Source: Thauera sp. (lineage in GTDB: Bacteria > Pseudomonadota > Gammaproteobacteria > Burkholderiales > Rhodocyclaceae). Taken from it: DNA of 32,000 nt. The translations under genes were made by a program, and so were the position numbers. The stretch is from assembly GCF_034003485.1 (NCBI RefSeq), contig NZ_JAVEYL010000023.1, positions 27,410 to 59,409 of the forward strand, given 5' to 3'. Under the pieces are notes generated by a model. The model did not search any database and had not been told where the DNA came from. It saw only the letters and a program-made list of their open reading frames with translations. This document shows positions 1 to 32,000 of the stretch, piece after piece (position 1 is the first letter of the stretch; each line of letters opens with the position of its first letter).

Positions 1-153
1 CGCCACCACCGCGACCGAGAACGCCAGCCGGCGGCCGAGGTGTTTCGACATCCGGGTCGTGCCGTCGCCGCCCTTGAGCATGACGAACAGCGCCTGGAAC
101 AGGCTGACGATGACCAGCACGAGCAGCACCACGATGACGAGCTTGACGGCCAT
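1..153 (-). CDS. DUF2909-like twin-transmembrane small protein of cytochrome oxidase clusters (3' end outside the window)
   Basis: The reverse complement from ATG at 153..151 reads MAVKLVIVVLLVLVIVSLFQALFVMLKGGDGTTRMSKHLGRRLAFSVAVVA, open to the window edge. It has two hydrophobic helices and strong GC3, and lies divergent to SURF1. It is absent from the ORF track because it is under 60 aa in the window. Confidence 0.55.
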   Translation of the reverse strand, partial: MAVKLVIVVLLVLVIVSLFQALFVMLKGGDGTTRMSKHLGRRLAFSVAVVA

Positions 154-183
154 GAACGTTCTCCGGCGGGAGGGTGGCGAGGG

Positions 184-993
184 ATGGCGATGAAGCTTAG
201 CGCGTTCGGGCACCGCTGGGTGCTGCGCTGGCGGTGGGTGCTCGCGGTGCTTGCGGTCGCCGCCGTGCCGGCGGGGCTGTCGGCGTGGCAGTGGCAGCGC
301 GGCGCGGAAAAGGAGGCGACGCTGGCGCGCATCGCGCAGTGGGAGCGCGAGGGGGCTGTCGGTCTCGCCCGGCTCGCGGAGCTGGCCGCTGCTGCAGTGC
401 GCCCGCCGATGGCGAGCGTCGATGGCGTGCAGCTCGACTTCGCGGCGCGCTGGATCGCGCCCATGGTGTGGCTGGTGGATAACCGCATCGTCGACCGCCA
501 GCCCGGTTACGACGTGGTGATCGCGGTGGAAGACATCGCCGACGTGCGCGCTGCGGGCAGCAGCGGCGCGGCGCCGCGGGCGGCGCTGGTCAATCTGGGC
601 TGGATCGCGGCCGAAGGCGGGCGCGACGCGCTGCCGGTGCCGGCGATCCCGCCGCGGCTGCGCGTGCAGGGCATCTTCCGCACCGACGTCACCGGCCTCT
701 TGCTCGGCGCCAATGTCGAGGACCACGGCCACTGGCCGATACGCATCCAGCAGCCCGACCCGGCGCAGCTCGCGGCCTGGCTGGCGGTGCCGCTTGCGCC
801 GGGGCTGATCCAGCAGCAGCAGGCTTCGCCCTTCCACATCCACTACCGGCCGGTGGTGCTGCCGCCCGAGCGCCACCGCGGCTACGCGCTGCAGTGGGGG
901 CTGATCGCGCTCGCGGTGATCGGCGTCGCGCTCGCGGCCAGTGCGCGTCGGCTGCCGACCGAATCGGGAGAGATCGCCCATGAGCAGTCGTAA
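184..993 (+). CDS. SURF1 family cytochrome oxidase assembly protein
   Basis: This is the in-frame part of ORF 40..993, starting at ATG 184 (MAMKLSAFGHRWVLRWRWVLAVLAV...). It has an N-terminal TM helix followed by LSAWQWQRGAEKEATL, typical of SURF1, and a second TM helix at the C-terminus. Context is cox assembly genes. Confidence 0.85.
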   Translation: MAMKLSAFGHRWVLRWRWVLAVLAVAAVPAGLSAWQWQRGAEKEATLARIAQWEREGAVGLARLAELAAAAVRPPMASVDGVQLDFAARWIAPMVWLVDNRIVDRQPGYDVVIAVEDIADVRAAGSSGAAPRAALVNLGWIAAEGGRDALPVPAIPPRLRVQGIFRTDVTGLLLGANVEDHGHWPIRIQQPDPAQLAAWLAVPLAPGLIQQQQASPFHIHYRPVVLPPERHRGYALQWGLIALAVIGVALAASARRLPTESGEIAHEQS

Positions 994-1507
994 ATTCCTC
1001 GCGCTGTTCCTGCTCTGTGCGCTGGTGCCGCTGGCGGCGGCGTGGGCGAGCCTGCGTTTTGGCTGGTTCTCCGCGGCGCCGACCGTCAACCACGGCGAGT
1101 GGCTGTCGCAGGAGCTGCGCCTGCTGCCCGCGCCCGAGCACGGCGGCGGGCAGTGGCATCTGGTCTATGTGCCTGCGCTCGAGGGCGAGCTTGCCGAGCG
1201 TAGCGAGCAGGCGCTGTTGATCCTGCAGCAGCTGCACGTCGGCCTCGGTCGCAAGCAGACACGGGTGCAGGCCCTGGTGCTGGCGGCGGAGAACCCGGCC
1301 GCGCGCGTACGCTTCCCCCATGTCGAATGGCAGGCCGCGCAGGTCAGCGATGCCACGCTCCAGGGCCGCATCGTGCTGGTCGACCCGCGCGGCCTGGCCC
1401 TGCTGCGCTATGCCGTCGAGCCGGGGCCGGAGCAGGCCCAGCGCGTGGCGGGCGACATCCGCAGCGACCTGCTGCGGCTGATGAACTACGACCGCAGCGG
1501 CGTCTGA
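980..1507 (+). CDS. hypothetical membrane-anchored protein of the cox assembly cluster
   Basis: ORF 941..1507. ATG at 980 gives MSSRKFLALFLLCALVPLAAAWA (signal/anchor). It overlaps the SURF1 stop by 14 nt and ends 10 nt before ctaA. GC3 is coding-like. I did not recognise a family. Confidence 0.55.
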   Translation: MSSRKFLALFLLCALVPLAAAWASLRFGWFSAAPTVNHGEWLSQELRLLPAPEHGGGQWHLVYVPALEGELAERSEQALLILQQLHVGLGRKQTRVQALVLAAENPAARVRFPHVEWQAAQVSDATLQGRIVLVDPRGLALLRYAVEPGPEQAQRVAGDIRSDLLRLMNYDRSGV

Positions 1508-1517
1508 GGAGGTGGCG

Positions 1518-2675
1518 ATGACACGCGCACGCTGGCTGGTGACTGCGACCCTGGTGCTCGCGCTGGCGGTGATCGCGCTCGGCGCCTACACCCGGCTCAC
1601 CGACGCCGGCCTGGGCTGTCCGGACTGGCCGGGCTGCTACGGCCGGCTCACGCCGCCGGTGCACGACACCCACATCGCCGAGGCCCAGGCGCGCTTCCCC
1701 GACGCCCAGGTCGACCCCTTCAAGGCGCGCAACGAGATGGTGCACCGCTACCTCGCCGGCCTGCTCGGGCTGTGCGTGCTGGCCATCTTCGTGGTCTCGC
1801 GCCGCCTGCCGCGTGGGCGTGGGCTGGCCGCGGCGCTGCTCGCGCTGGTGGTGTTTCAGGCCGCGCTCGGCATGTGGACGGTGACGATGAACCTGCTGCC
1901 GATGGTGGTGGTTGCCCACCTCTTTGGTGGTTTTGCCCTGCTGGCGCTGCTCGCGTTGCTGCGCTGCGAGCTCGGTCGCGACCCTGGTGGCGCTGATGTG
2001 CCCGCGCTGACCGGGCCCCTCGAGCCGCGCCTCGCCGGCCTGCTGGCGCTGGCCTGGCTGGCCCTCGCCGTGCTTCTTGCGCAGATCGCGCTCGGCGGCT
2101 GGACCTCGGCCAACTACGCGGCAGCGGTGTGCTACCAGCTGCCCTTCTGTGAAAGCGGGTGGACCGCGCAGTTCTCGCTGCGCGCCGCCTTCAGCCTGCC
2201 GCTCGGGCACGAGAGCTACGAGTTCGGCGTGCTGCCCTATGAGGCACGCATGAGCATCCACGTGCTGCACCGCATCGGTGCCCTGGTCGCCACCGGCGTG
2301 CTCGCCAGCCTGGCGCTGCTGTGCTGGCGGCAGGCGGTCGGTGCGCGCGTGCGCCGGCTTGCGGTGGGCGTCGGCGTGCTGCTCGCGCTGCAGGTGACGC
2401 TCGGGCTGATCAACGTGCTCGGCCAGGTGCCGCTCTTCAACGCGGTCGCCCACAACCTCACCGCCGCCTGCCTGCTCGCCACGCTGGTGGTGCTGATCCG
2501 GCAGATGCATGCGTCGGCCGGGCAGACCTTTCGTTCAGAGCAGCGCACCAATCCGGCTGCTCGGCTGACGTTCCCGGCGGATCCGGGCATGGGCGCCGAC
2601 CGTGGGAGCGGGCTTGCCCGCGAATGGGCGGATTCGGAGCCGCTGTCTTCGCGGGCAAGCTCGCTCCCACGATAA
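1518..2675 (+). CDS. ctaA: heme A synthase (COX15/CtaA family)
   Basis: ORF 1512..2675. GAGGAGG precedes ATG 1518. The protein is multi-TM with CPDWPGCYG near the N-terminus and conserved His-containing helices (MVHRYLAG, VAHLFGG, HVLHRIGA, VAHNLTA). The last ~55 aa read through a REP-like inverted repeat, so the C-terminus is atypical. Confidence 0.85.
   Translation: MTRARWLVTATLVLALAVIALGAYTRLTDAGLGCPDWPGCYGRLTPPVHDTHIAEAQARFPDAQVDPFKARNEMVHRYLAGLLGLCVLAIFVVSRRLPRGRGLAAALLALVVFQAALGMWTVTMNLLPMVVVAHLFGGFALLALLALLRCELGRDPGGADVPALTGPLEPRLAGLLALAWLALAVLLAQIALGGWTSANYAAAVCYQLPFCESGWTAQFSLRAAFSLPLGHESYEFGVLPYEARMSIHVLHRIGALVATGVLASLALLCWRQAVGARVRRLAVGVGVLLALQVTLGLINVLGQVPLFNAVAHNLTAACLLATLVVLIRQMHASAGQTFRSEQRTNPAARLTFPADPGMGADRGSGLAREWADSEPLSSRASSLPR
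2602..2670. repeat. REP-like inverted repeat element, copy 1
   Basis: GTGGGAGCGGGCTTGCCCGCGAA (2602..2624), a 23-nt spacer, then TTCGCGGGCAAGCTCGCTCCCAC (2648..2670). The arms are complementary with one mismatch. A second copy lies at 16403..16469. Confidence 0.8.
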
Positions 2676-2739
2676 CGCGCAGCCGGGGCGGCCTTGGCTG
2701 CGCATGGTGGACGCATCAACGACAACAGGGGAGACGAAC

Positions 2740-3672
2740 ATGGACGGCTACAAGCGGATTCCGACGGCGGCGGGCAGCATGGTCGATGCGCTCGCGCTTG
2801 GCCGTGCCTTCTGGCAGCTCACCAAACCGCGGGTGGTCGCGCTGCTGGTGCTGACCGCCTGGGTGGGCATGATGCTCGCGAGCGATGGCCTGCCCGACCT
2901 CGCCCTGATGGCGGTCGCTAGCCTGGGTATCGCGATGGTGTCGGGTGCGGCGGCGGCCTTCAACCACGTGCTGGACCAGAAGATCGACGCTCGCATGGCG
3001 CGCACCCGGATGCGTCCGCTGCCCACCGGGCGCCTGAGCAACGGGCAGGCGGTGAGCTTCGCATTCGCGCTCGCCGCCGCCGGCTTCGTGCTGCTGCTGG
3101 TTGCGGTCAATGCGCTCACTGCAGTACTGACGCTGGCCGGCCTGTTCGGCTATGCGGTGGTCTATACCGTGTTCCTGAAGCGCGCCACGCCCCAGAACAT
3201 CGTCATCGGCGGGGTGGCCGGCGCGCTGCCGCCGGTGCTCGGGTGGACGGCGATGACCGGGACCGTGGGCGCCGAGGCCCTGCTGCTGATGATGATCATC
3301 TTCACCTGGACGCCGCCGCACTTCTGGGCGCTCGCCATCCACCGCGTCGACGACTACCGCCGCGCAGGCCTGCCGATGCTGCCGGTCACCCACGGCATCG
3401 AATTCACCCGCACCCTGGTGCTGCTGTACACCGTGCTGCTGCTCGCGGTGTGCCTGCTGCCGTACCTGGTGGGGATGAGCGGGCTGCTCTACCTGGCGGG
3501 CAGCCTGGTGCTGAACCTGCAGTTCCTGCACCACGCCTGGCGGCTCAAGTTCGCCCCACGCGCCGACACGGCGATCCGCACTTTCCGCTTCTCGATCACC
3601 CACCTGATGCTGCTGTTCCTGCTGCTGCTGGTCGACCACTACCTGAAGTTCGGGCCGGGCGCGCTCCTCTGA
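2740..3672 (+). CDS. cyoE: protoheme IX farnesyltransferase (heme O synthase)
   Basis: ORF 2602..3672. GGGGAG precedes ATG 2740 (MDGYKRIP...). UbiA-family motifs are present: FNHVLDQKIDARMARTRMRPLPTGR and a polytopic TM profile. It directly follows ctaA. Confidence 0.9.
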   Translation: MDGYKRIPTAAGSMVDALALGRAFWQLTKPRVVALLVLTAWVGMMLASDGLPDLALMAVASLGIAMVSGAAAAFNHVLDQKIDARMARTRMRPLPTGRLSNGQAVSFAFALAAAGFVLLLVAVNALTAVLTLAGLFGYAVVYTVFLKRATPQNIVIGGVAGALPPVLGWTAMTGTVGAEALLLMMIIFTWTPPHFWALAIHRVDDYRRAGLPMLPVTHGIEFTRTLVLLYTVLLLAVCLLPYLVGMSGLLYLAGSLVLNLQFLHHAWRLKFAPRADTAIRTFRFSITHLMLLFLLLLVDHYLKFGPGALL

Positions 3673-3678
3673 TCGGGC

Positions 3679-5583
<1,905 letters not shown>

Positions 5584-5603
5584 TTTACCGCCGCGCGCGC
5601 CGA

Positions 5604-6515
5604 TCACGCCTTTTCAGTACGCCAGTCGCGCAGGGCGGCCAGGGTGTCGTCGAGACCGCCCACCACGCGGATGCCCGGCAGGCGTTTCTGCTTGTCGCGC
5701 ACGGCGGCGCCGCCGGCCCAGATCCCGATCCCGTCGGGCAGCATCGCGCGCAATTCCAGCAGGCCGTCGATCGCCTGGCGTGCCGGGTAGGCGATGCTGA
5801 ACGACAGGCCGACGATGTCGAAGCCGCCGCTCACCGCCGCGCTGCGGATGTCGGCGAGCGGTGTGCGCGTGCCCAGCGACAGGCAGGCGACGCCCTCGGG
5901 TACCAGCATCGCCTCGGCCATGAGCAGGCCGAGCACGTGCTCTTCTTCCGGGAAGGTGGTGAGCAGCACGCGCGGCCTCCCGCCCGGCGTGGCGTGGGCG
6001 CCGATCGCGCTGCGCAGCACGTTCTGCACCTGCTCGGTAAAGAGGTGTTCTTCCGGCACCTCGACCTCGCCGCGCATCCAGGCCTCGCCTACGGCGGCCG
6101 CCAGCGGGGCGACCGTGTCCGCGACGAAGCGCTGCAGTCCCTGCTTCATCAGCGCCTGGCGCAGGGCGGCGTTGAGTTCGACGCTGCGGTGCAGGCGCAC
6201 CAGTTGCAGCAGGCCGTCCTCGCGCCCGGTGCTGGCGGCCTCGGGGCACAGGCAACTGTCGAGCATGCTGGCGAGTTCTTCGATGCTGGCGCCGACGACG
6301 CCTGCCGGACGCCGGCCATGGTCGATCAGACGCCGGATCAGACGCAGTTTCTCGACCTGCTCGGGCGGATACAGGCGTTCGCCGTTGGCGTCCCGGGTCG
6401 GGGCGGGAAAACCGTAGCGCCGCTCCCACACCCGCAAGGTGTCCTTGGCGAGGCCCGTGTCGCGTTCGACGGCGGCGATGCTGAAGGCGGCTTCGGGTGG
6501 CGTGGGAGCGTTCAT
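5604..6515 (-). CDS. MerR-family transcriptional regulator with C-terminal cobalamin-binding domain (CarH/LitR-like)
   Basis: ORF 5604..6518 (TTG at 6518, ATG at 6515). N-terminal MerR HTH: [39 protein letters not shown]. The C-terminal Rossmann-like part carries EEHVLG (the ExHxxG B12-ligand motif), then SLG and a GG motif (WAGGAA). Confidence 0.8.
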
Positions 6516-6558
6516 CAAGGGGGTCTGGTGAGGTGTGAAGGGACGAAACTCTCAGTCG

Positions 6559-6587
6559 ATCTTAGGCGCAGAAAGTTTCTTTGTCCA
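6559..6587 (-). promoter_or_regulatory. candidate sigma70-type promoter of the MerR/LitR-like gene
   Basis: On the minus strand: TGGACA (6587..6582), 17 nt, TAAGAT (6564..6559). The -35 lies inside the 15-bp palindrome. Identified by eye only. Confidence 0.35.
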
Positions 6588-6594
6588 GGACAAA
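6580..6594. promoter_or_regulatory. 15-bp palindrome TTTGTCCAGGACAAA, candidate operator
   Basis: Perfect 7-bp arms around one central base, 65-79 bp upstream of the MerR-like ATG (6515). The same 15-mer (as its reverse complement) recurs at 8427..8441. Confidence 0.5.
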
Positions 6595-6599
6595 CAGCA

Positions 6600-8336
6600 T
6601 CACCCCGTCCCGTTGTTGTCCGCGTTCTCGTCCGCTGCTGCCGCCTGCTGCGGTGTCAAGTCCCCGTCCAGGACAGCGAGCATGCGCGCAGCCTTGGCCA
6701 CCTGCTCGATCGCACGCCGCTCCAGACTGGCCAGGCGCAGCCAGTCCTGCATCACGCGGATGTCGATGCGGGCGTGGGCGCCCTCCAGCAGCAGCGCCTC
6801 CTTGAAGGCCTGGTAGCGCAGCTCCGTTTCCTCCAGGCGGATCGCCACCGCCGCCGCGGAAAAGTCGTCGCGCGCGGCATCGGCGCTTGCGGCCAGGGCG
6901 CCCGTGGCCTGTCGGAAGGCGATTGCAATCGGCTCGATCTCGCTGCCCGGCGGCGAGCCCAGCGTGGTCGCCAGCGCGCACGCCTGACGCACCGCGATGA
7001 CTGCGCTCTCCTGATATTGCAGCGCGCGCAGGCTGTGCGCCAACCCCTCGACCAGCGTGGGCGGCAGACGCATTGCGCTCAGCTTGCGCACATAGTCCGA
7101 AATTGCCGGTGCGAGCGCGTCGAGTGCGCTCGCCTGGCGTTCGATCCAGGGTTCGTCGGGCGGTACCCGGGTGGCCGCGGTGAGCGCCGTCACCGCGAAC
7201 GACTGCGTGCGCCCCAGCTCGAGGCGCAGCGCGCGCAGGGCCAGGTCGGGCACCGCCAGCGAGGGTGCGTCGAGGTGGCGCGGACGGGCGATCTCTTCCT
7301 CGCGGCTGCGGAAGTGGCCGGCCAGGTAACGCAGCAGCGGGCGCGCCAGCGGCATCATCAGCAGCACACCGAGCAGGTTGAAGACGGTGTGGAACATCGC
7401 GATCATCACCGCGGGCGTCGCCGGTTGTTCGAACCACCCGCGCAGCAGGCCGAGCAGGCTGACCAGCAGCGGCAACATGGCGATCGCCATCGCCCCGGTG
7501 ACGAGGTTGAAGATCACGTGGGTCGCCGCGAGCCGGCGCGCGTTCGAGGTGGCGCCGAGCGCCGACAGGAGCGCGGTCGAGGTGGTGCCGATGTTGGTGC
7601 CGATCACCATCGCGCACGCCGCCTCGATCGACATCAGCCCGCCCTGTGCGGCGGTGATGATGATCGCGATCACGGCGCCCGAGGCCTGCATCAGCACGGT
7701 CAGCAGGGTGCCGATGCCGACCAGGACCAGCCAGCCGGTGAAGCCCGGGGCGATGTGGTCCTGCAGGTTCATCGTCGCGCCGAACCCGGAGAAGGTGCCC
7801 TTGAGCACGTCGATGCCGAGGAACAGCACGCCGAAGCCGGCCAGCGCCTGGCCGAGCGCGCGCTGGCGCACCGTGCGTCCGGCCAGCATCAACACCGCGC
7901 CAAAGCCGACGAAGGGCAAGGCGAAGGCGTCGATCTTGAAGCTGAAGCCGAGCGCCGCCACCAGCCAGGCGTTGAGCGTGGTGCCGACGTTGGAGCCGAA
8001 GATCACCCACATCGCGTTCTGCAACGACAGCAGGCCGGTGTTGACGAAGCCGATGCTGGCCACGGTGACCGCGGTCGAGGACTGCACCAGCGCGGTCATC
8101 GTCATGCCGGCGCCCAGACCGCGCAATGGCGTGGCGGTGCCGCGTTCGAGCAGGCCTTCGAGTGCGCGGCCGGCGGCGAGCTTGAGGCCCTCGGTGAGCA
8201 TGTGCATGCCGAGCAGGAAAAGGCCGATGCCGCCGGCCAGCCCGGCAAAGACGTCGAAGGGGGTGAGTGCGGTCGTGTCCAGGGGAAGGTCCTCGGGCGG
8301 AGTGCTCAGGTGCGTGCTCAGGTGCGTGCATCGCAA
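6600..8336 (-). CDS. Na/Pi cotransporter family protein with PhoU-like C-terminal region
   Basis: ORF 6600..8477. Duplicated Na/Pi-cotransporter repeats ([18 protein letters not shown] ... [13 protein letters not shown]; [22 protein letters not shown]) are followed by a helical C-terminal domain. The first ~47 codons of the long ORF have low GC3 and cover promoter palindromes. The real start is therefore probably TTG 8336 or CTG 8282 (uncertain). Confidence 0.8.
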
Positions 8337-8426
8337 GCGTAATACCGTATGAGCGGCTTGGGGAGTGGCATCCGTCGCGGACGACGCCAACCGAGGGGTG
8401 CTGCCGTGTCTGGACAAAATTTTCAA

Positions 8427-8441
8427 TTTGTCCTGGACAAA
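8427..8441. promoter_or_regulatory. 15-bp palindrome TTTGTCCTGGACAAA, candidate operator
   Basis: Exact reverse complement of the site at 6580..6594. It ends 3 nt before a TTGACA -35 hexamer. A half-site TGTCTGGACAAA lies at 8407..8418. Confidence 0.5.
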
Positions 8442-8444
8442 CGA

Positions 8445-8473
8445 TTGACAGTGCGCAAAGCCTGCCCTATCGT
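8445..8473 (+). promoter_or_regulatory. candidate sigma70 promoter of the folE2 operon
   Basis: TTGACA (8445..8450), 17 nt, TATCGT (8468..8473), about 35 nt upstream of ATG 8508. Identified by eye only. Confidence 0.45.
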
Positions 8474-8491
8474 TCAAGCGTCAACCACTCC

Positions 8492-8502
8492 TGTCCAGGA
8501 CA
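8492..8502. promoter_or_regulatory. palindromic core TGTCCAGGACA, third related site
   Basis: It has the same GTCCAGGAC core as the 15-bp palindromes. It lies between the predicted -10 and the ATG at 8508 and overlaps the AGGA ribosome-binding candidate. Confidence 0.4.
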
Positions 8503-8507
8503 CAGCC

Positions 8508-8753
8508 ATGAATGCGAAGATGCACACCAAGCGTGCCGGCATGCTGTTCGCCATCGCTGCCGCCGCCGTAATCCCCATGCAGACGGGCGCCGAGTCGCTT
8601 GCACTTGCGCCGCAGGCCGCCGTCCTCGTCGCCCAGGACTCGCCGACCGTCGTGGACAAGGAGGCCGTTGCTCCGCTCGACCTGATGCTTTTCGTGCATC
8701 GCCCCGACCTGCCGCTGCGCGCCGTCCCCACCAAGTACAAGGACCACTCATGA
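8508..8753 (+). CDS. small hypothetical protein with a predicted signal peptide (81 aa)
   Basis: This is the in-frame part of ORF 8349..8753: [30 protein letters not shown]... It has strong GC3 bias, and its stop overlaps the folE2 ATG (ATGA). I did not recognise a family. Confidence 0.45.
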
Positions 8754-9556
8754 ACGCCCCGGAGAAATTCTTCCTGCCCGACGTCCAGTCCAGCGCCGAC
8801 CATCGCGCGCTCGTCATCCAGCGCGTCGGTGTTCGCGGCCTGCGCTACCCGATGTCGATGCGCGATGTGGACGGTAGCGTGCAGCACACCGTCGTCACGC
8901 TCGAGATGACCGTCGGCCTGCCGGCTGACGTGAAGGGCACGCACATGTCGCGCTTCGTCGAACTGCTCGAGGCAGAACGTGACGCGCTCGACCTCGATGG
9001 TCTGCGCGGCCTGTTCGCCGACATGCTGGTGCGTCTGGAGGCCAGCAGCGGCCGCATCGAGGCGCGCTTCCCGTGGTTCATGAAGAAGACGGCGCCGGTG
9101 TCGGGCGTCGACAGCCTGCTCGACATCGACGCCTGCGTGATCGTCGAGAAGCTCGAAGGCGGTGACACCCGCAGCACGCTGCAGGCGGTGGTGCCGGTGA
9201 CCAGCCTGTGCCCGTGCTCGAAGAAGATCTCGGCCTACGGCGCCCACAACCAGCGCTCGCACATCACGCTCAGCGCCACGCTGCGCGGCGACCTCGGCTT
9301 GCGCGAGCTGGTGCGCATGGCGGAGGAGGAAGCCTCGTGCGAGGTCTTCGGCCTGCTCAAGCGCCCCGACGAGAAGTGGGTCACCGAGCGCGCCTACGAC
9401 AACCCCAAGTTCGTCGAGGACCTGGTGCGCGACATCGCGCTGCGCCTGCGCGCGGATGCCCGCATCGCCGCCTGGTCGGTGCAGTCCGAGAACTTCGAGT
9501 CCATCCACAACCATTCTGCGTACGCCCTGATCGAGGGCGAGAACGCGGCGGAGTGA
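8750..9556 (+). CDS. folE2: GTP cyclohydrolase I type 2 (FolE2/MptA family)
   Basis: This is the in-frame part of ORF 8267..9556 starting [15 protein letters not shown]. Motifs include [22 protein letters not shown] and AHNQRSH, characteristic of FolE2. Confidence 0.9.
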
Positions 9557-9560
9557 TGTC

Positions 9561-10943
9561 ATGAAGATGGGCGAGATCGAGCGCCTGCCGGGCTTCGGCG
9601 GCGAGGGTGGCCGAAGTGACCAGGGCAGGCGGATTGCCGTGATCGGCGGCGGCATTGCCGGGCTGTCCTCCGCCTGGCTGCTCGCGCCGCAGCACCGGGT
9701 GACCTTGTTCGAAGCCGGCAGCTACGTCGGCGGCCACACCAACACCATCGACGTCACGGTGGAGGGGGTCACCCATCCGGTCGACACGGGCTTCCTGGTC
9801 TTCAATCGGCGCACCTACCCCAACCTGTGTGCGCTGTTCGCGCTGCTGCAGGTCGATGCGGTCGAGACCGAGATGAGCTTTGGCCTCAGCCTCGCCGAGC
9901 CCGACCTGGAGTGGGCGGGATCCGACCTCGGCACCGTGTTCGCGCAGCGTTCGAACCTGGTTCGCCCCGCCTTCCTCGGCATGCTGCGCGATATCCTGCG
10001 CTTCAACCGCGAGACCACGCGCATGGCGAGCGAAGGCACCATGCCTGCGCTCGCGCTCGGCGAGTACCTGGCGATCGAAGGCTACTCACGGGCGTTCCGC
10101 GACTGGTACCTGCTGCCGATGGCGGCGGCGATCTGGTCGTGCCCGACGCGCGCGATGCTCGCCTACCCGCTCGCCACCTTCGTGCAGTTCTGCCACAACC
10201 ACGGCCTGCTGCAGATTCTCAACAGGCCCAAATGGATGACGGTGAAGGGCGGCGGGCGCAGCTACGTCAGGAAGATGCTGGCGCGCCTGGACGACGTGCG
10301 GGTGAATGCGCCGGTGCGTCGGGTGGTGCGCAACGCCGACGGCGTGTGGGTGCACACGGCATCGGGGCCAGAGCACTTCGACGAGGTCGTGTTCGCCTGC
10401 CACAGTGATCAGACCCTCGCCCTCCTCGGCGGTGAAGCGAGCCCCGACGAGCGCCGCATCCTCGGTGCGGTGCGCTACCAGCCCAATCTTGCGTACCTGC
10501 ACACCGACACCGCGCTGCTGCCGCGCAGGCAGAAGGTGTGGTCGGCGTGGAACTACCTCGCCGGCGAAGGCGCGCCCGACGCACGCCCGGTGTCGGTGAG
10601 TTACCTCATCAACCGCCTGCAGCCCTTGCCTTTCGAGACGCCGGTCGTGGTGTCGCTGAACCCCTTCACTGAGCCTGCCGCCGACAAGACGATTCGCCGC
10701 ATCGAGTATTCGCACCCGGTGTTCGACCACGGCGCCGTCGACGCCCAGGCCGCCCTGCCCGCGCTGCAGGGCCGCAACCGGAGCTGGTTCGCCGGGGCGT
10801 GGACCGGCTATGGCTTCCACGAGGACGGCTTGAAGTCGGCGGTCGCCGTGGTCGAGGCGATGGGTGTCGACGTGCCCTGGCGTCGCGGCCACGTGCAGGC
10901 GTCGGCCGCGCGCGAGGCGACTGCGCTGGAGGCAGCCGCGTGA
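9561..10943 (+). CDS. FAD-dependent oxidoreductase, amine-oxidase/phytoene-desaturase-like
   Basis: ORF 9561..10943. It has the dinucleotide-binding motif IAVIGGGIAGLSSAWLL...VTLFEAGSYVGGH. Context is immediately upstream of DUF1365 and a CFA-synthase-like gene. Confidence 0.85.
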   Translation: MKMGEIERLPGFGGEGGRSDQGRRIAVIGGGIAGLSSAWLLAPQHRVTLFEAGSYVGGHTNTIDVTVEGVTHPVDTGFLVFNRRTYPNLCALFALLQVDAVETEMSFGLSLAEPDLEWAGSDLGTVFAQRSNLVRPAFLGMLRDILRFNRETTRMASEGTMPALALGEYLAIEGYSRAFRDWYLLPMAAAIWSCPTRAMLAYPLATFVQFCHNHGLLQILNRPKWMTVKGGGRSYVRKMLARLDDVRVNAPVRRVVRNADGVWVHTASGPEHFDEVVFACHSDQTLALLGGEASPDERRILGAVRYQPNLAYLHTDTALLPRRQKVWSAWNYLAGEGAPDARPVSVSYLINRLQPLPFETPVVVSLNPFTEPAADKTIRRIEYSHPVFDHGAVDAQAALPALQGRNRSWFAGAWTGYGFHEDGLKSAVAVVEAMGVDVPWRRGHVQASAAREATALEAAA

Positions 10944-11794
10944 TCAATGCTGCCCGCCAGGCGGACGCCCCGCTGCACGTCGCGCTCGACATGCGCCAGG
11001 AAGCGTCTGCCGACGCCAGCCCGGCCGCGGATGCGCTGCAGCCCGCGGTGTGCTTCGGCGCCGTGATGCACGAGCGCCACGTCCAGGCGCACAACCGCTT
11101 CGTCTACCCCACCGCCTTCCTGCGCCTGCCGCTCTCCAGCCTCGACACCCTGCGCGTGCCCTTGCTCGGCATCGAGCGCGCCAATGTGTTCAGCTTTCGC
11201 AACCGCGACCACGGTGCGCGCGACGGCTCGCCGCTGCTGCCGTGGATTCAGGCGCTGCTGCGCGGGCAGGGGCTGGCGGAAATCTGTGATGGCGAGATCG
11301 TGTTGCAGACCATGCCGCGCATCTTCGGCTTCGTGTTCAATCCGGTCAGCTTCTGGCTCTGCCACGACCGCGAAGGCGTCTTGCGTGTGGTGCTGGCCGA
11401 GGTCAGCAACACCTTCGGCGAGCGCCACAACTACCTGGTGCATCACCCCGAGCTGCGCCCGATCGTGTCGGGTGACGAGTTGCGCGCCACCAAGTGCTTC
11501 CACGTCTCGCCCTTCTTCCCGGTACGTGGCGAATATCGCTTCCGTTTCGAGCAGCGCGGTGCGGTGCATGCCGTGGCGATCGACCTCCTGGACGGCGGCG
11601 AGTTGCAGCTCTCCACTCGCCTGTCCGGTCGCGCCGAAGCGCTCGATGGCCGCGCGATGCGCAAATGGCTGGCGCGCCAGCCTTTCATGACCCTGGGCGT
11701 TGTTGCCCGCATCCATTGGCAGGCCCTGCGCCTTGCGCTGCGGCGGGTGAGCTTCTTCCGCAAGCCGCCACCCCCGATCGAGGAGACCACCTGA
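10940..11794 (+). CDS. DUF1365 family protein
   Basis: ORF 10799..11794. GTG 10940 overlaps the upstream stop (GTGA); the alternative start is ATG 10991. The core AVMHERHVQAHNRFVYPTAFLRLPL ... FGFVFNPVSFWLCHD matches my recollection of DUF1365. Confidence 0.75.
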   Translation: MINAARQADAPLHVALDMRQEASADASPAADALQPAVCFGAVMHERHVQAHNRFVYPTAFLRLPLSSLDTLRVPLLGIERANVFSFRNRDHGARDGSPLLPWIQALLRGQGLAEICDGEIVLQTMPRIFGFVFNPVSFWLCHDREGVLRVVLAEVSNTFGERHNYLVHHPELRPIVSGDELRATKCFHVSPFFPVRGEYRFRFEQRGAVHAVAIDLLDGGELQLSTRLSGRAEALDGRAMRKWLARQPFMTLGVVARIHWQALRLALRRVSFFRKPPPPIEETT

Positions 11795-13035
11795 TGAACG
11801 CAGTCGACCACGCCCTGCAGCCGATTGCCGGCGTCCGCCTCGCGCGCATGCCGCGCGCCACCCGCCTGTGCCTGGAGATGCTCGACCGCCTCGACGGCGG
11901 CGCGCTCGCGGTGGAGTTGCCCGACGGATTGCGCCTGCGCGCCGGTCACGGCCCGCTCGTCGCCCACCTGCGCGTGCGCGACCACGCGGTGTTCGACGAG
12001 GTGCTCGCGCGCGGCGACATCGGCTTCGGCGAGGCCTGGATGGACGGCCTGTGGGACACCGAAGACCTCACCGCGCTGCTGCGCCTGCTGTCGACCAACC
12101 GCAGCCGGCTGCAGGGGGCGATCTACGGGCGCCTGTTCCGCCTGCTCGGCCACCGCCTGCAGCATCTGCTGCGAGCCAACACGCGCACCGGTTCGCGGCG
12201 CAACATCGAGGCCCACTACGACCTCGGCAATGATTTCTATGCGCTGTGGCTCGACCCGACGATGACGTATTCGGCCGCGGTGTTCGCGTCGGCGGACGAG
12301 TCGCTGGCCGATGCCCAGTTGCGCAAGTACCGCCGCATCCTCGACGAACTCGGCGCGCAGCCGGGGCAGACCATCCTCGAGGTCGGCTGCGGCTGGGGCG
12401 GCTTCGCCGAGGTCGCCGCCACCGAGTTCGGCTGCAAGGTGCTCGGCATCACGCTGTCGCCGTCGCAACTCGAATTCGCCCGCGCGCGTGCCGAGCGCGG
12501 TGGCTTTGCCGACCGGGTGGATTTCGAGCTGTGCGACTACCGCGACGTGCGTGGCCAGTACGACCACGTGGTGTCGATCGAGATGATCGAGGCGGTGGGC
12601 GAGCGCTTCTGGCCGACCTACTTCGCCCAGCTTTCCGCGTTGCTCAAGCCCGGCGGGCGCTGCGTGGTGCAGGCGATCACGATCGACGACGCGCTGTTCG
12701 CGCGCTATCGGCGCGGCACCGACTTCATCCAGCGCCACGTCTTCCCCGGGGGCATGCTGCCCAGCCCGGGCGCGGTGGCGCAGCAGGCCGCGCGTGTCGG
12801 CCTCGACGTGGTCGGTGACTTCGCCTTCGGCCGCGATTACGCGCGCACGCTCGCGCACTGGCATCGCCGCTTCGAGGCGCAGTCCGCCGCTGTGCGCGCG
12901 CAGGGCTTCCCCGAGCGCTTCCTGCGCATGTGGCGCTTCTACCTGTCGTATTGCGAGGCGGGCTTCGAGACCGGGGACATCGACGTGCATCACTACGTCT
13001 TTGCCCACGCCGGCGCTGCGATCCGGGGAAGCTGA
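11794..13035 (+). CDS. cyclopropane-fatty-acyl-phospholipid-synthase-like SAM-dependent methyltransferase
   Basis: ORF 11494..13035. ATG 11794 overlaps the upstream stop (TGATG). Motifs: HYDLGNDFYALWLDPTMTYSAAVF, the SAM motif ILEVGCGWGGFA, and SIEMIEAVGERFWPTYF. Confidence 0.9.
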   Translation: MNAVDHALQPIAGVRLARMPRATRLCLEMLDRLDGGALAVELPDGLRLRAGHGPLVAHLRVRDHAVFDEVLARGDIGFGEAWMDGLWDTEDLTALLRLLSTNRSRLQGAIYGRLFRLLGHRLQHLLRANTRTGSRRNIEAHYDLGNDFYALWLDPTMTYSAAVFASADESLADAQLRKYRRILDELGAQPGQTILEVGCGWGGFAEVAATEFGCKVLGITLSPSQLEFARARAERGGFADRVDFELCDYRDVRGQYDHVVSIEMIEAVGERFWPTYFAQLSALLKPGGRCVVQAITIDDALFARYRRGTDFIQRHVFPGGMLPSPGAVAQQAARVGLDVVGDFAFGRDYARTLAHWHRRFEAQSAAVRAQGFPERFLRMWRFYLSYCEAGFETGDIDVHHYVFAHAGAAIRGS

Positions 13036-13598
13036 TGGCCTCGCCGCGCTGGTCCGGAGGCGTTTGCCGCGCGGGCATCCTCGCCCTCTGCCTTGCGGTC
13101 GGCTTCCCGGCGTTCGCCGTCGTGCTGCCACCTTCCGTTGCGGCGCAGCATCCAGAGTTCGACCGCGTCGGCGGCGGGGAGATGCGCTGGCTTGGCTTCA
13201 AGCTCTACGACGCCGCGCTGTGGGCGAGTGCGCGTGGCGAGGCGGCGATGGGCGACGCGCATGTGCTGTCGATTCGCTACGCGCGTGCGATCAGCAGCGA
13301 GCGCCTGGTCTCTGTCAGCCTCGACGAGATTCGCCGCCTCGGCGTCTCCGATGAGGCCCGGCTCGCGCGCTGGGGCGAGGCACTCGCCGCCGCTCTGCCC
13401 TCGGTGGAGGCGGGTGACACACTCGCTGCGCTGCACCGACCGGGCGAGGGCGCGCGGTTCTGGCACCAGGGCGAGCCGAGCGGCGAGATCCTCGACCCCG
13501 AGCTGGCGCGCGCCTTCTTCGCCATCTGGCTTGACCCGCGCACGCGCGAACCGGAATTGCGCGCGCAGTTGCTCGGGCTGGCGGACGGCGGGCGATGA
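13035..13598 (+). CDS. chalcone-isomerase-like family protein, secreted
   Basis: ORF 12930..13598. ATG 13035 overlaps the upstream stop (TGATG). It has a signal peptide (GILALCLAVGFPAFA). The LGFKLYDAALWA and FFAIWLDPRT segments resemble the bacterial chalcone-isomerase-like family often seen in this gene cluster. Confidence 0.65.
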   Translation: MASPRWSGGVCRAGILALCLAVGFPAFAVVLPPSVAAQHPEFDRVGGGEMRWLGFKLYDAALWASARGEAAMGDAHVLSIRYARAISSERLVSVSLDEIRRLGVSDEARLARWGEALAAALPSVEAGDTLAALHRPGEGARFWHQGEPSGEILDPELARAFFAIWLDPRTREPELRAQLLGLADGGR

Positions 13599-14992
13599 AA
13601 CCCGGCGCGCCAGACCCGGCCGATGCGGGCTCGGCGCCGACTACTGCGCTCGCAGCCTACGGCGCGCTCGGTCTTCCGCTGGCGTTTGCCGCGCTGCCGA
13701 TCTACGTCCATGTGCCACGGCTCTACGCCGAAGGGCTGGGTCTGTCGCTGGCGCTGGTCGGTGCGGTGCTGCTGGCCGCCCGTATCGTCGATGCGGTCAC
13801 CGACCCGCTGATCGGCTGGGCCAACGACCGCCTGCCGCGGCGCCGGCTGTGGATCGCGCTCGCGCTGCCGGTGCTGGGCGCGGGCATGGTCGGCCTGCTT
13901 GCGCCGCCGGCCGGGGCGGGCGCGCTGTGGCTGTTTGCGCTGCTGGTGCTGGTGTCGCTGGCGTATTCGGTGGCGACCATCGCCTACAACGCGTGGGGGG
14001 CCGAAGTGGGCACCACGTCCGCGGCGCGTACGCGCTTCGTCGCCAGCCGCGAGGCGTTCGCGCTGGTGGGCGTGGTGCTGGCGGCGGCGCTTCCGGGATT
14101 ACTGGGCGCAGGCGAGCTTGCCGGTCTGGCGCGCCTGGCCTGGGTCTTCCTGCCGCTGCTGGCCGGATTCGGGCTGTGGACGCTGTGGCGCGCGCCCGCG
14201 CCTCCCGCGGTACGCGCGGGAACGGCGCCGGTGTGGGCGGGCTTGCGCGCCGCGCTCGGCGAGCCGGCCTTCGCGCGCCTGCTCGCGGTGTTCGCAGCCA
14301 ACGGCATCGCCGCCGCGATCCCCTCGGCCACCGTGCTGTTCTTCGTCGCCGACGTACTGCAGGCGGCCGAGCTCGGCGGCCTCTTCCTGGTGCTGTATTT
14401 CGTCGCCGCCGCAGCCAGCTTGCCGCTGTGGCTGAGGGTGTCGCAGCGCATCGGCAAGTTGCGCGCCTGGCTGGCCAGCATGGTGCTGGCGGTGGCGGTG
14501 TTCGCGTGGGCAGGTCTGCTCGGCAATGGCGACCTGGTCGCCTACGGCTTGATCTGCGTGCTCTCGGGGCTGGCGCTCGGCGCCGACCTCAGCCTGCCGC
14601 CCTCGCTGCTCGCCGACCTGCTCGCGCGCAGCCGCGCGGAGCGGCATGCAGATGAGCGAGCGGAAGACGGGGGGCGAGCGCAGGGTCGGGTGAAAGCCCA
14701 GCCTGCGTCACTCGAGGCCGGCGCCTGCTTCGGCTGGTGGAACTTCGTCACCAAGGCCAACCTGGCGCTCGCCGCCGGGCTGGCGCTGCCGCTGCTTGCG
14801 CTGCTCGGTTATGCACCCGGTGCACGCGACGCAGCGGCGACCGCCGCGCTTGCCGGTGTGTATGGCTTCGTGCCGGTGGTGCTCAAGCTCGGCGCGATCG
14901 CGCTGTTGTGGCGCTGGCGTGGCTTGATCGAGCCCGCGCTGCCCGTCGCCCCGCCGTTGGCGGCGGCTGTTTGCAGAGGAGGTGAGGCGTGA
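13595..14992 (+). CDS. MFS transporter (GPH/MelB-like)
   Basis: ORF 13595..14992. It has about 12 hydrophobic helices and the RIVDAVTDPLIGWANDR motif typical of the GPH family. ATGA overlaps the upstream gene. Confidence 0.8.
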   Translation: MKPGAPDPADAGSAPTTALAAYGALGLPLAFAALPIYVHVPRLYAEGLGLSLALVGAVLLAARIVDAVTDPLIGWANDRLPRRRLWIALALPVLGAGMVGLLAPPAGAGALWLFALLVLVSLAYSVATIAYNAWGAEVGTTSAARTRFVASREAFALVGVVLAAALPGLLGAGELAGLARLAWVFLPLLAGFGLWTLWRAPAPPAVRAGTAPVWAGLRAALGEPAFARLLAVFAANGIAAAIPSATVLFFVADVLQAAELGGLFLVLYFVAAAASLPLWLRVSQRIGKLRAWLASMVLAVAVFAWAGLLGNGDLVAYGLICVLSGLALGADLSLPPSLLADLLARSRAERHADERAEDGGRAQGRVKAQPASLEAGACFGWWNFVTKANLALAAGLALPLLALLGYAPGARDAAATAALAGVYGFVPVVLKLGAIALLWRWRGLIEPALPVAPPLAAAVCRGGEA

Positions 14993-15522
14993 AACGTTTC
15001 TGGTTGCTATTTGTGGCCCTTTTCGGGCTGTGGGGGTGCAGTACCGTGGACATCGAGGACTACCGCGCGGAAAAGCCCGTGCTCGAACTTCGCGACTACT
15101 TCAACGGCACGCTCGACGCCTGGGGCATTTTCCAGGACCGCTCGGGCAAGGTGGTCAAGCGCTTTCATGTGCTGATCGAGGCGAGCTGGCAGGGCGAGGT
15201 CGGCACGCTCGACGAGCGCTTCACCTATTCCGACGGCAGCACCCAGCGCCGGGTGTGGACCATCACCCGCCTCGGCGCAGGGCGCTACACCGGCCGTGCC
15301 GACGACGTGGTCGGCGAGGCGAACGGCGAAGCGGCGGGCAACGCGCTGCGCTGGCGCTACGTGCTCGCGCTGCCGGTGGATGGCAAGGTGTACAACGTCG
15401 ATTTCGACGACTGGATGTTCCTGATGGACGACAAGGTCATGCTCAACCGGTCGCTGATGAGCAAGTGGGGCTTTCGCCTCGGCGAAGTTACGCTGAGCTT
15501 CGTCAAGCGGGAGGCGGGGTGA
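14989..15522 (+). CDS. DUF3833 family lipoprotein
   Basis: ORF 14989..15522. GTG overlaps the MFS stop (GTGA), with GAGGAGG upstream. It has a lipobox (LFGLWGC). The LRDYFNGTLDAWGIFQDRSGKVV and FDDWMFLMDD segments match my recollection of DUF3833. Confidence 0.75.
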   Translation: MKRFWLLFVALFGLWGCSTVDIEDYRAEKPVLELRDYFNGTLDAWGIFQDRSGKVVKRFHVLIEASWQGEVGTLDERFTYSDGSTQRRVWTITRLGAGRYTGRADDVVGEANGEAAGNALRWRYVLALPVDGKVYNVDFDDWMFLMDDKVMLNRSLMSKWGFRLGEVTLSFVKREAG

Positions 15523-16328
15523 GCAGCGAATCGGGCAGGCTGCGGCGTCTGTTTGCTCCGCTCAACACGCCGATTTGCGACTGGGCGGGCAGGCGGGTGT
15601 GGATCGTCGGCGCCTCGTCGGGCATCGGCGAGGCGCTCGCGCTCGAGCTCTCCCGCCGTGGCGCCCGCCTGGCGCTGTCGGCGCGCAGCGCGGAACGTCT
15701 GGAGGCCGCATGCACGGCGTGCGGGGGCGCACTCGCGCTGCCAATGGATCTGTCCCGCGACGGAGAAATCGAGCAGGCACGCGACCAACTGCTCGCCGCC
15801 TGGGGCGGTATCGACCTCGTCGTGTTCAATGCCGGCACCTATCGCCCGCTGCGCGCCTGGGAGCTAACGGCAGAAGCTGTGCGCGAAACGCTCGCCACCA
15901 ACCTCATCGGCACCATGAGCGGCACCGCCGCCGTGCTGCAGACGCTGCTCGAACAGGGCCATGGCGCGATCGCGCTGGTCGGCAGCGTTGCCGGTTACGG
16001 CGGGCTGCCGAAGGCGACGGTGTATGGCCCGTCCAAGGCCGCGCTGATCAACTTCGCCGAGGTCCTTCACCTCGACCTCGCCCCGCGCGGCATCGACGTA
16101 TTCCTGATCAACCCCGGCTTCGTCGCCACGCCGCTGACCGCGCAGAACGACTTCACCATGCCCGCGCTGCTCACACCGGCGCAGGCTGCCGATGCGATCG
16201 TTGACGGCTTCGCCAGCGGAGCTTTCGAGATCCACTTCCCGAAGCGCTTCACCCGCGTGTTGAAGCTGCTGCAATGGCTGCCGCGGCGCGTCTATTTCGC
16301 GCTGATCCGCCGCGCCACCGGCTTGTGA
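15519..16328 (+). CDS. SDR family oxidoreductase
   Basis: This is the in-frame part of ORF 14982..16328, from GTG 15519 (GTGA overlap). It has the cofactor motif VWIVGASSGIGEA, NAG, and the catalytic YGPSKAA. Confidence 0.85.
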   Translation: MSSESGRLRRLFAPLNTPICDWAGRRVWIVGASSGIGEALALELSRRGARLALSARSAERLEAACTACGGALALPMDLSRDGEIEQARDQLLAAWGGIDLVVFNAGTYRPLRAWELTAEAVRETLATNLIGTMSGTAAVLQTLLEQGHGAIALVGSVAGYGGLPKATVYGPSKAALINFAEVLHLDLAPRGIDVFLINPGFVATPLTAQNDFTMPALLTPAQAADAIVDGFASGAFEIHFPKRFTRVLKLLQWLPRRVYFALIRRATGL

Positions 16329-16339
16329 ACTTGCCCGCC

Positions 16340-16891
16340 ATGACCAAGCTCTACCCTCCGCACCACACGCCCCCGGGCACCTCGACCCCGGGCGCATCCA
16401 GCGTGGGAGCGGGCTTGCCCGCGAACGCAGCCTCGCCGGCAGAACCTTCGCGGGCAAGCCCGCTCCCACGGCAAACGCCCGCACGGCGCCTGGCGCACTT
16501 CTACGAAACCCTCACGCCGGACAGTCTCGCAGCGCTCGACGCGCTCTACGCCCCCGACGCCCGCTTCAAGGACCCCTTCAACGAGGTCACTGGCACCGCC
16601 GCCATCCGCCGCATCTTCGCGCACATGTTCGCCACCACCGACGCGCCGCGCTTCCTGGTCACGGCGTGCATCGAGCAGGGCGAGCAGGCGATGCTGGGCT
16701 GGGAGTTCCACTTCGCGCTGCGCGGGCGCGCGCTGACCGTGCGCGGCGTCACGCATCTGCGCTTCGACGCCGACGGCCGGGTCGTGCTGCACCGCGATTA
16801 CTGGGATGCCGCCGAGGAGCTGTACGAGAAGCTGCCAGTGGTCGGAGGCCTGATGAGGGCGCTCAAGCGCCGGCTGAGCGCGACGGGCTGA
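16340..16891 (+). CDS. NTF2/SnoaL-like family protein
   Basis: ORF 16274..16891. The domain begins at about LAHFYETLTPDSLAALDALYAPDARFKDPFNEV. The start is uncertain: ATG 16340 places a REP-like element inside the N-terminal coding part, and an in-frame GTG lies at 16403. Confidence 0.65.
   Translation: MTKLYPPHHTPPGTSTPGASSVGAGLPANAASPAEPSRASPLPRQTPARRLAHFYETLTPDSLAALDALYAPDARFKDPFNEVTGTAAIRRIFAHMFATTDAPRFLVTACIEQGEQAMLGWEFHFALRGRALTVRGVTHLRFDADGRVVLHRDYWDAAEELYEKLPVVGGLMRALKRRLSATG
16403..16469. repeat. REP-like inverted repeat element, copy 2
   Basis: GTGGGAGCGGGCTTGCCCGCGAA (16403..16425), a 21-nt spacer, then TTCGCGGGCAAGCCCGCTCCCAC (16447..16469). The arms are perfectly complementary and match copy 1 at 2602..2670. 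Confidence 0.8.
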
Positions 16892-16924
16892 GTGGCCCGA
16901 TGAACACGCGGCGGGTTGCGCACC

Positions 16925-17368
16925 TCAATGCGACTTTCCCGCGGCTTGCCACAGATCGATGAACTCGGTCGGTGTGATGACGGCACTGCCCGGACGGGGT
17001 CTGTCCAGCAGCAGGCGATCTCCGGTTATCAGGACCGCGCTCGTGGTGTTGGCGAGCAGCGCCCAAAGATGAGCATCGCCAGGGTCTGGAGCTTCGTGAG
17101 CCGTGTCGTCCGCGGCTTCCTGCCACATCGCGTTTGCGACGATTTCGGTCAGCAAAACGTCGATCTGTGCTTCATCGAGCCCATGCAATCGGGCCAGTTT
17201 GGGGCGCAGCAGGACGGCGCGATATTCGGCGAGCAGCGCCGGCGAGACCACGTGGATCAAGCTTCCGTCGAGCATGGCGTCGACGATCCTGGTGGTTGGA
17301 CTGCCGGGCTCGGCACTGATCAGCCCGGATACGAGTACGTTGGTATCGACGATGAAAATGCGCTTCAT
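16925..17368 (-). CDS. PIN-domain toxin (type II TA)
   Basis: ORF 16925..17368. It begins MKRIFIVDTNVLVS with an acidic PIN residue and has AVLITGDRLLL near the C-terminus. ATGA overlaps the upstream RHH gene. Confidence 0.8.
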   Translation of the reverse strand: MKRIFIVDTNVLVSGLISAEPGSPTTRIVDAMLDGSLIHVVSPALLAEYRAVLLRPKLARLHGLDEAQIDVLLTEIVANAMWQEAADDTAHEAPDPGDAHLWALLANTTSAVLITGDRLLLDRPRPGSAVITPTEFIDLWQAAGKSH

Positions 17369-17604
17369 CCCGGCCGACGTGCCTGGCGGGTTTCTTCGGT
17401 TGCCAGATCCAGTGCTTCGGCTTCGGATAGTTTAGATCTGCTGCGCGCACGCGCCACCAGATCCCGTGCGCTTTCCACCGGCTTGATGCCTCGCAGCACA
17501 AGGCTCTCTTCAATGATCTTGGTGATCGAACGGCCCTGGCGCGCGGCCGTCTCCTTCAGTGCGCGGTAGAGCGAGTCTTCGAGGGTGATCGTGAGTCGGC
17601 TCAT
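17365..17604 (-). CDS. ribbon-helix-helix (CopG-like) antitoxin
   Basis: This is the in-frame part of ORF 17365..17796, from ATG 17604 with AGGAAG upstream. MSRLTITLEDSLYRALKETAARQGRSITKIIEESL is a typical RHH N-terminus. Confidence 0.75.
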   Translation of the reverse strand: MSRLTITLEDSLYRALKETAARQGRSITKIIEESLVLRGIKPVESARDLVARARSRSKLSEAEALDLATEETRQARRPG

Positions 17605-17801
17605 GGTGACTTCCTGATGGTAGATGCAGTTTTGTGCGGTTAACAAATAGCACCAAAACATCATCACATCAACGTGTGCGAATTCAGGCGCAGTATCTTC
17701 TCCCGGGTCTCCTGCGACGATCCGTCGCACATCGGCTGACCCGACCCCGCAAGGCGGACTATCATCTGCCGCTGATAGAACACAACATACAGGCACGCCT
17801 C

Positions 17802-18404
17802 ATGCTTTCACGCCGTCACGCTGTCTCCCGCCTCATTGCCGTGCCGCTGCTCGCTCTCGGCCTGCTCGGCGGCTGCACGCCTTCCGAGCCGGTGTTCAAG
17901 AGCACCGACATCACCGGCGCCGACTACGGCAAGAACTTCGCCCTCACCGACCACCACGGCCAGCCGCGCACGCTGGCCGACTTCAAGGGCAAGGTCGTCA
18001 CCATCTTCTTCGGCTACACCCAGTGCCCCGACGTCTGCCCCACCGCGCTGTCGGGCATGAGCACGGTGATGGAGGAACTCGGCCCGGACGCGGACCGCGT
18101 GCAGGTGATCTTCGTCACCGTCGACCCCGAGCGCGACACGCAGGAGCTGCTGGCCGAATACGTGCCGGTGTTCGACAAGCGCTTCCTCGGCATGTACGGC
18201 ACGTTGGACAAGATCGCCGAGATCGCCAAGGATTTTCGTGTGTTTTACCGCAAGAGCGGCGACCTGCAAGGCCACTACACCATCGACCACACGGCCGGCA
18301 CCTACGTCTTCGGGCCGGACGGGCGGCTGCGGCTGTACATGCGGCACGCCGAAGACCCGATGGTGGTCGCGGCGGACATCAAGGCATTGCTGGCGGGGAA
18401 GTGA
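17802..18404 (+). CDS. SCO1/SenC family copper chaperone
   Basis: This is the in-frame part of ORF 17634..18404, from ATG 17802. It has a lipoprotein-like signal (LLALGLLGGC) and a thioredoxin-fold CxxxC (FFGYTQCPDVCPTAL) plus the conserved H in IDHTAG. Confidence 0.9.
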   Translation: MLSRRHAVSRLIAVPLLALGLLGGCTPSEPVFKSTDITGADYGKNFALTDHHGQPRTLADFKGKVVTIFFGYTQCPDVCPTALSGMSTVMEELGPDADRVQVIFVTVDPERDTQELLAEYVPVFDKRFLGMYGTLDKIAEIAKDFRVFYRKSGDLQGHYTIDHTAGTYVFGPDGRLRLYMRHAEDPMVVAADIKALLAGK

Positions 18405-18410
18405 GGCAAG

Positions 18411-18743
18411 TCACCGAATTTCGACGATGCGCTCGCCGCTTTCGAGCGCCGCTTGCAGAAGCGGCAGTACCGATTCGAAAGCACTCATCAAGGCCTGCTT
18501 GCGGCAGTTCCCGAGGCGAACCCATACGACTTGAGGTGGAATGCGCTCCAGTCGATCTGAAGGGAGGCGAAAATCATCGTCTTTCGTGACGACGACGAGC
18601 CCCTCCTCCTTCGCTCGATACCAGATCTCTGCATCGGGAGCTTTGTCCAGCCCAAGATCGGAGACATGGCGAGCATCCAGCCCTTTGCCGGAAAGCCAGC
18701 GCGCAAGCGCAATGGGTAGTTGCGCGTCGACGAGGAACTTCAC
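18411..18743 (-). CDS. DUF5615 family PIN-like protein (putative toxin)
   Basis: ORF 18411..18743. It begins MKFLVDAQLP and contains VVTKDDDF. It overlaps by 4 nt with the upstream DUF433 gene, the usual DUF433/DUF5615 pair. Confidence 0.7.
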   Translation of the reverse strand: MKFLVDAQLPIALARWLSGKGLDARHVSDLGLDKAPDAEIWYRAKEEGLVVVTKDDDFRLPSDRLERIPPQVVWVRLGNCRKQALMSAFESVLPLLQAALESGERIVEIR

Positions 18744-18976
18744 GCAGCGATCAGAACCGGGTGGTCAGCCTGTCGGGCGGCGTATTCAAGCACCGCGCGG
18801 ATGTCCGCTTCCTCCAGCACGGGATAGTCTTCGAGGATCTCAGCCGGACTCGCGCCCGCACTCAGTAGGCTCAACACGTCGGAAACACGGATGCGAAAAC
18901 CGCGGATGCACGGGCGTCCTCCGCATTGGTCGGGGGAGATCGTGATGCGTTTGATCAGGTCGAGTCCAGCTACCAT
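18740..18976 (-). CDS. DUF433 domain protein (putative antitoxin)
   Basis: ORF 18740..18976. It carries the signature ISPDQCGGRPCIRGFRIRVSDVLSLL. Confidence 0.8.
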   Translation of the reverse strand: MVAGLDLIKRITISPDQCGGRPCIRGFRIRVSDVLSLLSAGASPAEILEDYPVLEEADIRAVLEYAARQADHPVLIAA

Positions 18977-19046
18977 GTCGCCCTCCCGTTGATACTGCTC
19001 AGTTGGTGTGGGCAGTATAGCTGCGCAAGATTCCGGTTGCGGAAGC

Positions 19047-19898
<852 letters not shown>

Positions 19899-19925
19899 GG
19901 GCTTGGATCCTCCTTGCGCTGCCAT

Positions 19926-19952
19926 TTTAGCACTCGGGGCGTGAGAGTGCTA
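19926..19952. promoter_or_regulatory. CIRCE element (HrcA operator) upstream of rpoH
   Basis: TTAGCACTC (19926..19934), N9, GAGTGCTAA (19944..19952). This is a perfect match to the CIRCE consensus TTAGCACTC-N9-GAGTGCTAA, 28 bp upstream of the rpoH ATG. Confidence 0.8.
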
Positions 19953-19983
19953 AGGGGCGGCGGGAGTTCCAGGGTGGCCTTTT

Positions 19984-20403
19984 TCAGTCTTTTTCGGCGG
20001 ACACCCAGTCCTCGACGCGCAAACCCGAAATGCGCCTGAACTCGCGCGTATTGTGGGTGACCAGGGTGGCGTTTTCGGCCAGTGCGTGACAGGCGATCCA
20101 CAGGTCGTTCCCCCCGATCGGTGTGCCTGCCTCCTTCAGGCGGGTGGCCTGTTCCGCGTAATGCCGGCAGATGGCGGGGTCGACGGGATAGCGCACCGGT
20201 ACCTGGCGTGCCAGGGCGTTCAGCCGCCGCAGTACCTCCGCCTTGCGAGTGCTGCGCTCGGCGCCCTTCAGCAACTCGGCCCAGGTCACGAAAGACATGC
20301 ACAGTGTGTCACTTTCGGGGAGTGCGTCGATGCGCTGCGCGATGCCGGGCGGCTGGTTCTTGATCAGGTAGATCAGGATATTGGTGTCGAGCAGGTAGAT
20401 CAC
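19984..20403 (-). CDS. vapC: type II toxin VapC (PIN domain)
   Basis: ORF 19984..20403. It begins MIYLLDTNILIYLIKN and contains IGGNDLWIACHALAENATLVTHNTREF. There is a 4-nt overlap with vapB. Confidence 0.85.
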   Translation of the reverse strand: MIYLLDTNILIYLIKNQPPGIAQRIDALPESDTLCMSFVTWAELLKGAERSTRKAEVLRRLNALARQVPVRYPVDPAICRHYAEQATRLKEAGTPIGGNDLWIACHALAENATLVTHNTREFRRISGLRVEDWVSAEKD

Positions 20404-20663
20404 AGCGCCTCGCGCTCCTGCACCGGCAGCGGCGCTTCCTGTTCGGCCTCGAGCGCGGCGACGAAGTCGTCGTCCACTTCGCCAAGCGCTTTAAGGGCCT
20501 GCATCAGCGCGGTGCCACGCTGTACGCGCAAGGGGTGGATCACCAAGTCGCCCGCGTCGTTGCGCGTGATGCTGACGCGGTCGGTGTCGAGACGGAACTC
20601 TGCCGGGATACGGACCGCCTGGCTGTTGCCGTTGTTGAAGACGCGGCTGGGCAGTGTTTCCAT
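20400..20663 (-). CDS. vapB: AbrB/SpoVT-type antitoxin VapB
   Basis: ORF 20400..20663. SRVFNNGNSQAVRIPAEFRL is a typical swapped-hairpin AbrB-like N-terminus. Confidence 0.85.
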   Translation of the reverse strand: METLPSRVFNNGNSQAVRIPAEFRLDTDRVSITRNDAGDLVIHPLRVQRGTALMQALKALGEVDDDFVAALEAEQEAPLPVQEREAL

Positions 20664-20804
20664 GGCATCATCTCCTGTAAATACGCTAGCGTGTGTATTT
20701 TAGTGCTCGCGTAGCAATAGGGCAAATATCCACTGTTTGTTTCGCGTGGGCGGGCTGCGCCTCGAACCCGTAAGCTGACCTGCCTTCTGCGCTGCGCTCT
20801 TCAT

Positions 20805-21053
20805 TCAACGCACGATGAACGCTGCTGGCGTCAGGATTGGAATGCCGTGCCATGGGTTCAGCACAAGCAGATCCTTGTCCCCGCTGATGATCGCCGCCGC
20901 TTCGCCTGCGAGCTCGGCCAGGGTGTCTTCCGAGCCAAGCAGGCTGCCGCGGGCGAGCGCGAGATCGACCGCCTGGGCGGCGGTGCTGCGCGGCGCCAGC
21001 AGGCGGCTGACGAGAACGTTTGTGTCGACGACGAAGCGCAAGAACTCAGTCAT
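20805..21053 (-). CDS. PIN-domain toxin remnant with an apparent internal in-frame deletion (82 aa)
   Basis: ORF 20805..21053. The N-terminus (FVVDTNVLVSRLL) and C-terminus (IISGDKDLLVL..ILTPAAFI) align by eye with the 147-aa PIN protein at 16925..17368. About 55 central residues are missing. Confidence 0.55.
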   Translation of the reverse strand: MTEFLRFVVDTNVLVSRLLAPRSTAAQAVDLALARGSLLGSEDTLAELAGEAAAIISGDKDLLVLNPWHGIPILTPAAFIVR

Positions 21054-21303
21054 CGGCGAGCAATTCGGCGAGCTTGTCCTCGGTCAGGCCCGCTGCGGCG
21101 GCTTTCTCGCCGACTGCGTCGCAAAAGCGCTGAAATTCGGCGACGTTGAGTCGTGTGAGGCGCTCGTACTCCTTCATCGACAGAACGACCGCGACATCGC
21201 GCTTCTGGCGGCGGATCACGACGGGTTCGTGCGTGGCCAGGTCGAGCACGCGGGCCAGTCCCTGTTTTGCCTCGGTGGCGGAGACGGTGCGCATGGTGGT
21301 CAC
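21046..21303 (-). CDS. Phd/YefM-type antitoxin
   Basis: ORF 21046..21303. RTVSATEAKQGLARVLDLATHEPVVIRRQKRDVAVVLSMKEYERL is the typical Phd/YefM N-terminal fold signature. It overlaps the downstream PIN remnant by 8 nt. Confidence 0.75.
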   Translation of the reverse strand: MTTMRTVSATEAKQGLARVLDLATHEPVVIRRQKRDVAVVLSMKEYERLTRLNVAEFQRFCDAVGEKAAAAGLTEDKLAELLADD

Positions 21304-21400
21304 TCCTTACCGTTCAGGCGAACTTGGATTGTATGTTTTGTACGAAATGTACACAGTTGGCGAGCTGCGGGCGTGCTGCCGGCGGGCTTGGGCAAGCACG

Positions 21401-21691
21401 TCAGAGGCGCGCAGGAAATTCCCGTGCGGTGTGAACGACGTTGAGCACGATCACCGAGTCATCCGTCACTTTCACGAAGGCAATGTAGGGCAGTCGGCGA
21501 ACGACGAGTTCGCGTGCGCCCGGGACGCGCGCACTTGCCCGGATACGGTCCGGGAAGACGCGCAAGGCTTCGACTTCGGCAACGATGCGCGACTGGACGG
21601 ACGCTGCAGTCAATGGTCCTGCTTCAGCGTAGTAATAGGCGAGAATCTCCTCGAGGTCGTCCAGCGCCTCGTCGGTCCAGAGGATATTCAT
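21401..21691 (-). CDS. RelE/ParE family toxin
   Basis: ORF 21401..21691. It is 96 aa with a ParE-like pattern (W..EALDDLEEI..Y, then VPGARELVVRRLPYIAFVKV...VIVLNVVHTARE). There is a 4-nt overlap with the upstream antitoxin. Confidence 0.8.
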   Translation of the reverse strand: MNILWTDEALDDLEEILAYYYAEAGPLTAASVQSRIVAEVEALRVFPDRIRASARVPGARELVVRRLPYIAFVKVTDDSVIVLNVVHTAREFPARL

Positions 21692-21996
21692 GCACGACGA
21701 TTCCGCGCCGCCAAACGCTCGCGCAGCAGGGCCATGGCTTCGTCATGCGCATGTAGTTTGGTCTGGCCAGCGTCCAGGCGTTCGAGCGTGGCCGTGAGCT
21801 TCTCGAAGAGCCAGCCGTCGTAACCGGGTGTCTTGTCGAGCAGGAATTCGGGCAACAGCGTGTCTGCTGCGTCCTCGATCGACACCATGATGCCGACAGG
21901 GCGATCGTTCTTGGTGATGACGACCGGCTCCCGGCGCGATGCATCGAGGAATTCGCCGAACCGGTTCTTTGCTTCGCGTGCGGTCATGACTTTCAT
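21688..21996 (-). CDS. Phd/YefM-type antitoxin
   Basis: ORF 21688..21996. MTAREAKNRFGEFLDASRREPVVITKNDRPVGIMVSIEDA is a Phd/YefM-like N-terminus. Confidence 0.75.
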   Translation of the reverse strand: MKVMTAREAKNRFGEFLDASRREPVVITKNDRPVGIMVSIEDAADTLLPEFLLDKTPGYDGWLFEKLTATLERLDAGQTKLHAHDEAMALLRERLAARNRRA

Positions 21997-22148
21997 GATC
22001 AGTGTCCTGAGTAGTGTCGAGATAGGTCCATAGTAGCTACTTTAGGCGGCGCGGCAAGCGTCTGTGTCTGCGGGGGTCGATTGCGCTTGATCGCAAATGC
22101 AACCATGGTCATGATCATGGTCATGTCGATTGACCAAGGAACGCAACC

Positions 22149-22379
22149 ATGCAAACCATTCAAGCTTCCGAATTCAAGGCCCGCTGCCTCGCCCTGATGG
22201 ACCAGGTGGCGGCCTCCGGCGAGATCCTCGTCATCACCAAGAACGGCAAGCCCGTCGCCGAACTGCATCCTTATCAGGGCGCGCGCGCATCGTCGCCTTT
22301 CGGCCTGCATCCGGGCGTGCGCATCCTGGGCGATATCGTGTCGCCGGTCGCGGACGAGGACTGGGAGGCCTTGTCGTGA
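22149..22379 (+). CDS. Phd/YefM-type antitoxin
   Basis: ORF 22149..22379. IQASEFKARCLALMDQVAASGEILVITKNGKPVAEL. GTGA overlaps the downstream PIN gene. Confidence 0.8.
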   Translation: MQTIQASEFKARCLALMDQVAASGEILVITKNGKPVAELHPYQGARASSPFGLHPGVRILGDIVSPVADEDWEALS

Positions 22380-22777
22380 TCGTCCTCGATACACACGCGC
22401 TCATCTGGATGGATGCCGACGATGCCGCGCTCGGTCCTCAGGCGCGCGCGCGCATCGAGCAGGCATGGCGCGGGGGTGAAGTTGCGGTCAGCGCGATCAG
22501 CTTCTGGGAATGCGCCATGCTTGTGGATAAGGGGCGCATTGCCCTGCCGCTTGCTGTAGACGGCTGGCGGGCAGGCCTGCTGAGTGCAGGACTGGTCGAG
22601 ATTCCGCTCGACGGCCGCATCGCGCTCGCGGCTGCGGGGCTCGCCGACCTGCATCGTGACCCGGCAGACCGCTTCATCGCCGCATCCGCGGGGGCACGCA
22701 ACGCGACGCTGGTGACGGCGGACGAGAAGCTGCTGGCATGGAACTCGGCCCTGCTGCGGCTCGATGCACGGCGCTGA
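22376..22777 (+). CDS. vapC: type II toxin VapC (PIN domain)
   Basis: This is the in-frame part of ORF 22130..22777, from GTG 22376. It begins VIVLDTHALIWM and contains HRDPADRFIAASAGARNATLVTADEKL. Confidence 0.8.
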   Translation: MIVLDTHALIWMDADDAALGPQARARIEQAWRGGEVAVSAISFWECAMLVDKGRIALPLAVDGWRAGLLSAGLVEIPLDGRIALAAAGLADLHRDPADRFIAASAGARNATLVTADEKLLAWNSALLRLDARR

Positions 22778-22948
22778 GCGGCGTTCTGTTGCACGTCCGC
22801 AACAACAAAGGCTGGAATGTCGCGTTTTAGTGCTTCCAGGCTTGCAAGGTGGGCGGCAGGTTTGCAGAATCGCTCCAACTTCTCGCCAGAGAGGTGAGTA
22901 GGGCCAAGGCAAGTGCCTGGTCTCAACTTCAAATTTGAGGAGAAACAC

Positions 22949-23998
22949 ATGCAAAAGAAACTGATCGCGCTGGCTGTTGCTGGCCTCGTTTCGGCCCCGG
23001 CCTTCGCTCAGTCGAACGTGACCATCTACGGTGTGGCTGACGCCTACATGGCGTTTGGTGACCACGGTGACAACGACATGGGCGCCATCAACAGCGGCGG
23101 CCTGTCGGGTTCGCGTCTCGGTTTCCGCGGCGTCGAAGATCTGGGCAACGGCCTCAAGGCTGTGTTCACCTTCGAACAGGGCTACAACGTCGATGACGGC
23201 ACGGGCCTGGGTGGCAACTCGCGTCAGTCGTTCGTTGGCCTCTCGGGTGGTTTCGGTACCGTTAGCCTGGGTCGTCAGTACGCTCCTGGTTACGACTTCA
23301 TTGCTGACTCTTTCGGTAGCTCGCCGATCCTGTCGCCGCAAGCGATCCTTTCGGGCGCCGTGGGTTCGACGATCGATGCCAGCTCTGACGCTCGTTGGAA
23401 CAACTCCGTCGCCTACAACGGCGCTTTCTCGGGCCTGAAAGTTCGCGCCATCTACTCGATGGACGCTGATGTTAGCGGTCGTTCTGCGACCGAAGTTGGT
23501 ACCGATCCGTATGATGACGACGCGCTGGGCCTGGGCCTCGATTATTCGAACGGCCCGCTGCGTGTCGCCGCTGTTTACCAGTACCTGAAGGATGGTGTTG
23601 GCAGCGCAACTTCGGACGATCAGACGGAATGGTCGGTTGGTGGTAGCTACAACTTTGGTATCCTGACTCTGGCCGCCAACTACCAAGACTATGAGGCTGT
23701 TGGTAACCTCAGCGGTAACGACGGTGACATTTGGCAGGTTGGCGTGGTGGTGCCGGTTGGCGCTGCTGGCAACGTCCATCTGGGCTACGGTGAACTCGAC
23801 GCGGATCTTGCCGATGCCAAGGCTAAGTCCTACTCGATCGCTTACACGCACGCTCTGTCGAAGCGCACGACCGCTTACGCTGGCTACAACCGCACTGACA
23901 ACGATACTGGCCTGAACATCGGTGTTGTCCCCGCGCCGGCTGGCGTGACCGGCGAAGAAGCTGACGTCTTCGCTGTTGGCGTTCGCCACACCTTCTAA
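22949..23998 (+). CDS. outer-membrane general porin (betaproteobacterial OmpC-like / porin_4 type)
   Basis: This is the in-frame part of ORF 22913..23998. GAGGAG precedes ATG 22949. It has a signal peptide (MQKKLIALAVAGLVSAPAFA), then QSNVTIYGVAD, alternating beta-strand patterns, and a C-terminal F (AVGVRHTF). Codon usage differs from its neighbours, as in a highly expressed gene. Confidence 0.9.
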   Translation: MQKKLIALAVAGLVSAPAFAQSNVTIYGVADAYMAFGDHGDNDMGAINSGGLSGSRLGFRGVEDLGNGLKAVFTFEQGYNVDDGTGLGGNSRQSFVGLSGGFGTVSLGRQYAPGYDFIADSFGSSPILSPQAILSGAVGSTIDASSDARWNNSVAYNGAFSGLKVRAIYSMDADVSGRSATEVGTDPYDDDALGLGLDYSNGPLRVAAVYQYLKDGVGSATSDDQTEWSVGGSYNFGILTLAANYQDYEAVGNLSGNDGDIWQVGVVVPVGAAGNVHLGYGELDADLADAKAKSYSIAYTHALSKRTTAYAGYNRTDNDTGLNIGVVPAPAGVTGEEADVFAVGVRHTF

Positions 23999-24024
23999 TC
24001 TGTTCTCAAGACAGGTTTGAAAGT

Positions 24025-24052
24025 AAAAACGGGCCTTCGGGCCCGTTTTTTC
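24025..24052 (+). terminator. rho-independent terminator of the porin gene
   Basis: Stem ACGGGCC (24029..24035), loop TTCG, stem GGCCCGT (24040..24046), followed by a T-run. Confidence 0.8.
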
Positions 24053-24072
24053 GTTCACGCTCACCACATCAA

Positions 24073-24092
24073 CCGTCGCGTTACACGACGCT
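24073..24092. repeat. island palindrome family, copy (CGTCG-N7-CGACGCT)
   Basis: The sequence is cCGTCGcgttacaCGACGCT, directly after the integrase stop codon (24093..24095) at the left edge of the island. Confidence 0.5.
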
Positions 24093-25397
24093 TTAGCGCA
24101 GTGGATCGAGCTTGAAAAACTCGCCCGACAGCCTGCCTGCGTGCCAGTTCGCCATCAGTTCTTCCTTGTGTAGTTCGATCCACGCATTCACCAGCATCTG
24201 CTTGTTGCGCGGCAGCTCGCCGAAGATGGGCTTGTTGGCGGCAATGTCGAAACCCGCTTCCAGTCCCTCATACATCGCGAGCAGAAACGGCGCGGTGGGC
24301 TTCTTGGTCTTGGGCATTGGCAGCGCAACGATGATGCCGTGGTAAGCGGAGATCATCCGCAGGTCAGTCACACAGGGGCGCTGAGAGGGTGGCCGCGTGT
24401 ACAAGTGCGCGATGTCGAGTCCCGAGAACGCCAACCTGCTGACCGCTTCGAACAGTGGTTCCAATGGATACTGCTCGTTGCCATAACGACGACTGGCACG
24501 CTGCTGCGTGTGACCTGACAGTGCGTCGTGCACTTCCTCCTCGATGCCCACCGCGCGACACGCATCCTTGAAGGTGTGGCGGAACGAGTGGAACACCTTG
24601 CGACTGTCGGTGATGCCCACTTTGCTGCGCAGGTAGATCGAGAACCACGTGCTGAAGTAGCCGCCGAGCTTGCCGCGACCGTTGGCACGTAGTTCGGGGA
24701 ACAGCAGACCAGGTCGCCGCGCACGTGCCACGTAGTCGAGAAAGCCACAGTCGAGCAGTTGGGGATGTAGTGGGATGCGACGACGGGACGCGGCGTTTTT
24801 CAACTGTGCGTGTGCTGCGTCGTCGGTGATGCTGAGGTAGTGACCCAGCGTGTCGTCGTGCCGCACATCGGCCACCATCAACTGTGCCAACTCTTCCACC
24901 CGCGCACCCGTAAAAAGCGCCAGCAGCGGCAACCAGTAAGCCGCTTCACGACCGCCGCCTTTGGGAAACTTGCGCTGGGTATAAACCTCGCTTTGAAACA
25001 GGCGGTTCAACTCGTCGGCAGTAAAGGCCACGCGTGCTTTCTGCTGCGGCGTGGCGATGGCCCGCACATCGGCTGCTGGATTGTGGGCCGTATGCTGGTA
25101 GTCGATGGCGGTGCGGAAGAAGCCTTTGAGAATGCCGATTTTGTGGTTTGCGGTGACGGCGCTTTGTCCTGCTGCCAGCAAGTGATCACGAAAGGCCAGC
25201 ACATCACGGCGCTCGATCTCGGCAAGTGGCTTGTGCTCCACGAACACGGCGAACGAGTCGAACACCTTGCGATACTCGACAATGGTTGTCGCTCGTCGCT
25301 TGGTTGATGTGCGCTGCCACTGCTCGAACAACTCGTCGTAAGCGGCCGTGGCTGGCGCTGCTGTCGTGCTCGATGTGGATGTGCTTGTGCGTGTCAT
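24093..25397 (-). CDS. tyrosine-type site-specific integrase fused in frame to a DUF4160-like C-terminal domain
   Basis: ORF 24093..25397. Catalytic signature: FTGARVEEL (Arg), HSFRHTF (HxxR), SGH, RRY (Tyr). Residues 348-434 (MISAYHGIIVAL...LPRNKQMLVNAWIELHKEELMANW...FFKLDPL) resemble a complete DUF4160 protein, including its own Met. Confidence 0.85.
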   Translation of the reverse strand: MTRTSTSTSSTTAAPATAAYDELFEQWQRTSTKRRATTIVEYRKVFDSFAVFVEHKPLAEIERRDVLAFRDHLLAAGQSAVTANHKIGILKGFFRTAIDYQHTAHNPAADVRAIATPQQKARVAFTADELNRLFQSEVYTQRKFPKGGGREAAYWLPLLALFTGARVEELAQLMVADVRHDDTLGHYLSITDDAAHAQLKNAASRRRIPLHPQLLDCGFLDYVARARRPGLLFPELRANGRGKLGGYFSTWFSIYLRSKVGITDSRKVFHSFRHTFKDACRAVGIEEEVHDALSGHTQQRASRRYGNEQYPLEPLFEAVSRLAFSGLDIAHLYTRPPSQRPCVTDLRMISAYHGIIVALPMPKTKKPTAPFLLAMYEGLEAGFDIAANKPIFGELPRNKQMLVNAWIELHKEELMANWHAGRLSGEFFKLDPLR

Positions 25398-25408
25398 CGC
25401 TGTCGGTG

Positions 25409-25429
25409 AGCGTCGTGAAACGCGACGCT
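25409..25429. repeat. island palindrome family, copy (AGCGTCG-N7-CGACGCT)
   Basis: The sequence is AGCGTCGtgaaacgCGACGCT, 12 bp upstream of the integrase start. Confidence 0.6.
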
Positions 25430-25485
25430 ACGAGAAAGTGTGTGTGACCGTCCCATTACGCGACGCTTGAGAGATTGAATGCGTG

Positions 25486-25506
25486 AGCGTCGCGTAAAGA
25501 GACGCT
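25486..25506. repeat. island palindrome family, copy (AGCGTCG-N7-aGACGCT)
   Basis: The sequence is AGCGTCGcgtaaagAGACGCT. Its first 12 nt are the exact reverse complement of TTACGCGACGCT at 25456..25467. Confidence 0.55.
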
Positions 25507-25511
25507 TGCGA

Positions 25512-25946
25512 TCACTTCGGCTTGCGCACGATGCTGGCTGTGACGCTCTCGATGGCGCTGTCCAGTTCGCCCGCTTCGGCAGCCTGCTTGATCGTGGTAA
25601 GCGTCGGCACAATCTCAGCCGTGCTTTCCAGCTCGACCGCGTTCGTGTTCTTGCTGAGCGGCAGCACCTTGTTGCCATAGCGGATCGCAAGTTGAACCTT
25701 GCCGTTTGCTTCCCACCACCACGCCTTCACTTTCTTTTGCGCTTCGACGGTGACGCGCTCGCCCGTCTCTTCGTTGCGCACCTTGCGCTTGCTCTTGAGT
25801 TCGAAGCTCGCGCCTTCGTACACCGAGCGTGCCCACTCAATCTGCTCGGTAAGCTGCTTGATGAGTTTTGCGCGTCGTTGCTGTTGCGGGGAAAGCTCGT
25901 TAGGACGCTTGGCGGAAACAAGCTTGAGGGTGTTCAGCAGTGCCAT
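25512..25946 (-). CDS. hypothetical protein (144 aa, Lys/Glu-rich)
   Basis: ORF 25512..25946. GGAG lies 9 nt upstream of the ATG. MALLNTLKLVSAKRPNELSPQQQRRAKLIKQL...KVKAWWWEANGKVQLAIRYGNKVL. I could not confidently name a family. Confidence 0.6.
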   Translation of the reverse strand: MALLNTLKLVSAKRPNELSPQQQRRAKLIKQLTEQIEWARSVYEGASFELKSKRKVRNEETGERVTVEAQKKVKAWWWEANGKVQLAIRYGNKVLPLSKNTNAVELESTAEIVPTLTTIKQAAEAGELDSAIESVTASIVRKPK

Positions 25947-27606
25947 TTTCGACGCTCCATGTGTGTATGTTGTATGGATAGTTTATGGTCGATGCTGGCG
26001 TCGGACGACCGAAATTTGTCGCTGGCTGCTCCACCGAGAACTGCGCTTGTAGTGCTGCCTTCTCGATTGCGCATTGAGTTGCGAACTGCTCCTCTTCACG
26101 GATGTGCCGATGGTGTGCTTGCTCTTGGCGCGCTACCTCGGCAGAGTCGCTGAGGTATGGCTTCAGTTCTTTACCTTCCAGATGCCAGTAAGGAATGCCC
26201 GTCTGCTCTCTCATTTCAAGTTCGATGGTCGCTTTTAGCTCAGCGCCCAGTTTTCGATCCAAAATCACTGCGTCGTGTATCGAGGCGACGACCTGGCGCC
26301 CCTTGCTGGTTACGATTTTCTTCACGGCATCCATCGCCCACGTTTCGAAATGCTGATAGAGAAATGCGATAACGAGTGGTTTGCTTATGCGTCCGCTCTC
26401 CGTTCTCAATCGTGGGCTATCGAGTAAGGTCGGTATTTCTTTTAATGCGTAGGCATAGATCAACTCATCCATCACCTTCTGTTCCTGAATGAAGCCGCGG
26501 ATGGGTGCGCAAGTCAGAAAGCGACGGCGGTGGATCGGGTTTTTGATGATGTCGACTAATGCGGGGTTGTGCCAACTTCCATTCTTTAACCAGCCGCTTC
26601 GCTGCTCGCGTGCGCCAAAACTGATTGCCGTGATCGCTTGTTTGACGATGCGTTTCTGTAGATCCTCGTTGACGTTATCGTCCTTCTTGAATGTTAGTAA
26701 GCATATCTCCTTGACGATCGCAGGTTTGTCATCGATGAAGTAAATGCTGTTCTTAAATAGCGCGTCGGGTCTCGCACTTGGGTCAAGGGTTCGCGCTAAA
26801 TCGCTTCCCATACCGACCTTCCAAGATATGACGGCCGATCGTATGTCGTATTCCCAGCAGCCGCCATACATCGCTCGCCGTAGTTGCTTGCGAACAGACT
26901 GCGCACTGATGCCTTCGTAGTAGGTGCGGCCAAAAGCGCTTGGCTTGCGTCGTTGAAGATAAATGCCGCCCAGCTCGGTCGCGATGTTCAGAATGTGCGC
27001 AGCTTGGGTGAGGTCGGTGAGCCGCTTGTCCTCGGTTAAATGCTTGGGCTTTGTCTTGAGCCAATCGATGTAAGCCTGTAGTGACTTTGTGTTGACGGGT
27101 GTGGGGTCGAAGATTTCGAATAGCTCAGCTAGGCTGTTGATGGTCGCTGCTTCTGGATAGGTGCGGTCGATGAGGCTGCGTCCAGTTTGACTGCTGTCAC
27201 TGCCGCTCAACAGTTGAGCAGTTGCGCTATTGGTGCTTCCGAACTGCGCGATGTTGTCGAAGGTGATTGTGACTAAGGGCGAGAGCTTTACTTGCGAGAG
27301 TTTGTGGGTGAGGTTATTGCCTCGTTCGACGGCAATGACCAACGACAGCTTGTTCTGTTCAAGCCACTTATGTAGTCGTATCTTGTCGCGTCCGAGCTGT
27401 CCGCCTTTATTGCTCAGCGTGTGTAGCGATAGGCTGTATAGGTTGAGTTTGCTTTGCGCGGGTGTGCGCCCGTTGACGACAGACCTGGTAATCAAGTCTT
27501 CGAGGGTGGTGACGTATTTCTTGAGTGCGCGCGCGACGTTTGACGTTGGGAATGCCTCGGTGAGTGCGCGCGATACTTTCTCATCTACTTGTATATTGAT
27601 CGACAT
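25900..27606 (-). CDS. 568-aa protein with family-A (Pol I / T7-like) single-subunit polymerase-like motifs; function unknown
   Basis: ORF 25900..27606. AGGAGG lies upstream of ATG 27606. By-eye motifs: SAFGRTYY (aa 224-231), EYDIRSAVIS (D254), KQAITAISFG (K322..F330-G331) and ASIHDAV (H444-D445). Their order and spacing resemble palm/fingers motifs A, B and C. The call is not supported by any search. Confidence 0.7.
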   Translation of the reverse strand: MSINIQVDEKVSRALTEAFPTSNVARALKKYVTTLEDLITRSVVNGRTPAQSKLNLYSLSLHTLSNKGGQLGRDKIRLHKWLEQNKLSLVIAVERGNNLTHKLSQVKLSPLVTITFDNIAQFGSTNSATAQLLSGSDSSQTGRSLIDRTYPEAATINSLAELFEIFDPTPVNTKSLQAYIDWLKTKPKHLTEDKRLTDLTQAAHILNIATELGGIYLQRRKPSAFGRTYYEGISAQSVRKQLRRAMYGGCWEYDIRSAVISWKVGMGSDLARTLDPSARPDALFKNSIYFIDDKPAIVKEICLLTFKKDDNVNEDLQKRIVKQAITAISFGAREQRSGWLKNGSWHNPALVDIIKNPIHRRRFLTCAPIRGFIQEQKVMDELIYAYALKEIPTLLDSPRLRTESGRISKPLVIAFLYQHFETWAMDAVKKIVTSKGRQVVASIHDAVILDRKLGAELKATIELEMREQTGIPYWHLEGKELKPYLSDSAEVARQEQAHHRHIREEEQFATQCAIEKAALQAQFSVEQPATNFGRPTPASTINYPYNIHTWSVENGTAEHPQACFRQAS

Positions 27607-27646
27607 AAATCCTCCTTTCTCATATTTATGCGCTGAAAAAGTAGGT

Positions 27647-27669
27647 GTGTGACTTTTTAAAAGTCACAC
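27647..27669. repeat. 23-bp perfect palindrome GTGTGACTTTT-T-AAAAGTCACAC
   Basis: It has 11-bp arms and lies 41-63 bp upstream of the polymerase-like ORF start. It overlaps a possible -35 (GTCACA) that is followed 17 nt later by CATAAA on the minus strand. Confidence 0.6.
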
Positions 27670-28068
27670 GCTTATAGTAATAAGTTGTCTCTCTTTATTG
27701 ATGAATGATGATGGGTGTGATGGGTGCGAAGCAAGCGCATTCCTCCTTTCTTTCTTTTTTGGGTTGCGCTTTGTTTGTTTTGTTTTGCTTTTCTGCGCAG
27801 CGCAGGCGTAGACGCGTTAAAAAGCGCTGTGGCGCGTTTTTTGGGTGTCGGGAATGTGTGGGTAGCTGGGCGGCGCGCTTGCCGCTTAAAACGCGTTTAA
27901 ACGCGTCGGTGTGTCGCGCACTAAAAACCAAAGAGAATAGTGAAAAGCTTTGATTCTGCGCTAAGTCTTTGAAAGTTAATAACCCGCTGCTGCGCAATGC
28001 GCGGTTGTCCTCATAGAACCAAAGAAAACATAATAAATGCGCTTGAATTATTTGATTCTGGAGGGCGT

Positions 28069-28641
28069 ATGGGACAAGCGAGAGTGATGACGGCAGCAGA
28101 GGTGCGGCGGGTGCTGGACTACGTGGCAACGAGGCCGCACGCAGCACGCAACAGGGCGTTGGTGCTGATGTCACATTGGGCGGGGCTGCGCGCGAAGGAG
28201 ATCGCCGCGCTGCGCTGCTGCGATGTGGTCGATGGAGCGGGGCGGGTGAAGGAAGAAGTGCTGCTGTCGGTCGAGCAGACCAAGGGCAAGCGTGGGCGCG
28301 TGGTGTACTTGGGGACCAAGATTCGCAAGGAACTCGCCACCTACCTGCGCGCCTGTCCGCCGCGCAGTGACGCATCGCCACTCTTTCCGACGCAGAAAGC
28401 ACCGACGCGCGGCTTCTCGGCGAACACGATGGCGCAGTTCTTCCACAAGCTCTACAAGGAAGCGGGCATCGAGGGTGCCAGCTCACACAGCGGTCGGCGC
28501 AGCTACTTGACGACCCTTGCCGACAAAGGCACAAGCATCCATATTCTCAAGACGCTGGCAGGGCATCAGAGCATCAGCACCACTGCGGTGTACTTGTTCA
28601 GCAGCCCATCGCAACTGAAGGCAGCAGCCGATTTGGTCTAA
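28069..28641 (+). CDS. short tyrosine recombinase (catalytic domain only, 190 aa)
   Basis: This is the in-frame part of ORF 27997..28641. GGAGGG precedes ATG 28069. Catalytic residues: WAGLRAKEI (Arg), TKGKRGR (Lys), SHSGRRS (HxxR), LAGHQSISTTAVYL (His, Tyr). There is no N-terminal core-binding domain. Confidence 0.8.
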   Translation: MGQARVMTAAEVRRVLDYVATRPHAARNRALVLMSHWAGLRAKEIAALRCCDVVDGAGRVKEEVLLSVEQTKGKRGRVVYLGTKIRKELATYLRACPPRSDASPLFPTQKAPTRGFSANTMAQFFHKLYKEAGIEGASSHSGRRSYLTTLADKGTSIHILKTLAGHQSISTTAVYLFSSPSQLKAAADLV

Positions 28642-28661
28642 ACGGGATACAGGAGAGGAGT

Positions 28662-29060
28662 GTGCGGGACTTCGAGAAGGCGTTGTGCGAGTGGGCGCAG
28701 GAGTATGACGAATACGAGGAGTGCCCCGACGCGATCAGCATCGTGTTCGACGGCTATAGCGAATCAGACGAAGAGGAAGGCTTAGAGGAAGCGCTACGGA
28801 AGCGATGCTACGCCGTCTTCGTTCACAAACAGTCGGCAACCGAACGCTTTGTATTCCCAGAACATGACACGATACATAGGTGGATCTTACATAGGCCTGA
28901 CGTGGAGGCGTGCTTTTATGTCTGGCTTCGCGCAGACGGCCAGGTAGAGTTTATTACGCAACTTGATAATGCTGCGGATGAAACGTGGGCGCGGGAGGTG
29001 ATTATGGCGCTGTGGCGGAAAGAGCGTGGCGAGGATGAAGAAGACAGTAGCGTCGTTTAA
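28662..29060 (+). CDS. hypothetical acidic protein (132 aa)
   Basis: ORF 28662..29060. GTG start with AGGAGAGGAG upstream, 20 nt after the recombinase stop. It has Asp/Glu-rich N- and C-terminal parts. I did not recognise a family. Confidence 0.55.
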   Translation: MRDFEKALCEWAQEYDEYEECPDAISIVFDGYSESDEEEGLEEALRKRCYAVFVHKQSATERFVFPEHDTIHRWILHRPDVEACFYVWLRADGQVEFITQLDNAADETWAREVIMALWRKERGEDEEDSSVV

Positions 29061-29069
29061 CGCGACGCT
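29049..29069. repeat. island palindrome family, copy (AGCGTCG-N7-CGACGCT)
   Basis: The sequence is AGCGTCGtttaacgCGACGCT. It spans the stop codon of 28662..29060, between convergent genes. Confidence 0.6.
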
Positions 29070-29074
29070 GTCAC

Positions 29075-29335
29075 TCAAAGCTTGGGCGGGAGTTTCTTGG
29101 TGATTTCGAGGTTTCGTAGTTGTCGCAGTAGCTGGTCTTTCTGCTGCTGCTCGGCGTCACGCTTGAGTCTGCCGTAAGCCATCAGTCCCATCACCAGTTC
29201 GGCTTTTGTTGGTTTCTTGCGTTTTTCGCTCTGTGCGCTTTGCTGGATGACAGATTGTATGCGCGACAAGCTCTGTGCGGAGTCAGTGGCGACTGAAGGT
29301 GGGTTGGCTGGCTGAACGATTTCGTTGATTTTCAT
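29075..29335 (-). CDS. hypothetical small protein (86 aa)
   Basis: This is the in-frame part of ORF 29075..29416, from ATG 29335 (MKINEIVQPANPP...). The longer ORF would run through the upstream terminator hairpin. A TATAAA-like box lies about 20 nt upstream. Confidence 0.45.
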   Translation of the reverse strand: MKINEIVQPANPPSVATDSAQSLSRIQSVIQQSAQSEKRKKPTKAELVMGLMAYGRLKRDAEQQQKDQLLRQLRNLEITKKLPPKL

Positions 29336-29371
29336 GGTGTGCTCTCTGCTGTATTTATAGGCGTGGAGATA

Positions 29372-29410
29372 ATAAAAAAGGGTTTGCGCCGTAGAAAGCG
29401 CAAACCCTCT
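29372..29410 (-). terminator. rho-independent terminator after the AAA+ gene
   Basis: Arms GGGTTTGCGC (29380..29389) and GCGCAAACCC (29398..29407) are perfectly complementary. On the minus strand the stem is followed by a T-run (A-run 29374..29379 on plus). Confidence 0.7.
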
Positions 29411-29412
29411 TT

Positions 29413-30078
29413 TCATAGCACTGTTAGTTGTAGTCGTTTAGGAGGAATCGGTGTTTTTCGAGTGGCTATTAGATCGTCAAGTTGGTTGAGGTAGCCGCGA
29501 AGGTCACCAGTTTTGACGACAGAGAGTTGTTTAACGAGCTCCGCTTGTGTAATCGCGATGTTCTCGTTGGCAAGTATTGAGGTCGCGCGAGGCAAGAATG
29601 AGTGAACGGAAATGGCTGGAAACTCGACACAGCGGCAGCGGGAGCGGATGCTTTGATGGATGGCCATTTGATTGTTGGTTGTGGCGAAGAGTGTGATGCG
29701 ATCAGCGAACGAATCCAGCGCCGTCCAGAGCTTTACGAGGTTTTTGGTGGCGTTATCGAACTCGTGTAGCACGAGGTAATAGCGCGCGTTCTCGTCCCCT
29801 AATTTAGTTAACTGGCATTGACGTTGTAGGTAGTCTTTCAAGTCTTTTTGGTCGAGAAGCTCAGAATAGTCCTTTTCTTCGACTATGGCGGACTCACCGC
29901 TGATCGCGTAGGGCAGTAGATCAGCAACGGTCGTTTTTCCAGTTCCGTTTGGCCCATAAAAGATGATGTTTTGGATGAGGTCGCCTCGGGCGACGGTGTT
30001 GATAAACTCGCGAACACTTTCGTTCGGGTAAATCACATCGGCAAGCGTGGTGGGCTTGTATTTGATTTGGCAGTTCAT
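29413..30078 (-). CDS. AAA+ ATPase resembling clamp-loader subunits (T4 gp44 / RFC small subunit-like), 221 aa
   Basis: ORF 29413..30078. Motifs: IKYKPTTLADVIYP (RFC box II-like KYRP), GPNGTGKTT (Walker A), LVLHEFD (Walker B position with His in place of Asp), LFATTNN (sensor 1) and IRSRCRCVEF (SRC motif). Confidence 0.8.
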   Translation of the reverse strand: MNCQIKYKPTTLADVIYPNESVREFINTVARGDLIQNIIFYGPNGTGKTTVADLLPYAISGESAIVEEKDYSELLDQKDLKDYLQRQCQLTKLGDENARYYLVLHEFDNATKNLVKLWTALDSFADRITLFATTNNQMAIHQSIRSRCRCVEFPAISVHSFLPRATSILANENIAITQAELVKQLSVVKTGDLRGYLNQLDDLIATRKTPIPPKRLQLTVL

Positions 30079-30108
30079 GATCGTCTCCGTGTATAAGTGA
30101 GGTTGTTA

Positions 30109-30918
30109 TTAAGCGGCGAGGCGCTCAACGGTAGGTTTTTTGGCGTAAGCGGACAGTTCCGCGTTGTCGCGGTTTTGCGCGTGGGCAGTTTCGAGATTTT
30201 GTTTTGCGATTCGAGTCAGCAGTTGGTTATAGATGATGTCATCGACGTCGAGCAGCGCAGCGACCACATCGACAGTGCCATCGAGTTTGGGTCGAGCAAG
30301 AAAGATAGCGTGATTTTTTGTGGCACCCGCAAACTCGAACGTGGCAAGAGGTTTTGCCGTATTCGTTTCAATGTCAGCGAGAGTCGCGTTTTTTGAGTTG
30401 GCGAGATCAGCGGCCTTTTTGATGGCGTCCTCGCTCTTTTTGATTTGGCGACGAACTTCTTCAATGCCGCCGTTATCGCGCAGCCAGTTCGCGAGCCCGT
30501 CATAGGTCACGCCGTGCGACTTTGCGGCAGTGAGAACGGACACATAACGATTGGCGCGCTTGCGGTCGGAGTTGAAGACGTAGCGGATGAACATGGTGAG
30601 CATGGTTGTGTTGCTTTGAACTTTGATGCCGCGTTCGTTGAGCGCCGCGGTGAGGTCGAGGCGGAGTTTTTTGCGCTCAGCGTCTTTTGCGTTGATGAAG
30701 TTTTCGTCGTAGAGCTTCAGGCAGTCAGCCAGCAGTCCGTAAAGGATGTCGGTCGCGGTTTTGTATTCGTTGTCAGTCCATGCCGCGCAACGCGTATGGA
30801 TAGCGTCGAGAGACGCGACGGTGGTGTTGGCGAACAAGTCGGCGTGAGCGTTGGTGGTTGCGCGGGCGATGGACGTGCGAACAGTGGCGTTGAGGCGGGA
30901 AGTGGAAGTCTTAGTCAT
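30109..30918 (-). CDS. hypothetical protein (269 aa)
   Basis: This is the in-frame part of ORF 30109..31029. GAGGT precedes ATG 30918 (MTKTSTSRLNATV...). It ends 30 nt before the AAA+ gene. I did not recognise a family. Confidence 0.65.
   Translation of the reverse strand: MTKTSTSRLNATVRTSIARATTNAHADLFANTTVASLDAIHTRCAAWTDNEYKTATDILYGLLADCLKLYDENFINAKDAERKKLRLDLTAALNERGIKVQSNTTMLTMFIRYVFNSDRKRANRYVSVLTAAKSHGVTYDGLANWLRDNGGIEEVRRQIKKSEDAIKKAADLANSKNATLADIETNTAKPLATFEFAGATKNHAIFLARPKLDGTVDVVAALLDVDDIIYNQLLTRIAKQNLETAHAQNRDNAELSAYAKKPTVERLAA
30802..30822. repeat. island palindrome family, copy inside a CDS (AGCGTCG-N7-CGACGgT)
   Basis: The sequence is AGCGTCGagagacgCGACGGT, within the 5' part of the 30109..30918 gene. 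Confidence 0.45.
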
Positions 30919-31060
30919 TTGGATTACCTCGTTAGGTTGTCGACGTAGCGGGTTGGAAGGAGATGCCGTGTGTGCTGCGTCGATGGGTGTAGTATCCGCT
31001 GTTAGCTGTTTGGGTAATACAAACCACAAAAACGTCGATCGAACTGGTTAACATCTTTGT

Positions 31061-31921
31061 ATGGCTACGAAGCGGCCGCGCCAGGCGTGGCATCTCTCAG
31101 GCACCGACTTCACGCAGCCAAGGCTCTACGCGCGGCAGGACTGGCGCTTCTTGCTCTTCTTTCAGTTCCTGCGTATCAGCCCGAGCTATGCGCTGGCGCT
31201 CGACTGTGAGCGCGAGCAGGAACTCGCGGAGCGTCTGGGCAGCGCGGAACGAGCGCGCAAGGTGTGGCGCACGCGGTGTGATATGGGGGATGTGTTCACC
31301 GTCCTGTTCAAGGACTGGTGGCAGGCACGCGGGCTCTCGCTTTTCGGCATACACACGGCCAAGCCCCGAGTAGTGGGCATCCGTCGCTTGCGGCCAAATG
31401 AAGACGCCGATGAGCGGCGTAAGCGTGTAGGTGCTGCTTATCGCCGCTTTGTCGAGGGGCGGTATAGAGAGCAGGGAAACCCCGACTCAGTGCTGATCTC
31501 GGTTCCGTTAGGAATGAAGCCTGCGTTGATGGTGCGACAGTTGAAACAACTGCTGGCGGAGGTCCAGGCTGAGCATCCGCCCGAACTACCAGTAGCGGCA
31601 TACGCCCTTGAGGAAAACAAGTTGCGCGAGGCGAGGCTCCTTGCGTGCTTGCGCCTGATCTACAAGCGCAGCGCGCGGCCCGACGAGGAACTATGGCGCG
31701 CTGCGGCACGGGCCAAGATCAGCGAAACGCATGTCGTCGATCCGCTGGCGAAGAAGAAGGACGCCAAGAGTGCCGAGGCACGACGTATGCTGACGATCAT
31801 GGCAAGTCGCCTGTCGCGTGACGCACTCATGATTGCCGAGAACGCTGCGGCGGGTAAATTTCCATCGATGGAAGGTAAGCGCTCCACGAACCCCATCCTT
31901 CCGGGGCTCGCTACGCTGTGA
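31061..31921 (+). CDS. hypothetical protein, 3' end probably replaced by an IS insertion
   Basis: ORF 31061..31921 (MATKRPRQAWHLSGTDFTQPRLYARQDWRFLLFFQFLRISPSY...). The last ~15 codons lie beyond a GTAAGCG motif at 31875 that looks like an IS66-family terminus. Confidence 0.6.
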   Translation: MATKRPRQAWHLSGTDFTQPRLYARQDWRFLLFFQFLRISPSYALALDCEREQELAERLGSAERARKVWRTRCDMGDVFTVLFKDWWQARGLSLFGIHTAKPRVVGIRRLRPNEDADERRKRVGAAYRRFVEGRYREQGNPDSVLISVPLGMKPALMVRQLKQLLAEVQAEHPPELPVAAYALEENKLREARLLACLRLIYKRSARPDEELWRAAARAKISETHVVDPLAKKKDAKSAEARRMLTIMASRLSRDALMIAENAAAGKFPSMEGKRSTNPILPGLATL

Positions 31922-32000
31922 TCAACTGCTCAGCCTTGAGACTCCAGGGCAGGAGGGCCTCGAAGTGTTCGACGGTGGTCGCGGTAGGCAAGGCGCGCAG
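31875..32000 (-). mobile_element. probable end of an IS66-family insertion sequence (continues beyond the window)
   Basis: GTAAGCG at 31875..31881 is the typical outer terminus of IS66-family inverted repeats, as I recall. Thirty-six nt inward, a minus-strand reading frame ends ...TVEHFEALLPWSLKAEQLITA*, resembling IS66 TnpC C-termini (..ELLPWN..). Confidence 0.4.
31911..32000 (-). CDS. C-terminal fragment of a putative IS66-family transposase (5' part outside the window)
   Basis: The reverse complement reads LRALPTATTVEHFEALLPWSLKAEQLITA then stop (TAG at 31913..31911), open to the window edge. It is too short to be in the ORF track. Confidence 0.35.
   Translation of the reverse strand: MRALPTATTVEHFEALLPWSLKAEQLITA

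Follow-up and report, generated by a model that had tools for sequence, protein, structure and literature searches.

Light regulators of the LitR/CarH family and their targets

CarH and the class I LitR proteins of Thermus thermophilus, Bacillus megaterium, Myxococcus xanthus and Streptomyces combine a MerR-type winged helix-turn-helix (wHTH) domain, a four-helix bundle and a Rossmann cobalamin-binding domain. Bound to AdoCbl, they oligomerise and occupy DNA in the dark, and illumination abolishes both. They act at operators that overlap or abut a sigma70 promoter, and their targets are carotenoid genes. Class III LitR of Burkholderia multivorans, a betaproteobacterial light regulator of the same family, reportedly has a regulon that includes folE/cfa-like and photolyase genes. 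Its C-terminal domain does not resemble B12-binding domains and relies on a different chromophore (PMC9758184, PMC6739363).

AdoCbl-dependent CarH proteins can be told from B12-independent relatives by their sequence (PMC9304148). The marks are the RxWERRY motif of the recognition helix, the Wx9EH motif of the four-helix bundle and the Rossmann signature D/ExHxxG/P-x41-SxT/V-x22-27-GG, whose His is the lower axial ligand. CarA of M. xanthus has retained the B12 motif but does not depend on B12, and it is the intact Wx9EH that distinguishes photoactive CarH from CarA (PMC9304148). The operators of Thermus and Bacillus CarH consist of tandem direct repeats of 11 bp (nnnnTnnACAn), three or four in number (PMC9304148). 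Within this family, operators are known to vary in design (PMC9304148), so that the direct repeat is a weakly defining feature.

Class II LitR of Pseudomonas (PplR1-3/PmlR2) shares the DNA-binding domain family. It has the four-helix bundle only and presumably does not bind B12, its light sensor being a separate short LOV anti-repressor protein (PMC9758184). These paralogues are repressors with the operator TGTACA-N12-TGTACA. They use two sites, one at the -35 box and one between transcription start and start codon, and control phrB, ufaM, folE and cryB in addition to SDR and FAD oxidoreductase genes (PMC9758184). In Rhodobacter sphaeroides, nearly the same effectors are governed by sigmaE-ChrR, a singlet-oxygen-responsive pair of ECF sigma and anti-sigma factor. 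This RpoE regulon comprises RSP1087-1091 (SDR, a hypothetical protein, GPH symporter, UfaO/DUF1365 and UfaD), cfaS/ufaM, phrA and folE2 (PMC7074977). Singlet oxygen or light induces the same gene set in Rhodobacter (PMC7074977) and in Pseudomonas (PMC9758184). UfaM, UfaD and UfaO make furan fatty acids: UfaD is a fatty-acyl desaturase, and UfaO, a member of the DUF1365 family, carries out O2-dependent furan ring formation (PMC7380195). The R. sphaeroides reference genes are RSP2144, RSP1091 and RSP1090, with 11Me-12t-18:1 and 9M5-FuFA as products.

A window of 32,000 nt from a Thauera genome was analysed here. With a probability of about 0.7, it contains the core of a Thauera light regulon composed of a LitR repressor, a palindromic operator, a ten-gene operon, litR-recQ and, outside the window, photolyase/cryptochrome loci. 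Through one palindrome, LitR appears to control the ten-gene furan-fatty-acid/pterin operon, its own gene together with recQ and three photolyase/cryptochrome genes.

One palindrome at four loci

The perfect 15-mer TTTGTCCWGGACAAA has four copies in the genome of 3.9 Mb, where 0.001 would be expected, with no near-match at one mismatch and two at two mismatches. In the window, TGTCCWGGACA with at most one mismatch has four matches against 0.25 expected. The shared palindrome that the first-pass annotation had assumed is, therefore, real. One perfect copy each is located in the litR promoter and in the operon promoter. The third lies 5 nt ahead of a CPD photolyase gene, and the fourth lies between an FAD-oxidoreductase/cryptochrome/DASH-cryptochrome operon and DUF3429-ABC1. 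As stated before, no photolyase is present in the window (tblastn); the genome encodes three photolyase/cryptochrome proteins elsewhere, each behind this same palindrome. Matching pairs of sites and genes were found in five more Thauera genomes. The palindrome, TTGTCC-W-GGACAA, is a compact inverted repeat, present singly or in pairs 63 bp apart, and differs from the tandem repeats of CarH. Its half-site GGACA includes ACA, the core of the consensus of CarH repeats, and TGGACA fits TnnACA (consensus: PMC9304148).

Phylogenetic profiling, which had been proposed as a check, revealed LitR in 19 of 24 Thauera genomes, and the identical 19 have DUF1365 and the palindromes. Four genomes that are 99-100% complete lack LitR, DUF1365 and palindromes alike. 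Cultured strains with the locus include T. aminoaromatica S2, T. terpenica 58Eu and T. mechernichensis TL1. Regulator, operon and palindrome were gained and lost together in this genus. Among 80 betaproteobacterial loci ranging from Thauera, Azoarcus and Zoogloea to Casimicrobiaceae and Polynucleobacter, LitR is in most cases encoded about 5 kb or less from a ufa-type operon. Outside Thauera, it is directly divergent from it.

The palindrome might be the site of another transcription factor, e.g. an oxidative-stress regulator, while LitR merely co-travels and has another role or none there. The pairing of LitR with the palindrome was deduced from sequence, and co-inheritance inside one genus does not count as independent evidence, given the common history of relatives. 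However, the palindrome sits in litR's own promoter at nearly every locus across several families and contains the ACA core mentioned above. Genomes that lost LitR contain no palindrome, even if they have kept a photolyase, and the locus has no linked gene for any other regulator. Another factor at these sites is, thus, unlikely.

LitR has the sequence hallmarks of a B12 photoreceptor

The regulator gene (5604..6518, minus strand) encodes a 304 aa protein with wHTH, four-helix bundle and Rossmann cobalamin-binding domain. Of the two start candidates, 6518 and 6515, the ATG at 6515 is likely. The MerR HTH fused to a cobalamin-binding domain was confirmed by Pfam: MerR_1 (6.9e-14), B12-binding_2 and B12-binding, the last with 31.5 bits slightly below its gathering cut-off of 32.1. 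Residues 10-261 align with T. thermophilus CarH (PDB 5C8D; E=4e-33), including the W, the EH and the axial His; of two Gly residues at the dimer-dimer interface of Thermus CarH, one aligns with a Gly in LitR. All sequence marks of AdoCbl-dependent CarH (PMC9304148) are present, in agreement with the family assigned at first sight: RVWERRY at residues 29-35, an intact Wx9EH at 147-158 in the four-helix-bundle subdomain and EEHVLG-x41-SFS-x27-GG at 192-270, in which the third position of SxT/V is Ser. Wx9(E/D)H and ExHxxG were found in 80/80 LitR homologues. The score against the NCBIfam CarH equivalog NF052513 (TransRegCarH) is 143.6 bits vs a cut-off of 400, and LitR is therefore related to the characterised CarH set without being an equivalog of it. 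The genome contains three cobalamin riboswitches and adenosyltransferases of both the PduO and the CobA type. By these hallmarks, LitR is probably an AdoCbl photoreceptor-repressor of the CarH/class I LitR kind.

Assignment to class II was considered and rejected: the Rossmann domain with its His is present, and the operator differs. The full B12 module also separates Thauera LitR from class III.

LitR could instead sense the availability or form of cobalamin, i.e. be a B12-responsive repressor without a photoreceptor role. A cobalamin motif alone is no proof of photochemistry, as the precedent of CarA teaches (PMC9304148). Yet Wx9EH, the mark of photoactive CarH vs CarA, is intact and invariant here. 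Moreover, the targets comprise enzymes that depend on light (photolyase, DASH cryptochrome) and genes for photo-oxidative protection, and the same targets are light-induced in Pseudomonas (PMC9758184). A pure B12 sensor is rather improbable.

The ten-gene operon and its promoter

The operon (8508-16891, plus strand) begins 2.0 kb from the litR start, matching the distance of about 2 kb noted before, and its ten genes are translationally coupled. The first, an 81-codon ORF (8508..8753), completes the claimed count of ten. Its product has an N-terminus resembling a signal peptide and a conserved motif at the C-terminus, and it matches no Pfam or NCBIfam model. It is kept at the protein level in 15 Rhodocyclaceae loci, where its start is always 5-6 nt past the proximal palindrome. 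folE2 (8750..9556) encodes GTP cyclohydrolase IB (Pfam GCHY-1, 8.6e-85; NCBIfam NF010200, 268.7 bits vs a cut-off of 215); a canonical FolE (PF01227) is encoded elsewhere in the genome. Three lipid genes follow: an FAD amine-oxidase-like, UfaD-like gene (9561..10943; Amino_oxidase/NAD_binding_8), a UfaO-like DUF1365 gene (10940..11794; 4.9e-75), single-copy in the genome, and a UfaM-like SAM methyltransferase gene (11794..13035; CMAS, 1.1e-85), the sole CMAS-family gene found in the genome. The UfaM-like protein falls short of every NCBIfam CFA-synthase equivalog cut-off (276 vs 400). The remaining genes encode a chalcone-isomerase-like protein with an N-terminal signal sequence (13035..13598; Chalcone_3, PF16036, 2.5e-10), an MFS_2/GPH-family transporter corresponding to RSP1089 (13595..14992; 2.6e-50), a DUF3833 protein with a lipoprotein-like signal, …LWGC (14989..15522; 3.2e-72), an SDR corresponding to RSP1087 (15519..16328; adh_short, 3.3e-43, and NCBIfam SDR models) and a SnoaL_2/NTF2-like protein (16325..16891; 1.4e-21). 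For the last gene, GTG 16325, ATG 16340 and ATG 16274 are start candidates. Pfam agrees with the gene list drawn up initially, and the claimed stop/start overlaps were all read directly in the sequence: ATGA at 8750 and 13595, GTGA at 10940, 14989 and 15519 and TGATG at 11792-11796 (ATG 11794) and 13033-13037 (ATG 13035). A further GTGA is possible at 16325, and the gap between folE2 and the UfaD-like gene is 4 nt.

The gene order D-O-M (9561-13035) is that of R. palustris RPA2571-2569 (PMC7380195). Family membership and synteny suggest that the lipid enzymes are orthologues of UfaM, UfaD and UfaO from R. sphaeroides. The first-pass annotation had pointed to a singlet-oxygen regulon in R. sphaeroides, a connection with furan fatty acids and a link of LitR to folE and cfa-like genes; the literature bears out each of them (PMC7074977; PMC7380195; PMC9758184 for ufaM and folE).

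Between regulator and operon, an Na/Pi cotransporter gene is located on the minus strand (6600..8477; Na_Pi_cotrans, 3.6e-50). Its true start is uncertain, with TTG candidates at 8336-8477, and among the 80 loci it occupies this position only in those of the Thauera type. Downstream of litR lies recQ (3679..5607, minus strand; Pfam DEAD/Helicase_C/RecQ_Zn_bind/RQC/HRDC; NCBIfam TIGR01389, 800 bits vs a cut-off of 640). It starts at GTG 5607, which overlaps the litR stop codon, or at ATG 5583/5574, and both genes are therefore probably co-transcribed. In Thauera and Azoarcus loci, recQ adjoins litR either co-directionally or divergently with the operator in between.

The litR promoter and its putative operator span 6559..6594 on the minus strand. 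The perfect palindrome TTTGTCCAGGACAAA (6580-6594) contains the -35 box TGGACA, which is followed by a 17-nt spacer and the -10 box TAAGAT (6564-6559). It is situated about 70-80 nt upstream of litR, a position kept across Thauera loci. The operon promoter (8427..8502, plus strand) is bracketed by two palindromes, a layout that resembles the two sites of Pseudomonas class II LitR. The distal perfect one (8427-8441) is separated by 3 nt from the -35 box TTGACA (8445-8450); a 17-nt spacer and the -10 box TATCGT (8468-8473) follow, and the proximal one, TGTCCAGGACA (8492-8502), ends 5 nt ahead of the ATG at 8508. Their centres are 63 bp or six helical turns apart. This spacing was found in 38/80 loci and forms a sharp peak, with 31 pairs at exactly 63 bp. 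In an alignment of 12 species, palindromes, -35 and -10 boxes are invariant, and almost all invariant columns fall in these four blocks. At one locus, L051, two divergent promoters stand face to face.

The operon might be mainly under a sigmaE/ChrR-type singlet-oxygen pathway or another stress pathway, with LitR contributing only fine tuning, as it has the gene set known from the RpoE regulon of R. sphaeroides (PMC7074977). The promoter speaks for another arrangement: it is a 10/12 sigma70 match with a 17-nt spacer and palindromes on both sides. A scan of 11.9 kb found two sigma70-like matches only, both beside palindromes, and no further promoter-like site within the operon. Furthermore, the ChrR cupin domain (Cupin_7, PF12973) has no match in the 88.8%-complete genome. 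Such a dominant stress pathway is very improbable, and membership of the sigmaE-ChrR class was rejected on the cupin result and the sigma70-like promoters. R. sphaeroides also differs in that the effector genes of Thauera are joined with folE2 and ufaM in one ten-gene operon. That LitR, a member of the MerR superfamily, would remodel the promoter as an activator is hardly credible, as the spacers have the optimal 17 nt vs 19-20 nt at promoters activated by MerR, the palindromes are placed outside or over the -35 box and in the leader with none between -35 and -10, and the characterised LitR/CarH proteins are all repressors (PMC9758184, PMC9304148).

A model for LitR action

If LitR acts as a light-responsive repressor, the AdoCbl-bound protein would oligomerise in the dark, as its family suggests, and bind TTGTCC-W-GGACAA. 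At the operon promoter, occupation of both palindromes would exclude RNA polymerase, possibly with DNA looping. Since the palindrome contains the litR -35 box, autorepression is proposed, and recQ would be carried on the litR transcript. Light from UV to green would photolyse the Co-C bond, split the LitR oligomer and derepress the four loci. UfaM, UfaD and UfaO could then furnish membrane phospholipids with furan fatty acids as singlet-oxygen scavengers. The extra GTP cyclohydrolase IB may feed pterin/folate synthesis, plausibly for photolyase antenna cofactors, and the photorepair enzymes and RecQ would be induced as well. Five accessory envelope/redox proteins and the small secreted protein would also be part of the output. 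Of the light/photo-oxidative stress regulon postulated at the outset, the light half is upheld as a candidate by the operator at photolyase/cryptochrome genes, the co-inheritance and the motifs: LitR looks like a direct light sensor. A singlet-oxygen response of the operon is suggested by analogy only.

Twin palindromes kept at exactly 63 bp across many betaproteobacterial lineages might even indicate a new binding mode, in which a CarH-type photoreceptor clamps both sides of a promoter. This proposal is tentative. A single AdoCbl-held oligomer would loop or wrap about 60 bp between two pairs of its DNA-binding domains and could equally span two face-to-face divergent promoters as at L051. By contrast, the Thermus CarH-DNA structure contains a contiguous direct-repeat operator.

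Implications

Thauera are denitrifiers, often from dark habitats, and it is therefore not obvious what ecological purpose a light regulon would serve. The putative targets are furan-fatty-acid, pterin, photolyase and recQ genes in place of carotenoid genes. The system is credible as a new connection of photoprotection parts that are already known, and does not represent a new kind. Should LitR clamp promoters from both sides, recQ and possibly the Na/Pi transporter would be drawn into the light response.

Gene arrangement and proposed mechanism

The litR gene (5604-6518, minus strand) encodes a CarH/LitR-type regulator with the Pfam domains MerR_1, B12-binding_2 and B12-binding. Its neighbors recQ (3679-5607) and a Na/Pi cotransporter gene (6600-8477) are located on the same strand. 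A ten-gene operon follows on the plus strand (8508-16891). It codes for FolE2, an amine-oxidase-like flavoprotein, a DUF1365 protein, a CMAS-family methyltransferase, a Chalcone_3 protein, an MFS_2/GPH transporter, a DUF3833 protein, an SDR and a SnoaL_2 protein. The remaining operon gene is a small 81-codon ORF (8508-8753, plus strand). Pfam recovered each gene identity claimed by the first-pass annotation, and every stop/start overlap that it had reported for the operon can be read in the sequence. At the last junction, a further GTGA is possible (16325). A search inside the ten-gene unit found neither a terminator-like nor an additional promoter-like site. Downstream of the operon (17000-32000), the GC content decreases from ~0.70 to 0.50-0.62.

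We propose that AdoCbl-LitR represses four loci in the dark and that light relieves this repression, and assign this mechanism a probability of about 0.72. In the dark, AdoCbl-LitR would bind palindromic operators at these loci. In the light, the cofactor would be photolysed, the LitR oligomer would fall apart and the regulon would be expressed. What the analysis shows directly are the LitR motifs, the operator sites, how the promoters are laid out, and the conservation and joint inheritance of these elements.

Operator sites across the genome

The palindrome TTTGTCCWGGACAAA is present in four perfect copies in the 3.9-Mb genome, where 0.001 perfect copies are expected. At one mismatch no further copy exists, at two mismatches there are two. 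Sites with three mismatches were excluded throughout (42 such 15-mers in the genome). CGTCCAGGACA (6665-6675) lies inside the Na/Pi gene at its 3' end; with three mismatches to the 13-mer, it was not counted.

Two perfect copies lie in the window, at litR (6580-6594) and at the operon promoter (8427-8441). The third, on contig C79, precedes a class I CPD photolyase-like gene, whose ATG follows after 5 nt. The fourth, on contig C71 (1-8028, locus L006), is situated between a minus-strand cryptochrome operon, which encodes an FAD oxidoreductase, a divergent photolyase/cryptochrome and a DASH cryptochrome, and a plus-strand DUF3429-ABC1 kinase pair. The FAD/NAD-binding oxidoreductase comprises 346 aa and the divergent photolyase-family protein 541 aa; their operon faces the genes for DUF3429 and the ABC1 atypical kinase. 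The window itself contains no photolyase gene, as had been noted correctly before, and all three photolyase-family genes of the genome are found behind the palindrome. Five further Thauera genomes have additional palindromes, situated ahead of the loci orthologous to these photolyase and cryptochrome genes. In one Thauera species (G022), an extra perfect palindrome was detected between an MCP and an Abhydrolase_3 esterase gene (L117 = G022:C1:791191-799191, positions 4001-4013). This site is species-specific and may define a species-specific regulon member.

Co-inheritance of regulator, operon and palindromes

We analyzed 24 Thauera genomes, 16 genomes from other families of the order and 80 public loci. 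Counts are given without a statistic because relatives are not independent samples. The profiling of regulator-operon co-occurrence suggested by the first-pass annotation found the regulator in 19 of the 24 Thauera genomes; these 19 also encode DUF1365 at most a few kb away and contain one to five palindromes. Regulator, DUF1365 and palindromes are all absent from G003, G016, G019 and G024, four genomes with a completeness of 99-100%. G014, at 68% completeness, contains a single palindrome and neither regulator nor DUF1365. Three of the four complete regulator-less genomes retain a single photolyase gene without palindrome; one has no photolyase gene. Regulator, DUF1365 operon and every palindrome were lost together in these four species, so that the light regulon behaves as a dispensable module within the genus. 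That a factor other than LitR binds the palindrome is unlikely.

The linkage extends beyond Thauera. A strong LitR homologue is encoded in 7 of the 16 genomes from other families, and each of these seven also encodes DUF1365. Six of them carry it on the contig of the best LitR match at a distance of 2-4 kb; in the seventh (G030), the distance is ~5 kb, measured from a weaker second LitR-like match. In most of the 80 public loci, LitR is encoded within ~5 kb of an ufa-type operon, outside Thauera directly divergently. The linked gene order is (FolE2)-UfaD-UfaO-UfaM-Chalcone_3-MFS_2-DUF3833-SDR-SnoaL, and the intergenic region shared by LitR and operon contains operator variants. Such loci are found among others in Azoarcus, Zoogloea, Ca. 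Methylophosphatis, Casimicrobiaceae and Polynucleobacter.

The regulator LitR

LitR residues 10-261 match Thermus thermophilus CarH (5c8d, E=4e-33), with Trp, Glu-His and the axial His all aligned. Three sequence signatures are used to recognise AdoCbl-dependent CarH (PMC9304148). LitR contains all of them: RVWERRY (residues 29-35), an intact Wx9EH (residues 147-158) and EEHVLG-x41-SFS-x27-GG (residues 192-270). Together with the Pfam domains and the 5c8d match, they support the initial designation as a CarH/LitR-type B12 regulator. Each of the 80 LitR homologues recovered from public genomes contains Wx9(E/D)H and ExHxxG. In the classification quoted in PMC9758184, class II (Pseudomonas) is B12-less and class III is that of Burkholderia. 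Judged by its sequence, LitR is of the class I type and belongs neither to class II nor to class III. With 143.6 bits against NCBIfam NF052513, the curated CarH family with a cut-off of 400, it does not count as a CarH equivalog.

By analogy with its family, LitR is predicted to bind cobalamin, to be light-sensitive and to act as a repressor. Three cobalamin riboswitches as well as PduO- and CobA-type adenosyltransferases are encoded in the genome, which, by this gene content, can supply the AdoCbl chromophore. An alternative role of LitR as a sensor of B12 availability without photochemistry appears quite improbable.

Probable functions of the operon

In Rhodobacter sphaeroides and Rhodopseudomonas palustris, UfaM methylates vaccenate, the FAD-containing, amine-oxidase-like UfaD desaturates the methylated product, and UfaO (DUF1365) inserts O2-derived oxygen to yield the furan fatty acid 9M5-FuFA (PMC7380195). 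The R. palustris ufa genes are contiguous in the order D-O-M (PMC7380195). The Ufa-like genes of the Thauera operon have the same order, and both gene families and order support the suspected connection with furan fatty acids. Its CMAS gene is the sole one in the genome and scores below the CFA-synthase equivalog cut-offs. RSP1087-1089 are the counterparts of the SDR, the GPH transporter and probably DUF3833; these Rhodobacter genes belong to the RpoE regulon (PMC7074977) and are dispensable for FuFA synthesis (PMC7380195). The Rhodobacter counterparts of the accessory genes have no fatty-acid profile phenotype (PMC7380195). Export signals on the Chalcone_3 protein and DUF3833 hint at an envelope lipid-handling role.

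FolE2 scores above its equivalog cut-off and is a second isozyme, as a canonical FolE is encoded elsewhere in the genome. In Rhodobacter, FolE2 is RpoE-dependent (PMC7074977). The first-pass annotation had assigned the amine-oxidase-like, DUF1365, CFA-synthase-like and SDR genes to the singlet-oxygen stress regulon of R. sphaeroides, and PMC7074977 lists such genes in the RpoE regulon. It had also linked LitR-type regulators to folE in other bacteria, in agreement with the light induction of folE in Pseudomonas (PMC9758184). Control of the Thauera operon chiefly by a sigmaE/ChrR-type pathway is very unlikely: A ChrR cupin was searched for and not found in the genome, which is 88.8% complete.

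Promoter architecture

Only two sigma70-like matches were found between 5400 and 17300, and both adjoin palindromes. At the operon, the distal palindrome (8427-8441) is located 3 nt before the -35 box TTGACA (8445-8450), which is followed after 17 nt by the -10 box TATCGT (8468-8473). The proximal palindrome TGTCCAGGACA (8492-8502) ends 5 nt before the ATG at 8508, and the AGGA within it may also be the ribosome-binding site. At litR, the palindrome includes the -35 box TGGACA, and TAAGAT comes after a spacer of 17 nt. A function of LitR as MerR-style activator is highly improbable, since both the 17-nt spacers and the positions of the sites disfavor it.

An alignment of the operon promoter region from 12 Thauera-type loci has a mean column identity of 63%. 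Nearly all invariant columns fall into the two palindromes, TTGAC and TA...T. The upstream half-site TGTCTGGACAAA (8407-8418) was dropped as a third operon site, because it is not conserved in this 12-species alignment. Among the 80 loci, 31 palindrome pairs are spaced by exactly 63 bp, seven by 64, two by 62 and one by 61 bp. In the Rhodocyclaceae locus L051, which lacks the Na/Pi gene, divergent litR and small-ORF/folE2 promoters are arranged face to face between palindromes 63 bp apart. This layout is probably ancestral. Thauera loci carry the Na/Pi gene between these two promoters. Since the longest Na/Pi frame runs through the palindromes, the Na/Pi promoter must overlap the operator region of the operon. 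TTG codons are the sole start candidates at the 5' end of this frame (8336-8477, minus strand).

The minus strand of the window carries recQ, litR and the Na/Pi gene together. In some Thauera species (loci L040, L041, L044, L049, L052 and L054), litR alone is inverted and divergent from recQ, and a palindrome with one mismatch, TTGTCGTGGACAA, is located in the 190-bp gap common to both genes. Hence, recQ adjoins an operator in both layouts.

The small ORF has relatives in 15 Rhodocyclaceae loci (L029, L033, L036, L037, L040, L041, L044-L046, L048, L049 and L051-L054) and invariably begins 5-6 nt downstream of the proximal palindrome. The proteins (63-106 aa) have a signal/TM-like N-terminus, a variable middle part and, close to the C-terminus, the conserved motif L(L/M)LF.HR.DL. 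They match none of the Pfam and NCBIfam families. In L051, a third palindrome is located within the small-ORF coding sequence and read as FVQDK.

Comparison with known systems and perspectives

Characterised CarH-type B12 photoreceptors control carotenoid synthesis. In other lineages, the photo-oxidative-stress gene set is run by sigmaE-ChrR, by LOV and class II LitR or by class III LitR. Thauera LitR has the sequence hallmarks of CarH/class I LitR. Its operator lacks the direct repeats known from CarH of Thermus and Bacillus. The predicted LitR regulon corresponds to those of Pseudomonas class II LitR with LOV (PMC9758184) and of Rhodobacter sigmaE-ChrR (PMC7074977). The Pseudomonas promoter P6650 has a parallel two-site layout, near the -35 box and in the leader, but half-sites and geometry differ. 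No description of a class I, B12-type LitR that controls a furan-fatty-acid/FolE2/photolyase set was found in the literature searched; as most subscription journals lay outside this search, this is weak evidence of novelty.

The Thauera system is a real, well-conserved re-wiring of known parts. Here, a B12 sensor module appears to drive the conserved proteobacterial photo-oxidative-stress set of furan fatty acids, FolE2 and photolyases. Along with sigmaE-ChrR, LOV/class II LitR and class III LitR, this would mean that one effector regulon has been captured by at least four different sensors of light or singlet oxygen. Culturable Thauera provide a testable system: The operator is compact and sharply defined, with four perfect copies per genome, and the distance between its paired sites is fixed at 63 bp. 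The Chalcone_3-like protein, GPH transporter, DUF3833, SDR, SnoaL and the small secreted protein are candidate light-regulated partners of furan fatty acid synthesis. The system also suggests that denitrifiers from wastewater and sediment keep a full light response.

Follow-up and report, generated by a model that had tools for sequence, protein, structure and literature searches.

The segment from position 24072 to beyond 31874 of the window, the 32,000-nucleotide stretch of Thauera sp. DNA that was analysed, is most likely one copy of an approximately 8-kb, site-specifically integrated mobile element. We read it, with a probability of about 0.6, as an integrative element of the TV-Pol kind that replicates itself, and infer its replication, priming and excision. 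TV-Pols beside lambda-type integrases or resolvases were predicted in 2008 to belong to replicative mobile elements with primase-polymerase activity (PMC2579912). The family was defined by virophage replication proteins, with Sputnik V13 as its founding example, and the alignment of Iyer, Abhiman & Aravind already held a Thauera sequence (PMC2579912). An earlier note on this DNA had offered two options, a self-replicating integrative element of an undescribed kind or a conflict/defence system. The first is better supported, but "undescribed" does not hold, since elements with a TV-Pol and an integrase had been predicted and the A-family primase of SCCmec has been characterised. The element most likely belongs to this predicted kind rather than to a new class.

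The GC content drops from 0.62-0.73 to 0.50-0.58 across 25.5-31 kb, and a 434-aa integrase lies beside this segment, in line with the foreign composition described previously. All eight open reading frames listed in the earlier note are present (Table 1); the element has nine genes, the integrase included, and the unit reaches 24072. The insertion adjoins a porin gene. At its far end the window copy has suffered slight damage: 31874 is the last position homologous to an intact element, and unrelated DNA lies beyond. The reading frame taken for a 286-aa unknown is present there, but it is actually a truncated copy of a longer gene. No helicase, recognisable initiator or transfer function was found among the element's genes. 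The earlier statement that the window holds no helicase is correct for the element itself but not for the window, where the host gene for a RecQ helicase occupies 3679-5607, within high-GC DNA and 20 kb away from the island.

Table 1. Features of the integrated element and their positions in the window
Feature	Position	Strand	Evidence or remark
Terminal palindrome	24072-24092	.	Directly after integrase stop codon; marks one end of element
Tyrosine integrase, 434 aa	24093-25397	-	PHROG_1 integrase 5e-34
Three palindromes	25409-25429, 25447-25467, 25486-25506	.	38-39 nt spacing, between DUF6641 and integrase genes
DUF6641 protein, 144 aa, basic, pI 9.8	25512-25946	-	PF20346 7e-9; phrog_31551 8e-27
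Polymerase, 568 aa, predicted divergent family A (TV-Pol-like)	25900-27606	-	AlphaFold model, Foldseek, invariant residues
Conserved upstream box TACTATAAGCGTGTGACTTTT, 21 nt	27659-27679	-	3' end 52 nt before polymerase ATG
Short tyrosine recombinase, catalytic domain only	28069-28641	+	PF00589 4e-24; phrog_216 2e-39
Acidic protein, 132 aa, pI 4.4	28662-29060	+	Specific to window's lineage
Palindrome	29049-29069	.	Between convergent 132-aa and 86-aa genes
Basic protein, 86 aa	29075-29335	-	Own transcription unit, beyond terminator
Intrinsic terminator	29408->29372	-	11-bp G+C-rich stem, then TTTTTTATTAT (T-run)
AAA+ ATPase, clamp-loader clade, 221 aa	29413-30078	-	phrog_168 clamp loader 4e-29; RFC small subunit 3e-17
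269-aa protein, backbone of wider family	30109-30918	-	Homologues in 32 loci
Palindrome	30802-30822	.	Within 269-aa gene
286-aa ORF, 3'-truncated copy of 314-aa backbone protein	31061-31921	+	Homology to intact element ends at 31874

The same nine genes form a unit of ~7.97 kb between two porin genes in two relatives, L001 and L008, whose polymerases are 90% and 59% identical to the window copy, respectively. The gene neighbourhood is conserved, with the nine-gene order kept at 59% polymerase identity. Nucleotide identity between L008 and L001 is only moderately lower inside the element (about 78%) than in the flanks (80-92%). Every close copy sits at one locus, so that recent mobility is only presumed. 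It is very improbable that the island is a decayed prophage or island remnant whose genes no longer function as a unit. The truncated end gene of the window copy would fit such a remnant, as would the failure to find either attP (the excision junction) or attB (the empty site) in the metagenome collection, which also weighs against the main reading, but nine reading frames are intact and in conserved order, the catalytic residues are invariant and all seven cis sites (the palindromes described below, triple array included) hold their position in L001 and L008.

The wider family is found chiefly in freshwater Burkholderiales, and some genomes contain 3-4 copies. Its backbone comprises the short recombinase (homologues in 34 of the 38 well-flanked loci), DUF6641 and a divergent pair of genes, here those for the 286/314-aa protein (homologues in 41 loci) and the 269-aa protein; neither the 286-aa nor the 269-aa protein gave a match in Pfam and PDB searches. 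The AAA+ ATPase, the second integrase and the palindromes are limited to the window's lineage. Distant relatives have the order recombinase, polymerase, DUF6641, 286-aa homologue, 269-aa homologue, of which the gene order in the window is a circular permutation. Some relatives have the same backbone with the polymerase missing, and related backbones carry caspase-like peptidases, a methylase, and Macro and H-NS proteins as cargo. This conflict-type cargo could speak for an anti-phage or conflict system, in which the polymerase-derived enzyme and the AAA+ ATPase would be effector and sensor and the recombinases would merely mobilise them. The polymerase and the 132-aa, 86-aa, 269-aa and 286-aa proteins are without a family match and DUF6641 is uncharacterised, which would also suit such a system, and for PolA-SSB pairs a defence function is among the possibilities that Rice mentions (PMC10061031). 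We consider a defence role quite improbable, however. PADLOC gave no significant matches, with only P-loop-level hits for the ATPase (E at least 6e-5, 20 bits) and none for the polymerase. The polymerase and the ATPase are also not the conserved pair that had been considered, since the AAA+ gene occurs only in six close loci, all of one lineage, and in 0 of 38 well-flanked genome loci outside it. Furthermore, multiple copies per genome, terminal recombination sites (in the window's lineage) and a permuted gene order are traits of mobile elements.

The 568-aa protein, previously called Pol I/T7-like, is supported as such at the level of fold. Searches of the sequence libraries gave zero family matches for it and did not connect it to PolA, TV-Pol or T7 RNA polymerase at the sequence level. 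With its AlphaFold model (pLDDT 79), the top 50 Foldseek matches in the PDB were all family-A polymerases (E from 2e-6), and Taq, Klenow and T7 DNA polymerase matched at E about 1e-6 and probability 1.0; the TM-scores to solved polymerases are only 0.3-0.4. The first matches in a BFVD structure search were two full-length homologues from uncultured tailed phages (8e-28). The next named matches were the Zamilon virophage "DNA replication protein" and a Pyramimonas virus replication protein (both about 1e-9 to 1e-8, rmsd about 6 A), and the first named phage Pol I ranked behind these, at about 5e-6. The closest named homologues are from Thauera sp. (88% identity). The model contains an N-terminal domain (about residues 1-116), a thumb, a beta-hairpin (R227), motif A (D254), the O-helix (K322...F330-G331) and motif C (H444-D445). 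Thirteen residues, R227, Y229, D254, K322, T326, A327, G331, E375, Y417, Q418, E421, H444 and D445, are invariant in 109 polymerase sequences down to 22% identity, and these include the beta-hairpin Arg, both catalytic Asp, the O-helix Lys and the HD motif. The model suggests a TV-Pol-type polymerase of family A with extreme sequence divergence, and the invariance of its catalytic residues suggests that it is catalytically intact.

Like TV-Pols, the protein appears to be a polymerase that stands alone (about 500-600 aa) and is akin to both family A DNA polymerases and T7-type RNA polymerases, with a thumb, a beta-hairpin bearing an invariant Arg, a palm with two invariant Asp and no exonuclease. 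Among named proteins, those closest to it in structure are replication proteins of virophages, and, as in TV-Pol elements, its gene and the neighbouring lambda-type integrase gene lie in an island of distinct composition. It differs in having no sequence-profile link to them, in the Arg of the RxxxK motif, which is variable among the 109 homologues, and in its N-terminal domain, which is predicted to be alpha/beta and is all-helical in TV-Pols. The D5-type helicase of TV-Pol elements is absent here, and none of the partners in this element (DUF6641, the short recombinase and the lineage-specific clamp-loader-type ATPase) is described for them. Another possible explanation, which we regard as rather unlikely, is a phage satellite or helper-dependent island that, once excised, would be copied by its own polymerase and then rely on a helper phage for packaging. 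Its small size (8 kb), the combination of integrase and replication module, the PHROG family of DUF6641 and the tailed-phage origin of the best BFVD matches agree with this, and distant polymerase homologues (22-27% identity) are encoded on viral contigs, in one case next to terminase and portal genes. Nevertheless, profile searches recognised no capsid, terminase small subunit, packaging-redirection or AlpA-type gene, and no member of the polymerase family (35% identity or more) occurs among 2.9 million IMG/VR contigs, 50,697 phage records and 72,556 plasmids.

The DUF6641 gene overlaps the 3' end of the polymerase gene by 47 nt, as observed earlier, and the overlapped N-terminus of DUF6641 is conserved in the family. 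It lies immediately 3' of the polymerase gene in 44 of 65 loci. Its model consists of one helix, five strands and two helices and gave no fold match, and no OB-fold match, in the PDB. Since DUF6641 is also carried by backbones without the polymerase and has no OB-fold match, the case for a role as polymerase partner is weak. CcPol-MP of SCCmec is a proven primase formed by an A-family polymerase and a small protein (PMC7581432, PMC10061031). The element shares several traits with CcPol-MP and PolA-SSB. In both cases a site-specifically integrated island encodes an A-family polymerase that is truncated and lacks a functional exonuclease, the gene directly downstream is co-transcribed and specifies a small protein with a beta region predicted to have five strands, and the presumed role is in element replication. 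However, those pairs come from Bacillota and always occur together with large serine recombinases and a helicase (PMC7581432, PMC10061031), whereas the element here has no helicase, tyrosine-type recombinases and betaproteobacterial hosts. Their small protein is a confident OB fold, whereas DUF6641 gave no such match and is also found where the polymerase is missing. For the PolA-SSB primases of SCC elements, Rice proposes an alternative role (PMC10061031) that could apply here: the polymerase would complete the second strand after single-stranded entry into a new cell by transformation, vesicles or conjugative mobilisation, instead of replicating a circle, so that the recombinases receive a duplex substrate. 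This is possible but unlikely; it fits the absent helicase and initiator and the backbone elements that manage without a polymerase, but no relaxase, oriT or competence-linked gene was seen in profile searches, and the clamp-loader-type ATPase suggests processive synthesis rather than a one-off 8-kb fill-in.

The box upstream of the polymerase gene was present in 83 of 90 scanned polymerase loci, compared to 0 of 40 shuffled loci, in the same orientation as the gene without exception, and was absent from the polymerase-less relatives scanned. In the window's lineage it grows into a perfect 10-bp inverted repeat (27647-27669) with a hairpin z-score of -7.1.

The 434-aa integrase combines SAM-like core-binding and catalytic domains with a C-terminal DUF4160/DhiT-like domain (PF13711 DUF4160 3.9e-8; NCBIfam DhiT 1.7e-8), a fusion that recurs in L001 and L008. 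The short recombinase is transcribed divergently from the polymerase and is 190 aa long if it starts at the ATG at 28069 and 214 aa if it starts at 27997; its sole Pfam domain is PF00589, in agreement with its earlier description as catalytic-domain-only. Both recombinases appear from their sequences to possess the catalytic residues. The 21-bp palindrome, ACCGTCG-CGTTACA-CGACGCT, has 7-nt arms and a 7-nt spacer, and a pattern search gave 11 matches at 6 sites compared to 0.28 expected. Intact copies of the element have terminal palindromes ~7.97 kb apart and five further copies at fixed internal positions; the palindrome at 24072-24092 is a putative att-like site.

For the self-replicating element, we propose that the Xer-like 434-aa integrase would recombine the terminal palindromes and release a circle. 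The circle would be copied by the element's own polymerase, which would prime and/or extend DNA by strand displacement, proposed because the element encodes no helicase. DUF6641, which is small, basic and on the same transcript as the polymerase, may assist by DNA binding, and so may the collar-less clamp-loader-type ATPase in the window's lineage, perhaps by engaging the host sliding clamp. The 21-nt box could be a promoter/operator or a start site, and the short recombinase, the ancestral one of the wider family, might resolve multimers or be an alternative integrase. Pipolins, which PMC10061031 also cites, are self-replicating integrative elements with a primer-independent PolB (family B). 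They resemble this element in being small and integrative, with their own DNA polymerase, Xer-like tyrosine recombinases and no capsid or conjugation genes, but they differ in polymerase family, in their insertion at tRNA genes with direct repeats and in host range.

The gp44/RFC-like call for the ATPase agrees with its PHROG, RFC and PDB matches, the best of the last being RFC5, T4 gp44 and RFC-S over residues 5-205. Like T4 gp44, RFC small subunits and DnaX, it has a Walker A motif (GPNGTGKT), sensor-1, an SRC arginine-finger motif and a lid domain. Unlike clamp-loader subunits, its Walker B reads HE instead of DE and it has only 221 aa compared to about 320-370, so the pentamer-building collar domain is missing and only domains I-II are present. 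A clamp gene and a gp62/delta-type partner are also absent from the element. The terminator noted earlier after this gene is strong and sits immediately 3' of the stop codon. Beyond it, the 86-aa reading frame has a counterpart in L008 that is also called as 86 aa.

Every gene named in the earlier note, which had described a foreign module of eight proteins next to an integrase, was recovered in place in the ORF list, including the 47-nt overlap of the polymerase gene with the 144-aa gene. These genes form a single unit of nine, as seen in the table below. GC content was 0.50-0.58 at 25.5-31 kb compared to 0.62-0.73 across the remaining window, and intermediate values of 0.60-0.64 over ~17-25 kb suggest that a larger variable region surrounds the element. 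Both recombinases of the element were of the tyrosine type (PF00589). The terminator proposed after the AAA+ gene is real, since an 11-bp G+C-rich stem and a T-run stand on the minus strand directly 3' of its stop codon. The 568-aa, 132-aa, 86-aa, 269-aa and 286-aa proteins had no match in Pfam, NCBIfam, PHROGs or PADLOC, and profile searches of PDB and Pfam with the 269-aa and 286/314-aa families returned nothing. Neither tRNA genes nor Rfam families were found in scans of the island and the window. The claim that the window has no helicase was correct only for the island: Pfam, PHROGs, PADLOC and NCBIfam found no helicase domain in the nine element proteins, nor a D5-like helicase, but a complete RecQ helicase (DEAD, Helicase_C, RecQ_Zn_bind, RQC and HRDC domains) is encoded outside it, in high-GC host DNA (3679-5607, minus strand).

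Genes and palindromes of the element (positions in the window)
Feature	Position	Strand	Basis or setting
Tyrosine integrase, 434 aa	24093-25397	-	ORF list; SAM-like and catalytic domains, C-terminal DUF4160/DhiT-like domain
DUF6641 protein, 144 aa	25512-25946	-	ORF list; PF20346, phrog_31551 at 8e-27
Predicted polymerase, 568 aa	25900-27606	-	ORF list
Short tyrosine recombinase	27997 or 28069 to 28641	+	PF00589 catalytic domain alone
Acidic protein, 132 aa	28662-29060	+	ORF list
86-aa ORF	29075-29335	-	ORF list
AAA+ ATPase, 221 aa	29413-30078	-	PHROG clamp-loader family at 4e-29; RFC/DnaX models
269-aa protein	30109-30918	-	ORF list
286-aa ORF	31061-31921	+	ORF list
Terminal palindrome 1			Just beyond the 314-aa gene in intact relatives
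Terminal palindrome 2	24072-24092		Just after the integrase stop codon; 7.97 kb from the other terminal site in intact relatives
Three internal palindromes	25409-25506		Spacer between the DUF6641 and integrase genes, at 38-39-nt intervals
Internal palindrome	29049-29069		Between the convergent 132-aa and 86-aa genes
Internal palindrome	30802-30822		Within the 269-aa gene

The limits of the unit were seen in close relatives. All nine genes recur in unchanged order in L001-L003, three related loci with a polymerase 90% identical to that of the window, and in L008 and L009, where the polymerase is 59% identical. In both groups, the element is flanked on each side by a Porin_4 gene of a tandem pair. 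The window has six sites of a 21-bp palindrome, AGCGTCG-N7-CGACGCT, compared to 0.28 matches expected by chance. Intact relatives carry seven per element, two terminal and five internal, each with 7-nt arms around a variable 7-nt spacer, and all seven are positionally kept in L008 despite ~78% DNA identity over the element. Tyrosine recombinase core sites usually have this layout of 7-nt arms around a variable 7-nt spacer. The sets of seven are limited to the lineage with the 434-aa integrase, with stray near-matches elsewhere (3 of ~80 loci), and we infer that the palindromes are the sites of this integrase, by which the element would be excised. Patterns for the predicted empty site (attB) and circular junction (attP) had 0 matches in the metagenome collection, and no convincing att pairs stood out among the flanking direct repeats at three distant loci. 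Two contigs were considered as free circles and rejected: L003 (8.3 kb) ends inside the att site and inside repeated porin sequence, and L065 (10.4 kb) carries a host peptidase gene.

The copy in the window is damaged. Its homology to L001 ends at 31874, the 314-aa gene is shortened to 286 aa, and the second terminal palindrome is absent. The DNA at 31874-32000 is unrelated, holds the C-terminus of a minus-strand ORF (...TVEHFEALLPWSLKAEQLITA*) and is probably an insertion. In L001, the internal site nearest DUF6641 and the far terminal site have an identical spacer, which hints at an alternative recombination product without the integrase gene.

The polymerase was then followed through a scan of one genome per species, which gave 80 loci with a polymerase 34-46% identical to that of the window. 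Their hosts were nearly all freshwater Burkholderiales (Limnohabitans, Polynucleobacter, Comamonadaceae and Oxalobacteraceae), and several genomes held three or four copies. Neighbors were counted at the 38 loci flanked by 5 kb or more on each side. The short recombinase had a homolog in 34 of these and DUF6641 was present in 31, followed by the homologs of the 286-aa (22/38) and 269-aa (19/38) proteins. The AAA+ ATPase was found at none of the 38, and the 132-aa and 86-aa proteins were limited to L001-L003 and L008-L010, the six close loci of the window lineage. Outside the close loci, the long integrase gave only weak matches at the level of recombinases in general. The usual order at distant loci is recombinase (-), polymerase (+), DUF6641 (+), 286-aa homolog (-) and 269-aa homolog (+), a circular permutation of the order in the window. 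This permutation favors a circular intermediate that opens at different breakpoints when it integrates. A backbone without the polymerase also exists, in which DUF6641 and the short recombinase accompany divergent 286-aa and 269-aa homologs (L099-L101, L086 and L098). This makes the polymerase an optional part of a broader family of small integrative elements.

The cargo of the backbones varies and includes caspase-like peptidases, a methylase, Macro and H-NS proteins. At L086 (Limnohabitans parvus, 1-21536), three related elements stand in tandem with a Porin_4 gene separating each; one polymerase-less relative has an OMP beta-barrel gene, and the element of the window lineage, whose neighboring porin is at 22913-23998 in the window, is likewise set between two porin paralogs. 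Porin linkage was rejected as a general rule, being found at only 3 of the 80 genome loci, though distant lineages show it again. The region may be a hot spot for insertion, or the porins may themselves be cargo.

The nature of the 568-aa protein could not be read from sequence searches. It had no match by phmmer against PDB, a profile search of PDB returned nothing at E <= 10, and hhalign against E. coli Pol I and T7 RNA polymerase gave a probability of 0.3%. At least 480 homologs were found in a 90%-identity collection, all unnamed and none with a Pfam domain. An exhaustive profile search extended the family to 780 clusters at 50% identity, with 337 scoring below 1e-30; the best 150 of the 780 were stand-alone proteins, and the full-length ones among these 150 have ~450-720 aa. 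Since the family could not be tied to PolA or T7 RNA polymerase by any sequence method, its assignment is structural and backed by motifs. An AlphaFold model built from 38 homologs (mean pLDDT 79) was compared to PDB with Foldseek, and the top 50 matches were all family A polymerases (E from 2e-6, probability 1.0, TM-scores 0.3-0.36), including Taq, Klenow, Bst, T7 DNA polymerase, apicoplast Pol and Pol theta. Among the predicted viral structures of BFVD, two full-length homologs of uncultured tailed phages ranked first (8e-28 and 1e-20), ahead of a group with the Zamilon virophage "DNA replication protein," a Pyramimonas orientalis virus replication protein and several unnamed entries (6e-10 to 5e-8, rmsd 4.5-6.8 Å over ~335 columns). 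The first named phage Pol I, at ~5e-6, ranked behind this group.

The motifs were located on the predicted secondary structure. In the model, two helices (173-184 and 192-211), a candidate thumb, precede a predicted beta-hairpin (215-222 and 228-231) that carries FGR227TYY. Motif A, EYD254IRS, lies in the following strand, with D254 within strand 250-256, and motif C, IH444D445A, is at a hairpin turn, with D445 between strands 439-443 and 446-449. K322QAITAISF330G stands at the end of a helix that we read as the O-helix; we take K322 to correspond to Klenow K758 and F330-G331 to Y766-G767. An alignment of 109 sequences, which takes in 66 genome-derived homologs and, at only 22-27% identity, five from viruses, kept R227, Y229, D254, K322, T326, A327, G331, E375, Y417, Q418, E421, H444 and D445 in all 109. 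In the fingers, K322 is invariant and position 318 varies (P, L, K or A); of the acidic residues there, E375 is invariant and D380 is kept in 105/109. The Arg of the RxxxK motif of the transposon-virus polymerases (TV-Pols) showed no conservation in the 109 sequences. The model and the motifs together show a predicted family-A-type polymerase with a conserved active site.

In a tblastn search of 50,697 phage records and 72,556 plasmids, the polymerase had no match, and IMG/VR held only five distant relatives. On one IMG/VR contig (L093, 220-1860), a homolog of 22-27% identity adjoins genes for the terminase large subunit and portal, showing that genuine tailed phages do have distant members of the family.

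Among described kinds, the closest is that of the TV-Pol elements that adjoin integrases or resolvases. Virophage replication proteins define the TV-Pol family, with Sputnik V13 as the founding example, and TV-Pols beside integrases or resolvases were predicted to form replicative elements whose polymerase primes and extends; the published alignment included a Thauera sequence (Iyer et al. 2008; PMC2579912). The nearest named relatives of the polymerase of the window were from Thauera sp. (88% identity). The two metal-binding Asp of the TV-Pol palm are matched by D254 and D445, and the conserved hairpin Arg before the palm by R227. The modeled fold resembles both family A polymerases and V13-type virophage proteins, and a recombinase neighborhood is present, with two tyrosine recombinases, but the D5-like helicase is missing. 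As to sequence profiles, the searches above gave no link to PolA. Of the two options in the earlier note, that of a self-replicating integrative element is the better one, but the kind is not undescribed, as TV-Pol-type polymerases have been a prediction since 2008. The other proposal, a conflict or defense system, was unsupported: a run against PADLOC-DB 2.0 gave only P-loop-level matches for the ATPase (best 5.8e-5, 20 bits) and none for the polymerase.

To our knowledge, the sole tested relative is CcPol-MP, the primase-polymerase of SCCmec, which has the same logic as the element of the window. Binding of a small ssDNA-binding protein turns this A-family polymerase into a primase; in Bacillota, it acts together with a helicase and is found next to serine recombinases (PMC7581432, PMC10061031). 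The helicase of CcPol-MP is in its operon, whereas the element has none, and the recombinases are large serine enzymes in the one and tyrosine enzymes in the other. The element also adds a conserved box upstream of the polymerase gene and, in one lineage, a collar-less clamp-loader ATPase. The position of a small gene downstream of the polymerase fits, but DUF6641 is a different protein and is also found without the polymerase.

DUF6641 immediately follows the polymerase at 44 of 65 loci and is far more abundant than it, with >3600 matches; on an Azospirillum chromid, it adjoins an integrase. Its model (pLDDT 80) has a long helix, five short strands and two helices. The MP subunit has been described as a five-stranded beta-barrel (PMC10201439). 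An OB fold was not supported for DUF6641, as the fold search of PDB gave nothing better than E = 0.9, and tblastn against phages found no match. The protein is basic (pI 9.8) with invariant aromatic residues, and a DNA-binding role, by analogy to MP, is possible. Any part of it in replication is putative.

The ATPase, which is confined to the window lineage, best matched RFC5, T4 gp44 and archaeal RFC small subunits among PDB sequences, with residues 5-205 covering domains I and II. Like the clamp loaders gp44, RFC and DnaX, it has a Walker A motif (GPNGTGKT) and an SRC arginine finger (SRSRC); its Walker B motif is HE. It ends at residue 221, and the matches stop at ~position 213 of 319-354, so that the collar domain is absent. 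Searches of the element with Pfam, PHROGs, PADLOC and NCBIfam found neither a clamp gene nor a gp62/delta-like gene. The ATPase may have a role in replication.

The upstream box is the 21-mer TACTATAAGCGTGTGACTTTT at 27659-27679 on the minus strand and precedes the polymerase ATG by 52 nt. When up to four mismatches were allowed, it was present at 83 of 90 scanned polymerase loci and at 0 of 40 shuffled loci, even though the polymerases are only 34-46% identical. Its orientation was that of the polymerase gene in every case, and some loci had 2-4 copies, nearly all upstream. It was absent from the polymerase-less backbones. The exact 11-mer GTGTGACTTTT occurred 62 times in 1.3 Mb, compared to ~0.6 expected by our own estimate. 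In the window lineage, the box extends into a perfect 10-bp inverted repeat (27647-27669), but a hairpin was rejected as a conserved structure since the second arm is found in some lineages only, with no compensatory changes. The box was also rejected as an att site, because it is mostly single-copy and lies between the recombinase and polymerase genes, away from the element ends.

The box could be the promoter or operator of the polymerase gene, or a start site for the polymerase, which would itself prime and replicate the element. A bolder proposal, to which we give a probability of only about 0.15, is that the polymerase and the box are a minimal replicon without a helicase. The enzyme, possibly with DUF6641, would recognize the box and start synthesis de novo, either as a sequence-specific family-A primase-polymerase or as a promoter-specific single-subunit RNA polymerase making its own primer, and, in the window lineage, the collar-less ATPase would recruit the host sliding clamp. 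If true, the module would stand in bacteria as the family-A equivalent of pipolins, one with a defined origin and abundant in freshwater Burkholderiales. Small elements without a helicase offer a compact system for studying how mobile-element replication is begun and kept going by a family-A enzyme, with the box and the seven recombinase-type palindromes as directly testable handles. The polymerase family, with its perfectly conserved active site, has no Pfam model and is missed by sequence annotation. The elements are common in freshwater Burkholderiales such as Limnohabitans and Polynucleobacter, where they are also multi-copy, and since their variable cargo includes outer-membrane proteins, they may matter for the genome plasticity of these abundant lake bacteria.

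Three minor observations were made. GCTAAATAC and a GAAATCCnGGATTTC palindrome often come after the box (L001-L092). Residues ~348-434 of the integrase are a DUF4160/DhiT-like toxin-type domain, an unusual fusion that is kept in L001 and L008. Finally, an ORF for a Phd/YefM-type antitoxin (22149-22379) followed by a PIN-like ORF (region 22149-22777) lies just upstream of the porin in the window, and the matching position in L001 and L008 holds a series of toxin-antitoxin pairs.

Follow-up and report, generated by a model that had tools for sequence, protein, structure and literature searches.

The window analyzed here, a 32,000-nucleotide stretch of Thauera sp. DNA (GCF_034003485.1 NZ_JAVEYL010000023.1:27410-59409), carries on its minus strand a gene (25900..27606) for a 568-aa protein, hereafter POL, with the fold and active-site residues of a family-A-like polymerase. 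We posit, at a probability of about 60%, that POL is a catalytically competent, exonuclease-less and minimal family-A-like polymerase of the TV-Pol kind, that its gene belongs to the core of an integrative element, and that it probably acts as a primase-polymerase together with a small protein of the DUF6641 family. TV-Pols were predicted by Iyer, Abhiman and Aravind in 2008 to be the primase-polymerases of integrase- or resolvase-bearing elements, and they were proposed as a minimal, possibly ancestral form of the Pol I/T7 RNA polymerase superfamily (PMC2579912). The examples given include Sputnik V13, virophage replication proteins, an element of Ma-LMM01 and bacterial elements linked to integrases or resolvases, and a "Thauera sp." member is included in the 2008 alignment (PMC2579912). 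POL would thereby belong to a kind of enzyme that is known but biochemically almost unstudied, CcPol being the sole TV-Pol member studied biochemically according to Bebel et al. 2020 (PMC7581432). We found no published description of the POL-DUF6641 pair, of its tyrosine-recombinase islands or of their lack of a helicase.

Polymerase motifs and their register with E. coli Pol I

The POL reading frame starts with ATG and lies in DNA with a local G+C content of ~0.50-0.53. A sequence-only reading of the window had described a 568-aa frame at this place with four ordered motifs, and the sequence bears this out, apart from the first motif being one residue out of place. This motif, SAFGRTYY, occupies aa 223-230 (26917..26940, minus strand) rather than aa 224-231. 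The second, EYDIRSAVIS (aa 252-261), includes D254 and overlaps the motif A strand CWEYDIR (aa 250-256; 26839..26859, minus strand), which ends in this catalytic residue. The third, RIVKQAITAISFG (aa 319-331), includes K322 and F330-G331 and lies within the O-helix-like motif B KRIVKQAITAISFGA (aa 318-332; 26611..26655, minus strand), where T326 and A332 are also found. The fourth, VVASIHDAVI (aa 439-448; 26263..26292, minus strand), forms the beta-turn-beta of motif C with H444 and the catalytic D445. Motifs A and B are separated by 68 aa and motifs B and C by 123 aa, as had been claimed.

The motifs follow the same order in POL and in the E. coli Pol I sequence, and two additional motifs are common to both. 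One of the conserved POL motifs, YQHFET (aa 417-422; 26341..26358, minus strand), lies in a helix and corresponds to Q849-GTAAD in Pol I. Residues R227, D254, K322, F330-G331, Q418 and H444-D445 of POL are thus collinear with R668, D705, K758, Y766-G767, Q849 and H881-D882 of Pol I. The successive distances from the arginine onward are 27 residues in POL and 37 in Pol I (R227-D254; R668-D705), 68 and 53 (D254-K322; D705-K758), 96 and 91 (K322-Q418; K758-Q849), and 27 and 33 (Q418-D445; Q849-D882). The Arg-Gln distance within the first motif is 9 in both proteins (R227-Q236 in POL, R668-Q677 in Pol I). The SAFGRTYY hairpin is the equivalent of TGR668LSS of Pol I and also of the TV-Pol hairpin with its "absolutely conserved arginine", while motif B matches both K758...Y766-G767 of Pol I and VKTAVLAVINGAR of the Ma-LMM01 protein MAP_030.

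By motif register, the residues with which Pol I excludes ribonucleotides would be replaced in POL, E710 by V259 and F762 by T326. Because it has neither the steric-gate Glu nor the discriminator Phe of Pol I, POL might use both rNTPs and dNTPs. Iyer et al. postulated such dual use as the ancestral "prim-pol" condition of the entire Pol I/T7 RNA polymerase superfamily (PMC2579912).

Conservation among homologues

More than 480 homologues of POL were found, none of them with a protein name or Pfam coverage, and the family comprises 784 clusters at 50% identity (E<=1e-3). The nearest named homologues are from Thauera. Conservation was read from an alignment of 47 homologues, from a wide alignment of 66 homologues reaching down to 22% identity, and from a phage set built on 7 relatives. 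Residues R227, D254, K322, F330-G331, Q418, E421 and H444-D445 are invariant among the 47 homologues; the same active-site set, from R227 through H444-D445, is invariant or at least 98% conserved among the 66 and invariant in the 7 phage-encoded relatives, which share 22-31% identity with POL. In the three alignments R227 is present in all 47, 66 and 8 sequences and D254 in 47/47, 65/66 and 8/8; the wide alignment retains K322 in 65/66 and F330 and G331 in 66/66. Both H444 and D445 are invariant in every alignment (D445 in 66/66 of the wide one). The expectation that D254, K322 and D445 would be conserved family-wide is therefore borne out. The residue that follows H444-D445 is Ala, Gly or Cys and never Glu as in the HDE of Pol I. 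In the helix motif, Y417, Q418, H419, E421 and T422 are invariant among the 47 homologues, with Q418 and E421 retained in the phage relatives. Upstream of K322 in the 47-sequence alignment, position -4 is variable (K318 in POL) and position -3 is usually K or R.

No position in aa 1-220 is acidic in all sequences of the 47-sequence alignment, and in the wide alignment D/E makes up 80% or more at position 167 alone. This lack of conserved acidic residues indicates that a DEDD-type 3'-5' exonuclease site is absent from POL, in agreement with the earlier claim that the first 220 aa hold no exonuclease motifs.

The same reading had called the protein minimal and highly divergent, and the database searches agree. 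Pfam PF00476 (DNA_pol_A) does not match POL even at E<=1. Searches against Pfam, PHROGs, NCBIfam, PADLOC and PDB (the last with phmmer and with hmmsearch using the profiles of 47 and 66 homologues) returned no polymerase or other family, and tblastn with the protein matched none of 50,697 phage and 72,556 plasmid records. The best PDB sequence match, a Crov588 repeat protein (E 0.0066), was rejected as spurious, being built from several short repeated stretches. This lack of a sequence-level database match to support the assignment counts against our reading. It would also suit an inactive, decayed polymerase remnant or an artefactual reading frame in G+C-rich DNA, given that no database family recognizes POL. 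We regard that explanation as effectively refuted by conservation: the family comprises 784 clusters, the aligned homologues are conserved over their full length with invariant catalytic residues, the fold is predicted with confidence, and long spurious reading frames are unlikely at the local G+C content.

Predicted structure and relation to TV-Pols

The AlphaFold2 (AF2) model of POL (pLDDT 80, pTM 0.66) places an alpha/beta N-terminal domain at aa ~1-140, matched to no family, of which residues 1-117 are predicted as mixed alpha/beta. It is followed by a short two-helix thumb (aa ~170-211), seen in the model alone, whose helices 173-184 and 192-211 directly precede the arginine hairpin, and by palm and fingers (aa 215-520). 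In this model SAFGRTYY forms a beta-hairpin between strands 215-222 and 228-231 that bears the invariant R227, D254 sits at the end of strand 250-255, the fingers helix 314-329 bears K322, and D445 lies within the hairpin of strands 439-443 and 446-449. The C-terminal tail (aa 525-568; 25903..26034, minus strand) is modeled with low confidence (pLDDT <50) and is confined to Thauera-type proteins.

When the model was compared with the PDB using Foldseek, the top 50 matches were all family-A DNA polymerases (E 5e-6 to 7e-4), among them Taq, Klenow, Bst, T7 DNAP, apicoplast Pol and Pol nu, aligned at 9-14% identity. The family-A likeness first noticed from the motifs is thus recovered by structure. 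No single-subunit RNA polymerase occurs among these 50 matches, which puts the modeled fold nearer to DNA polymerases than to T7-like RNA polymerases. The product of POL would probably be DNA rather than RNA.

This bears on the alternative that POL is a single-subunit DNA-dependent RNA polymerase, T7-like in function, which transcribes the genes of the element. The H-D-A/G/C of motif C is closer to the H-D-S of T7 RNA polymerase than to the H-D-E of Pol I, and the apparent replacement of E710 and F762 would fit an enzyme that admits ribonucleotides. The hydroxyl of Y639 in T7 RNA polymerase selects rNTPs, however, and an invariant phenylalanine, F330, occupies that position in POL. In addition, POL has only 568 aa and is without the promoter-recognition and N-terminal domains that bring T7-like RNA polymerases to 800-1100 aa, and sigma70-like sequences lie upstream of the element genes. 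Taken with the fold, these features make transcription by POL very unlikely.

Among the viral structures of BFVD, the first Foldseek matches were full-length uncharacterized phage proteins (E 3e-28, TM 0.64/0.71). They were followed by virophage polymerase-helicase replication proteins such as Zamilon V6BPG7 (E 2.6e-9), which outrank the classical phage Pol I enzymes (~1e-5). At the sequence level, the profile of 66 homologues was aligned by hhalign with the clade of Ma-LMM01 MAP_030, pairing POL 225-455 with residues 229-411 and every invariant residue in register, at a pairwise E of 0.0018 but a probability of just 15%, the clade profile being a shallow one of 7 sequences. Only this profile-profile comparison gave a collinear alignment; the 47-homologue profile aligned with the single MAP_030 sequence yielded a meaningless local match, and used as an HMM it matched none of the ORFs in the initial 50 kb of Ma-LMM01. 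MAP_030 adjoins two annotated transposases, which fits the description of the Ma-LMM01 TV-Pol as part of an element that has inserted into the genome of that phage (PMC2579912), and MAP_030 is likely to be that protein. Statistical support for POL as a TV-Pol thus consists of the structural matches and one weak profile-profile match.

The probable DUF6641 partner

Directly downstream of POL on the same strand lies a gene for a 144-aa DUF6641 protein (25512..25946, minus strand; Pfam PF20346 E 7e-9, phrog_31551 E 8e-27), which has a pI of 9.8 and a basic N-terminal half. A DUF6641 gene is found within 5 kb of POL in 60/80 loci, mostly directly downstream and on the same strand. Among 41 pairs measured, the gap is 108-169 nt in 33, and 5 show an overlap of 47 nt. 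The latter is the arrangement in the window, where the POL tail overlaps the start of DUF6641, and the DNA that encodes this tail aligns with a conserved non-coding POL-DUF6641 spacer in other elements. A structured RNA in this spacer was considered and rejected, the RNAalifold fold being weak (-5 kcal/mol, 2 covarying pairs). DUF6641 is followed in most loci by a gene for either an integrase or a low-complexity 180-aa protein with no Pfam match.

The AF2 model of the DUF6641 protein (pLDDT 81) consists of a long helix, five short strands and two helices. Foldseek found nothing better than E 0.97 for it in the PDB and no OB-fold match, so that an OB fold is unsupported. A PDB profile search gave only matches with E >0.18, including a PCNA fragment that we treat as noise. 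Pfam also gave a weak match to the HU/IHF arm (E 0.034), which we take as no more than a hint. Of 8 phage-contig loci, 7 were scanned with the DUF6641 profile and none of these had a match at E<=1, and both this and the lack of a structural match count against our reading of the pair. We regard DUF6641 as a candidate accessory or DNA-binding subunit of the polymerase.

The integrative element and its distribution

The POL gene lies in a small integrative mobile element, which in its Thauera type measures ~8 kb, has a G+C content below that of the host and is bounded by a tyrosine integrase. This integrase, the terminal island gene (24093..25397, minus strand; phrog_1 E 5e-34), has 434 aa with the Pfam SAM-like and Phage_integrase domains and a C-terminal DUF4160/DhiT-like domain (DUF4160 E 4e-8; NCBIfam toxin_DhiT E 1.7e-8). 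On the other side of POL and divergent from it is a small tyrosine recombinase that consists of the catalytic domain only (27997..28641, plus strand; PF00589 E 4e-24, phrog_216 E 2e-39). Its cluster lies near POL in 39/80 loci and is part of the conserved element core. The sequence-only reading was right about the integrase beside POL, but its view that this is unusual does not hold, as integrase-bearing elements are the described habitat of TV-Pols (PMC2579912).

Further into the island, a 221-aa clamp-loader-like AAA+ ATPase of the RFC small subunit/DnaX N-terminal type (29413..30078, minus strand; phrog_168 E 4e-29, NCBIfam RFC small subunit E 3e-17) marks the Thauera-type element, its cluster being present only in three other loci and the window. 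It is followed by a conserved core pair of divergent genes, c7 (30109-31029, minus strand) and c4 (31061-31921, plus strand), which have no family matches. The pair recurs beside POL and DUF6641; 32 loci have c4, and 26 have c7, within 5 kb of POL.

A 21-bp palindromic motif, AGCGTCG-N7-CGACGCT, marks the island end (24072..24092), directly after the integrase stop codon and the terminator of a porin gene (24018-24057). Further copies lie at 25409-25429, 25447-25467, 25486-25506, 29049-29069 and 30802-30822; 6 of the 7 matches in the window fall inside the island, against 0.63 expected by chance. In a Thauera MAG the motif is present at both island ends. The window contains no tRNA gene that could serve as an integration target.

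Recombinases flank the POL module and are present in most POL loci, and islands with POL and tyrosine recombinases occur in freshwater Burkholderiales and Thauera, several genomes holding 3-4 copies. Distant relatives of POL in phage genomes adjoin terminase and portal genes. No helicase, D5-like or other, was found in the 80 POL neighborhoods or among the core clusters. TV-Pol and CcPol systems normally have one, and its absence counts against our reading; stand-alone TV-Pols are also allowed for in the 2008 description (PMC2579912).

This gene content bears on two other roles for POL. As cargo, it could be an accessory repair or translesion polymerase that only extends primers and has no part in the life cycle of the element. 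Its structural neighbors are primer-dependent Pol I enzymes, CcPol without its partner does no more than extend primers (PMC7581432), and auxiliary family-A polymerases, for example those of the CHEAP cluster, are known from Proteobacteria (PMC10201439). Yet the POL gene is fixed in the element core beside the recombinases, and some of its relatives belong to phages with small genomes, for which one expects a function in replication. The lack of an exonuclease and the very short thumb are likewise typical of prim-pol-like enzymes of mobile elements and not of cellular repair enzymes, so that we hold a cargo role to be quite unlikely.

Alternatively, POL and DUF6641 could serve DNA entry, converting single-stranded element DNA that arrives by conjugative mobilization or transduction into double strands, as plasmid leading-region primases do, or they could act in anti-defense or defense. 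Limnohabitans-type islands carry around POL and DUF6641 genes for DUF6876, DUF3293, a Macro domain, H-NS, a DNA methylase and a zeta-toxin-like kinase, which are typical of transfer or leading regions or of conflict systems, and no recognizable helicase or initiator is present. On the other hand, the loci read contain no relaxase, T4SS or coupling protein, and POL and DUF6641 are syntenic with the recombinases, that is, part of the core and not of the variable cargo. A defense system was rejected specifically: PADLOC has no model that matches POL or DUF6641, and the AAA+ protein has only generic P-loop matches. Overall, we judge a role restricted to DNA entry or conflict to be unlikely.

Proposed function and significance

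We favor instead the reading of POL as the primase-polymerase of its own element. POL is either co-transcribed with DUF6641 or directly followed by it. After excision, or upon entry of single-stranded DNA, POL would start and extend strands on the element's own DNA, with DUF6641 as the probable template-binding accessory subunit. The pair would work as a primase-polymerase like CcPol-MP of SCCmec and would draw on helicase and clamp functions of the host. More tentatively, POL and DUF6641 could form a two-subunit primase-polymerase, with an accessory fold unrelated to the OB-fold MP, that by itself, without an element-encoded helicase, drives the autonomous replication of small integrative elements forming a widespread, as yet undescribed family among freshwater Burkholderiales and Thauera.

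The POL family is large and compact and has a conserved active-site set as well as a fixed small partner, which makes it a good candidate for studying how a Pol I-type active site may start chains de novo, how sugars are selected without the classical Glu and Phe gates, and whether small helicase-less integrative islands replicate autonomously. Its recognition would also allow hundreds of "hypothetical proteins" to be named in Limnohabitans, Polynucleobacter, Thauera and freshwater phages.

Comparison with known systems

Canonical family-A polymerases (Pol I/Klenow, Taq, T7 DNAP) share with POL the palm-fingers-thumb fold, collinear motifs with their spacings, and the two-Asp site. POL differs from them in having no PF00476 match, neither a 3'-5' nor a 5'-3' exonuclease, HDA in place of HDE, no Glu steric gate, and a short thumb. 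Pipolins, with their primer-independent PolB, and casposons embody the same concept of an integrative element that carries its own synthesis-starting DNA polymerase beside recombinases; their polymerases belong to family B, however, and have no sequence or structural relation to the A-like POL.

TV-Pols are closer. Like POL, they are proteins of 400-600 aa with a minimal family-A-like core, in which the thumb has two helices, a beta-hairpin bears an invariant Arg, the RRM-like palm holds two invariant metal-binding Asp, and the fingers helix includes an invariant Lys. They are encoded in integrase-bearing mobile elements and phages, go unseen by standard Pol I sequence models, and are neither fused nor linked to nuclease domains; correspondingly, no nuclease family was found among the conserved neighbor clusters scanned. 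The nearest named BFVD structures to POL are the TV-Pol-helicase proteins of virophages. Several differences must be set against this likeness. POL has no fused or neighboring D5-like helicase, and its N-terminal domain is predicted to be alpha/beta, as opposed to the all-helical TV-PolN. The fingers of TV-Pols, inserted behind the first strand of the palm, carry an RxxxK motif, which in the POL family is reduced to [KR]xxK or xxxK, and the fact that it is not kept counts against the assignment. The constant downstream DUF6641 partner of the POL elements receives no mention in the 2008 paper (PMC2579912).

A functional parallel is provided by CcPol-MP of SCCmec and the "PolA-SSB" pairs found on mobile elements of Bacillota. 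Primase activity has been proven for CcPol-MP, which uses dNTPs and requires its small partner (Bebel et al. 2020, PMC7581432; Rice 2023, PMC10061031). CcPol is a recognizable Pol I derivative, annotated as family A, nearest to the CHEAP cluster, and keeps E710 and F762, whereas POL has diverged much further and by register has Val and Thr at these positions. MP is an OB-fold beta-barrel, for which DUF6641 shows no match. The CcPol-MP genes are followed by the Cch/Cch2 helicase and accompanied by large serine recombinases in Bacillota, while the POL elements have no helicase, carry recombinases of the tyrosine type and reside in Betaproteobacteria. What the systems have in common is a polymerase-domain protein with a shortened thumb and without a working exonuclease, a small protein of no known family encoded directly downstream, and an island with site-specific recombinases; and the element-encoded priming and extension proposed for CcPol-MP is the very function that we propose for POL and DUF6641.

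Polymerase gene, conserved motifs and predicted fold

The polymerase gene POL lies on the minus strand at 25900-27606, opens with an ATG and encodes 568 aa; in the stretch around it, the G+C content of the window falls from approximately 0.70 to 0.50-0.58. The four polymerase motifs claimed in the sequence-only reading were all found in the translation: SAFGRTYY, which had been placed one residue off and correctly spans aa 223-230, and the candidates for motif A (EYDIRSAVIS, aa 252-261), motif B (RIVKQAITAISFG, aa 319-331) and motif C (VVASIHDAVI, aa 439-448). Their proposed order and spacing relative to Pol I held on comparison with the actual E. coli polA sequence. Two further motifs shared with Pol I were absent from that list. 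Firstly, a Gln lies nine residues past the hairpin Arg in both proteins (R668-Q677 in Pol I, R227-Q236 in POL) and is followed by an (I/L)R-x-A motif (IRQAF and LRRAM, respectively). Secondly, the Y-Q-x-x-E helix of POL contains Q418, which corresponds to Pol I Q849, with the motif C Asp 27 residues further on in POL vs 33 in Pol I.

More than 480 POL homologues were found in 5.8 billion proteins (8000 best candidates scored), all of them unnamed or 'hypothetical' and none with a Pfam domain. An HMM search run exhaustively on 1.84 billion cluster representatives yielded 784 clusters at E<=1e-3 and 343 at E<=1e-30. In an alignment of 47 sequences, S223, F225, G226, R227, Y229, Y230, D254, R256, K322, F330, G331 and A332 are invariant, as are Y417, Q418, H419, E421, T422, H444, D445 and A446 on the C-terminal side. 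In a wider alignment of 66 sequences, down to 22% identity, R227, R243, F330, G331, E421, H444 and D445 are invariant, and D254, K322 and Q418 are each present in 65. All seven relatives on IMG/VR viral contigs (22-31% identity) keep R227, R243, D254, K322, F330, G331, A332, E375, Y417, Q418, E421, H444 and D445. The proposed catalytic residues D254, K322 and D445 are thus conserved among homologues. No position within aa 1-220 is invariantly acidic in either alignment. A DEDD exonuclease site is therefore absent from POL, consistent with the earlier claim that the protein has no exonuclease domain.

POL had no Pfam match at E<=1 except one noise match, zero matches in PHROGs, NCBIfam and PADLOC, and no match to a PDB polymerase by phmmer or by profile. 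An AlphaFold2 model was built on the 47-sequence alignment (mean pLDDT 80, pTM 0.66; low confidence at residues 118-138 and 525-568), and every structural argument made here refers to this predicted model. Foldseek against the PDB returned 54 matches at E<=1e-3 (best E 5e-6). The best 50 of the 54, which are those listed, are all family-A DNA polymerases, with Taq, KlenTaq, Klenow, Bst, Aquifex Pol I, T7 DNAP, the apicoplast polymerase, Pol nu and phage G20c Pol I among them and no single-subunit RNA polymerase, which upholds the family-A assignment originally made by eye. The TM-scores of approximately 0.3 are low, as expected where the fingers and thumb of a multi-domain enzyme can move, yet the match list is wholly consistent. 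The predicted secondary structure fits the Pol I core cleanly, with thumb helices (aa 173-184 and 192-211), the Arg hairpin (aa 215-222 and 228-231), the motif A strand (aa 250-255), an O-helix-like helix (aa 314-329), a long helix with YQHxET (aa 409-434) and the motif C hairpin (aa 439-443 and 446-449).

Relationship to the TV-Pol family

In a Foldseek search of BFVD, the best matches to POL were uncharacterised full-length proteins from uncultured tailed phages (A0A6J5NAK1, E 3e-28, TM 0.64/0.71), followed by virophage and giant-virus proteins of ~700-1000 aa (e.g., the Zamilon 'DNA replication protein' V6BPG7, E 2.6e-9) and then by ordinary phage Pol I enzymes (E ~1e-5). These virophage proteins are the fusions of a polymerase and a D5 helicase for which Iyer, Abhiman and Aravind defined the transposon-virus polymerase (TV-Pol) family (PMC2579912). 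It is a minimal Pol I/T7 RNAP-like domain, predicted to be a primase-polymerase, that occurs in bacterial elements with an integrase, resolvase or transposase, in a plastid island, in the cyanophage Ma-LMM01 and in Sputnik (PMC2579912). A 'Thauera sp.' sequence is among the rows of the 2008 TV-Pol alignment (PMC2579912), and the nearest named homologues of POL in our protein search are from Thauera (88% identity).

The TV-Pol of Ma-LMM01 lies within an integrated element of the phage genome (PMC2579912). The Ma-LMM01 ORF MAP_030 (506 aa) adjoins two annotated transposases, which fits this placing, and we infer that it is the gene meant. Its motifs, GLRVYEKGGGLQ...NYD, VKTAVLAVINGAR, LLQRIE and QHDG, have counterparts with the same idiosyncrasies in POL (FGRTYYEGISAQ...EYD, VKQAITAISFGAR, LYQHFE and IHDA). 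The POL HMM matched none of the ORFs in the first 50 kb of Ma-LMM01, and the POL profile did not recover the link to the single MAP_030 sequence. A profile-profile comparison with the MAP_030 clade aligned 225-455 of POL on 229-411 (pairwise E 0.0018, probability 15%), with all invariant residues of both families in register. The RxxxK feature of TV-Pols is partly present in POL, the residue four before K322 being variable in the 47-sequence alignment, and the D5-like helicase linked to TV-Pols is absent around POL.

The structural ranking and the collinear alignment make a good, but not conclusive, case for TV-Pol membership. POL thus belongs to a family recognised computationally since 2008, or to a close sister of it, and is no new kind of enzyme. 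Since its relatives occur in bacterial islands and on IMG/VR contigs, the POL family has a 'transposon and virus' distribution; on the IMG/VR contigs, distant relatives lie near terminase and portal genes.

Genomic context of the polymerase

POL is flanked by an integrase (24093-25397, minus strand), the small-protein gene DUF6641 (25512-25946, minus) and a small tyrosine recombinase (27997-28641, plus), which is followed by a 132-aa ORF (plus), a 113-aa ORF (minus), a clamp-loader-like AAA+ ATPase of 221 aa (29413-30078, minus) and members of two neighbour-gene clusters, c7 (30109-31029, minus) and c4 (31061-31921, plus). The left island end lies beyond the window. The same ~8 kb module is located between porin genes in a Thauera MAG.

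Homologous loci (80 in all) belong mostly to Limnohabitans, Polynucleobacter, Comamonadaceae, Oxalobacteraceae and other freshwater Burkholderiales. ORF clustering places DUF6641 no more than 5 kb from POL at 60 of the 80, many of the others being contigs that end early; such neighbour counts are approximate, as ORFs were called crudely (longest ORFs). DUF6641 is nearly always on the same strand and directly downstream. The gap between the two genes is 108-169 nt in 33 of the 41 measured pairs, and five Thauera-type pairs overlap by 47 nt. The recurrent order is small recombinase, DUF6876, POL, DUF6641, c6, c4<, c7>, c8, c12, c10<, integrase; a second integrase makes up cluster 9, and a zeta-toxin-like kinase cluster 16. 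None of the core neighbour clusters scanned over the 80 loci matched a helicase, and the DUF6641 profile had zero matches (E<=1) in the seven IMG/VR phage-contig loci scanned.

Several genomes carry three to four diverged POL-DUF6641 copies, for instance Limnohabitans sp. Rim28 (L012, L023, L036) and Burkholderiales bacterium 39-55-53 (L029, L037, L054, L073), suggesting that the element was acquired repeatedly or spread within the genome. In a Rim28 variant (L005/L023, 6500-18700), POL and DUF6641 are oriented divergently instead of one following the other, and the island also encodes a cytosine DNA methylase, DUF6876, DUF3293, a Macro-domain protein and an H-NS-like protein. The AAA+ protein is stand-alone and most similar to clamp-loader subunits (RFC small subunit/DnaX N-terminal region; phrog_168, E 4e-29). 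It occurs only in the Thauera-type element, other versions having unrelated genes of ~160-220 aa in its place (clusters 8, 12 and 51).

The window integrase carries a DUF4160/DhiT-toxin-like domain at aa 349-434 (Pfam E 4e-8; NCBIfam toxin_DhiT E 1.7e-8; phrog_14333 E 5e-15), an unusual fusion to a tyrosine recombinase, and the Thauera MAG has an additional stand-alone 58-aa DUF4160 remnant near a neighbouring porin gene. The island lies among tandem porin paralogues, three in the MAG (L001 2469-3581, 4212-5216 and 13602-14696) and one in the window (22913-23998), which suggests an integration hot spot beside porin genes or repeated insertion. Just outside the island, a strong terminator hairpin (24018-24057) closes the window porin gene, and a PhdYeFM-type antitoxin and PIN-domain (VapC-like) toxin pair is located at 22149-22777, as called from ORF translations and from the Pfam annotation of the homologous locus in Thauera. 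Several such pairs occur in the same neighbourhood of the MAG.

A full-text literature search returned no paper naming DUF6641 and no biochemical work on TV-Pols other than CcPol, the SCCmec polymerase. The 2023 reclassification of family-A polymerases leaves TV-Pol unmentioned and names CCPols only as too few for a cluster (PMC10201439). We could not find a description of the fixed POL-DUF6641 pair, of the helicase-less element family around POL or of its abundance in freshwater Betaproteobacteria.

Repeated DNA motifs and the conserved spacer

Six of the seven window matches (<=2 mismatches) to the 21-bp palindromic motif AGCGTCG-N7-CGACGCT fall in the island (24072-24092, 25409-25429, 25447-25467, 25486-25506, 29049-29069 and 30802-30822), vs 0.63 expected by chance. 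The first is immediately next to the stop codon of the integrase, at the edge of the island, and three, spaced 38-39 bp apart, occupy the interval between the integrase gene and DUF6641. Copies in the Thauera MAG are located at L001 5573-5595, 8543-8565, 12088-12197 and 13502-13524, with the motif at both island ends. These palindromes could serve as binding sites for a recombinase or regulator, as iterons or as hairpin terminators.

The POL-DUF6641 spacer of ~110-120 nt (25944-26061, minus strand; 33 loci, e.g., L033:11578-11695) shows strong DNA-level conservation, although the proteins are only ~40-45% identical to those of the window. It contains a promoter-like core (TTGTCC-N17-ATAAAT) and a ribosome-binding site (AAGGAG), and RNAalifold gave a weak fold only. 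In Thauera-type elements, that of the window included, POL reads through the spacer DNA, resulting in the disordered tail (aa 525-568) and the 47-nt overlap. A perfect palindrome with 10-bp arms, GTGTGACTTT-TTA-AAAGTCACAC, lies ~40 bp upstream of the POL start (27647-27669), inside the 390 bp that separate POL from the divergently oriented small recombinase gene, and is a possible operator or origin element.

Proposed activity of the polymerase

The active-site set of POL comprises the metal-binding D254 and D445, the O-helix K322, the template-contacting R227 and the minor-groove Q418. As these residues are under strict purifying selection, POL is, judging from alignments and model, almost certainly an active template-dependent nucleotidyl transferase that lacks proofreading. 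We posit that it would replicate the island or convert island DNA to the double-stranded form, starting chains itself with the help of DUF6641 and served by the helicase and clamp of the host. The element-encoded clamp-loader-like ATPase of the Thauera type may also help. In the motif register with Pol I, Val259 and Thr326 occupy the positions of E710 and F762, the residues that exclude ribonucleotides in Pol I (roles in part from PMC7581432). Motif C reads HDA, vs HDE in Pol I, and POL has an invariant Phe where T7 RNAP has Y639.

The DUF6641 partner in comparison with CcPol-MP

DUF6641 (144 aa) is basic, with a pI of 9.8 overall, 10.2 in the N-terminal half and 5.2 in the C-terminal part. 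Its AlphaFold2 model (pLDDT 81, eight sequences) combines one long helix (20-44) with five short strands and, at the C-terminal end, two helices. Foldseek found no PDB fold match below E 0.97, and the DUF6641 profile matched nothing significant among PDB sequences. A weak Pfam match of 'RNEETGERVTV' to the HU/IHF beta-arm (E 0.034) is only a hint that the protein might bind DNA.

CcPol is a truncated Pol I-like SCCmec polymerase that binds ssDNA and acts as a de novo, dNTP-using primase only in complex with a small protein, MP, encoded by the adjacent gene (PMC7581432). Later modelling gave MP an OB fold, and Bacillota islands contain related 'PolA-SSB' pairs (PMC10061031). The POL-DUF6641 pair resembles CcPol-MP in combining a polymerase gene with an adjacent small-protein gene. 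In contrast to MP, an OB fold is unsupported for DUF6641, no helicase follows the pair, and the recombinases at POL elements are of the tyrosine type. For these reasons, the relationship of POL-DUF6641 to CcPol-MP is an analogy of organisation and not one of membership.

Follow-up and report, generated by a model that had tools for sequence, protein, structure and literature searches.

The small AAA+ ATPase described here, a member of the clamp-loader clade (RFC / gamma-tau / gp44), is encoded together with the p269 protein in a two-gene operon. This operon is a core module of betaproteobacterial genomic islands that form a family not described before. It was found in a stretch of 32,000 nucleotides from a Thauera genome, called hereafter the window. 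At least 156 homologues of the ATPase were collected, of which 120 were listed and used for the length and residue counts given below. To our knowledge, clamp-loader AAA+ modules have been known almost only as clamp-loading pentamers assembled by a collar. We give about an even chance to the reading in which the present ATPase instead serves a mobile-DNA module as an ATP-dependent helper, by a mechanism that we infer, and may be tied to the host beta clamp.

A clamp-loader ATPase reduced to core and lid

Both sequence and fold place the protein in the clamp-loader clade, as had been proposed in a preliminary description of this DNA. In a PHROGs search it matches phrog_168 ('clamp loader') with an E-value of 3.9e-29, the match running from position 14 to position 210 of a profile of 314. 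Its sequence matches in the PDB are RFC2-5 and T4 gp44, the best being yeast Rfc5, and the NCBIfam RFC and DnaX models match it at 1e-17 to 1e-16, all of them far below their own cut-offs. Outside its own family, its nearest sequence relatives are phage gp44 loaders; the identity to T4-like gp44 is about 30% over residues 6-201, and every viral match in BFVD is a full-length loader of at least 280 aa. The other clades envisaged at the outset (RuvB, DnaA/DnaC or IstB) are ruled out by the profile scores. RuvB_N reached only E=0.0078, to be compared with the RFC and DnaX values above, IstB_IS21 gave E=0.049 for the P-loop only, and the DnaC-like phrog_50 gave E=0.036. The name RarA/MgsA/WRNIP, attributed by JGI to several homologues, is rejected as well: PRK13341 scored 36.9 bits for a cut-off of 891, PDB 3pvs gave E=0.026, and the protein is devoid of the C-terminal tetramerisation domains of RarA.

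The features held in common with T4 gp44 and the RFC small subunits are the KY(K/R)P box, Walker A, the catalytic Glu in a (D)ExD box, sensor 1, the SRC arginine finger, the three-helix lid and the GDLR sensor 2, the latter having been missed in the preliminary description. Two of these features, KY(R/K)P and GDxR, correspond to RFC boxes II and VIII. In the family alignment K6, Y7 and P9 are conserved, as are D192, L193 and R194, and G42, K48, E106, F107, D108, N135, R147 and R194 are invariant or nearly so. The arginine-finger motif reads IRSRCRC in the window; among 51 aligned members R147 never varies and S146 and C148 are kept in at least 90%, and RSRC occurs in about 100 of the 120 listed homologues.

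Clamp-loader pentamers are assembled by a C-terminal helical collar. The AF2 model of the present protein (pLDDT 90, pTM 0.84) comprises an AAA+ core (residues 1-155), a three-helix lid (158-207) and a disordered tail (208-221), and superposes on 2chg, a truncated construct of 'RFC domains 1 and 2', over its whole length (TMt 0.73). Foldseek, suggested earlier as a check of clade and domain boundaries, returned exclusively RFC or gp44 clamp-loader subunits among the 50 best PDB matches of this model, which shows a core and a lid and no collar. All of the 120 listed homologues measure 221-246 aa, and no collar-like ORF was found downstream of the gene. A truncated gene or a frameshifted collar is excluded by these lengths and by the palindrome and terminator that follow the stop codon in most lineages. 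The collar (domain III) is thus absent across the family, which consists of core and lid only, and its absence, first surmised for the protein of the window, is extended to a family trait. Without a collar a pentameric loader cannot form in the known way, and we do not think that this protein is a canonical pentameric clamp loader.

A second peculiarity concerns Walker B. The canonical motif is hhhhDE(x)D, in which the Asp coordinates Mg. Alignment with T4 gp44 pairs VIDEFD with the VLHEFD of the window and puts a His at the Asp position. A sequencing or assembly error, mentioned previously as a possible refutation, is ruled out by an independent metagenome contig (L025) encoding a 100% identical protein and by the homologues: His is also present in those of 94-98% and of 64-69% identity, and a non-Asp residue is found throughout the family. 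The preliminary description was therefore right about the residue itself but not about a special, fixed His, for the alignment of the 120 listed homologues shows H in 69, N in 35, E in 12, K in 2 and D in 2. As judged from this alignment, a non-Asp residue at Walker B is a trait of the family and the rest of the ATP site is kept; despite the substitution, neither the catalytic Glu nor the F-D next to it varies. Yeast Rfc5 carries an Asn at the same position (IINEAN aligned to VLHEFD), which provides a precedent within bona fide clamp loaders. Rfc5 is a collar-bearing, integral and non-hydrolysing subunit of its pentamer, and differs further by an insertion absent from the protein of the window.

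A disordered, Pro-rich linker precedes the C-terminal QLTVL-COOH. Published work gives Q-L-x-L-F as the beta-binding consensus, often located at the C-terminus, including that of transposases (PMC4549789), and by this resemblance the tail may tether the ATPase to the host beta clamp. At the family level the terminal motif is φ-[S/K/T/Q]-φ-[V/I]-COOH. After a Pro-rich linker, φ-x-φ-φ lies within the last 6 residues in 90 of 121 members; only 28 of these 121 have a Gln within the last 7 residues, most being without the consensus Gln. A φ-x-φ-φ C-terminus is a weak pattern and counts against the clamp-binding reading.

The p269-AAA+ operon and its islands

The ATPase had been presented as an orphan, a view that can no longer be held. 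In 39 of 45 loci, which are all those with enough flank, a p269 homologue is encoded directly upstream on the same strand. This partner is 250-290 aa long and its gene is separated from the AAA+ gene by 29-72 nt, the p269 stop codon of the window lying 30 nt upstream of the AAA+ start. The 269-aa protein reported upstream was confirmed at its position (see the table). p269 is thus the obligate syntenic partner of the ATPase, and the two genes constitute an operon in the order p269 to AAA+. The p269 family has about 1,110 representatives, most of which end in Ala-Ala-COOH, and is characterized by two near-invariant tyrosines. Profile searches of Pfam, PHROGs, NCBIfam and the PDB gave no match for this family, and p269 resembles none of the known families of recombinases, transposases or DNA-binding proteins. 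These empty searches lend no support to p269 as a clamp, nor does hhalign (probability 0.1%) to p269 as a degenerate delta-like AAA+ protein. In agreement with the earlier statement that no clamp gene is nearby, none was found among the island ORFs with Pfam, PHROGs and NCBIfam, and no delta/gp62-like subunit was recognised there with the same resources.

Features of the island in the window (positions in the window; a point marks features given without strand)
Position	Strand	Feature	Remark
24072-24092	.	Terminal site copy	Right after Int434 stop; island edge next to porin gene
24093-25397	-	Int434, full-length tyrosine integrase	SAM-like N-terminal domains, C-terminal DUF4160
25409-25506	.	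Three site copies (starts 25409, 25447, 25486)	Between DUF6641 stop and Int434 start
25512-25946	-	DUF6641 protein, 144 aa	
25900-27606	-	p568, highly divergent, 568 aa	Family A DNA polymerase-like fold (Foldseek)
28069-28641	+	sInt, Xer-like tyrosine recombinase, 190 aa	Catalytic domain only
28662-29060	+	p132, acidic (pI 4.4)	Downstream of sInt
29049-29069	.	Site AGCGTCGTTTAACGCGACGCT	3' end of p269-AAA+-p86 module, converging with sInt-p132 unit
29075-29335	-	p86, small basic ORF downstream of AAA+	Internal ATG of 113-aa ORF
29379-29408	-	Intrinsic-terminator-like hairpin with T-run	Directly 3' of AAA+ stop; window lineage only
29413-30078	-	AAA+ ATPase gene, clamp-loader clade, 221 aa	Domains I + II only; ATG start
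29416-29430	-	C-terminal pentapeptide QLTVL	Candidate beta-clamp-binding or docking peptide (inferred)
29497-29508		Sensor 2 GDLR	
29635-29646		RSRC motif	
29671-29682		Sensor 1 TTNN	
29755-29775		Walker B LVLHEFD	
29764-29766	-	CAC codon of His105	Walker B Asp position (T4 gp44 and homologue alignments)
29929-29955		Walker A GPNGTGKTT	
30052-30063		KYKP box	
30109-30918	-	p269, basic, 269 aa, pI 9.2	Internal ATG of 306-aa ORF
30802-30822	.	Intragenic site copy in p269	Codons T-V-A-S-L-D-A
31061-31921	+	p286, divergent from p269	Recurrent module member

The island has a low GC content and is of foreign origin. In the window, a foreign insertion starting at about 31873 replaces the 3' end of p286. 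The p86 ORF is confined to the lineage of the window, and p132 is absent from the copy of the island in T. aminoaromatica MZ1T. The sequence of p568 gave no match in Pfam or the PDB, and Pol I, T7 and Pol theta account for all of its 50 best Foldseek matches (E about 2e-6); its conserved motifs are YD..RS, K..FG and HDA. A '597-aa ORF' (22274-24067) is spurious, being antisense over the porin gene. The short Xer-like recombinase is nearly always present with the AAA+ loci. A scan of genome contigs yielded at least one true AAA+ locus. No member of the AAA+ family was found in IMG/VR, INPHARED or PLSDB, where the only matches were canonical gp44/RFC proteins of 21-30% identity, and the idea that the family arose in phages, plasmids or viruses was rejected on this basis. 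Nothing pertinent was found in the literature on DUF6641, clamp-loader-like island ATPases or PolA-type integrative elements.

A dyad-symmetric site tracks the operon

The islands carry a dyad-symmetric site of 17-21 bp with the core CGTC-N9-GACG. It is present 78 times in 384 kb of family loci, as compared with 0-5 times in shuffles and not at all in non-family loci. The site lies 9-31 nt past the AAA+ stop codon in most lineages and is found at other module ends too. A copy occupies the same p269 codons in 20 of 35 distinct p269 genes. The dyad covariation score is 0.235 versus 0.123 in shuffles, a value reached by none of 500 shuffles; the outer bases are conserved and the inner bases covary. 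The relaxed core occurs 72 times in 352 kb where the p269-AAA+ pair is present and 3 times in 399 kb where it is not, a correlation obtained with loci picked via the AAA+ gene and with only five independent islands as negative controls. In all five, p568 and DUF6641 are present without the pair, accompanied by sInt in two cases, and there is no site. What the site correlates with is the p269-AAA+ pair, not the recombinase.

This site is not a plain intrinsic terminator, as it has no T-run and a separate true terminator comes directly after it in several lineages. Nor is it a REP element of the host, since the other 24 kb of the window contain a single, chance-like match and the site recurs in the islands of distant organisms. 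A search in viruses gave no match, an Rfam search returned nothing relevant, and no pertinent literature on the palindrome sequence was found. The site also marks points of insertion: locus L030 corresponds to L034 with three cassettes added, and their insertion falls precisely on the site.

Possible roles of the ATPase

In the helper reading, the AAA+ protein would be an ATP-dependent switch or matchmaker, assembled through trans-acting arginine-finger contacts with or on its basic partner p269. It would act at or near the palindromes, assisting or licensing the DNA transactions that move modules, and would be comparable in function to the IstB, TnsC/TniB and MuB helpers or to FtsK activating XerD. 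Its QLxφφ-like tail on a Pro-rich linker might tie it to the host beta clamp and thereby couple it to replication forks. The general idea put forward initially, that of a clamp-loader module recruited to another role, is supported by the present analysis. Against the helper reading, the Xer-like recombinase is the obvious catalyst, so that the ATPase could be irrelevant to recombination, and the hairpins of the window's own site copies are of low stability (-4.5 to -9.3 kcal/mol). It is also conceivable, if unlikely, that p269 and the ATPase, far from being accessories, are themselves what drives a new kind of cassette capture or mobility. In that case p269, as a new fold with an ssrA-like Ala-Ala C-terminus, would recognise or process the CGTC-N9-GACG sites, and the AAA+ protein, held on the beta clamp by its C-terminal tail, would link the use of the sites to replication forks or ss/ds junctions. 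A clamp-loader module would then underlie a platform of integron-like or IS21-like kind, which would account for the palindromes tracking the pair and not the Xer-like recombinase.

A role as replication accessory would make the ATPase a minimal clamp loader, a clamp recruiter or a primer-junction sensor that works with p568 and the host beta clamp, either in copying the element after its excision or in the replicative resolution of recombination intermediates. The clamp-loader fold, the conservation of the SRC finger and of the ATP-site motifs (Walker B Asp excepted), the kinship with phage gp44 loaders, the predicted family A polymerase fold of p568 in the same island and the apparent resemblance of QLTVL to a beta-clamp-binding motif all speak for such a role, which is nevertheless considered improbable. 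Indeed, p568 accompanies the ATPase only in the close lineage of the window (L007-L011, L025, L081) and is absent within 10 kb of it in the other roughly 35 loci, five independent islands have p568 without the ATPase, and the missing collar, clamp gene and delta/gp62-like subunit, for which p269 offers no AAA+-like substitute, count against it as well. The pair could alternatively be a two-gene defence, abortive-infection or addiction cassette carried as cargo between palindromes, in the manner of the nearby toxin-antitoxin and restriction-modification genes. The module is itself bracketed by palindromes, for example in L007 (8040/11017), L010 (2584/5559) and L025 (253/3223), its neighbours include TA pairs, methylase/SNF2 genes and TIR/caspase genes, and between L034 and L030 the p269-AAA+ block (70%) is more diverged than the sequence on either side (82%), a hint at the exchange of modules. 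The lack of palindromes in related islands devoid of the pair would however be unexpected if the pair were merely one cargo among many, no family member occurs in phages or plasmids, and the PADLOC defence models gave generic P-loop matches only, so that identity with a known defence system is discarded; cargo status is accordingly regarded as quite unlikely. Finally, the loss of both the Walker B Asp and the collar, in an island of low GC and foreign origin, might evoke a degenerate and catalytically dead remnant of a phage clamp loader deprived of any ATP-dependent function. This is very hard to reconcile with a family of over 120 members, diverged to as little as 29-40% identity, in which the Walker A Lys, the catalytic Glu, the sensor 1 Asn, the Arg finger and the sensor 2 Arg are invariant, and length, synteny and C-terminal motif are all conserved.

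Should the link between the ATPase and DNA mobility be functional, the ATPase would be the first helper of mobile DNA known to derive from a clamp loader, and the islands would represent a new cassette platform of environmental Betaproteobacteria (Thauera, Limnohabitans) with TA, restriction-type and other defence cargo. Leads to function also emerge for p269, the PolA-like p568 and DUF6641, three large families that lack annotation. As T. aminoaromatica MZ1T is cultivated and its genome complete, the system is testable in this organism.

Comparison with known systems

T4 gp44 (phrog_168) and the RFC small subunits belong to the same AAA+ clade as the present family by sequence and fold. They differ from it by their collar, by the Walker B Asp (replaced here by H, N or E) and by a gp62/delta-like subunit, a clamp gene and a replisome context, and gp44 further differs by its phage setting, the present family residing in chromosomal islands. 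Another point of comparison is Hda, an AAA+ module that stands alone, binds the clamp through a motif of its own and has an Arg finger acting in trans (PMC5397184). Its AAA+ domain and lid of about 230 aa and its short clamp-binding peptide on a flexible end recall the layout of the present protein with its candidate docking tail; the nucleotide cycle of Hda itself is weak or atypical (PMC5397184). Hda, however, belongs to the DnaA/initiator clade and to the RIDA pathway and has its clamp motif at the N-terminus, so that the likeness would be one of layout only.

As in integrons and Xer-dependent pdif modules, the cassettes, TA pairs included, end in a dyad-symmetric site just past the stop codon, a tyrosine recombinase gene is located beside the array and insertion at the site is precise. 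attC sites measure 57-141 bp and have extrahelical bases, and pdif sites are asymmetric and measure 28 bp. The island site is, by contrast, short and nearly perfectly symmetric, its recombinase, reduced to a catalytic domain, is neither IntI nor the host XerCD, and the correlation of the site with the p269-AAA+ pair in place of the recombinase sets it apart from both systems.

IstB (IS21), TnsC/TniB (Tn7/Tn5053) and MuB are likewise small AAA+ proteins encoded directly downstream of the DNA-processing protein of their element, and these elements are mobile and have defined DNA sites. They nevertheless belong to AAA+ clades other than the clamp-loader clade, and their partners are DDE transposases, a description that does not fit p269, which matches no transposase family; the recombinase of the window's island is a tyrosine recombinase. 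The gene order p269 to AAA+ mirrors that of istA-istB, a layout also illustrated by two IS21 copies in the same region of MZ1T.

Collar-less clamp-loader module

The GC content of the window is about 70% until about 16 kb and then 50-60% over 17-31 kb, which places the gene of the 221-residue ATPase in foreign-looking DNA. Translation gave the motif coordinates listed below and upheld the preliminary description of an ORF with a KY[KR]P box, Walker A, sensor 1 and SRC motifs.

Coordinates of genes, ATPase motifs and palindrome copies in the window
Feature	Residues	Position	Strand	Remarks
Porin		22913-23998	+	flanking gene; Porin_4, 3e-62
Int434		24093-25397	-	full-length integrase, DUF4160 tail
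DUF6641 protein		25512-25946	-	
p568		25900-27606	-	568 aa
sInt		28069-28641	+	short tyrosine recombinase, about 190 aa
p132		28662-29060	+	acidic, 132 aa, downstream of sInt
p86		29075-29335	-	
ATPase		29413-30078	-	ATG start, 221 aa
Sensor 2 GDLR	191-194	29497-29508		absent from preliminary description
RSRC	145-148	29635-29646		
Sensor 1 TTNN	133-136	29671-29682		
Walker B LVLHEFD	102-108	29755-29775		
His105	105	29764-29766		codon CAC
Walker A GPNGTGKTT	42-50	29929-29955		
KYKP box	6-9	30052-30063		
p269	1-269	30109-30918	-	internal ATG of 306-aa ORF
p286		31061-31921	+	divergent to p269
Palindrome copies		24072-24092, 25409-25429, 25447-25467, 25486-25506, 29049-29069, 30802-30822		

The clamp-loader affiliation proposed at the same time was confirmed. 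The best PHROGs profile is phrog_168, 'clamp loader of DNA polymerase' (E=3.9e-29, profile positions 14-210 of 314), and the NCBIfam models of the RFC small subunit (3e-17) and DnaX (4e-16) are both matched far under their equivalog cut-offs. Pfam returns the generic AAA family only, with weak DNA_pol3_delta2 and Gp44_lid matches. Among PDB sequences, yeast Rfc5, T4 gp44 and the archaeal and eukaryotic RFC small subunits come out best (about 1e-9), and the gp44 alignment sets VIDEFD opposite VLHEFD, so that His105 occupies the position of the Walker B Asp. Matches to RuvB (0.0078), RarA (3pvs, 0.026), DnaC-like proteins (0.036) and IstB (0.049) are far weaker, and the alternative of another AAA+ clade is therefore discarded. 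An AlphaFold2 model built from 51 family sequences (pLDDT 90.1, pTM 0.84) displays an alpha/beta core and a three-helix lid to about residue 207, followed by a disordered tail. All of its top 50 Foldseek matches in the PDB are clamp-loader subunits; 2chg, a truncated 'RFC domains 1 and 2' construct, is matched along the full length (TMt 0.73), and a viral structure library again returned clamp loaders, each of at least 280 aa. These results make the protein an AAA+ module of the clamp-loader clade that lacks a collar; it departs from a functional loader subunit in its collar, Walker B motif and partner.

A search of 5.8 billion proteins recovered at least 156 homologues. All 120 listed are 221-246 aa long, and the missing collar noticed in the window is thus ancestral to the family and not the product of truncation. 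These 120 proteins carry His (69), Asn (35), Glu (12), Lys (2) or Asp (2) at the Walker B Asp position. The substitution is real, since an independent metagenome contig (L025) encodes a 100% identical protein, which disposes of a sequencing or assembly error at the His codon, but it is not fixed as His. It has a precedent within genuine clamp loaders, as yeast Rfc5 has Asn at this position (IINEAN). In a 51-sequence alignment, the invariant or nearly invariant residues are K6, Y7, P9, G42, N44, G45, K48, E106, F107, D108, T133, N135, R145, S146, R147, C148, D192, L193 and R194. Because the catalytic Glu, sensors 1 and 2 and especially the trans-acting SRC arginine are retained, the protein is probably nucleotide-dependent and would contact the ATP site of another AAA+ protein. 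Database entries call the members only 'AAA family ATPase' or 'hypothetical protein', and automatic pipelines 'RarA' or 'DNA polymerase III delta prime'. Limnohabitans and Thauera are the named hosts, the remainder being freshwater or marine metagenomes; no member was found in the phages and plasmids of IMG/VR, INPHARED and PLSDB.

The linker that follows the lid is rich in proline (13.7% versus 4.8% overall) and leads to a conserved motif, phi-[S/K/T/Q]-phi-[V/I], located within the last 6 residues in 90 of 121 members and within the last 14 in 112. The protein of the window ends in QLTVL-COOH, other members in KLSLV or KFSVV. The beta-clamp-binding consensus, Q-L-x-L-F, is often C-terminal, and transposases from many IS families are among the proteins with it at that end (PMC4549789); Hda is a stand-alone AAA+ module with both a beta-clamp-binding motif and a trans-acting arginine finger (PMC5397184). 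Gln occurs within the last seven residues of only 28 of the 121 members, and the C-terminal peptide is a candidate beta-clamp-binding motif, to be taken as a lead and not as a result.

An obligate upstream partner

The neighborhood of three diverged homologues (67%, 66% and 42% identity) is the same as in the window. The island proteins were compared with the six-frame ORFs of 45 loci containing a member of the ATPase family. A homologue of p269 lies directly upstream of the ATPase gene, on the same strand and 29-72 nt away, in 39 of them, and the remaining six loci are cut by a contig end. The two genes are in obligate synteny, and the ATPase cannot be called an orphan, as it had been. The short recombinase sInt, a p286-like gene and the DUF6641 protein also recur in most of these loci with enough flank.

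The p269 protein belongs to a large, stand-alone and unannotated family. Clustered at 50%, this family counts about 1,110 representatives, most of them 250-290 aa long. Neither sequence nor profile searches matched it to Pfam, PHROGs, NCBIfam or the PDB, and it has no similarity to the ATPase family. It is basic (pI 9.2), and conservation is highest at two tyrosines, Y60 and Y125. Of 137 full-length members, 72 have an Ala-Ala-COOH terminus (LAA, KAA, VAA). This tail is similar to the class of C-terminal signals recognised by ClpX to which ssrA belongs, which would suggest a control by ClpXP. A distant p269-like protein, P0132, was found in a similar island without the ATPase gene.

A palindrome marking cassette junctions

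Repeat analysis of the window revealed a 21-bp near-palindrome, AGCGTCG-N7-CGACGCT, with six matches at one mismatch or fewer versus 1.25 expected; its ideal form is AGCGTCGCGT-W-ACGCGACGCT. Loci of the ATPase family contain 78 palindromes in 384 kb; shuffled sequences gave 0-5, and 326 kb of non-family loci gave none. The universal core, CGTC-N9-GACG, occurs 72 times in 352 kb of family loci versus three times in 399 kb elsewhere, and at least once in 39 of 45 family loci. The palindrome is positioned 9-31 nt past the ATPase stop codon in most lineages; in that of the window it comes 3' of the small ORF next after the ATPase gene. It is also found 3' of the DUF6641, p286 and large integrase stop codons, and it brackets the entire island in Thauera aminoaromatica MZ1T and in loci L010 and L025.

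The inner positions covary in a manner that preserves dyad symmetry: paired cells make up 75%, compared with 66.6% after shuffling, and the covariation score is 0.235 versus 0.123 in shuffles (0 of 500 as high) and 0.04-0.08 in slid controls. Single-strand hairpins reach -15 kcal/mol in loci L030 and L012 and only -4 to -9 kcal/mol for the copies of the window and L001; the palindrome may form a hairpin or cruciform, or it may be used as symmetric duplex DNA. A terminator was rejected, as the flanks are without T-runs and several lineages add a separate canonical terminator directly 3'. The window has a copy within p269 (30802-30822, codons TVASLDA), and 20 of 35 distinct p269 genes, from several lineages, contain one at these V-x-x-L-D codons. 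GTC encodes the Val in 23 of the 35, where the background is 21%, a bias that suggests selection on the DNA itself within the gene.

In L030, four perfect palindromes (2678, 3124, 3765 and 4614) separate the ATPase operon from sInt and delimit three units of the same orientation, assigned by eye from translations to a 98-aa ORF, a Phd/YefM-RelE-like pair and a second toxin-antitoxin-like pair. A related locus, L034, has a single palindrome at this position, where its left block of homology ends and its right block begins, corresponding exactly to the first and last L030 copies. Hence 1.9 kb is inserted precisely at the palindrome, with the site repeated at each junction, a pattern that is the signature of site-specific cassette insertion. 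The palindrome marks the 3' ends of island modules in the window, L030 and many other loci, and the site at the 3' end of the p269-ATPase module is a cassette insertion point. This architecture resembles integron or pdif-module arrays; no description of it was found in the literature.

As negative controls, five independent islands (L071-L080) were sampled through p568. All five carry p568 and DUF6641, and two (L071, L077) carry sInt, that of L077 (E=4e-63) being closer to the sInt of the window than those of most ATPase loci. None contains p269, the ATPase or the core site. Within a sample of this limited size, the palindrome goes with the p269-ATPase module, including p286, and not with sInt, DUF6641, p568 or the large integrase.

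Possible role of the ATPase

There is, in our estimation, an even chance that the ATPase is an ATP-dependent helper of a mobile-DNA module, which would cooperate with p269 at the palindromes or close to them, perhaps while anchored to the beta clamp of the host. Such a role would be comparable to that of IstB, TnsC/TniB and MuB, which help their transposases, or of FtsK, which activates XerD. The main rival, a replication accessory of the PolA-like p568, is unlikely. The p568 protein (at least 480 homologues, unannotated) has no sequence match in Pfam or the PDB. Every one of the Foldseek top 50 of its AlphaFold2 model (pLDDT 80.5) is a family A DNA polymerase (Taq, Klenow, T7, Pol theta or Pol nu), with E about 2e-6 and probability 1.0, yet TM of only 0.31-0.37. 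Its invariant YD..RS, K..FG and HDA would fit polymerase motifs A, B and C, and it may represent a new divergent PolA-like clade of mobile elements. The replication role is weakened because p568 and the ATPase occur together only in the close lineage of the window, each being common without the other. A cargo or defence function of the p269-ATPase pair is slightly less probable still, and leaves unexplained the loss of the palindromes together with the pair. That the ATPase is a dead remnant is highly improbable, being countered by the conservation pattern of its family. No literature or database entry describing the family architecture, p269, the palindrome or this type of island was found, and the palindrome and its cassette platform may themselves constitute a new system.

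Recombinases and boundaries of the island

The sInt protein matches the Xer-type catalytic domain only (XerC-like 4a8e, 9e-15; XerA; XerD) and is devoid of the N-terminal core-binding domain; it is conserved in almost every island. Int434 combines a tyrosine recombinase, whose N-terminal domains are SAM-like, with a C-terminal DUF4160 (E=4e-8), a fusion also present in L010 and MZ1T. In the control islands, p568 usually adjoins the DUF6641 gene, together with tyrosine integrases and defence or arsenic-resistance cargo.

The complete MZ1T genome (CP001281.2) carries the same island, which lies between two porin genes and is bordered on both sides by IS21 copies. Two same-orientation porin genes flank it in MZ1T, L007 and L010, and the porin locus thus seems to be its usual insertion region. 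A 597-aa ORF on the minus strand (22274-24067) is spurious antisense to the real porin gene of the window. The acidic p132 gene (segment 28652-29011) is absent from the MZ1T island, otherwise 94-98% identical, a presence/absence polymorphism adjoining a palindrome. Homology of the window to MZ1T, L025 and L010 stops at 31872-31874, and the sequence past 31873 (to 32000) is 93.7% identical over 126 nt to a conjugative plasmid record (MN366361.1); p286 has therefore been cut back by a foreign insertion, which took the place of its last 44 or so codons and, in this genome, also displaced the terminal palindrome. Upstream of the island, in the high-GC host region, the 24-nt arms CGTGGGAGCGGGCTTGCCCGCGAA / TTCGCGGGCAAGCCCGCTCCCACG form a perfect inverted repeat around a 21-nt spacer (16402-16470).
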